DNA of 32,000 nt, from NCBI RefSeq assembly GCF_000025665.1, contig NC_013926.1, positions 1,380,001 through 1,412,000 on the forward strand, read 5' to 3'. Source of the stretch: Aciduliprofundum boonei T469 (GTDB taxonomy: Archaea; Thermoplasmatota; Thermoplasmata; Thermoplasmatales; Aciduliprofundaceae). The notes under the pieces were generated by a model that was not told where the DNA came from, ran no database searches, and saw only the letters and a list, made by a program, of their open reading frames with translations. Made by a program: the position numbers and the translations under genes. How positions within the stretch are numbered: position 1 is the stretch's first letter; each line of letters begins with the position of its first letter. Shown here piece after piece: positions 1 to 32,000 of the stretch.

Positions 1-1
1 A

Positions 2-1426
2 ATTGCAATATTCCAGCTATTCTATCCTTTCGAATTTTCCCTATTTCTCGCATTTTCGTCAGCAACATTTCTCAGAACTTTGGTTTATTATGTATTTATG
101 AGAAGAAAGCCCGGGCTGGCCATTTTAACCTCCTTGAACTACAATATAATCTATGCAATTATGCTTCCATTTGTTGGTAAAAATTATATACTCCCATTTA
201 TAGTATCAACTACCATCTACACTGTGATAGCACTTCTAATTTTGAAAATCTCAACAGTTCAGTTTATTAAGGAATTTGGAGAAGACCCTCTATGGTTTAT
301 ATCCTCATTTGTAAATTATCTTTCAAATGAGACAAAAGAAAATGTACATCATATTAACAGATTCTTTGAAAGTATATATGATAAAAGAAAAGCACCCGTA
401 TCAACCTTAATTTTCTGGAAAGGTGAAAAACCAAAAGCTATATTTGTATTTCCATACATTCATCCAGGTCCATTTGGAAATGTGGGAGGAAGCAATTTAA
501 CAAAAAAACTGAGAGATTTTACAGGGATGAGCAACTTGCTCGTATTTCACACAACAACCACTCATGATAATAATGTGGCAAATGATAAAGATGTTAAAAA
601 AATTGCAGAGGTAATAAAGAGATCCCTGAATTCTCAGAAGAAGTACGAAAAAATGAGTGATATTTATAGATTTAAAATCGATGGATTCGAAGTTCTAACT
701 CAAATATTCGGAAAATATGCATTTATATCTCTTCTACCTACAAACAATATTTTTGATGATGTTGATCTTGAAAGCGGCTTAATTTTAAGAAACAAGCTAT
801 CTAATATATACGAGGATTCTGCCATTGTGGATGCTCATAACAATTTTGACGAAGATGCTACCCCATTAAGTTTAAAAAACAAAGATATAAACAGAATTGT
901 AGAAAGAATGAAAAATATAAAAGCTGATGCCCCGATAAAGATGGGATATTCTCAGAGATTAATAAAAGGCGATAGTGTAGGTCCAGATGGGATTAAGGTT
1001 GCAGTGTTTGAATACAAAAACAAAAAAATGGGGTACATACTGGTTGACGGAAATAACATAAAAAAAGGATTTAGAGATAAGGTGAAGAGTTCAGTTAAGG
1101 AGCTTTTAGACGATGTTGAGATCTTCTCCACTGACAATCACATTGTGAACTACGACATTTTAGATTTGAATCCATTTGGGAGCAAAGATTCTTGGGAAGA
1201 TTTAATAAAAAACATAAGAGATGCAATTAAAGATGCCATAAACAACATAGAAGATGTGAAAGTTAGTATGCATACCGAAAATGTTGAATTTATAATGGCC
1301 AGAAGGGGACAGCTTAAAAGGATGAGTGATATAACAAAGGATGCCCTTAGAAGAGTTAAAATCTCGATACCTCTCTTAACATTGGGAGGCTTTTTTGGTG
1401 CGTTGTTATCATTTATCTATCTCTGA
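2..1426 (+). CDS. Archaeal multi-pass membrane protein, DUF2070-like; 5'-truncated by the window edge
   Basis: The reading frame has no stop between nt 2 and the listed TTG at 80, so the gene most likely starts upstream of the window. It has N-terminal hydrophobic helices and a soluble core with His/Asp-rich motifs (PYIHPGPFGNVGGSNL, HTTTTHDNN, VDAHNNFDE, STDNHIV). A C-terminal TM helix is present (LLTLGGFFGALLSFIYL). The family name is recalled from memory. Confidence 0.55.
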   Translation: MAIFQLFYPFEFSLFLAFSSATFLRTLVYYVFMRRKPGLAILTSLNYNIIYAIMLPFVGKNYILPFIVSTTIYTVIALLILKISTVQFIKEFGEDPLWFISSFVNYLSNETKENVHHINRFFESIYDKRKAPVSTLIFWKGEKPKAIFVFPYIHPGPFGNVGGSNLTKKLRDFTGMSNLLVFHTTTTHDNNVANDKDVKKIAEVIKRSLNSQKKYEKMSDIYRFKIDGFEVLTQIFGKYAFISLLPTNNIFDDVDLESGLILRNKLSNIYEDSAIVDAHNNFDEDATPLSLKNKDINRIVERMKNIKADAPIKMGYSQRLIKGDSVGPDGIKVAVFEYKNKKMGYILVDGNNIKKGFRDKVKSSVKELLDDVEIFSTDNHIVNYDILDLNPFGSKDSWEDLIKNIRDAIKDAINNIEDVKVSMHTENVEFIMARRGQLKRMSDITKDALRRVKISIPLLTLGGFFGALLSFIYL

Positions 1427-1442
1427 GAAAAATTTAAATTTT
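1427..1442 (+). promoter_or_regulatory. Candidate archaeal TATA box (AAAAATTTAAATTTTT) for the DUF72 gene
   Basis: An AT-rich TATA-like element sits immediately after the upstream stop codon. Its centre is about 29 nt upstream of the ATG at 1464, which would give a leaderless or near-leaderless mRNA. Confidence 0.35.
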
Positions 1443-1463
1443 TCAGTTTTTCTCTCTTTTATT

Positions 1464-2177
1464 ATGCTTCATGTAGGCACTTGCGGCTTTCCTGTTGCCC
1501 GAAAGAAATACTCACAGGAATTTAAGGTTGTGGAAATTCAAAAAACATTCTACACCCCAATTAAAGAAGAGACTGCAAAAAGATGGAGAGATGATATGCC
1601 CAGAGATTTTGAATTCACTATGAAAGCACCACAAACTATAACACATCCCACCAGTAGTCCCACATATAGAAGATATAAAGGAAAAAATGGAGATTTTGGA
1701 TTTTTCAAAAATAATGAAGATGTTATGAGTTCCTGGGAACAGGCGAGGAAGATAGGAAAGATTTTGAGAGCCAAGATAATCATATTCCAATCCCCCGCCA
1801 GTTTTAAAGAGGATAAAAACAATATAAAAAATATTTACAATTTTTTCAATAGCATAGAAAGAGATTTTATTTTCGGATGGGAGCCAAGGGGTAAATGGGG
1901 AGAGGCGAGCATCAAGAAAATATGTAGTGATCTAAATTTGATCCATATAGTTGACCCATTTAAAAATAAAAAACTCTGGGGAGATTTTGGATACTATCGG
2001 TTGCACGGTATTGGAGGATACAAATACATATACTCACACTCGGATTTGGAATTTTTAATTAAGATAGTTAAAAATGGTGATTATGTTATGTTCAACAATA
2101 CCAATATGTGGGAAGATGCAAAAAAATTCAAACTTCTACTTTCAGAAAAGCAGCTTCATAATGTGCATTATCAATAG
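1464..2177 (+). CDS. DUF72 (UPF0759, YecE-like) family protein
   Basis: The N-terminus MLHVGTCGFPV...FKVVEIQKTFYTPIKEETAKRWRDDMPRDFEFTMKAPQTITH matches the DUF72 pattern (GTsGW...vEin.tFY...W...tp.dF.F.vK....iTH). I prefer the ATG at 1464 over the listed start at 1395, which would overlap the upstream gene and add a non-conserved leader. Confidence 0.8.
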   Translation: MLHVGTCGFPVARKKYSQEFKVVEIQKTFYTPIKEETAKRWRDDMPRDFEFTMKAPQTITHPTSSPTYRRYKGKNGDFGFFKNNEDVMSSWEQARKIGKILRAKIIIFQSPASFKEDKNNIKNIYNFFNSIERDFIFGWEPRGKWGEASIKKICSDLNLIHIVDPFKNKKLWGDFGYYRLHGIGGYKYIYSHSDLEFLIKIVKNGDYVMFNNTNMWEDAKKFKLLLSEKQLHNVHYQ

Positions 2178-3780
2178 CCAATATTACCGTACTTCCTCCA
2201 ACGACAAAATGTAAAATTGCACTGCTATTTTCATCTATAACTATAGAATTATCCTTCACAGACACCGTGGAAGAAACTACGGCAAAATACTCGTTATTCA
2301 AACTCATGAACTTTACGACTCGGGGCATTCCGCTATTCTCTATAGTTACATTGAAAGAATATTTATTGATCTCATCTGGAACGAACTTCAAAGTGTTGCT
2401 CTCATTTAAGCAAAGTACATCCATATCCACTTCTTTACCATATCCAGTCTTTGTTATCAGGGAAACTTTCAACTGAAAATTGCCCTTTTCTTTCATACCT
2501 ATGGTCACATTTGCACTCCAGTTCCCACCTGGCTCTACCAAAAAGTTAAATTCCATCTTAGATATATTGAAATCTCCATTTATTAGAACAGTTGTGTTCT
2601 CCTTCATCTCACCTTTATTTTGAACAAATATGTGAAGAGTGGTATACTCACTTAAATTCTCAACCAATATACTAGAATCTAAGGATGCAGATAATTCCAT
2701 ATTCTCATGGAGAGTTACCATTTGCATAGGTATGGGCACAAATGTTACTGCCAACAAAAGAAATCCTGAAATGGCAAGAGCCCATCTTTTCTTATCCAAC
2801 TTGGTTATATCATTCAACGGTGGAGGATGATTCAAGCCCAAGAAAACAACCAAAATTGCAAATATAATCCAACCAGGATACCAAAATCCAAGAATGAATA
2901 GAATACCTGCAAACGCATAGCTCACATACTTAGTTTTATCACCTGCAATAGCTCTGGCGACATGCCCACCATCCAGTTGTCCTATAGGAAAGAGATTAAT
3001 TGCCGTAACTACAAATCCGACCCATCCAGCCATGGCCATAGGATGTATGAATTCGGGAGAAGGTATGAATAGAGATAAGAACTCATAGATAATCGGCACA
3101 TTTAGAAGTATATACTGATTTGTGGATTCAGGGTTTATTGCAGGTGGATTTAGGCCTCCCAGATACATTCCTAGAAGAGTTACTGGTATTGCTACTATAA
3201 ATCCTGCAATAGGTCCAGCAAGGCCTATATCTACCAACGACCTCTTATCTGGTATCGGCTCTCTTATAGATATAAAAGCGCCCAAAGTACCGAGAATAGT
3301 AGGGGCAGGTATGAAAAACGGTAAAGACACAGATACATTATGTTTTTTAGCAGCAAAGTAATGGCCCATCTCGTGCACGCCAAGAATTGTCATTAATGGC
3401 AATGCAAAATAGAGAAAGCCACCAAGAACATTCTGCCACAATCCATGAGAACCGTAATAAGTAGTGTAATACCCAATCCCGACCCAAATAGTTGAGGCAA
3501 GGGTAGCAATTAATAATGCAATGTTAACCCATACACTCATAAACTTTCTGCGAGGAGGGCGAATCACAACAAGCACATACTCTCCACCCTCTCTCCTCAC
3601 TATTGGAATTACACCTCTTTTCTTAAACTCCAATCTTAAAGATTCGAAATTTTTTCCAAAGAGCTCCTCATCTCCAAGAGTGAAATAGAATTCCAAATGA
3701 TCAGGTGTGATTCTAAAATCGTAAACATTCAGATATTTTCGCACCAGGTAATTTATCTCCTCTATTTCAGGATTGATCAT
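2128..3780 (-). CDS. Site-2 protease family zinc metalloprotease (peptidase M50) with a C-terminal beta-rich ectodomain
   Basis: HExxH is present (HEMGHYFAAKKH), as is the second S2P motif NLFPIGQLDGGH, within a multi-TM core. The last ~190 aa are non-membrane, beta-rich and rich in N-x-S/T sequons. The ATG overlaps the alaS stop codon (ATGA at 3777-3780). Confidence 0.85.
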   Translation of the reverse strand: MINPEIEEINYLVRKYLNVYDFRITPDHLEFYFTLGDEELFGKNFESLRLEFKKRGVIPIVRREGGEYVLVVIRPPRRKFMSVWVNIALLIATLASTIWVGIGYYTTYYGSHGLWQNVLGGFLYFALPLMTILGVHEMGHYFAAKKHNVSVSLPFFIPAPTILGTLGAFISIREPIPDKRSLVDIGLAGPIAGFIVAIPVTLLGMYLGGLNPPAINPESTNQYILLNVPIIYEFLSLFIPSPEFIHPMAMAGWVGFVVTAINLFPIGQLDGGHVARAIAGDKTKYVSYAFAGILFILGFWYPGWIIFAILVVFLGLNHPPPLNDITKLDKKRWALAISGFLLLAVTFVPIPMQMVTLHENMELSASLDSSILVENLSEYTTLHIFVQNKGEMKENTTVLINGDFNISKMEFNFLVEPGGNWSANVTIGMKEKGNFQLKVSLITKTGYGKEVDMDVLCLNESNTLKFVPDEINKYSFNVTIENSGMPRVVKFMSLNNEYFAVVSSTVSVKDNSIVIDENSSAILHFVVGGSTVILAIDNAHYEAAFLKVEV

Positions 3781-6425
3781 GCTAACCCCAGCAATTTCCT
3801 AGCGGTATTTAATGCTTCCTCAATCCTATCTTTATTCCCTTTTCCCTGCGCAAAACTCTCTTTACCTCCAGCTTTTCCATGCATAACTCTTGCAATTTCC
3901 AATGCAATTCTCTTTGCCTCTAGACCAAAAGCCACAAAACTTCCATCTTCCCCTATAAGTACTCCCCTTTCAACACTAGACATAAGTTCTCTAGCAAGAA
4001 TAGAGAGAGCTTTCATATCCAAGGGCAACATTTCTGCAACAGCTTTTTGTGATGCTAGTTCCTTTTTTATGCTTTCCATCCGAGATCTTTTGAGTTTCTC
4101 TATTATCTTCCTCTGCTCTTTCCATTCATCGAAAAATCTTTTAGCTGCCAAAGGCAATTTCTCAGGTTGCACACCAAGCACACTGGCACTGTTATTGAGG
4201 ATATCTTCTCGTTCTTGAGTGTATTCTAAAGCACTTAATCCGGATGTATAAATTATCCTACTCACTCCATCTTGAATCCTCTCCGTACGAAGAATTTTTA
4301 AAAATCCAATCTCGCCAGTGTTGTTCACATGCGTACCCCCGCATGCCTCCACATCGAAATCTCCAATACGCACAACCCTTATCTCTTTCCCCGGCGGGAT
4401 ACCTCCTTCGTAGAGTACAAATCCATGCTTTTTCTCAGCCTCCGTCCTATTCATAAATTTGGCATCCACAGGTACACAGGAGGTTATTATACGCATACCC
4501 TCTTCCTCAATTCTCTTTATCTCCTCTCTACCTATTGGCTTATAATGAGCTATGTCAAATCTGCATTCTTTTACATCCTTCTGAGTGCCATGCTGCCATA
4601 CATGCTTCCCAAGAACCCTACGACATGCAGCTAAAAGTACATGTTCAGCTGTGTGATTTCTCATTAGCCTTTCTCTTCTTTCCCAATCAAGTATTCCCTT
4701 AATTTTGCATCCTTTTTCAATATGCCCATCTTTCAGAAAATGAACCACCACATCTCCAAATTTCTGAACATCTACAACCTCGTATTCTCTCCCATCGCAT
4801 ATTATCTTTCCCCTGTCTGCTGGTTGACCTCCACCTTCTGGATAAAATGCCGTTGCATCTAATACAACTTCCCTGCCATTAGAATATACAACATTCGCTT
4901 CAAATTCTCTCAAATATGGATTCTCATAATACAATTTCCTTGTTGGAGGCAGATTATATTGCTTTTTCTCTTTCTTCTTTTTTCTTGCCACACTTTCATG
5001 TCTCTTTGCTACCAATCCATGGAAGTTATCTGGAATATCCACTCTAATTCCCATACTCTCAGCAACATTTGCAACAATCTCTGGAAGAAGTCCATGGGAA
5101 TCGTAAAACAAAATAAGGTCATCGGTAGTTATTTTTCCATTTTTCTTTATATGCCTCTTAACAATATCCATACCCTTGCTTAGCGTTTTTCTGTACCTCT
5201 CCTCTTCAATCTCAAGTTCTTCGAGTACTATTGAAAGCATAGAAGAATCCATTATATCTGAAAAACGCTCAATATGCATTTTCACAAGCTCACCTATCAT
5301 TACAGGATTTTTCAGATCGTCTAAAAGCTTCAAAGTTCTCCTTATCAGCAATCTTGCAAGATAGCCAGCTTGAACATTAGAAGGTACAATGCCATCGGTG
5401 AGCATAAAAGCTAAGCTTCTTGTGTAATCCACAACTGCATAGATTTTCTGTAGAGGCAAAATAAATTCTTTGTACTCTTTCATACTCGCCCTCGTAGCCT
5501 TCAGAACTTCATTTATGAGCTCGTTTTCGTTCTCAATCTCAATGCGTGGGGACAACAATGCAAATTGCCTTAAAATCTCATTTTTTCTATCATTTCTTGA
5601 GATTCCAATTCTATCTTCGAGCATGCTTATCATTTCTGGATATATGGCATCGTAAATCGTAGGGGTACCTTTGGAGGCCCATACGAATCTCTCCAAGCCG
5701 TATCCAGTATCCACAACTTTCACTGGCATCTCCGAATAGCGAGTACCATTCAACTCTATATCTCCATTATCATCCTCTTTCAGGTTCATAAATACAAGCG
5801 TGGCTAGCTCCAATCCACCGTATATGACCTCAAAACTCGCCCCAGCATTGCCCCCACCTATCCATGGCTTTTCCTTAAAAACCACATTATCTGGCTCTCC
5901 GCCCAATTCTTCGATAAGTTTCAACGCATACTCCACAGTTTCATCTTTCCAGTAAATAGGGTTATCGGGATAGTTAAAAGCATGATGAGCCATCATCTCA
6001 AAGCCCGTTAGATGCCTCCCTGTCTTGCCTACAGAATCCACATCCACCATCCTTATGCATGGCTGTGAAATTACGAGGGGATTTGCAGGAGGAGGTGCGA
6101 GACCTGAGGTTACATGAGGCTGAAAATCATAAATGGATGCATTTACAAGGAAGACATCATCTCTCCATCTGGCAACTACAGGATACCTCTTTATTTCCTC
6201 ATGCCCATTTCTTTTGAAAAATTCAATAAAGCTTCTGCGCATACTCTCCACTGTGAATTCTCTACTAAATATCGGCTCTTTTAAAAACTCATACTCTCCG
6301 CAGGGTGCCTCTGTGCATGTCTCTCTTGGCACCTTGCTCCAAAAATATACCCCACATTTTTTGCATTTATATCTCTTCCAGCCATTTTTATGAAAGAACT
6401 GCAAATTCAACTCTTTTTCAAGCAT
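3777..6425 (-). CDS. alaS: Alanine--tRNA ligase, archaeal type
   Basis: 882 aa. The N-terminus FFHKNGWKRYKCKKCGVYFWS with Zn-ribbon-like cysteines is typical of archaeal AlaRS. The editing domain HxxxH/CxxxH region is present (HTAEHVL ... CGGTHV), and the C-terminal DHHA1-like tail has GGKESFAQGKG. Confidence 0.97.
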   Translation of the reverse strand: MLEKELNLQFFHKNGWKRYKCKKCGVYFWSKVPRETCTEAPCGEYEFLKEPIFSREFTVESMRRSFIEFFKRNGHEEIKRYPVVARWRDDVFLVNASIYDFQPHVTSGLAPPPANPLVISQPCIRMVDVDSVGKTGRHLTGFEMMAHHAFNYPDNPIYWKDETVEYALKLIEELGGEPDNVVFKEKPWIGGGNAGASFEVIYGGLELATLVFMNLKEDDNGDIELNGTRYSEMPVKVVDTGYGLERFVWASKGTPTIYDAIYPEMISMLEDRIGISRNDRKNEILRQFALLSPRIEIENENELINEVLKATRASMKEYKEFILPLQKIYAVVDYTRSLAFMLTDGIVPSNVQAGYLARLLIRRTLKLLDDLKNPVMIGELVKMHIERFSDIMDSSMLSIVLEELEIEEERYRKTLSKGMDIVKRHIKKNGKITTDDLILFYDSHGLLPEIVANVAESMGIRVDIPDNFHGLVAKRHESVARKKKKEKKQYNLPPTRKLYYENPYLREFEANVVYSNGREVVLDATAFYPEGGGQPADRGKIICDGREYEVVDVQKFGDVVVHFLKDGHIEKGCKIKGILDWERRERLMRNHTAEHVLLAACRRVLGKHVWQHGTQKDVKECRFDIAHYKPIGREEIKRIEEEGMRIITSCVPVDAKFMNRTEAEKKHGFVLYEGGIPPGKEIRVVRIGDFDVEACGGTHVNNTGEIGFLKILRTERIQDGVSRIIYTSGLSALEYTQEREDILNNSASVLGVQPEKLPLAAKRFFDEWKEQRKIIEKLKRSRMESIKKELASQKAVAEMLPLDMKALSILARELMSSVERGVLIGEDGSFVAFGLEAKRIALEIARVMHGKAGGKESFAQGKGNKDRIEEALNTARKLLGLA

Positions 6426-6445
6426 AGATTTGGCTAATATCCCAA

Positions 6446-6460
6446 CATATTAAAATTTAT
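6446..6460 (-). promoter_or_regulatory. Candidate TATA box for alaS (minus-strand ATAAATTTTAATATG), overlapping the pyrC stop codon
   Basis: The element is centred about 25 nt upstream of the alaS ATG (6425). The 31-nt pyrC-alaS gap holds no Shine-Dalgarno sequence, which suggests a leaderless transcript. Confidence 0.35.
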
Positions 6461-7656
6461 TCCCCTCCAATTCTCACAAACTTGCCAGTTCTCTCACCCA
6501 CGAGCTCATAATTCTCCACAACGGTTTCTCCTCCCACAATGACTGTATGAGGAAATAGAGCATTAAAGCCCTCATATGGAGTCCAGCCACATTTGTAATG
6601 CAGATCCTTAGCCCTTATTTTTTTAATATCATTTAAATTAAATGCAATTAAATCTGCATCATAGCCCTCTTCGATTTTACCCTTTTTCACACCTACAAGC
6701 TCGGCAGGCCTTTGCATCAAAATCTCAACTGCCCTGCTCAAATGGAGTTTTCCAATTTTTACCATATACATGAATATTGGCACATAGGTTTCCACCTCAG
6801 GTATTCCGGCAGGTGCTGCGAAGAACTCTTGCTCTTTTTCCTCTATTGTGTGAGGAGCATGGTCACTGGCAACTATATCTATCCTTCCATTTATCAGTTC
6901 TTCCCACAGTTTTTCAGCCATCCACTTCGCTCTTAATGGAGGATTTACCTTTCCGTAGGTACCAAGAGGCATATCTCTATGCAAGAAAAGATGATGCGGA
7001 GTTACTTCATATGTAAATCTACCAGCTTTGCAAAGATCAATGGTGTCTATGGAAGATACATGTGCGATGTGGTAATTACCTTTGCCCAACAACATTTTAA
7101 CTGCTTTAACCTCACAACTTTCTGGCCGAGCCAAATCGTGGTCCCTTAAATTTTTGCTCTCCCTTCTTATGCACTCGCTCAATTCTGCATGCACCGAGAT
7201 AAATGCATTTTCCACACTTTTAATCTCTCCCCCTTCCACATTAGTTGTCTCTCCCATATACAGCTTAAATGCAGGATTCACCTCCTTAAGGATCTCTGCA
7301 TTATTCCCGAGCATAAAATAAAGGGAGAAATCGACATTTGCCTTAGGCGCTACCCTTCTTAACTTATCTTGAAATGATGATATATCCTTTACAGGAGGAT
7401 TAGTGTTTGGCATATCCATAATAAAGGTTACTCCTCCAAAAGCCGCGCTTAATGTGCCTGTATAAAAATCTTCCTTCTCCTCATATCCCGGCTCACGGAA
7501 ATGAACATGCAAGTCAATAGCTCCCGGAAGAATTAGCCCTTTTATTTCCTTAGTCCCAATCATACTTTTTTTTATTCTCTTTATTTTACCATCCTCTATC
7601 TCAATTGCCCCTTCGACTATATCGCCCTTGTAATAGAATTTACCTTCTATTCTCAA
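6457..7656 (-). CDS. pyrC: Dihydroorotase (cyclic amidohydrolase family)
   Basis: Metal-binding motifs are present: DLHVHFREPG, KLYMGETT, HAE, HIAHVSS, VTPHHLFL and ASDHAPH. Length is 399 aa. Confidence 0.85.
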   Translation of the reverse strand: MRIEGKFYYKGDIVEGAIEIEDGKIKRIKKSMIGTKEIKGLILPGAIDLHVHFREPGYEEKEDFYTGTLSAAFGGVTFIMDMPNTNPPVKDISSFQDKLRRVAPKANVDFSLYFMLGNNAEILKEVNPAFKLYMGETTNVEGGEIKSVENAFISVHAELSECIRRESKNLRDHDLARPESCEVKAVKMLLGKGNYHIAHVSSIDTIDLCKAGRFTYEVTPHHLFLHRDMPLGTYGKVNPPLRAKWMAEKLWEELINGRIDIVASDHAPHTIEEKEQEFFAAPAGIPEVETYVPIFMYMVKIGKLHLSRAVEILMQRPAELVGVKKGKIEEGYDADLIAFNLNDIKKIRAKDLHYKCGWTPYEGFNALFPHTVIVGGETVVENYELVGERTGKFVRIGGE

Positions 7657-8251
7657 TTTTCTTCCTCCTTACATTGCCCCTGGGCTTTTCCTCTTCAAAT
7701 ATTTCGGCGGAGAACGCATAAATTCTAACATTTTCGTCAAGCCAGCAATCCATTGGTAATCCAGCTTTCCAACAAGTTTGAGATAAAAATTCTTCCACAT
7801 TCCATCCCCATTCCACTGGCACCTGAGGCAATAGGAGACCCTTGTAGAAGCCCCTTTCAACTATTAAGCCATGCACTCCTATCTTTATAATATTCAACAA
7901 CTCTTTCTTCTTTTTCACTTTTAACTCTTCCGGAGGGGTTAGCAAGGACACTTCAAACACAACATTATCAATCTCTCTCTTTTGCAGAGGTGGAAAACGG
8001 GGGTCTTGAAACGCTGCAGCCAAGGCAGATTCTACCAAGGCCTTTTTCAAAGGATATACTGGCTCTGGATATCCTATGCATCCCCTCAGATCATGCTCTG
8101 GATATGTGGAAATTGTCGTAAAAACCCCACTTTTTTCTTCAAAACTCTTTGGAAACTCTATAGGTGGTACTTTTTTCCCATCTAAATAATCCTCCACCAC
8201 TTTTCTCGCAGTCTTAACGGCGAATATACCTTCCTCATCACTATATCTCAT
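7640..8251 (-). CDS. AMMECR1 domain protein
   Basis: The conserved AMMECR1 core is present (GVFTTISTYPEHDLRGCIGYPEPVYPL ... AAFQDPRFPPL ... VEVSLLTPPE ... HGLIVERGFYKGLLLPQV). I prefer the ATG at 8251 (MRYSDEEG...). The listed longer start at 8311 would overlap queE by 59 nt. Confidence 0.85.
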   Translation of the reverse strand: MRYSDEEGIFAVKTARKVVEDYLDGKKVPPIEFPKSFEEKSGVFTTISTYPEHDLRGCIGYPEPVYPLKKALVESALAAAFQDPRFPPLQKREIDNVVFEVSLLTPPEELKVKKKKELLNIIKIGVHGLIVERGFYKGLLLPQVPVEWGWNVEEFLSQTCWKAGLPMDCWLDENVRIYAFSAEIFEEEKPRGNVRRKKIENRR

Positions 8252-8252
8252 C

Positions 8253-8882
8253 TCACACACCCCTTTTGTTTCCCCATATAATTTTATGCAGTTGAGGCAA
8301 CACACGTACATTTAACTTCTCTTCAACAACCTTCTCAGCCAACCATTTCAGATTTGTACTTCCAACCGGTTGAAATATTATTTCTTTATCAATTTCATAC
8401 TTCTCAATTATCTTCTTTGCGTATTCAAAATCATTCTCATCCATTATCACAAATTTCACAAAATCTTTAGGTCCGAGATAATTTAAATTTTCAAAGCGCA
8501 TTGCCCTTTCCATCTTTGATGACGGGGTTTTTATATCTAGAGAGATAACAAGATTTTCTTCAGTGGGCAATTTGTCTATTAAAATGGAACCATTTGTCTC
8601 CACTAAGATTTTATAATCTTTACGCAAGAGAATGTCAATTAACTTATAAACCTCCTCTTGAAGCAATGGCTCTCCGCCAGTAATGCAGACCCACTTCATT
8701 CCACTCTCTTCAACCTTTTTGATTATAGAATCTATGCTCATTTCTTCTCCCTCGTAAAATGCGTACTCTGTATCGCACCATTCGCATCTCAAATTACATC
8801 CTGTGAGGCGAACAAAGAACATGGGCACTCCTATGTATATGCCCTCTCCTTGTATTGATGTAAACATCTCATTAACTTTCAT
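8253..8882 (-). CDS. queE: 7-carboxy-7-deazaguanine synthase (radical SAM), archaeosine/queuosine precursor pathway
   Basis: The N-terminus EMFTSIQGEGIYIGVPMFFVRLTGCNLRCEWCDTEYAF is the QueE hallmark, including the CxxxCxxC cluster. Length is 209 aa. Confidence 0.9.
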   Translation of the reverse strand: MKVNEMFTSIQGEGIYIGVPMFFVRLTGCNLRCEWCDTEYAFYEGEEMSIDSIIKKVEESGMKWVCITGGEPLLQEEVYKLIDILLRKDYKILVETNGSILIDKLPTEENLVISLDIKTPSSKMERAMRFENLNYLGPKDFVKFVIMDENDFEYAKKIIEKYEIDKEIIFQPVGSTNLKWLAEKVVEEKLNVRVLPQLHKIIWGNKRGV

Positions 8883-8925
8883 CTCTATGCAATATTATCA
8901 ATTGCTTAAAGTTTTTTCCATATCC

Positions 8926-8937
8926 ATTAAATATTCA
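8926..8937 (+). promoter_or_regulatory. Candidate TATA box (CATTAAATATTC) for the 8955-11300 cassette
   Basis: This is the only TATA-like element at the right distance in the 72-nt divergent gap. Its centre is about 24 nt upstream of the GTG at 8955. Confidence 0.3.
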
Positions 8938-8954
8938 AATTTCATTAAAGGTAT

Positions 8955-9374
8955 GTGAAGTATGTAACATTCGTGTCCAAGGATATTTGGCCCGCCATTA
9001 ACTCATTCTGGGCTTATATAAAATTGAAGAGAAATTATCCTAAAAACATAGTAATTCTATGCTCCTACCTCAAAGCAGGCGAGCTTCTTGATAAGAAAAT
9101 AAGAATAATTTATGAAATTCTCAATAAAGAAGTATCAATAAAAACTCTAAAAATCGATGAAAATGTAGAAGGTGTGAAAAATGTAATTAGGGATATGGTG
9201 GAAAACGGAGATGTAATAGACATAACTGGAGCTAGGAAGAGCATGATTTTAGCCTTAATGCACCTGAGCAATGTGAAGATAGTGTACTTGCATTTGAGAG
9301 ATATGAGATTCTCAGAGCGTGCATTTTTGATGCGCCCCTTAGCCCTTCAAGATCTAATGGAGGTGCAGATATGA
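8955..9374 (+). CDS. Small hypothetical protein with a CARF-like (Rossmann-type ligand-sensor) signature
   Basis: 139 aa with a GTG start. A hydrophobic beta-1 is followed by polar residues (YVTFVSKD). The sequence D89-I-T-G-A-R-K95 (nt 9219-9239) fits the published CARF signature [DN]x[ST]xxx[RK]. The alternating beta/alpha pattern is Rossmann-like. No effector domain is present. The assignment rests on motifs only. Confidence 0.4.
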   Translation: MKYVTFVSKDIWPAINSFWAYIKLKRNYPKNIVILCSYLKAGELLDKKIRIIYEILNKEVSIKTLKIDENVEGVKNVIRDMVENGDVIDITGARKSMILALMHLSNVKIVYLHLRDMRFSERAFLMRPLALQDLMEVQI

Positions 9375-10381
9375 TAATCAGCAAAGATGAGCTCTTTGTA
9401 CTTCTTAACGAGTATTATTTGGACGGCCACGCTGAGATAACTGTAAGTTATCCATTCTATAATCTCCGTCTCTTCACCCTGAACCTTGAAAATTTCAAAA
9501 TAGAGAATATAATAGAAGAAAGGGAATTCTATCCATTTAAGAAAAAATTTACTGGATTCCTAAGAAGAGATATGCCAGATTATAGGGATTTAATCGATTC
9601 TTTTGTATCCTCCGGTATTGTTGATTTTGAGAATCAAGAAGAGATAGATGAGAATTTTGAGCTATTGAAAAAGGCAATTGCTGATAAAACCATTTATATA
9701 AAACCTATATTTTTAGGAATTGATACAAATATAGCATACTATCGCATAGTTTCAAGAAGATTGAAAGATGAGTTCAAGTATGTGGTAAGCCAAATTGTGG
9801 TAGATGAGATAGATGCCAGAATTCATACAAAATATTCATGGAAAATACTTCGTGCTCTTGATAATCTTCCATATCACGAACTTGTAAGTGAGTTTGCAAA
9901 TGGGAGTTCTAAAGAGGCAAGAAAAGCAAAAAATGCCATGAACGAGGTAAACTTTCTATTTGATGAACTAGATGCTTTTAGAGCGGGAGAGAGTACAGAA
10001 ACAAGAGATAAGGAGATAAGAGATAGGGAGATAGCGTTACAGTACAGCAATTTTGCCAAAGAGGTAGATGCAGAGATAGTAATTTTAACAGCTGATAAAG
10101 ATATGAGTTTTCACGCACAGGCACATGGTATCAGTTCCGTATATTTCAAATTGCCACATAAGATTTATCCTATGAAAATAGATCCTATGCGCATTCCATA
10201 TCTACTTTATGATTTAACAGTTAACTTTGGAACTATTAAAATAAACGATACAATAATCTTATCTGAATGGCGTGGAAAGGATGTGGAAAATTATCTAAAT
10301 GAGGACTTAAAGATTTACAATATGAATGACAAATTGGCGAAGGATATAAAAATATGCAGGAGGCTCAAAGATGAATTATAG
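9371..10381 (+). CDS. PIN-domain nuclease with uncharacterised N-terminal (~110 aa) and C-terminal (~75 aa) regions
   Basis: The PIN acidic quartet appears in the expected order: IFLGID118TN, VVDE146ID, RD213KEI/RD218REI, and ILTAD242KD244 followed by GISSVY. The ATG overlaps the upstream stop (ATGA at 9371-9374). Confidence 0.65.
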   Translation: MIISKDELFVLLNEYYLDGHAEITVSYPFYNLRLFTLNLENFKIENIIEEREFYPFKKKFTGFLRRDMPDYRDLIDSFVSSGIVDFENQEEIDENFELLKKAIADKTIYIKPIFLGIDTNIAYYRIVSRRLKDEFKYVVSQIVVDEIDARIHTKYSWKILRALDNLPYHELVSEFANGSSKEARKAKNAMNEVNFLFDELDAFRAGESTETRDKEIRDREIALQYSNFAKEVDAEIVILTADKDMSFHAQAHGISSVYFKLPHKIYPMKIDPMRIPYLLYDLTVNFGTIKINDTIILSEWRGKDVENYLNEDLKIYNMNDKLAKDIKICRRLKDEL

Positions 10382-11300
10382 AGAGATAAGAGCCAGATTA
10401 ATTGCCTCTTACGGAGATTTCGTATTCTTTCCATCTGATCCAGAGGTGTTCAAGATAATAAGCACAAAGGCATTCACACATCTTGTTTTGAGGGAAGATA
10501 TAACAGTATACGCTCAGAAGGCAATGGAAGAGGAGTTAGAAAATGAACTTCAGGAGAATTATGAAGTTATATACGAAACTCCAAAGCTGGAAGGAGAGTA
10601 CTTCGTTAGTCCTTACACAAATATAGTAAACATAGATTTCAAATTCAAAAATGGGCTGGAAATTTTGAAGAAAGCATTGAGAAAACCCTTTGATGAGGAA
10701 ATTGAAATAATTGAAGATTTAAGTGATAAAATAAACAAAGCTCTTGCAGAGTTCTGGAACGAGATAAGTATCGGTATGAAGGAGAGCGAAGCTAGAGCAA
10801 TTTTAGATTGCAAGCTTATTAAAGAGGGAATTGAAGGATTTACTTATCCTACCATAATTGTGAGTGGAGATAGAAGCAAGTATTTACTTCCCAAGAGTTC
10901 TGAGAATAAAATTGAGAAAGGGAAGATAATTTATGTTGATTCCTCGCCCCAAATAAACGGATACCATTTAAACTTCTCAAGAGTAATATTTACAGAGGAA
11001 AGAATAGAGTGGGTAGAGGTTCTGGAGAAAATAAATAAAATGTACTCGGGTTTATCCTCCATGATTATCCCTGGAGCCAATTGCAATTTTTTAGATGAGC
11101 AAATAAGAAAAATTGGAAATTTTCCCCATTACAGCATCATACCCTCGGGAGGGTTCTACATGCCCTATGCACCCGGCGACTGTGTAATTGAAGAAAACAT
11201 GGTTATGACAATAGTACCATCAATATACTTGGATGACGGTGTTATAAGGGTAAAGAGAAATGTTGTTGTGAAAAAAGAGAAACCTATATTTTTGGTTTAG
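10371..11300 (+). CDS. M24 (creatinase/prolidase, pita-bread fold) homolog, probably catalytically inactive
   Basis: The M24-like C-terminal half is present (TYPTIIVSGDRS, GKIIYVDSSPQINGYHLNFSRVIFT, NMVMTIVPSIY, GVIRVKRNVVV). At the canonical ligand positions I read D, N, no GHGxG His, V and K, so only 1 of the 5 ligands is retained. It overlaps the PIN gene by 11 nt. Confidence 0.6.
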   Translation: MNYREIRARLIASYGDFVFFPSDPEVFKIISTKAFTHLVLREDITVYAQKAMEEELENELQENYEVIYETPKLEGEYFVSPYTNIVNIDFKFKNGLEILKKALRKPFDEEIEIIEDLSDKINKALAEFWNEISIGMKESEARAILDCKLIKEGIEGFTYPTIIVSGDRSKYLLPKSSENKIEKGKIIYVDSSPQINGYHLNFSRVIFTEERIEWVEVLEKINKMYSGLSSMIIPGANCNFLDEQIRKIGNFPHYSIIPSGGFYMPYAPGDCVIEENMVMTIVPSIYLDDGVIRVKRNVVVKKEKPIFLV

Positions 11301-12717
11301 GCTTCTTTATTATCTTCTTTTTCCAATCCCCTTTGAAATAGAATATTCCTCCAATACCCGCAGAAACCATATTTGATATGGCCATGGCAAACCACACTCC
11401 AATTGCGTCCATCCCCATTATTAATGCAAAGTATATTGCAAGGGGAATGCGAAGTAGCCAAAGCCTTGCTGTACTGAGGATCATGCCTTGGAATGTATGC
11501 CCAGAGCCCGTTAATAGAGAGCTCTCCACTCTAAACAATCCAAAATAAGGTATACCAATAAGCACGATCGATAAAAATGTTTTAGCTCCTTGGATAACTT
11601 CAGGGTTATTGGGAATGAAGAATCTCACAATGGGATCTCGGAAAATATAGATTAATCCAGAAGCGGCAAGTAGCATATAGAACATGAGAAACATACCTTT
11701 CTGAGCAATTTCAACGCTTCTCTTTATATCATCTGCCCCTAAAGCTTGGCCCAACATTATTGTAAGAGATGCAGCCAGACCGTTAACGATTACAAACATC
11801 ATATTTACGATTCTATTACCCACACCGTAAGAAGCTATAGCTAGTACCTGATCAGGAAGTTGGGCAAGAATGCTTTGGATGATCACAAATCCAAATGCCA
11901 TAGCACTCATACTAGCACTTGAAGGCAAACCGACCCTAAGGATGAACTTGACGCTCTCCCACCTGGGCTTGAAATCTTTCCACTTTGGTTTCAATCTCAA
12001 TTTTCCCCTTAGAAGTAAATAAAGAAGCCATATAGCTGCTATCACTCTTGCAATGACGGTGGCTGTAGCAGCCCCAAAGACACCCATTTTGGGAAATCCA
12101 AATAATCCAAATATCAGAATAGGGTCCAGAATCATATTTATAAGAACGGAAACAGAGCTTATTATTAGTGGAGTAACAGTATCTCCTTCTGCAGATATAA
12201 CAGATCCTCCCCCCATTACTACGAACATAAATGGTAATCCAAGGAATATTATTGAGCCGTATGTGGCGGCAGTTTCTAAAAGCTCTCCCTTTGCGCCTAT
12301 GAGTTCAAAAATTGGATATGCAAAAATAAAGCCAAAAGTAGCCATTATAGAAGAAATTATGAGAACTACACTAAAAATCTGGCCCGTGTAGTGATTTGCC
12401 TTCTCCTTATCACCTGCACCAATATACTGCGAAATTATAGGAATGCCACCTCTTCCAAGGCCCCCTGCAAAGGAAATGAAAAAGAATATAACGGGCCAGG
12501 TAAAATTTATGGCAGCAACCGCTATTCTTGCCTCTTCTGTAGGAAGCCTCCCAAGCCAGAACATATCTGTTAAATTATAAAGTGTCTGAAGTAGGCTACT
12601 TACCATCATAGGCCAGCCTAAAAGAAACATAGTTTTAATTACCCCTCCATTCAAAATTTCCTCTCTACTCAACCTTAAAGATCGCCTTTTACTCTGATTT
12701 TCCGGGTGGGTTACCAC
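11284..12717 (-). CDS. MATE family efflux transporter
   Basis: 477 aa with about 12 hydrophobic helices. The N-terminal region is typical of MATE proteins (GVIKTMFLLGWPMMVSSLLQTLYNLTDMFWLGRL). The start is GTG. The 3' end overlaps the convergent M24-like gene by 17 nt. Confidence 0.88.
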   Translation of the reverse strand: MVTHPENQSKRRSLRLSREEILNGGVIKTMFLLGWPMMVSSLLQTLYNLTDMFWLGRLPTEEARIAVAAINFTWPVIFFFISFAGGLGRGGIPIISQYIGAGDKEKANHYTGQIFSVVLIISSIMATFGFIFAYPIFELIGAKGELLETAATYGSIIFLGLPFMFVVMGGGSVISAEGDTVTPLIISSVSVLINMILDPILIFGLFGFPKMGVFGAATATVIARVIAAIWLLYLLLRGKLRLKPKWKDFKPRWESVKFILRVGLPSSASMSAMAFGFVIIQSILAQLPDQVLAIASYGVGNRIVNMMFVIVNGLAASLTIMLGQALGADDIKRSVEIAQKGMFLMFYMLLAASGLIYIFRDPIVRFFIPNNPEVIQGAKTFLSIVLIGIPYFGLFRVESSLLTGSGHTFQGMILSTARLWLLRIPLAIYFALIMGMDAIGVWFAMAISNMVSAGIGGIFYFKGDWKKKIIKKPKPKI

Positions 12718-12735
12718 ATTCCCTTAAAAATCTAT

Positions 12736-12748
12736 AACATATTTTAAG
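12736..12748 (-). promoter_or_regulatory. Candidate TATA box for the MATE gene (minus-strand CTTAAAATATGTT)
   Basis: It is centred about 25 nt upstream of the GTG at 12717, in the 49-nt gap after the radical-SAM gene. Confidence 0.3.
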
Positions 12749-12766
12749 TTTTGTATGAGTATGCAA

Positions 12767-13777
12767 TTAAACTACCATATTTATCTTCTTCCCGCACCTA
12801 TTGCATCTTCCATCCTTTGTTAATCCCTTCAGCTCTGTATTGTAATAAACTCTCTCAATTAGTAAATTGCCACAGTTTGGGCAGTATGTACTCTCGTACT
12901 CTGGCTCCCATGTGTTGCCCAAATAAACATATTCTAAACCAACTTCCTTGGCTATTTTGTAAGCATTATGCATAGTTTTTAAAGGAGTGGGTGGTTTATC
13001 AGTTAGTTTGTACATGGGAAAAAATCTTGAAAAATGTACGGGAATTTCAGGGCTCAGTTCATAAACCCATTCTGCAAATTTTCTTATTTCTTTCGAGTCA
13101 TCATTTAAGTCGGGGATTATAAGATAGGTCAATTCAATATGTATTCCCATCCTGTATGCCCTCTCAACAGTATCTATTACAGGCTGCAATCTTGCTCCTG
13201 CTATTTTCCTATAAAATTCATCTCTAAAGGCCTTAACATCTATGTTCATAGCATCCAAGTATTGTCCTATTTCTCTAAGGGGCTCTTCGTTGATGTAGCC
13301 ATTTGTAACATAAACCGTGTATAAACCTTCTTTTTTTGCCATCTTTGAGACATCTAATGTAAACTCATGCCATATTGTCGGCTCATTATAGGTCCACGCA
13401 ACACCCTCGTAATTCCCAGCAATTTTCATAACTTCATCAGGACTCATCTCCCTCAAATATGGAAACTCCATACCTGCCTGGCTTATTTCCCAATTTTGAC
13501 AATGTTTACAGCGCATATTGCAGCCCACAGTAGATAAAGAGAGAACCTCTGATTTTGGTTTAAAGTGAAAAAGTGGCTTTTTCTCAATAGGGTCAACGGC
13601 AATTGATGATACAGAACCATAATTCAAAGTGTATAATTTACCCCCAATATTCTTTCTAACCCTGCAAACTCCAATTTGCCCCTCTTTGAGCACACATCTA
13701 TAGGGGCATAACTCGCATCTAACCTTATTATCTTCAAGCTTTGTCCAATGCTTTGCTAAAGTGAGCATATCCCTCAC
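12767..13777 (-). CDS. AmmeMemoRadiSam system radical SAM enzyme (PFL-activase-like)
   Basis: The N-terminal cysteines are present (VRCELCPYRCVLKEGQIGVCRVR), as is the radical SAM cluster GCNMRCKHCQNWEIS. The C-terminal Zn ribbon is CPNCGNLL...CNRCGKKI. Confidence 0.85.
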   Translation of the reverse strand: MRDMLTLAKHWTKLEDNKVRCELCPYRCVLKEGQIGVCRVRKNIGGKLYTLNYGSVSSIAVDPIEKKPLFHFKPKSEVLSLSTVGCNMRCKHCQNWEISQAGMEFPYLREMSPDEVMKIAGNYEGVAWTYNEPTIWHEFTLDVSKMAKKEGLYTVYVTNGYINEEPLREIGQYLDAMNIDVKAFRDEFYRKIAGARLQPVIDTVERAYRMGIHIELTYLIIPDLNDDSKEIRKFAEWVYELSPEIPVHFSRFFPMYKLTDKPPTPLKTMHNAYKIAKEVGLEYVYLGNTWEPEYESTYCPNCGNLLIERVYYNTELKGLTKDGRCNRCGKKINMVV

Positions 13778-14642
13778 CCTTTATCTTATTTCCATCTTTC
13801 CATATTCCAATTTCCTCATCCACAACACCTATCTCCTTGCCAAAAATTTTTTTAGGAGAAGTATAAACGAGCTCATACTCTCCACCGAACCCTGTGGCTA
13901 AGTACTCTAAGGGAATGTCATAATCCTCTGAAACTTCATATGCAAGCTTGTGAATGGGTAAAGAATTAAAATCAATATCCAAGCCATAATTTGCGTTTCT
14001 CATAAAAACCACTGCAGAAGCGAGGCCATCGGATAGGTCCATACAAGCCCTTGCAATTTTTGATATTTCCCTCCCTTCTCTTATGCGCGGATAGACATCC
14101 AAAATGTAATCTGCTCCTTCTTCAATTCCATTTTTCCAAAGAAAATAACCAGCAGCTTGCTTTCCAAGTTCTCCAGTGATATAAACGCCCTCTCCTTTAT
14201 TTATGGCATTTCTTAGCATAATCCTCTCTTTCTCAACCTTTCCAATGGCTATTCCAGAGAACCCAATTATGCGGGATTCTTTTAAATCTCCTCCTTTATA
14301 TGGCACATTGAAATCATTTAGAATTTCAAGCATCCCCTTCATAAAATCTTCCAAAAATCCTAAATCCATTCTTTTGGGAAAGAACATAGAAGCCATGAAA
14401 ATCTCTGGCTCCCCTCCCATAGCGGCTATATCACTCAGATTAATTGTGGCAAAGAATCTCCCAATTTTTCGTGCATTCCAATTATCCATAAAGTGAGTGC
14501 CTTCTCCTACAAAATCTGTAGTAATGAGTTGGTAATAGTTACCCCTATCTAAATAAACGCAATCATCGTAATTTTCTTTCTTACCCACAATTTCCCATAT
14601 TCTGTCGATTACTTCTCTCTCACCCAAGGAGCTAAGGTTCAT
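13734..14642 (-). CDS. thiL: Thiamine-monophosphate kinase (PurM/AIR-synthase-like superfamily)
   Basis: The N-terminus LGEREVIDRI, DDCVYL and ITTDFVGEGTHF match ThiL motifs (DDaA.l, ttD.lvegvHF). Length is 302 aa. The 3' end overlaps the start of the downstream radical-SAM gene by 35-44 nt. Confidence 0.8.
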   Translation of the reverse strand: MNLSSLGEREVIDRIWEIVGKKENYDDCVYLDRGNYYQLITTDFVGEGTHFMDNWNARKIGRFFATINLSDIAAMGGEPEIFMASMFFPKRMDLGFLEDFMKGMLEILNDFNVPYKGGDLKESRIIGFSGIAIGKVEKERIMLRNAINKGEGVYITGELGKQAAGYFLWKNGIEEGADYILDVYPRIREGREISKIARACMDLSDGLASAVVFMRNANYGLDIDFNSLPIHKLAYEVSEDYDIPLEYLATGFGGEYELVYTSPKKIFGKEIGVVDEEIGIWKDGNKIKGEGYAHFSKALDKA

Positions 14643-14718
14643 CGCTTATAATAATGCGTTATCCATTAATATTTCTTTTCCAGAGTAAGTTTTTTACCCT
14701 ACACATCATTATGGCTAT

Positions 14719-15174
14719 GTGGATTGTATAAAAGTTCATACTGTAAAAGATTCGCGTTTGGATGGCCTTAAACTTGAGGATTTCCTAGATAATTTTGAGG
14801 GAGAGACCCTTTACATACTTGACATTAATTCTTATAATAGAAGGGAGATGAACCTGAAAATTTACGATGAGCTTTCAGGGCTTTTTGAGCTCTGGATTGA
14901 TGCAGCCCCTAGAAGACACTACGATGTCATGGACATTCTTGTGATAGGCGGAAATAAGGCGATAATTGATTCTAATTTCATAAAATACAGGGAAATAGAG
15001 AAAATTTTAGAACTAACTGATAATGTTATGCTCAAATCCTACGATAGGGAGAGATTAGAAAATTTTATAATGCTTGGAGGGAGAGAGGTTATAACTTCAA
15101 AGAAACTTGCAGATTATATTGATGCAAAAACATACATAATGAAGGGAGGTGAGTTGTGCCTATGGAAAAATTAA
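14719..15174 (+). CDS. Hypothetical protein, weakly HisA/HisF-related (half-barrel-like)
   Basis: 151 aa with a GTG start. The pattern LYILDINSYNRRE...ELWIDAAPRRHYDVMDILVIGGNKAIIDSN resembles the lyvvDLdg...dgGir...Ga..vv.gT repeat of HisA/HisF-related archaeal proteins. This is weak, motif-level evidence only. Confidence 0.3.
   Translation: MDCIKVHTVKDSRLDGLKLEDFLDNFEGETLYILDINSYNRREMNLKIYDELSGLFELWIDAAPRRHYDVMDILVIGGNKAIIDSNFIKYREIEKILELTDNVMLKSYDRERLENFIMLGGREVITSKKLADYIDAKTYIMKGGELCLWKN
15145..15150 (+). promoter_or_regulatory. Shine-Dalgarno GGAGGT for the 15156 gene
   Basis: A perfect GGAGGT lies 5 nt upstream of the GTG at 15156, inside the 3' end of the upstream gene. Confidence 0.5.
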
Positions 15175-15626
15175 AGCAGATAATTGCATATGTGGTTAAA
15201 AAAAGAGGAAGAAAATTGAGGGAGGAGGATTTTGTTAATGTCTTATCCTATGATAGAAAATGGATTCCTCCCGCATCTTCCCGTGCTCTGTTTAAAGTCA
15301 TACTAGATGCAAATCTTCTTCAAAAAAATGGAGAGTACTATGAACCAAATTTTGAAATTAAAGGACTCGTGCTTCCATTAGATTTCAGTGTTAGTGATGA
15401 AGATGTAAACAAGTACTTCAAAAAAGAGGATGTTTTAACAAGGATAATCGATTATTTAACTGAAAAAATGGATAGAGAAAGAAGAGATATATTGATGGAT
15501 ATAAACTCAATAAAAAATGAGATGAGATTCATAACAATTGAGGTGGCAGCCCTTATCTATTGCAAGGAAAATAATGTGGATTGCTCACAGTTTTACAATG
15601 ATGTGGAAGAGAAGATAAAATCATAA
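15156..15626 (+). CDS. Conserved archaeal hypothetical protein, DUF2240-like
   Basis: 156 aa. The segment LSYDRKWIPPASSRALFKVILDANLLQKNGEYYEPNFEIKGLVLPLDF matches my recollection of the DUF2240 pattern (W.sP..A..l...A...gLl......l.p.Fd.....iP..F). An alternative ATG start is at 15162. Confidence 0.45.
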   Translation: MPMEKLKQIIAYVVKKRGRKLREEDFVNVLSYDRKWIPPASSRALFKVILDANLLQKNGEYYEPNFEIKGLVLPLDFSVSDEDVNKYFKKEDVLTRIIDYLTEKMDRERRDILMDINSIKNEMRFITIEVAALIYCKENNVDCSQFYNDVEEKIKS

Positions 15627-16400
15627 CTGTGACGCTCTCTCTGTGTATTTCATCGCTTCCTCCACATTACCCATCTCCATTGCTATATCTCCTGCGAGCT
15701 CGTATGCTCTTCTCTTTAACTCTTTATCATCAACATTTTCTAAAATTTTTAGCTCCTTATTTAAAAAGTAATATGCTTCCTCAATATAATCATCATCGAG
15801 ATAATATAGAGATAAAGAATGCAGAGTGTCAACTTGTCCTTTTAAATGTCCCTCCTTCTCGAATATGTCTAAAGCTCTGTAAAGGTAATCCAGCTGCCTC
15901 ATATCATCGTATAGCATAGCCCTATTGGAATAAACTGCTCCGAGGGCGATATTATCTCGCAATATTTTGAATATTTTCTCCGCCTCATCATAATTCTTCT
16001 CCGCTTCATCTCTCATTCCTATGAAATAATGTAGAAGCCCAAGATTACTGAGCAAGATACCTCTTTTTCTCTTATCATCCTCACCTTCCAATTTTGATTT
16101 TATATTTTCAATATCTTCCTTTATTCTCTCAACAAAGCGATTTACCTCGTCAATATTATTTTGTACCTTATCATTTTCCTCACCTTGAGAATTTTCAAGA
16201 GCTATGTTAAAATAATTTAGAGCCTCATCAGGATAATGAAGAAAATATAAACATAGACCTGCAAGATTTGCATTATAAGCCCTTTCATCATCCGTAGTTG
16301 CATTCTCTAAATTCTCTAAAAATAACTCTAAAGCTCTTCTGTAGTTCTCCCTATTGAAGTACTTGAGTGCATCGTTCATATAGATGCCATGGAAACTCAA
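15621..16400 (-). CDS. TPR repeat protein
   Basis: About six degenerate 34-aa TPR units are visible (e.g. AYNANLAGLCLYFLHYPDEALNYFNIALE; GILLSNLGLLHYFIGMRDEAEKNYDEAEKIF; GAVYSNRAMLYDDMRQLDYLYRALDIFE). There is no signal peptide or TM segment. Confidence 0.8.
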   Translation of the reverse strand: MSFHGIYMNDALKYFNRENYRRALELFLENLENATTDDERAYNANLAGLCLYFLHYPDEALNYFNIALENSQGEENDKVQNNIDEVNRFVERIKEDIENIKSKLEGEDDKRKRGILLSNLGLLHYFIGMRDEAEKNYDEAEKIFKILRDNIALGAVYSNRAMLYDDMRQLDYLYRALDIFEKEGHLKGQVDTLHSLSLYYLDDDYIEEAYYFLNKELKILENVDDKELKRRAYELAGDIAMEMGNVEEAMKYTERASQL

Positions 16401-16402
16401 AT

Positions 16403-16933
16403 TTAATACTTTCCCAAATATCTGCGCAATGAATATACCACGCTCAAAACATTTGAGCTCAAAATTAAATCATCGGATAAATTAAAAAGAAAATCATCAA
16501 GATCCTTTAAAGGAATCTTTAGAATCTCTATCTCCTCCGTAGGCTCTAAGTTCTGTGCACTTTTATAGATCACATTTGGTGCATAGAAATAGTATGATTC
16601 CATCCTTGTCAAACCCTGACACACAACTCCTTTGAATAGATAAATTAGTTCATTTGCCTCGTATCCTGTTTCTTCCAGCAGTTCTCTCCTTGCACATTCC
16701 TCAGGAGACTCGTCATCTACCAAGCCAGCAGGAAGCTCTATCACATATTTCCTAAGGGGTACCCTATAATGCTTCTCTAAAAGCACTTCATTATCCTTTG
16801 TAATTGCAATTACCACAGCTGTTTCTGTATGACCATCCATATCCACACTTTCCCATATTCCCCTATCCGTATATTCCCTTTTCAATTTCAAGAACTTGCC
16901 TTGGCAGATTATTTCGGTTTTCTCAACTTTCAT
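16403..16933 (-). CDS. NUDIX hydrolase (ADP-ribose pyrophosphatase-like)
   Basis: The Nudix box is LPAGLVDDESPEECARRELLEETGYE (REUxEExGU intact). Length is 176 aa. The ATG overlaps the hmgA stop (ATGA at 16930-16933). Confidence 0.85.
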   Translation of the reverse strand: MKVEKTEIICQGKFLKLKREYTDRGIWESVDMDGHTETAVVIAITKDNEVLLEKHYRVPLRKYVIELPAGLVDDESPEECARRELLEETGYEANELIYLFKGVVCQGLTRMESYYFYAPNVIYKSAQNLEPTEEIEILKIPLKDLDDFLFNLSDDLILSSNVLSVVYSLRRYLGKY

Positions 16934-18192
16934 TTTCTTTCCCTTAGCTCTTCAAGTATTTCCTTGGCGCGATCTACTCTTACTTTCTTCTCTTTAACCA
17001 ATAACTCTGCAACTCTATCTATTTCCTCTCCCTTGGCTCCAGCCATAACTGCTATATTCCTTGCATGCAAGCTCATATGACCTCTCTGTATCCCCTCGGT
17101 AGCAAGGGCTCTCAAAGCGGCAAAGTTCTGAGCTAACCCAACTGCTGCTAAAATCTCTCCAAATTCTTTTGCAGTTTTTATACCTAGAATCTTCCTAGCA
17201 ATCTTCGCCTTGGGATGTGTACTTGTTGCACCTCCTATTATTCCAACTGCCATTGGCAATTCTATACTCCCTACCAAATTGCCCTCTTCATCCTCCTCAT
17301 AATGAGTTAGAGAAGTGTACCAGCCATCCATTGCGGCAAATGCATGTGCTCCTGCTTCCACAGCCCGCCAATCATTGCTTGTGGCTATTAAAACTGCATC
17401 TATACCGTTCATTATACCCTTGTTATGTGTTGCTGCCCTGAATGGATCTACCCGCGCAAACTCGTAGGCGTAGAGTATACCTTTAACGGTATCCTCGCCT
17501 ATCACATCTTTTTTCCATACGGCACGCGCTCTAGCAAGACGATATATTGCCAAGTTGCTTAATATACGAAGATAAACTTTGCCCCCTGTAATATCCTCTA
17601 TGTAGGGCGCCAATGCCTCTGCCATACTATTCACTGCGTTTGCACCCATGGCATCGCGAACATCGACATGCAAATGTATAACCAGCATTGGTCCCATATT
17701 ACTATCTATAACCCTGGCCTTTATATCTCTACATCCTCCACCTACCTTTATCAACACAGGGTCCTGCTCGTTCGCTATTCTCATTAATTCCTCTTTATGC
17801 TCCAATACCTGCATCTTAGCAAAATGAGGATTTCGAAGCCCAACAACTTGAATTTGAGAGATCATTATTGGCTCTGTGGAAGATGTGAAAAACCCTCCCC
17901 CTTCACGGGCTAATTTTGCAGCATGACTCGCTGCCGCAACCACACTCGGCTCTTCTATTGCCATTGGAATTAAATAATCCTTCCCATTTATTTTGAAATT
18001 TGTGGCAATTCCTATTGGCAGTTCAGTCATACCCACCACATTTTCAATCATCCTATCTGCAAGATCCATATCCAAATGTCCTTTCAAAAGGAACTCTGCC
18101 TCTTCGTCACTCAATTCTGAAAATTCCTTGACTATTTTCAATCTCTCTTCTATGGATAATTTATAAAATCCAGATATACGCGAAGATTTCAT
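16930..18192 (-). CDS. hmgA: Hydroxymethylglutaryl-CoA reductase, class II (bacterial type)
   Basis: ENVVGMTELPIGIATNFKINGKDYLIPMAIEEPSVVAAAS is the class II pattern. Class I enzymes carry TTEGCLVAS at this position. The protein is soluble, 420 aa. Confidence 0.92.
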   Translation of the reverse strand: MKSSRISGFYKLSIEERLKIVKEFSELSDEEAEFLLKGHLDMDLADRMIENVVGMTELPIGIATNFKINGKDYLIPMAIEEPSVVAAASHAAKLAREGGGFFTSSTEPIMISQIQVVGLRNPHFAKMQVLEHKEELMRIANEQDPVLIKVGGGCRDIKARVIDSNMGPMLVIHLHVDVRDAMGANAVNSMAEALAPYIEDITGGKVYLRILSNLAIYRLARARAVWKKDVIGEDTVKGILYAYEFARVDPFRAATHNKGIMNGIDAVLIATSNDWRAVEAGAHAFAAMDGWYTSLTHYEEDEEGNLVGSIELPMAVGIIGGATSTHPKAKIARKILGIKTAKEFGEILAAVGLAQNFAALRALATEGIQRGHMSLHARNIAVMAGAKGEEIDRVAELLVKEKKVRVDRAKEILEELRERK

Positions 18193-18231
18193 AATTGGTT
18201 ATATACGAGGAATATTAAACATTTTTCTCAG

Positions 18232-18245
18232 AAAATTTTAAGTAC
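18232..18245 (+). promoter_or_regulatory. Candidate TATA box (AAAATTTTAAGTAC) for the sedolisin gene
   Basis: It lies about 55 nt upstream of the ATG at 18292. That would give a short leader containing the GGAGGT site. A second TATA-like element at 18260-18271 is an alternative. Confidence 0.25.
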
Positions 18246-18278
18246 ATACATTCCATATGTTCTAAATTGATACCCTTT

Positions 18279-18284
18279 GGAGGT
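18279..18284 (+). promoter_or_regulatory. Shine-Dalgarno GGAGGT for the sedolisin gene
   Basis: A perfect GGAGGT lies 7 nt upstream of the ATG at 18292. This supports that ATG over the listed TTG at 18277. Confidence 0.6.
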
Positions 18285-18291
18285 AATATTT

Positions 18292-21200
18292 ATGTTTCGG
18301 GTGGGTGGTAAAAAGAAAGCATTGGTAATAGGGCTCTTACTTGTGTTAATAGCAGCTAATGTATTGGTAATATTTGAAAATTCTCCAAAACCAATAAATT
18401 CCACAGGAAAAATAAATCCTGGTAAGTTGGTGGATTATACAAAGGTATTTAATGCAAAACTTGCAAATCCATCTAATTATCTTGGCACACCAAATATGCA
18501 AAAGAAAATATACATAACTATAGCGCTGAGATGGAGAAATGAGGGTATGTTAAATAAAAGCTTGGAAATGATAAATAATCCCCGTTCTCCAATGTACCAT
18601 CATTTCTATTCTTGGAGCGAGTTTAAGAAACTTTATGCACCTTCTGACAATGTATACAACTCTATAGTGGATTGGCTAAAGGATCAAGGATTAAATGTAT
18701 ACCAAACTTATCCTTTGCATAACTCTATTACAATATACGATACGATAGGAAACATACAAAAGGTGTTCCATACTGAATTCGGAATGTATAGAGGTGATGG
18801 AGAGCACCTTAGATCTCAATACTTTACTATTAAAAAACCAATAAAATTCCCGGAGAATTTCATACCGTACATCGTTGGTATAGATGGATTTAACAATGCA
18901 ACTGTGTATCACCTGAATTTCTTAGATTACCAAGGTACTGACTATCTTAGCGGTGCAGATGTGGCTAAAATGTATAGGGTATATGAATTATATAACAATA
19001 CTCCAGATGGTTCTGCAAGTACCCAGCATATATTTGCTACGGGACTGCGTGTGGCTACTGTGCTATGGGAAGGCGCAGATTCTTGGGGTGATCAATATGC
19101 ACCATTTGACCCTAATGCAATAACTTATTATTATCAGCATGTGATTCCAACATGGATTCAGAATCTTGGTGTTATGTCCACTGTCCATTATTACGGTACA
19201 TCAGGTACTGTTGCACCTGGAAGCAACACCGATGGAAGTGTTTCTACTGAAAATGAACTGGATCTAGAAATGGTTGGTACATTGGCACCGGGCGTAGATG
19301 CTTTCTGTGTATACGGCCCAGGAGGAAGCAGTGGTGGGCCTTCTGAGAGCAACTTCCCAGATAATGAGTATAACTACATACTCAATACCCTTGCTTCTGA
19401 GAGTAGCCCAATACTCGTTGCTGTAAGTAATTCTTGGGGTGGTGGTGATTCTCAGGAGAGTAGCACAACTATGAATGATGTGAAGGCATTAGAGGCCATG
19501 GGTGTAACTGTTATGGCTTCAAGCGGTGATGATGGAGATACCACCTCGCCTAGCGAGCCTTCTACAGCTGCCTATGACACATACGGATTTTTGGCAGTTG
19601 GGGGAACAACGCCAGTACCTAACGGAGTAGATCATACTACTTTAGATGATTACGCTACTATGGGTAACAATACAGATCTGGCAAATCCAAGAAGTAGTGA
19701 GATTGTTTGGTATGATTCATCAAGCACCAATTCTGCTGGAGATCACTGGGGTACACAGAGTGGCGTGAGCTCCACTTATGAAGAACCATGGTTCCAGAAA
19801 GATTATGTTGATTCTATAATTAGCGCTACTGGTAGCCATGGTAGAGCCACAGCAGATATCTCTGCGATGGGCAATCGGACCTTGATATACATAAGCAGCA
19901 GTAATGGACTGGAGTGGAATACTGTGGCGGGAACCTCAGTAGCATGCCCCGTCACAGCAGGAATGATAGCAGAGATGGCTGCTTATGTGGGTGTTCAATA
20001 TGGTATTTCAGGCCATGGATTTGGATATTTCCTTCCAACCCTTTATCAACTTGGAAATGATTTTTACAATAACAATAAATATGCAAACTCTCCCCCATTT
20101 TTTGATGTTACTGAAACTCCAAATGGGTATCATAATGGGGAAACAGCGTATGATGCACGCACTGGATGGGATTTAGCTAGTGGATGGGGAGTTATAAACG
20201 CATGGGAACTTATTCACGATATTGGCTTCATATTAAGCTCATCATCAACCTCGGCAACAATTACTGCGGGACAAACTGCATCATACACTATAGATGTATC
20301 CTTCCCCTACATGTGGACTTGCGAAGTTGGACACTTTGAAGTTTCGGGACTTCCTGCAGGAGCCTCTGTAAGTTCATCGGTGAGCTATGTACAACCTCCA
20401 GGAAATGGAACTGCAGCAAGTTTTACCCTTAACATAGCAACTACACCTTCCACACCTGCTGGCACCTATGATCTAAACCTCACCGCATATTCTTATAACC
20501 AAACTAACGGTCATTGGGGAAATTTAACAAATTATATTCATCTAACTCTCACAGTAAATCCCGCAAATGCACCTGATTTGACTATATCTTCAATATCTGC
20601 CTCACCTACTACTGTCAACGAAGGTGAAACCATAACCATTCAAGCAACAGTTAAAAATGTAGGGAATGCAGAGGCGTATAATGTTTCTGTTGGATTTTAT
20701 TATGATAAATTTGATTCTTCTCACCTCATACACATAGTTAATGCTGGAAATTTGACTGCTGGAGCTTCTAACACTGTGGAAACAACTTGGGACACAACAG
20801 GCCATGTTGGTGAGCACACGATAATTGCCTACGCAGATCCAGATAACGCAATAGAAGAGACGAACGAAGATAACAACTCTGCAAATACAACGGTAATTGT
20901 AAATGGATATGGTGTTAATCTCACAGTAGACTCCACAGCTAAAACAGTGCAGCCCGGAGGGAGCGTAGATTACACAATAACTGTCAAAAACACAGGTACT
21001 TTGCAAGATACTTTTGATTTGAGTACTTCCCAAGTTTCATCAGGGTGGTCCGCATCTCTTTCCCAAACTAGCGTGACACTGAATGCGGGAGAAAGTACAA
21101 ATATAACCCTAACAGTTACAGCCCCATCTTCTGCAACTCAAGGAGAGTCACAAAATGTCACTGTTACAGCAGTTAGCGAGGGAGATAGTAGCAAGAGCGA

Positions 21201-22428
21201 TAGCGTAACTACAACAACTACCGTTGTAACACTCTACATTACCAGCATAAAAATTTATAGCCATCTAGATGCTGTAATAAATTACACAACAAATGAAAAT
21301 GTGACCTCGTATATTGTATATGGAATAGGGCCAAATCATATGAAGAGACAAACTCCTGAAGAGACCATAGCTAGTAAGTATCACGAAATTGCAATTCAAA
21401 ATTTAACTCCAGAGATTACTTACTATTTCAAAATATATATGAGTGATGGTACAAATTCCGCGTGGAGTTCTATTTATAACTTCACACTCACTGGAACCAA
21501 TGATTTTGAGGCAACGGATAATCCGCAGTATCTTTATAACTGGCAAGTTAGTGCATGGAACAGTTCTACAAATCAGGCAGCAAATACTATATGGCAGTGG
21601 GGTCAGCCAACAGCTGGTCCATCAAGTGCTCATTCAGGACAAGATGTTCTTGCAACAAATCTAAATGGATACTATGGAGTTGATGACCATGTTGATGCTC
21701 TTCTCACTCCTTGGATTGATCTAACAAATGCTTCTTGGGCTACATTATCTTTCTATGCATGGTATGATTTAGAAGATGGCTATGATGGAGTGCTAATAGC
21801 ATATCAAAATGATTCTTCAAGCTCTTGGTATATATTAGATGTAAATAATAACGCAAGCCAGTATGATAAGCAAATTTCAAGTAGCTATGGTAGTGCTATA
21901 GGTGGACTCTATGCATTTACAGGTGATACAAATGGTTGGGTGCAGAAGACATTCAATACAACGACTATAAACGATAAATATGTTAACGAGTACCTTTTAG
22001 GACATAAAGTTCGTTTTATTTTCTATTTTGCAAGCGATGAATCTAATCATAACTATTATGGCTTCTACCTTGATGATATTCAAATCAAAGCAGGCATACC
22101 CCAGTATCACATCTATGGCTATGTGAAAGATTCAAGTGGAAATGCAGTGAGCGGAGCTACAGTGTGGGTGAATGATACAACCCTTGGCATATCCTACCAA
22201 ACAACCACGGATTCAAATGGTAGGTACGATATTTACACTTACAATGGAATAAGCGGGGATAGCATCAATGTTGATGCGTCCAGTACTCAAGGAAAGGGCA
22301 CAAATAGTGGAAGCTTGAGCACAGATACAGAGATAGATATAACTCTGCAAGCTGTACCAGAGCTAAATATAGTAATAATACCAATACTGCTATTGGCTAC
22401 CATCTACATCCTTAGAAGGAGAAAATAA
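18292..22428 (+). CDS. Large cell-surface sedolisin-type serine protease (peptidase S53) with propeptide, CARDB/Ig-like, FN3-like, lectin/MAM-like and carboxypeptidase-regulatory-like domains, anchored at both termini
   Basis: An N-terminal signal/anchor is present (KKKALVIGLLLVLIAANVLVIF), followed by a pro-kumamolisin-like activation region. S53 catalytic motifs are TENELDLEMV (Glu/Asp), ASSGDDGD and AGTSVACP (Ser). A canonical CARDB unit is present (PDLTISSISASPTTVNEGETITIQATVKNVGNAEA...DPDNAIEETNEDNN), as is a second Ig-like unit (VQPGGSVDYTITVKNTGTLQDTFDL). A CarboxypepD_reg-like unit follows (YHIYGYVKDSSGNAVSGATVWV...TTTDSNGRYDI), then a C-terminal TM helix plus RRRK. Confidence 0.88.
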   Translation: MFRVGGKKKALVIGLLLVLIAANVLVIFENSPKPINSTGKINPGKLVDYTKVFNAKLANPSNYLGTPNMQKKIYITIALRWRNEGMLNKSLEMINNPRSPMYHHFYSWSEFKKLYAPSDNVYNSIVDWLKDQGLNVYQTYPLHNSITIYDTIGNIQKVFHTEFGMYRGDGEHLRSQYFTIKKPIKFPENFIPYIVGIDGFNNATVYHLNFLDYQGTDYLSGADVAKMYRVYELYNNTPDGSASTQHIFATGLRVATVLWEGADSWGDQYAPFDPNAITYYYQHVIPTWIQNLGVMSTVHYYGTSGTVAPGSNTDGSVSTENELDLEMVGTLAPGVDAFCVYGPGGSSGGPSESNFPDNEYNYILNTLASESSPILVAVSNSWGGGDSQESSTTMNDVKALEAMGVTVMASSGDDGDTTSPSEPSTAAYDTYGFLAVGGTTPVPNGVDHTTLDDYATMGNNTDLANPRSSEIVWYDSSSTNSAGDHWGTQSGVSSTYEEPWFQKDYVDSIISATGSHGRATADISAMGNRTLIYISSSNGLEWNTVAGTSVACPVTAGMIAEMAAYVGVQYGISGHGFGYFLPTLYQLGNDFYNNNKYANSPPFFDVTETPNGYHNGETAYDARTGWDLASGWGVINAWELIHDIGFILSSSSTSATITAGQTASYTIDVSFPYMWTCEVGHFEVSGLPAGASVSSSVSYVQPPGNGTAASFTLNIATTPSTPAGTYDLNLTAYSYNQTNGHWGNLTNYIHLTLTVNPANAPDLTISSISASPTTVNEGETITIQATVKNVGNAEAYNVSVGFYYDKFDSSHLIHIVNAGNLTAGASNTVETTWDTTGHVGEHTIIAYADPDNAIEETNEDNNSANTTVIVNGYGVNLTVDSTAKTVQPGGSVDYTITVKNTGTLQDTFDLSTSQVSSGWSASLSQTSVTLNAGESTNITLTVTAPSSATQGESQNVTVTAVSEGDSSKSDSVTTTTTVVTLYITSIKIYSHLDAVINYTTNENVTSYIVYGIGPNHMKRQTPEETIASKYHEIAIQNLTPEITYYFKIYMSDGTNSAWSSIYNFTLTGTNDFEATDNPQYLYNWQVSAWNSSTNQAANTIWQWGQPTAGPSSAHSGQDVLATNLNGYYGVDDHVDALLTPWIDLTNASWATLSFYAWYDLEDGYDGVLIAYQNDSSSSWYILDVNNNASQYDKQISSSYGSAIGGLYAFTGDTNGWVQKTFNTTTINDKYVNEYLLGHKVRFIFYFASDESNHNYYGFYLDDIQIKAGIPQYHIYGYVKDSSGNAVSGATVWVNDTTLGISYQTTTDSNGRYDIYTYNGISGDSINVDASSTQGKGTNSGSLSTDTEIDITLQAVPELNIVIIPILLLATIYILRRRK

Positions 22429-22445
22429 TTTTTCTCTTCTTTTTA
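22429..22445 (+). terminator. Oligo-T tract (TTTTTCTCTTCTTTTTA), candidate archaeal terminator after the protease gene
   Basis: T-runs begin immediately after the TAA stop. Archaeal RNAP terminates at oligo-dT stretches. Confidence 0.4.
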
Positions 22446-22450
22446 TCCAC

Positions 22451-22461
22451 AAATTTAAAAA
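22451..22461 (+). promoter_or_regulatory. Candidate TATA box (AAATTTAAAAA) for the isocitrate dehydrogenase gene
   Basis: It is centred about 36 nt upstream of the ATG at 22492. A GGTGAT SD-like element sits at 22483-22488. Confidence 0.3.
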
Positions 22462-22491
22462 CCTCTAGGATTATTACCCTTCGGTGATGAT

Positions 22492-23691
22492 ATGTACGAG
22501 GATGATATAAAAAATGCTGCCAAACATTTTGAAAATTTGCTGAGAGAGCAGATTGATAGGATGGAGAGAATAAAACATGAAGGGGACTGGATAGATTACT
22601 CCAAGCTCAAGCCAATAATAATCGGAGTGGCAGGTGGCGATGGCATAGGTCCATACATAACAGAGCAAACGCAGAGAGTACTTGAATTTCTGCTAAAGGA
22701 TGAAATTGATGAAGGAAAGGTAGAATTCCGAAAAATTGAGGGGCTCACAATTGAGAATCGTGTAAAGCATATGCAAGCAGTGCCAGATGATGTTCTTGAT
22801 GAGATCAAAAAATGCCATGTTCTTTTAAAGGGCCCAACAACAACTCCAAAAAAAGGAGACCCTTGGCCAAATATTGAAAGTGCAAATGTAGCAATCCGCC
22901 GCGCTTTAGACTTGTTTGCGAATGTCAGGCCTGTAAAGGTTCCAGAGCTTGGAATTGACTGGGTATTTTTCAGGGAAAATACTGAGGGAGCTTATATGCT
23001 TGGCTCTCGGGGAGTAATGATAGGAAACGAGCTAGCCATAGATTTCAAGGTAATAACCGCTCCAGGAGCTGAGAGAATAATCCGCCTCGCATTTGATTAT
23101 GCCAAAAAGAATGGTAGAAAGAAGGTTACGGTGGTAACAAAGGCAAATGTGGTAAAAAAGACAGATGGCTTATTCCTAGATATTGCTGAGAAAGTTGCTA
23201 AAGATTACCCAGAAATCGAGTGGGATGACTGGTTCATCGATATAATGACTGCAAAATTAATAGATCCTTCTCGCCGCTCCCAGTTTGATGTTATAGTCCT
23301 ACCCAATCTCTATGGAGATATTCTTACGGATGAAGCAGCCCAAATTCAAGGTGGAGTTGGAACGGCTGGAAGTGCAAATATTGGAAAGAGATATGCAATG
23401 TTTGAAGCGATACATGGCACAGCTCTGCGCATGGTGAAAGAGGGCAGAGCAAAGTATGCAAATCCAATGAGCATGATCAAAGCTGGAGCTATGATGCTTG
23501 AGCATCTTGGATTTACAGATAAGGCAAAGAAATTGAACATGGCAATCGATATAACAAATTCCTTTGAGAAGAAGATAACCGTAACTGGACATCCTGACGG
23601 AGCTACAGGAGAAAAAATGGCAAACTATGTGATTGAGACGCTCAAAGATCCAAATCTAGAAGAAAAATGGAAAAAATATGTAAATCAATAA
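22492..23691 (+). CDS. icd: Isocitrate dehydrogenase-like enzyme (isocitrate/isopropylmalate dehydrogenase family)
   Basis: The motifs GGDGIGP and LFANVRP and the NLYGDILTDEAAQIQGGVG Asp cluster are present. The S130-A-N132-VAI-R136 segment resembles the ICDH SxNxxxR substrate motif. The ~47-aa stretch before GDGIG is ICDH-like rather than LeuB-like. Confidence 0.75.
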   Translation: MYEDDIKNAAKHFENLLREQIDRMERIKHEGDWIDYSKLKPIIIGVAGGDGIGPYITEQTQRVLEFLLKDEIDEGKVEFRKIEGLTIENRVKHMQAVPDDVLDEIKKCHVLLKGPTTTPKKGDPWPNIESANVAIRRALDLFANVRPVKVPELGIDWVFFRENTEGAYMLGSRGVMIGNELAIDFKVITAPGAERIIRLAFDYAKKNGRKKVTVVTKANVVKKTDGLFLDIAEKVAKDYPEIEWDDWFIDIMTAKLIDPSRRSQFDVIVLPNLYGDILTDEAAQIQGGVGTAGSANIGKRYAMFEAIHGTALRMVKEGRAKYANPMSMIKAGAMMLEHLGFTDKAKKLNMAIDITNSFEKKITVTGHPDGATGEKMANYVIETLKDPNLEEKWKKYVNQ

Positions 23692-23703
23692 TTTTTTTAT
23701 TTT
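23692..23703 (+). terminator. Oligo-T tract (TTTTTTTATTTT) directly after the icd stop
   Basis: A T7 run plus a T4 run fill most of the 16-nt gap between the convergent genes. Confidence 0.4.
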
Positions 23704-23707
23704 GATC

Positions 23708-24325
23708 TCATCGTATCCTGTTCTTTGGTCTCACTATCAACCAAATGATTAACCCCAATATGTTCAAGAACAGCACCACTAGGAACCAGAGCAATCCACT
23801 TTTGCCCCGTCTCTTTGCATCTTTGTATACCCATATAAGCACTGCAAGCCAGATTAAAAAGACTACTCCACCGATTATGCATGTGGTAGTTCCAAAGAAC
23901 TCAAAGAAAGAGGTCTCAAGATCTTCACCATATTTCACATCGTAGGTAAAATTCACCGGCCAGTTACCTGCGCTTTCAACCACAATGTAGTATGTTCCAC
24001 CAGATTCATTGCTTATTGTAAAGTACATCTTTGCATGCTGCGTATTTAAGGATGTTCCCTTGTCTATATAAGTAAAAGTGTGCCCTGCAGCATATAATGC
24101 CATATTTTTCTGATCTAAAAAGTAGATGTTCATTGTGTTATTTCCCTTTATTTCATACTCTACTCCTCCCCCATTTGGAAGAGAAACCCTATAGTACCAG
24201 TATTGATTTGCCTGAATAGTCTCACTACCACTATGCTCTGTCACAGCTGAAGCTGTAGGTGTCGCTAAAAGGGCAAAAAAAATCAAGCCCAAAATCAGAA
24301 TATACATTAAACTCTTTTGCCTCAA
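23708..24325 (-). CDS. Secreted, membrane-anchored hypothetical protein (beta-rich ectodomain plus C-terminal two-helix anchor resembling the PLDc_N-type motif)
   Basis: The TTG start is preceded by GGAGGAGGT. A signal peptide is present (MRQKSLMYILILGLIFFALLATPTASA), followed by a beta-rich ~120-aa domain (YWYYRVSL...NIYFLDQKN...GGTYYIVVES...VNFTYDVKYG). The C-terminus reads CIIGGVVFLIWLAVLIWVYKDAKRRGKSGLLWFLVVLFLNILGLIIWLIVRP. Confidence 0.6.
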   Translation of the reverse strand: MRQKSLMYILILGLIFFALLATPTASAVTEHSGSETIQANQYWYYRVSLPNGGGVEYEIKGNNTMNIYFLDQKNMALYAAGHTFTYIDKGTSLNTQHAKMYFTISNESGGTYYIVVESAGNWPVNFTYDVKYGEDLETSFFEFFGTTTCIIGGVVFLIWLAVLIWVYKDAKRRGKSGLLWFLVVLFLNILGLIIWLIVRPKNRIR

Positions 24326-24331
24326 TTACAT

Positions 24332-24340
24332 ACCTCCTCC
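24332..24340 (-). promoter_or_regulatory. Shine-Dalgarno GGAGGAGGT for the 23708-24325 gene
   Basis: It lies 6 nt upstream of the TTG at 24325. This supports the TTG start, which gives a positively charged signal-peptide n-region. Confidence 0.55.
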
Positions 24341-24375
24341 AAAAATGAAAAATAGAACAAAGTATAAAAAGTTTC

Positions 24376-24882
24376 TTAATCTACTTTAAAATCACCATGC
24401 TTCTTTATGTGCTCTACAATACCCCCATCTTCCAAAAGACGCATCATAAACGGGGGTATAGGTGTGCTCTGTAGCTCTATTCCCTTGGTTAAATCCTTTA
24501 TTATACCTTTTTCTAAATCTATCTCCAGCTCATCTCCCTCATCTATCTTGTCAGTATCTGCTGTAAGTAATGGCAAGCCAATATTGAAGGCATTGCGGTA
24601 AAATATGCGAGCGAAACTTTTGGCAATCACGCAGCTCACACCGGCAATCTTTATTATGCGGGGTGCATGCTCTCTGCTACTTCCAAGTCCAAAATTATTC
24701 CCTGCAACAATTATGTCCCCTGGCTTAACCTTCTTTGGAAATTCAGGATCTGCATCCTCCAGCACATGCTTGGCTAGCTCAGGTAGATTTGTGCGAAGGT
24801 GGAAATATCGTCCAGGAGCAATATGGTCCGTGGATATATTATCACCAAACTTCCAAACCTTTCCTCTTATTATTCTCTCCAT
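24376..24882 (-). CDS. Aconitase-superfamily small subunit (LeuD/HacB type; 3-isopropylmalate/homoaconitate/aconitate hydro-lyase)
   Basis: [30 protein letters not shown] and [18 protein letters not shown] are typical of the LeuD/HacB family. I prefer the ATG at 24882, which is preceded by GAGGTGA at 24888-24894. The substrate loop reads YFHLRT. Confidence 0.85.
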
Positions 24883-24892
24883 TTTTATCACC

Positions 24893-26152
24893 TCACAGAT
24901 ACTCACGGGGATCTGCTATCTTGCCTTCTATCGCAGTCGCTGCTGCAGTTGCTGGCGAGCCAAGGTATATTTCTGCATTAGGATTACCCATTCTTCCCTT
25001 AAAGTTTCTATTTTGGGTGCTCAGAACCCTCTCTCCATCCGCTAGCACGCCTTTATGTATGCCCACACAAGGCCCGCATCCGGGAGACTCTATTGCTGCA
25101 CCTGCCTCTACAAATTTCTCAAGCAAGCCCTCCTTCAATGCCTGAATGTACACTCTGCGAGATGCAGGTATCACAATCAAACGAGTTTTCTTATTTACTT
25201 TATTTCCATCGAGAATCTTGGCAGCAACACGCAAATCCTCTATGCGTCCGTTTGTGCAAGTTCCAATATAAACCTGATCAATACGAATATTCATCTTCTT
25301 TGCCTCACTTATAGTGCGAGTGTTATCCACAGTATGAGGAAACGAAACTGTTGGCTCTAGCTCATCCACATTAAATTCGTATTCTTTTTCAAACCATGCA
25401 TCATCATCGCTCTTTATCTCCCGATACTTCTCTCCTCTTCCCATCTCCTCTAGGTATTTTTTTGTGGTTGCATCTGGGGCAATCATACCCGTTTTGCCTC
25501 CTGCTTCTATCGCCATATTGGTTATAGTGAATCTGGATTCCATGCTCATCTTATCAATTGTAGGCCCGTAGAACTCCATAGATTTGTATGTGGCTCCATC
25601 AGCCCCTATGGTCCCAATTATATGGAGAATCAAATCCTTTGAATACACGCCCTTTGGAAATTTTCCCTCTATGTAGAAGCGATGTGTCTCCGGAACTCTT
25701 AACCAAACCTTGCCCAAAGCGAAAGCTATAGCGACATCTGTGCTTCCCATTCCTGTCGCAAATGCACCCAGTGCACCAGATGTACAGGTATGTGAGTCCG
25801 CCCCTACAATCAATTGGCCAGGAGAGGCCCATGACTCCACAAGGCGCTGATGGCAAACTCCTTCACCCACATCTGAAAGATAAGCCCCTGTTTTCTCGGA
25901 GAATTCTCTCAAGATTTTATGGGCATTGCTAAGTTCTTTTCGGGGAGATGGTGTAGCATGGTCAAGAAACAGTACTGTATTCTTTTTGTCAAACACTTGA
26001 ACAAGCCCCATATCTTCAAGAACCTGAACGCTCAGAGGCCCAGTACCATCCTGCACCATGGCAACATCTACCTTCGCCACTACGATATCTCCCGCTTTAA
26101 CATCCTTTCCCGCATGCTCACCTATGATTTTCTCAGCCATAGTTTTTCCCAA
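24893..26152 (-). CDS. Aconitase-superfamily large subunit (LeuC/HacA type)
   Basis: The N-terminus is [12 protein letters not shown]. Fe-S ligand regions are [29 protein letters not shown] and PGCGPCVG. The likely start is the TTG at 26152, 6 nt after GGAGGT (26159-26164). An alternative ATG is at 26140, and the listed 26191 start looks over-extended. Confidence 0.88.
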
Positions 26153-26156
26153 ATTT

Positions 26157-27314
26157 TCACCTCCTTTTCTCCAGTTGCACATACTCCACATAATCAGGAC
26201 CTATATAATATGCCCTAGGTCTGAATATTCTGTTATTGGCAGTGTATTCACACACATGCGCAGCCCAGCCTACCGAACGGGCCATTGCAAAAACAGGGGT
26301 AAATAAATCACGTGGTATACCCAAGAACTGATAAACTATACCAGAATAGAAGTCCACATTGGGAAATATTCCTTTCTTTCCAAGCTCACGGATCATTATA
26401 TTCTCAATTCTCTCACCTATCTCTATGTATTTTCTGTCATTGTATTTATCCGAGAGGTACTCTGCGTATTCCTTGAGAATCTTAGCTCTGGGATCGTATG
26501 TCTTGTAAACACGATGTCCAAATCCCATAATACGGCGCTTCTCTTTCAAAGCGTTTAGAACATACTCTTCTGCTTTGTCAGGAGAGCCTATTTCATCTAA
26601 CATCTTTAAAACGCGCTCATTAGCGCCACCATGTAAAGGACCCTTGAGCGCACCAATGGCGGAGAGGAGCGCAGAATTTATATCTGAAAGCGTTGAGGCA
26701 GTTACCATTGCTGCGAAAGTTGATGCGTTTAATCCATGCTCTGCATGCAATATGAGCGCAATATCAAATATTCTTGCCTCTTCCTCATCCGGTTTCTTGC
26801 CATGAAGCATATATAGGAAATTAGCAGCATGGCTCAATTCGGGATCAGGAGGTATAACTTCCTGTCCTGTACGAGCGCGATGATAATAGGCAATCATTGT
26901 TGGCAGCTGAGCTATAATTCTTATTACTTTTCGCATAACTCCTTCACGGCAGCACTTTTGTCTATCGGGGTCGTAAAGGGCCGAGTGAGCTAGTGCAACC
27001 TTCAAGATATCCATAGGATGCGGATTAGGAGGTAATTCAACAATGCATTCTTCAACTTTCTTAGGGATAACTCTAAGCTCTCTCATTTGCGCGGAGAACT
27101 TTTCTAACGCCTCCTTTGTTGGCAACTCCCCATACAAAAGCAAATAAGCAGTTTCTTCGTAGGTGGAATATTTTGCTAGCATTTCAATAGGGATACCACG
27201 ATAAATGAGCTTTCCATTCTTACCATCTATAGCACTGATTGATGATAATGCAGCTATAACACCTTCCAATCCCTTGGAATACTCTATTGGACCTTTTTCT
27301 TTCAAAACTCCCAT
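26157..27314 (-). CDS. gltA: Citrate synthase (type I archaeal/Gram-positive-like, possibly 2-methylcitrate synthase)
   Basis: YSKGLEGV, LHAEHGLNAST (His), GPLHGGANE and GFGHRVYKTYDPRA (His) are all present. I prefer the ATG at 27314, preceded by AGGAG with 8-nt spacing, which gives 385 aa. The listed GTG at 27353 is an alternative. Confidence 0.9.
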   Translation of the reverse strand: MGVLKEKGPIEYSKGLEGVIAALSSISAIDGKNGKLIYRGIPIEMLAKYSTYEETAYLLLYGELPTKEALEKFSAQMRELRVIPKKVEECIVELPPNPHPMDILKVALAHSALYDPDRQKCCREGVMRKVIRIIAQLPTMIAYYHRARTGQEVIPPDPELSHAANFLYMLHGKKPDEEEARIFDIALILHAEHGLNASTFAAMVTASTLSDINSALLSAIGALKGPLHGGANERVLKMLDEIGSPDKAEEYVLNALKEKRRIMGFGHRVYKTYDPRAKILKEYAEYLSDKYNDRKYIEIGERIENIMIRELGKKGIFPNVDFYSGIVYQFLGIPRDLFTPVFAMARSVGWAAHVCEYTANNRIFRPRAYYIGPDYVEYVQLEKRR

Positions 27315-27377
27315 AATATCATCTCCTACCTGCTTAAAGGTATTATTTTCCACTATTTTAGATTTTAGGTATAACTG

Positions 27378-27391
27378 AAAATATTAAATTT
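27378..27391. promoter_or_regulatory. Near-palindromic AT-rich element (AAAATATTAAATTT), candidate bidirectional TATA for gltA (minus strand) and the guanine deaminase gene (plus strand)
   Basis: It sits in the 65-105-nt divergent gap. It is about 35 nt upstream of the ATG at 27419 (SD GAGGAG at 27409-27414) and about 31 nt upstream of the GTG at 27353 on the other strand. Confidence 0.3.
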
Positions 27392-27418
27392 GGAAATGCT
27401 ATTGCTCTGAGGAGTTAG

Positions 27419-28636
27419 ATGAGGCAAGCGTATCTATCTAGGATAATCACATATTACAACGGAGAGCTTAGAGATTTCAAAGCTCATTATTTAATAGTTG
27501 AGAATGGGAAAATTATAGGAATAAGCGAGAAGAAGCAGGAGAATTTCGTGGATTATAGTGATTATGTCATTCTCCCAGGATTCGTGGATACTCATACCCA
27601 TCTTGCTCAAATAGATGCCCGGGCCAAATGGTATCCAGATTTGATAGGCTGGTTGGAAAAATATATATTCCCAGCAGAACTCAAATTTAGAGATGATGAG
27701 TATGCGAGGGATGCAGCACAAAGATTCTTTAAAGCTTTAGCAAGTAATGGAACCACAACAGCAGCCGTTTTTTCATCCCCCTTTAAAAATGCAACCAATA
27801 TAGCATTTCAGGAGGCTTCGGAAAGAGGACTAAGGATAATTATGGGACAAGTTATGATGGATATAAATGTACCAGATGAATTAAAAATCAGTGTGGAAAA
27901 GGCAGAAAAAGATACAAGAGAACTAGTAAATAAATGGCATGGCTACAATGAGTTGCTCTATTACGCAGTAACTCCGAGATTTGCAGTATCTTGCAGTATG
28001 AAGCTTATGAAAAACTTAGCAAAGATATCTAGAGAGAAAGAGCTATTCGTACAAACCCACATCTCAGAGCAGGAAAGGGAAATAGAAGAAGTGCTGAAAT
28101 TAAATCCGGATTTTAAAAATTATGCGGAAGTGTATCAGCATGCTGGATTACTAGGGCCAAAAACAATACTTGCTCACGGGGTGCATTTGAGCGAGGAAGA
28201 ATTGAAAATAATAAAAAATGAGAATAGCAGCATAGCCCATTGTCCCTCCTCAAACTTCTTCCTGCACAGTGGAATTATGAGCATAGATTCTATGAAGAGA
28301 TTTAAACTGCGGATAGGGTTTGGCTCAGATATTGCAGCAGGTCCATATTTCTCAATGTTTGAAGTTGCTAGAGATGCATCTTACTCAAATTCCATCTCTC
28401 CCGAAGAAGCTTTTTATTACCTCACCCTTGGAGGAGCAAAGAGTTTGGGCTTTGACAAAATCACTGGCTCTTTAGAGCCGGATAAATCAGCGGACTTTAT
28501 AGTTGTATCTCTGGAGAATTTTGATGATTTGAGCACGAGAGAATTGCTATCCTCACTTATCTACCTCGGAGACGATAGAAACATAGTTGCCACTTATGTG
28601 AATGGAAAAGAAGTTTATAAGAGGGAGAAAATATAA
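27419..28636 (+). CDS. guaD: Guanine deaminase (amidohydrolase superfamily)
   Basis: Matching motifs are LPGFVDTHTHLAQ, LIGWLEKYIFPAELKF, NGTTTAAVF, QTHISEQEREIEEV, LAHGVHLSEEE, AHCPSSNFFLHSG and GSDIAAGP. Confidence 0.8.
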   Translation: MRQAYLSRIITYYNGELRDFKAHYLIVENGKIIGISEKKQENFVDYSDYVILPGFVDTHTHLAQIDARAKWYPDLIGWLEKYIFPAELKFRDDEYARDAAQRFFKALASNGTTTAAVFSSPFKNATNIAFQEASERGLRIIMGQVMMDINVPDELKISVEKAEKDTRELVNKWHGYNELLYYAVTPRFAVSCSMKLMKNLAKISREKELFVQTHISEQEREIEEVLKLNPDFKNYAEVYQHAGLLGPKTILAHGVHLSEEELKIIKNENSSIAHCPSSNFFLHSGIMSIDSMKRFKLRIGFGSDIAAGPYFSMFEVARDASYSNSISPEEAFYYLTLGGAKSLGFDKITGSLEPDKSADFIVVSLENFDDLSTRELLSSLIYLGDDRNIVATYVNGKEVYKREKI

Positions 28637-28640
28637 TAAA
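28627..28640 (+). promoter_or_regulatory. Candidate TATA box (AAAATATAATAAAC) for tRNA-Cys, overlapping the guaD stop codon
   Basis: It is centred about 30 nt upstream of tRNA position +1 (28663). The guaD TAA (28634-28636) lies inside the element. Confidence 0.35.
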
Positions 28641-28662
28641 CAAGAACTCTATGCAAGGTTGC

Positions 28663-28734
28663 GGGCAGGTGGCAGAGAGGTTATGCGCGGGACTGCAGAT
28701 CCCGTTTACTCGGGTTCGAATCCCGACCTGCCCT
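28663..28734 (+). tRNA. tRNA-Cys: tRNA-Cys (anticodon GCA)
   Basis: I folded the cloverleaf by hand. The acceptor stem is GGGCAGG/CCTGCCC. The D arm is GCAG-AGAGGTT-ATGC with a 13:22 G-A pair. The anticodon stem is CGGGA/TCCCG with loop CT-GCA-GA. The variable loop is 5 nt. The T arm is TCGGG-TTCGAAT-CCCGA. The discriminator is U73, which is the CysRS identity element. There is no encoded CCA and no intron. Confidence 0.88.
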
Positions 28735-31554
28735 TTACTCAATGTATATAGCAGGCTTCAACGGTAATGCAAATCTTCTCTTATTCTTTGGATCATAAGC
28801 GGAATCTATTATCACTGATGCTCCAAGGATTCTCTCTATCTCTGATTTTTCTCTTTCTAACAAAGCACTTTCATCAATCTCCACGAATTTAATTTTCTCC
28901 TTTAACAATCTCTTTACGAAATCAACTGTAGTCTTATCCTTTCTAATTTTCATCGCTTCCTTTATCGCTTCCTTCGGCGATACATCTTTTATGGCACGGA
29001 AAACATCCCATTTCCATGGCTCTGCAGTGTATATGTAAATTTTATGCGGCTTAATTCTTGCAATCTTTATTATCTCTTCAATATCGGATATCACGGAATC
29101 AAGATAGTCCTTCTCCGCTTCAATCTCCTCGTTAATATATTCTTCCATTATCTTGGGTAAATTCTCTAGGGATATGTAGGTACTATGGCCTATCTTATGC
29201 CAATACTCTTCGCATATGTGGGGTATTACAGGAGAGAGAATTAAAAGCCATTCGTCCATTATATTTCTTATTATTCTCTTCCTTCTCTCTGCGCCAACGA
29301 ATTTTTCGTACTCTTTTACATCGTTCATAAAATGAAAGAGCATGTTGATCATAGCATCCCTTATTCTGAAACTATCAAATAGGGCAACACTTTCTTTCAA
29401 TCTTCTGTAAAATTTTGAAAGGAGCCATTTATCGTACCAGTCATACTCTTTCAAAGGCACTGCTTCAACGCTTTCTTCTAAAATATTCACAAACTGCACA
29501 AATCTCCTGCGCAAGGATGCAATTTCGCTCTCTCTCCAGTCAACAACACTATCTAAATCGGCATTTACAGCGCAGTAAAGACGGAACAAATCCACTCCGT
29601 ATTTATCTGCTACATGAGCCAATGGTATAACATTTCCCTTGCTCTTGGATATTTTAGCACCTTCACGAATCATCAGGCCGTTGAGAGTTATAGATTTAGG
29701 CCAATTTTCTTCTGGAAATATGGCAGCATGGTGCATAATGAAAAAGGCAAGATGATTGCTTAGATGCGGTGGTGCTGTGTGCCGCTCATCGTTTGGATAC
29801 CAGTAAGAAAACTCACTATGCATCTCTTCAATTACATCCTCTCTTATTCCTGTTAACTTTGCAACATCTGAGACATTGCCTTTCCCAAGAAATACATAGT
29901 CAAAAAACTCTTCTTTCAACTGCTCTGCCTTTATATTCTCTCTCCTAATTATGTGTGCTATAGTGTACATTGCCATATAAATTGTGGAATCACTCAAGCT
30001 CTCAATGATCCACTCTTTATTCCAAGGAAATCTCGTGCCAAGGCCTCTCTTCCTCGCGCAGGGTCTTTTTTCCAGCCAGTCAATTATGCCATGCATTATT
30101 CCCTTGTATTTTGTAGGATAGAAAAGCATATTATCCACAAGCTTATGTCCAAGCTCTTTCCACCAAGATGGTGTGTAATCTATAAACCACTGCTCTTGCA
30201 AAACCGCAACTATAACCTTATGCCCATTTCTAGTAACAGCTTTACGGGATGTCTCATAGAAAACATCCGCTTTACCCAAACCTTTAAGCCAATTCTTCAC
30301 CTCATCTTTTATCTCGTTTATTTTTATACCTGCAAACTGCTTACATCTCTCGTTCAAAACTCCTGAATAGAATTCGTCCTTGTAAATTATCTGAGTTGCC
30401 TCTTCTAATCTTGAGTCATTCTGATCTTTTATTCTCATTCTCTCACAGATATCCTTAGCAGGGAGTATATAACCTTGAATATCAATTATTTTTATGGGCT
30501 CGATCTCCACATCTTTTTTGCTCAATCCAAATCTCCCAAGATATCCTTCATTTTTCTGCAAATCCACAAGTGCCTGGTAATCGTAGGGTGCATGGGCAGG
30601 CACAGAATAAACTACCCCTGTTGCATTATCTGGATCAACAAATTCTGCTGGTAAAACTGGAATTTTTCTTCCTCCCACAGGCTCTCTCACATACTTTCCT
30701 ATAAATCTCTCACCTGTGAAGCATTCTTCAACTACAACATCCTCCTTTTGATATTTCAACTTCTCTGAAGCTTCCTTTGAAATATACCAAATCTCATCCC
30801 CAACTTTAACTTTGCAATATGTGGAATTTGGATTTAACCACAGATTTGTTACACCGAATATGGTCTCAGGCCTCAAAGTAGCTGCAACTAAATAACCATC
30901 CTCAAACTGAAATTTTATGGCTGTGAATTCCATTATAGATACTTTATTTGTATCACCATCCTCTATATCATCCTCACCTACAGGATTGCCATCCTCTATG
31001 CTATATGTTATCGGGTATTTTCCCTTTTTTATTACTCCCTTATCGTACAATTTCTTGAACTGCCATTCTACAAATTTATTGTAAATTGGCTCTGCAGTAT
31101 GAAATTTTCTGCGCCAGTCAATGCTATAGCCCATCCCGATAAAATCCTGCTGGGTCTTTTCTGCGAAATACCTTGCTATATTCTCTGGCTCCACAAAAGA
31201 ACTTACAATTTCTTCCACTCTATCCTCATCATCCTCGTAGATTCGCACATATTCCTTGTATAGATTTATGACTTTTTCATCCCCCGCTTTTATGGCATCT
31301 GCTATTGCAAGAACAGGAGTGCCGGTGACATGAAAAGCCATGGGAAATAAGACATTGTAGCCTTGCAATCTCTTAAAACGGGCTATTATATCACCCATTG
31401 TGAATGTTCTACCATGCCCAATGTGCAAAGAGCCAGACATGTAAGGATAGGGCACGGTTATGAAAAATTTCTTCTTATTCTCAACTTTCGGCTCAAAGAT
31501 CTTGTCATTCTGCCATTTTCTCTGCCATTTACGCTCTATAGCTGCAAAATCCAT
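28735..31554 (-). CDS. leuS: Leucine--tRNA ligase, archaeal type
   Basis: 939 aa. The HIGH motif is present (PYMSGSLHIGHGRT), as is KMSKS (KISKSKGN). A CP1 editing insertion and the archaeal C-terminal domain are present. Confidence 0.97.
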   Translation of the reverse strand: MDFAAIERKWQRKWQNDKIFEPKVENKKKFFITVPYPYMSGSLHIGHGRTFTMGDIIARFKRLQGYNVLFPMAFHVTGTPVLAIADAIKAGDEKVINLYKEYVRIYEDDEDRVEEIVSSFVEPENIARYFAEKTQQDFIGMGYSIDWRRKFHTAEPIYNKFVEWQFKKLYDKGVIKKGKYPITYSIEDGNPVGEDDIEDGDTNKVSIMEFTAIKFQFEDGYLVAATLRPETIFGVTNLWLNPNSTYCKVKVGDEIWYISKEASEKLKYQKEDVVVEECFTGERFIGKYVREPVGGRKIPVLPAEFVDPDNATGVVYSVPAHAPYDYQALVDLQKNEGYLGRFGLSKKDVEIEPIKIIDIQGYILPAKDICERMRIKDQNDSRLEEATQIIYKDEFYSGVLNERCKQFAGIKINEIKDEVKNWLKGLGKADVFYETSRKAVTRNGHKVIVAVLQEQWFIDYTPSWWKELGHKLVDNMLFYPTKYKGIMHGIIDWLEKRPCARKRGLGTRFPWNKEWIIESLSDSTIYMAMYTIAHIIRRENIKAEQLKEEFFDYVFLGKGNVSDVAKLTGIREDVIEEMHSEFSYWYPNDERHTAPPHLSNHLAFFIMHHAAIFPEENWPKSITLNGLMIREGAKISKSKGNVIPLAHVADKYGVDLFRLYCAVNADLDSVVDWRESEIASLRRRFVQFVNILEESVEAVPLKEYDWYDKWLLSKFYRRLKESVALFDSFRIRDAMINMLFHFMNDVKEYEKFVGAERRKRIIRNIMDEWLLILSPVIPHICEEYWHKIGHSTYISLENLPKIMEEYINEEIEAEKDYLDSVISDIEEIIKIARIKPHKIYIYTAEPWKWDVFRAIKDVSPKEAIKEAMKIRKDKTTVDFVKRLLKEKIKFVEIDESALLEREKSEIERILGASVIIDSAYDPKNKRRFALPLKPAIYIE

Positions 31555-31571
31555 AGGGCTTAATGTGAATT

Positions 31572-31586
31572 CTTAAATAAATATTT
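31572..31586 (-). promoter_or_regulatory. Candidate TATA box for leuS (minus-strand AAATATTTATTTAAG)
   Basis: It is centred about 26 nt upstream of the leuS ATG (31554). No SD is present in the gap, so the transcript is probably leaderless. Confidence 0.35.
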
Positions 31587-31593
31587 GCGTTTT

Positions 31594-31609
31594 CAAAAAA
31601 GTAGAAAAA
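31594..31609 (-). terminator. Oligo-T tract on the minus strand (ATTTTTCTACTTTTTT) after the upstream membrane-protein gene
   Basis: T5 and T6 runs begin directly after the TAA at 31610-31612 when read on the minus strand. Confidence 0.35.
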
Positions 31610-32000
31610 TTAGGAGGGCTGTGCCTCTTCTTTCTTTTTAGGTCTAAGTTTACTTCCATAGAGCCAGAGAATTACCACTATTGCAAGCAATGCGCCTATA
31701 ACAAAGTAGTTCAATGTTACACCTGCTAGTCCAAGTACAATTAGGGCAATTCTAATCTCCCATCTTATCTTACCCTTGAACCATCCTATCAAGCCAATTG
31801 CCATAGAATACATTACCAGGATTGTCGCTAGAAGAGAATAAGTTACAGAGAGAACTGCAGTAACAGTCCATGGGCTTACAGTTATCAAGAACATCTCTGG
31901 ATGCATAAAGTAGATAAATGGTCCTATATACCCTGCTAGAGCGTATTTAACTGCATTTTTTGAAGTTTTCCAGAAATCACTACCCGCAAGAGTCGAGCCT
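31610..32000 (-). CDS. Integral membrane protein, C-terminal part (5' end lies beyond the right window edge)
   Basis: The minus-strand frame has no stop from 31907 to the window end, so the listed ATG at 31906 is probably internal. It contains three hydrophobic helices and a basic tail (KLRPKKKEEAQPS). I cannot assign a family. Confidence 0.5.
   Translation of the reverse strand, partial: GSTLAGSDFWKTSKNAVKYALAGYIGPFIYFMHPEMFLITVSPWTVTAVLSVTYSLLATILVMYSMAIGLIGWFKGKIRWEIRIALIVLGLAGVTLNYFVIGALLAIVVILWLYGSKLRPKKKEEAQPS

Follow-up and report, generated by a model that had tools for sequence, protein, structure and literature searches.

A separately encoded CARF_m1-type sensor and predicted PIN nuclease, followed by a degenerate M24 gene, among housekeeping genes of Aciduliprofundum boonei T469

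CARF sensors have been studied almost entirely as receivers of the cyclic oligoadenylates made by Cas10. A CARF+PIN family, CARF_m1/Crf6, reportedly has its place in the CARF classification of Makarova et al. from 2020. CARF+PIN effectors are listed among the components of the cyclic-oligoadenylate pathways, and Crf6 itself is annotated as a sensor, an effector and a ring nuclease, yet the 2025 update of the CRISPR-Cas classification catalogues it as typically not CRISPR-associated. Our literature search found no experimental study of any CARF_m1/Crf6 member. A CARF+PIN protein of Sulfolobus islandicus, SiRe_0806, has been crystallised in the apo form (PDB 9jxw) and with cA4 (PDB 9jxx), and a search for a paper on SiRe_0806/9JXW also found none. 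[quoted passage not shown] Sso2081 requires Arg105 in order to bind cA4, its Lys106 has a stabilising effect on the reaction intermediate, and the Ser11Ala substitution severely reduces cleavage (PMC10018336).

In this work we analysed a stretch of 32,000 nucleotides from A. boonei T469, referred to below as the window, in which three open reading frames, ORF1, ORF2 and ORF3, are chained by overlaps (Table 1). The original prediction had described this chain as the only plus-strand unit inside a minus-strand run from 2128 to 14642, and we confirmed both the coordinates and the isolation of the trio: the real genes of that interval lie on the minus strand throughout, the trio excepted, and its remaining plus-strand reading frames are nested inside minus-strand genes. 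ORF1 and a QueE-like gene are divergent and separated by 72 nt, and this gap contains a candidate TATA-like box; if the box is real, it is possible that the ORF1 transcript would be leaderless. A promoter and terminator scan built for bacterial signals (sigma-70-type promoters only) found no terminators, and the Rfam and tRNA scans gave nothing within the trio region. The suspicion that the region is richer in AT than its neighbours proved weakly true. The GC content of the trio is 0.347 compared to 0.387 for the window, about one standard deviation below the mean of the genes (0.382, sd 0.033), but the GC3 values of its genes, 0.41, 0.30 and 0.37, do not leave the span of 0.30-0.42 covered by the other genes, and stretches as AT-rich as the trio are found elsewhere. 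A foreign origin of the trio was rejected, as the base composition gives no such sign.

Table 1. Features of the A. boonei T469 locus, in positions of the window
Feature	Position	Strand	Basis or remark
Candidate archaeal TATA-like box TTAAATAT	8927..8934	+	~25 nt 5' of the ORF1 GTG; read from sequence
ORF1, predicted stand-alone CARF domain, 139 aa	8955..9374	+	CARF_m1 profile and AlphaFold2/Foldseek
ORF1-ORF2 overlap	9371-9374	+	ATGA, ORF1 stop and ORF2 start, 4 nt
ORF2, predicted PIN effector half, 336 aa	9371..10381	+	PIN_4, CARF_m1--CARF_PIN, predicted structure
ORF2-ORF3 overlap	10371-10381	+	ORF3 ATG at 10371, ORF2 TAG at 10379-10381, 11 nt
ORF3, M24 pita-bread protein, 309 aa	10371..11300	+	Pfam Peptidase_M24

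Pfam returned only noise for ORF1 and no match to a CARF family. Using PADLOC profiles, which carry no curated cutoff, we found that CARF_m1--CARF covers aa 2-136 of ORF1 with an E of 6e-12 and 44 bits, a score far under those of typical CARF_m1 members (a split member from a metagenome reaches 189 bits). When we built a profile on the homologues of ORF1, it matched Crn1/Sso2081 (E 9e-6), SiRe_0806 (1.4e-3) and Card1 (1.9e-3) in the PDB. With the AlphaFold2 model of ORF1 (pLDDT 88.7), the first 13 Foldseek matches in the PDB (E <= 0.001) were all CARF proteins, namely Sso2081, SiRe_0806, Card1, Sis0455 and Cdn1; Csa3, Cad1, Can1 and Can2 followed lower down the list, and comparison with the complex of SiRe_0806 and cA4 gave a TM of 0.78 and an rmsd of 2.7. 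As modelled, ORF1 is a genuine CARF fold of the Rossmann-like alpha/beta type, and profile and Foldseek searches agree in this with the prediction made earlier. Diverse ORF1-type partners also gave sub-threshold CARF matches only in Pfam (Csa3_N, Cas_APE2256, CARF_Card1, Cas_NE0113 and HFX_2341_N).

The two CARF motifs of ORF1 have fared differently. Motif II, which follows strand 4, contacts the phosphates of the ligand in CARF domains and has the CARF pattern D-x-T-x-G-R/K-K, reads D89-I-T-G-A-R94-K95 and is invariant in the DHVE2 clade; R94 and K95 align to Arg105 and Lys106 of Sso2081 and are conserved in 90% and 100%, respectively, of 92 family sequences, the arginine being lost in some Thermoplasmata relatives. 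Two further residues, W12 (98%) and N16 (100%), are also conserved in the family. Motif I, after strand 1, reads S8-K9-D10 and not G-x-S/T. Its form in the DHVE2 clade is S/T-[K/R]-[D/E], compared to G-R-S outside this clade and also G-R-K in the wider family. Judged from these residues, the DHVE2 change probably abolishes ring-nuclease chemistry or alters the choice of ligand, and with an acidic residue beside the phosphate-binding loop ORF1 could have lost ligand binding altogether.

Could ORF1 chiefly be an off-switch, a ring nuclease like Crn1, with the PIN protein acting independently? Crn1 provides its best matches both among solved structures and in NCBIfam, ring nucleases are frequent among stand-alone CARF proteins, part of the Crf6 annotation names this activity, and the G-R-S and G-R-K motifs of the wider family are of the ring-nuclease type. 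However, the DHVE2 clade has Asp or Glu in place of the motif-I serine and a serine in place of the glycine before it, and in Sso2081 the Ser11Ala change severely reduces cleavage. Moreover, ORF1 reaches only 26.1 bits with the NCBIfam Crn1 model, whose curated cutoff is 125, and its chain falls about 40 residues short of that of Sso2081. Fusions to PIN in 16 related loci, and tight coupling of the two genes in the others, argue for one unit. We consider this explanation improbable.

For ORF2 we distinguish an N-terminal alpha/beta domain (approximately aa 1-105), a PIN core (110-260) and a C-terminal domain (265-336). Pfam PIN_4 matches it with 31.3 bits (cutoff 21.9; E 2.8e-7), and the four-acid site of PIN domains is intact, D118, E146, D218 and D242 being 99-100% conserved in 82 sequences. 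When its predicted structure (pLDDT 89.6) was compared with PDB folds, SiRe_0806 was the sole significant match (E 1.3e-6), the runner-up having an E of 0.025. ORF2 is a PIN nuclease with a complete predicted active site. A universal housekeeping PIN protein of the Nob1 or Fcf1 kind was also considered and rejected: Pfam gave no match to those families, and the family of ORF2, clustered at 50%, has just 303 representatives.

No domain is commoner among type II toxins than PIN, and the cassette consists of small, overlapping, co-transcribed genes, so that it might be read as a toxin-antitoxin-like unit in which ORF1, the M24-like protein or both are the antidote to a PIN toxin. VapC toxins have approximately 130-150 aa. 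ORF2, with its 336 aa and two additional domains, does not resemble them, and ORF1 has the predicted fold of a CARF domain and not that of a DNA-binding antitoxin. VapBC genes are scattered and often present in many copies, whereas this pair sits in a syntenic, housekeeping setting; a scan of viral contigs gave no relatives, and CARF profiles were the only PADLOC matches. We regard an antidote role as very improbable, and a VapBC-type unit was rejected on the size of ORF2, the fold of ORF1 and the stable context.

The relationship between ORF1 and ORF2 becomes clear from the fused CARF_m1--CARF_PIN profile of PADLOC (PDLC01973, 465 positions). Residues 2-135 of ORF1 match its positions 3-146 (E 3e-11) and residues 2-322 of ORF2 match positions 171-460 (E 6e-30), so the two proteins are collinear over the whole profile; CARF_m3 and the other CARF families in PADLOC score much worse on them. 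Ninety-eight related loci could be classified, and in 82 of these the two genes are an adjacent pair, while in the other 16 they are fused into one protein. The overlap is exactly 4 nt in 42 of the split loci, and nearly all the remaining ones either overlap or lie at most 13 nt apart. Five fused representatives, of 485-531 aa, contain a full ORF1-like domain followed by a full ORF2-like region. By sequence, ORF1 and ORF2 are the separately encoded halves of a CARF_m1/Crf6 CARF+PIN protein, as the idea of a split CARF-PIN system had anticipated. The system had also been thought undescribed, and this does not hold: the CARF+PIN combination already has a catalogue entry, CARF_m1/Crf6, and split members are no novelty either, because a stand-alone CARF_m1--CARF profile exists and counts them in the family. 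The conserved unit is the ORF1-ORF2 pair and not the trio. The few distant homologues that could be named from the taxonomy of their clusters comprise one from Odinarchaeia and several from Thermoplasmatota, and the pair is also present in a Methanomassiliicoccales MAG.

The surroundings of the pair are those of ordinary cellular genes. The window holds housekeeping genes only and no cas genes, as had been noted, and no cas genes were found among the recurrent annotated neighbours of more than 100 related loci; a census of large neighbours, made on cluster representatives, had no cas family in the top 25 that it listed for each library, a count from which single cas matches could escape. In every related genome or metagenome locus examined, the pair is syntenic and lies among housekeeping genes. 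A convergent MATE gene is always found 3' of the trio in DHVE2 loci, with an upstream context that varies, and in other Thermoplasmata the pair adjoins genes that, judged from sequence, resemble those for CysRS, PheRS-alpha and dCTP deaminase. A divergent RNase J-like beta-CASP gene occurs in 25 related loci, and in most of them it shares the strand of the pair and lies immediately upstream or no more than two genes away. Across DHVE2 and other Thermoplasmata, the inheritance of the pair looks vertical. This context speaks against a mobile defence island and against the toxin-antitoxin-like unit that the original prediction had considered.

The same context bears on whether the pair is an ancillary effector of type III CRISPR systems acting in trans, in which cA4 made by Cas10 would be bound by ORF1 and the PIN protein would then degrade RNA non-specifically and abort infection. 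Both halves are closest to a protein crystallised with cA4, CARF+PIN proteins figure in the cyclic-oligoadenylate pathways, and ORF1 retains the two residues, Arg and Lys, with which Crn1 binds cA4. Nevertheless, we think this unlikely. The family is typically found away from CRISPR loci, the neighbourhoods described above are free of cas genes, motif I has diverged in DHVE2, and the locus is syntenic and looks vertical while type III systems are patchy. Three Methanomassiliicoccales genomes contain only type I-C, hybrid I-A/I-B or "PreFran" systems (PMC4153887), which is indirect counter-evidence, as the MAG in which the pair was detected is another one from this group. Given that CARF_m1/Crf6 has no link to CRISPR and its inheritance looks vertical, a cyclic oligoadenylate made by Cas10 is likely not the signal.

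The explanation towards which we lean, with some reserve, is a ligand-gated RNase of two subunits, independent of CRISPR and encoded by a split, translationally coupled CARF_m1 pair. From the fusions and the coupling we infer that ORF1 and ORF2 would assemble, probably as a 2:2 complex that imitates the homodimeric fused protein. The ligand, a small nucleotide bound where the two CARF domains of the dimer meet, would switch the PIN RNase on or off, and the signal would more likely be an endogenous nucleotide or an RNA end, tied to RNA turnover or stress. ORF3 would be a co-translated, lineage-specific accessory; that it serves as a non-catalytic adaptor or regulator is a guess, and the weakest step of the scheme. 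In a fuller version, which we put forward tentatively and hold to be rather doubtful as a whole, the pair is a vertically inherited signalling RNase of archaeal RNA metabolism, independent of CRISPR, which acts together with the RNase J-like beta-CASP nuclease whose gene lies just upstream in many lineages and whose CARF subunit senses an endogenous nucleotide or a damaged RNA end and not a product of Cas10, and the DHVE2 lineage has recruited a dead peptidase as third subunit and rewired motif I.

Non-catalytic proteins of the M24 pita-bread fold are known, namely Ebp1/PA2G4, Arx1 and the N-terminal domain of Spt16. Pfam Peptidase_M24 matches aa 118-301 of ORF3 with 74.4 bits (cutoff 23; E 1.4e-20). 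When it was aligned with the P. furiosus prolidase 1pv9, the metal ligands D209, D220, H284, E313 and E327 corresponded to D190, N201, P258, V282 and K295, so that four of the five are gone and the first aspartate alone is kept; the same substitutions occur across 21 family members. By this alignment ORF3 is a relative of prolidase and aminopeptidase P without a dinuclear metal site. The earlier domain calls of CARF-like, PIN and degenerate M24 proteins were all correct, by profiles for the three, by structure for ORF1 and ORF2 and by the ligand alignment for ORF3. Despite the loss of metal ligands the family is strongly conserved, with many invariant residues, and it has a sharp edge: 38 matches, each with at least 54% identity. 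PADLOC gave no match to ORF3. The gene is restricted to the DHVE2 clade, its matches coming from those DHVE2-type genomes that also provide the close homologues of ORF2, and elsewhere the pair always occurs without it; the trio as a unit, proposed earlier, therefore stands for its first two genes, found together in 82 related loci, and not for the M24-like gene. The presence of ORF3 coincides with the change of motif I in ORF1.

Is ORF3 part of the system at all, or could it be an operon passenger in DHVE2 with a role of its own, such as metal-independent hydrolysis? Metal-free M24 enzymes exist, creatinase being one, and the many invariant residues suggest a conserved pocket. Every lineage outside DHVE2 does without ORF3; the slot downstream of the pair is taken by a HAD hydrolase in another clade and by nothing elsewhere. 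On the other side, ORF3 begins before ORF2 has ended in 19 of the 19 DHVE2-clade loci in which both genes were detected, though the upstream context varies, the gene keeps company with close ORF2 homologues, and its appearance goes together with the altered motif I. We give the passenger role serious weight, a little short of an even chance. The conserved overlap with ORF2 is our sole ground for counting ORF3 as a functional member of the system, and this membership is unproven.

If ORF3 is a passenger, what is left of the finding is a diverged representative of a family already known. The locus is a clean case for studying what a CARF sensor responds to outside immunity: the strain is named and its genome complete, the housekeeping context is stable, and the sensor and the nuclease, being separate proteins, can be purified and mixed. 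That an RNase J-like gene recurs near the pair in relatives suggests a function in RNA turnover, and the pseudo-peptidase together with the altered motif I of DHVE2 could show a ligand-gated nuclease gaining a new regulator.

How does the pair compare with the systems described so far? It shares with CARF_m1/Crf6 the span of the CARF_PIN profile, the fit of ORF1 to the stand-alone profile and a place away from CRISPR-cas; it differs in that CARF and PIN are here two reading frames with a 4-nt overlap, that ORF1 is divergent in score and has motif I S-K-D and motif II G-A-R-K, and that a pseudo-M24 gene is appended. SiRe_0806 has collinear domains and is the best or near-best fold for both ORF1 and ORF2, but it is one polypeptide of 429 aa. 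Its similarity in sequence is marginal (the PIN half has an E of 0.12, the CARF half the 1.4e-3 given above), and therefore it may belong to another CARF+PIN family, for example CARF_m3 (Crf10/11). Crn1 resembles ORF1 as a stand-alone CARF protein whose structures are the top ORF1 folds, and in the region of motif II, DITGGRKSM in Sso2081 and DITGARKSM in ORF1. It differs in its motif I, G-T-S with the catalytic serine, where ORF1 has Asp, and in its length of 178 aa in Sso2081; the profile alignments of ORF1 to Sso2081 stop near residue 127-130 of the chain, and ORF1 may lack the C-terminal helical insert. Moreover, CARF domains of the ORF1 type always have a PIN protein as their partner, either separate or in fusion. 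RtcR, a CARF protein with a sigma-54 activator domain, is likened here by its description, in which damaged tRNAs regulate an RNA repair operon (PMC7790460): with its CARF domain outside CRISPR immunity and tied to RNA metabolism it offers a precedent, although it is bacterial and its output is activation of transcription and not a nuclease. Finally, ORF3 is like Ebp1/PA2G4, Arx1 and Spt16 in having the M24 fold minus the metal-binding residues, whereas it is closest to prolidase and aminopeptidase P and not to methionine aminopeptidase.

The three ORFs of the original prediction were confirmed as a translationally coupled unit, chained by overlaps of 4 nt (ATGA) and 11 nt (the end of ORF2 with ORF3), and they form the sole plus-strand unit among the minus-strand genes at 2128-14642. 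The host, A. boonei T469, belongs to the DHVE2 group of the Thermoplasmatota. Genes for an M50 peptidase, alanyl-tRNA synthetase, an amidohydrolase, AMMECR1 and a QueE-like radical-SAM protein lie on the upstream side of the trio, and those for a MATE transporter, a second radical-SAM protein and an AIRS-domain protein on its downstream side. The 72-nt gap preceding ORF1 contains TTAAATAT about 25 nt 5' of the start codon, a possible archaeal TATA box from which a leaderless transcript would arise. The suspected AT-richness of the region was borne out in part: the GC content of the trio is 0.347 against 0.387 for the window, but this is just about one standard deviation under the gene mean and third-position GC is unremarkable, so the composition gives no sign of foreign origin.

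Features of the window (nucleotide positions), of the predicted ORF2 model (residues) and of related loci fetched for comparison (L numbers; c numbers denote neighbour-gene clusters)
Feature	Location	Strand	Description
AMMECR1 gene	7640-8311	-	
QueE-like radical-SAM gene	8253-8882	-	
ORF1	8955-9374	+	GTG start, 139 aa
ATGA, ORF1-ORF2 coupling	9371-9374	+	
ORF2	9371-10381	+	336 aa
ORF2 N-terminal alpha/beta domain	~aa 1-105		predicted model
ORF2 PIN core	~aa 110-260		predicted model
ORF2 C-terminal domain	after PIN core		predicted model
ORF3	10371-11300	+	309 aa
Small overlapping pair, first gene	14719-15174	+	151 aa, no Pfam match
Small overlapping pair, second gene	15156-15626	+	DUF2240 protein
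Probable sedolisin-type protease gene	18277-22428	+	1383 aa
tRNA-Cys (GCA) gene	28663-28734	+	
~500-aa neighbour gene (c1)	L035, L039, L041, L042, L043, L045, L046, L050, L067, L071, L083, L087 and others; example L046:5143-6648	same as CARF-PIN gene/pair	
HAD hydrolase gene (c15)	L057, L061, L062, L065, L069, L070, L071; example L057:9475-10230	same as PIN gene	
Arg-less CARF partner genes	L026-L031		Thermoplasmata MAGs; DITGGTK or DITGGSK
PIN gene in two ORFs	L065:8473-9496		175 + 159 aa
PIN gene in two ORFs	L051:1429-2377		269 + 61 aa
Gene near pair	L062:7662-13565	-	1967 aa; TmtA and MkoA models
QueE-like gene, TIP49-carrying clade (c6)	example L089:7601-8362		

Several other features of the window were recorded. 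The longest AMMECR1 ORF begins 59 nt within the QueE-like gene, and no part of its domain precedes residue 32; translation probably initiates at an internal Met, residue 21 (MRYSDEE), in which case the two genes would not overlap. A second small overlapping plus-strand pair has a positionally conserved counterpart in Aciduliprofundum sp. MAR08-339. The 1383-aa protein carries pro-kumamolisin activation, CARDB, Ig-like, MAM-like and carboxypeptidase-regulatory-like domains and is probably a large sedolisin-type protease, either secreted or located at the cell surface, consistent with the peptide-fermenting lifestyle of the organism. The tRNA-Cys gene was the sole RNA family match in the window.

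ORF1 had no match in Pfam and matched the NCBIfam Crn1 model weakly (26 bits, cutoff 125 bits). A profile built from 17 of its homologues matched solved CARF proteins, namely the ring nucleases Crn1/Sso2081 (E 9e-6) and Sis0455, Card1, and the CARF half of a 429-aa 'PIN domain-containing protein' (9jxw, E 1.4e-3). The AlphaFold2 model of ORF1 was confident (pLDDT 88.7), and all 13 Foldseek matches in the PDB with E <= 0.001 were CARF proteins; the best superposition (TM 0.78, rmsd 2.7 Å) was with SiRe_0806 of Sulfolobus islandicus, crystallised with cA4. The DITGGRK motif of Sso2081 aligns with the invariant D89-I-T-G-A-R94-K95 of ORF1; in Sso2081, binding of cA4 requires Arg105, and the intermediate of the cleavage reaction is stabilised by Lys106 (PMC10018336). 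By its profile matches and predicted fold, ORF1 is a CARF domain. ORF2, which is 99% identical to ABOONEI_615, exceeds the PIN_4 threshold of Pfam, and its model (pLDDT 89.6) has three parts. SiRe_0806 provided its only significant fold matches in the PDB (E 1.3e-6; next E 0.025). Residues D118, E146, D218 and D242 are conserved at 99-100% across 82 ORF2-family sequences. ORF2 is a PIN nuclease that looks active and carries two additional domains. Two metagenomic loci have the PIN gene interrupted, as two ORFs; a frameshift, an error in sequencing or decay of the copy could be responsible.

PADLOC-DB profiles, named per the published CARF classification, place the two genes together. ORF1 matched 'CARF_m1--CARF' over its full length (E 6e-12), and on the 465-position 'CARF_m1--CARF_PIN' profile ORF1 (positions 3-146, E 3e-11) and ORF2 (171-460, E 6e-30) are collinear; CARF_m3 and the remaining CARF families scored far lower. 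CARF_m1 is Crf6 in the 2025 CRISPR-Cas classification, where the family is described as one that typically lacks an association with CRISPR. An exhaustive ORF2 profile search returned 303 representative proteins, most of 330-375 aa and matched full-length, and five longer ones (485-531 aa) whose extra 150-175 N-terminal residues correspond to the whole ORF1 profile (E 1e-8 to 1e-16, the database being only those sequences). Among the related loci, which were drawn from species genomes and metagenomes, an ORF1-like gene stood immediately 5' of the ORF2-like gene wherever the flank was present. Split pairs made up 82 of the 98 classifiable loci and fused genes the other 16; the exact 4-nt overlap occurred in 42 of the 82, and nearly all the rest overlap or are at most 13 nt apart. 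The fusions and this gene order are a separate line of evidence that ORF1 and ORF2 act as one unit. Judged by the profile alignments, ORF1 and ORF2 are a split CARF_m1 (Crf6) protein, as the suggestion of a split CARF-PIN had held.

The sensor motifs vary within the family. Fused and metagenomic split forms have G-R-S in motif I and G-G-R-K, S-G-R-K or P-G-R-K in motif II, resembling the G-T-S and G-R-K motifs of Sso2081 (PMC10018336). All 19 DHVE2 sequences have S/T-[K/R]-[D/E] and G-A-R-K, and in one Thermoplasmata subgroup motif I is G-D-E and the motif-II Arg is lost; the CARF partners of this subgroup still have the invariant Lys, Trp and Asn. Several Thermoplasmatota lines seem to have a sensor pocket that is drifting away from a Crn1-like pattern. 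Since W12, N16 and K95 are 98-100% conserved throughout the family, the core pocket residues are retained in the DHVE2 sensor, which has probably lost ring-nuclease chemistry or altered its ligand preference.

ORF3 is an M24 protein, prolidase/aminopeptidase P-like, without a match in PADLOC. At the five metal-ligand positions of P. furiosus prolidase it has D190, N201, P258, V282 and K295, so that four of five ligands are lost, and ORF3 is expected to lack peptidase activity. The domain calls of the original prediction were correct for all three proteins. These residues are shared by 21 members of the ORF3 family, in which many other positions are invariant; the invariant residues include R204, H253, Y254, Y263, E274 and K295. 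The family boundary is sharp (38 matches, all at least 54% identical), and ORF3 was found only alongside the DHVE2-type pair. Because the pair outside DHVE2 never has ORF3, we regard it as a pseudo-peptidase that is conserved but specific to this lineage. At each of the 19 DHVE2-type loci with both genes detected, ORF3 begins before ORF2 has ended, and this conserved translational coupling is the one link that would tie it to the pair.

ORF2 relatives are 54-82% identical to the window protein in DHVE2/Aciduliprofundum and 26-30% in other Thermoplasmata and one Methanomassiliicoccaceae MAG; the family also occurs in at least one Odinarchaeia MAG, and no relative was found on the viral contigs searched. 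The neighbourhoods are stable and consist of housekeeping genes. In DHVE2 a convergent MATE gene always lies 3' of the trio and the upstream side is variable, with QueE-like and AMMECR1 genes in Aciduliprofundum and elsewhere a gene for a ~285-aa tyrosine recombinase. Downstream of the pair in other Thermoplasmata lie genes whose sequences we read as those of CysRS, PheRS-alpha and dCTP deaminase. At 25 related loci, fused and split, a ~500-aa gene lies upstream on the same strand, usually adjacent or at most two genes away, often with a SurE gene 5' of it. Its product is a metallo-beta-lactamase/RMMBL protein related to RNase J-type beta-CASP nucleases (nearest NCBIfam model, the RNase J beta-CASP family, 81 bits, cutoff 400), and there may be a functional link between the two RNases. 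In one clade a gene for a ~250-aa HAD-family hydrolase directly 3' of the PIN gene takes the slot held by the pseudo-M24 gene in DHVE2. Besides the QueE-like gene that is divergent from the trio in the window, a QueE-like gene also recurs in an unrelated TIP49-carrying clade, at a distance of a few genes on the downstream side of the pair; this could be coincidence or hint at a tRNA-modification link.

Could the pair be an ancillary CRISPR effector, served by a Cas10 elsewhere in the A. boonei genome? No cas gene was found in the 32-kb window or in the annotated recurrent neighbour families of the pair. When the 86 largest neighbour proteins were surveyed, the 25 top families listed included no cas family; with one representative per cluster, this survey excludes a recurrent cas association, not isolated cases. 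BrxL, DrmD, TmtA and methyltransferase models were each matched at a single locus. We consider a CRISPR effector improbable. Near the pair at one locus, a 1967-aa protein matches the TmtA and MkoA defence-system models, and single other neighbours match BrxL, BrxH, DrmA, DrmD and type II methyltransferase models, all isolated and non-recurrent. A toxin-antitoxin unit, which had also been proposed, is disfavoured, since the proteins do not fit it in size, fold or distribution.

The best-supported reading of the pair is a two-subunit PIN RNase of the CARF_m1/Crf6 family, vertically inherited and CRISPR-independent, in which the CARF subunit would gate the nuclease via a ligand. The analogy to SiRe_0806 and Crn1 makes cA4 the obvious choice of ligand. 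The family's missing link to CRISPR, the housekeeping synteny and the repeated RNase J-like pairing point to an endogenous nucleotide or RNA end as the putative signal rather than cA4. RtcR contains a CARF domain and regulates an RNA repair operon in response to damaged tRNAs (PMC7790460), a precedent which shows that this type of domain can also serve outside CRISPR immunity. A literature search found no experimental paper on the CARF_m1/Crf6 family or SiRe_0806. The idea of an undescribed system was overstated, since the existence of a stand-alone CARF_m1 profile means that split members, and with them the two-gene core, already belong to a catalogued family. What appears new is the DHVE2 variant, with its coupled, conserved pseudo-M24 third gene and rewired motif I, and the beta-CASP neighbourhood conserved in related lineages may be new as well.
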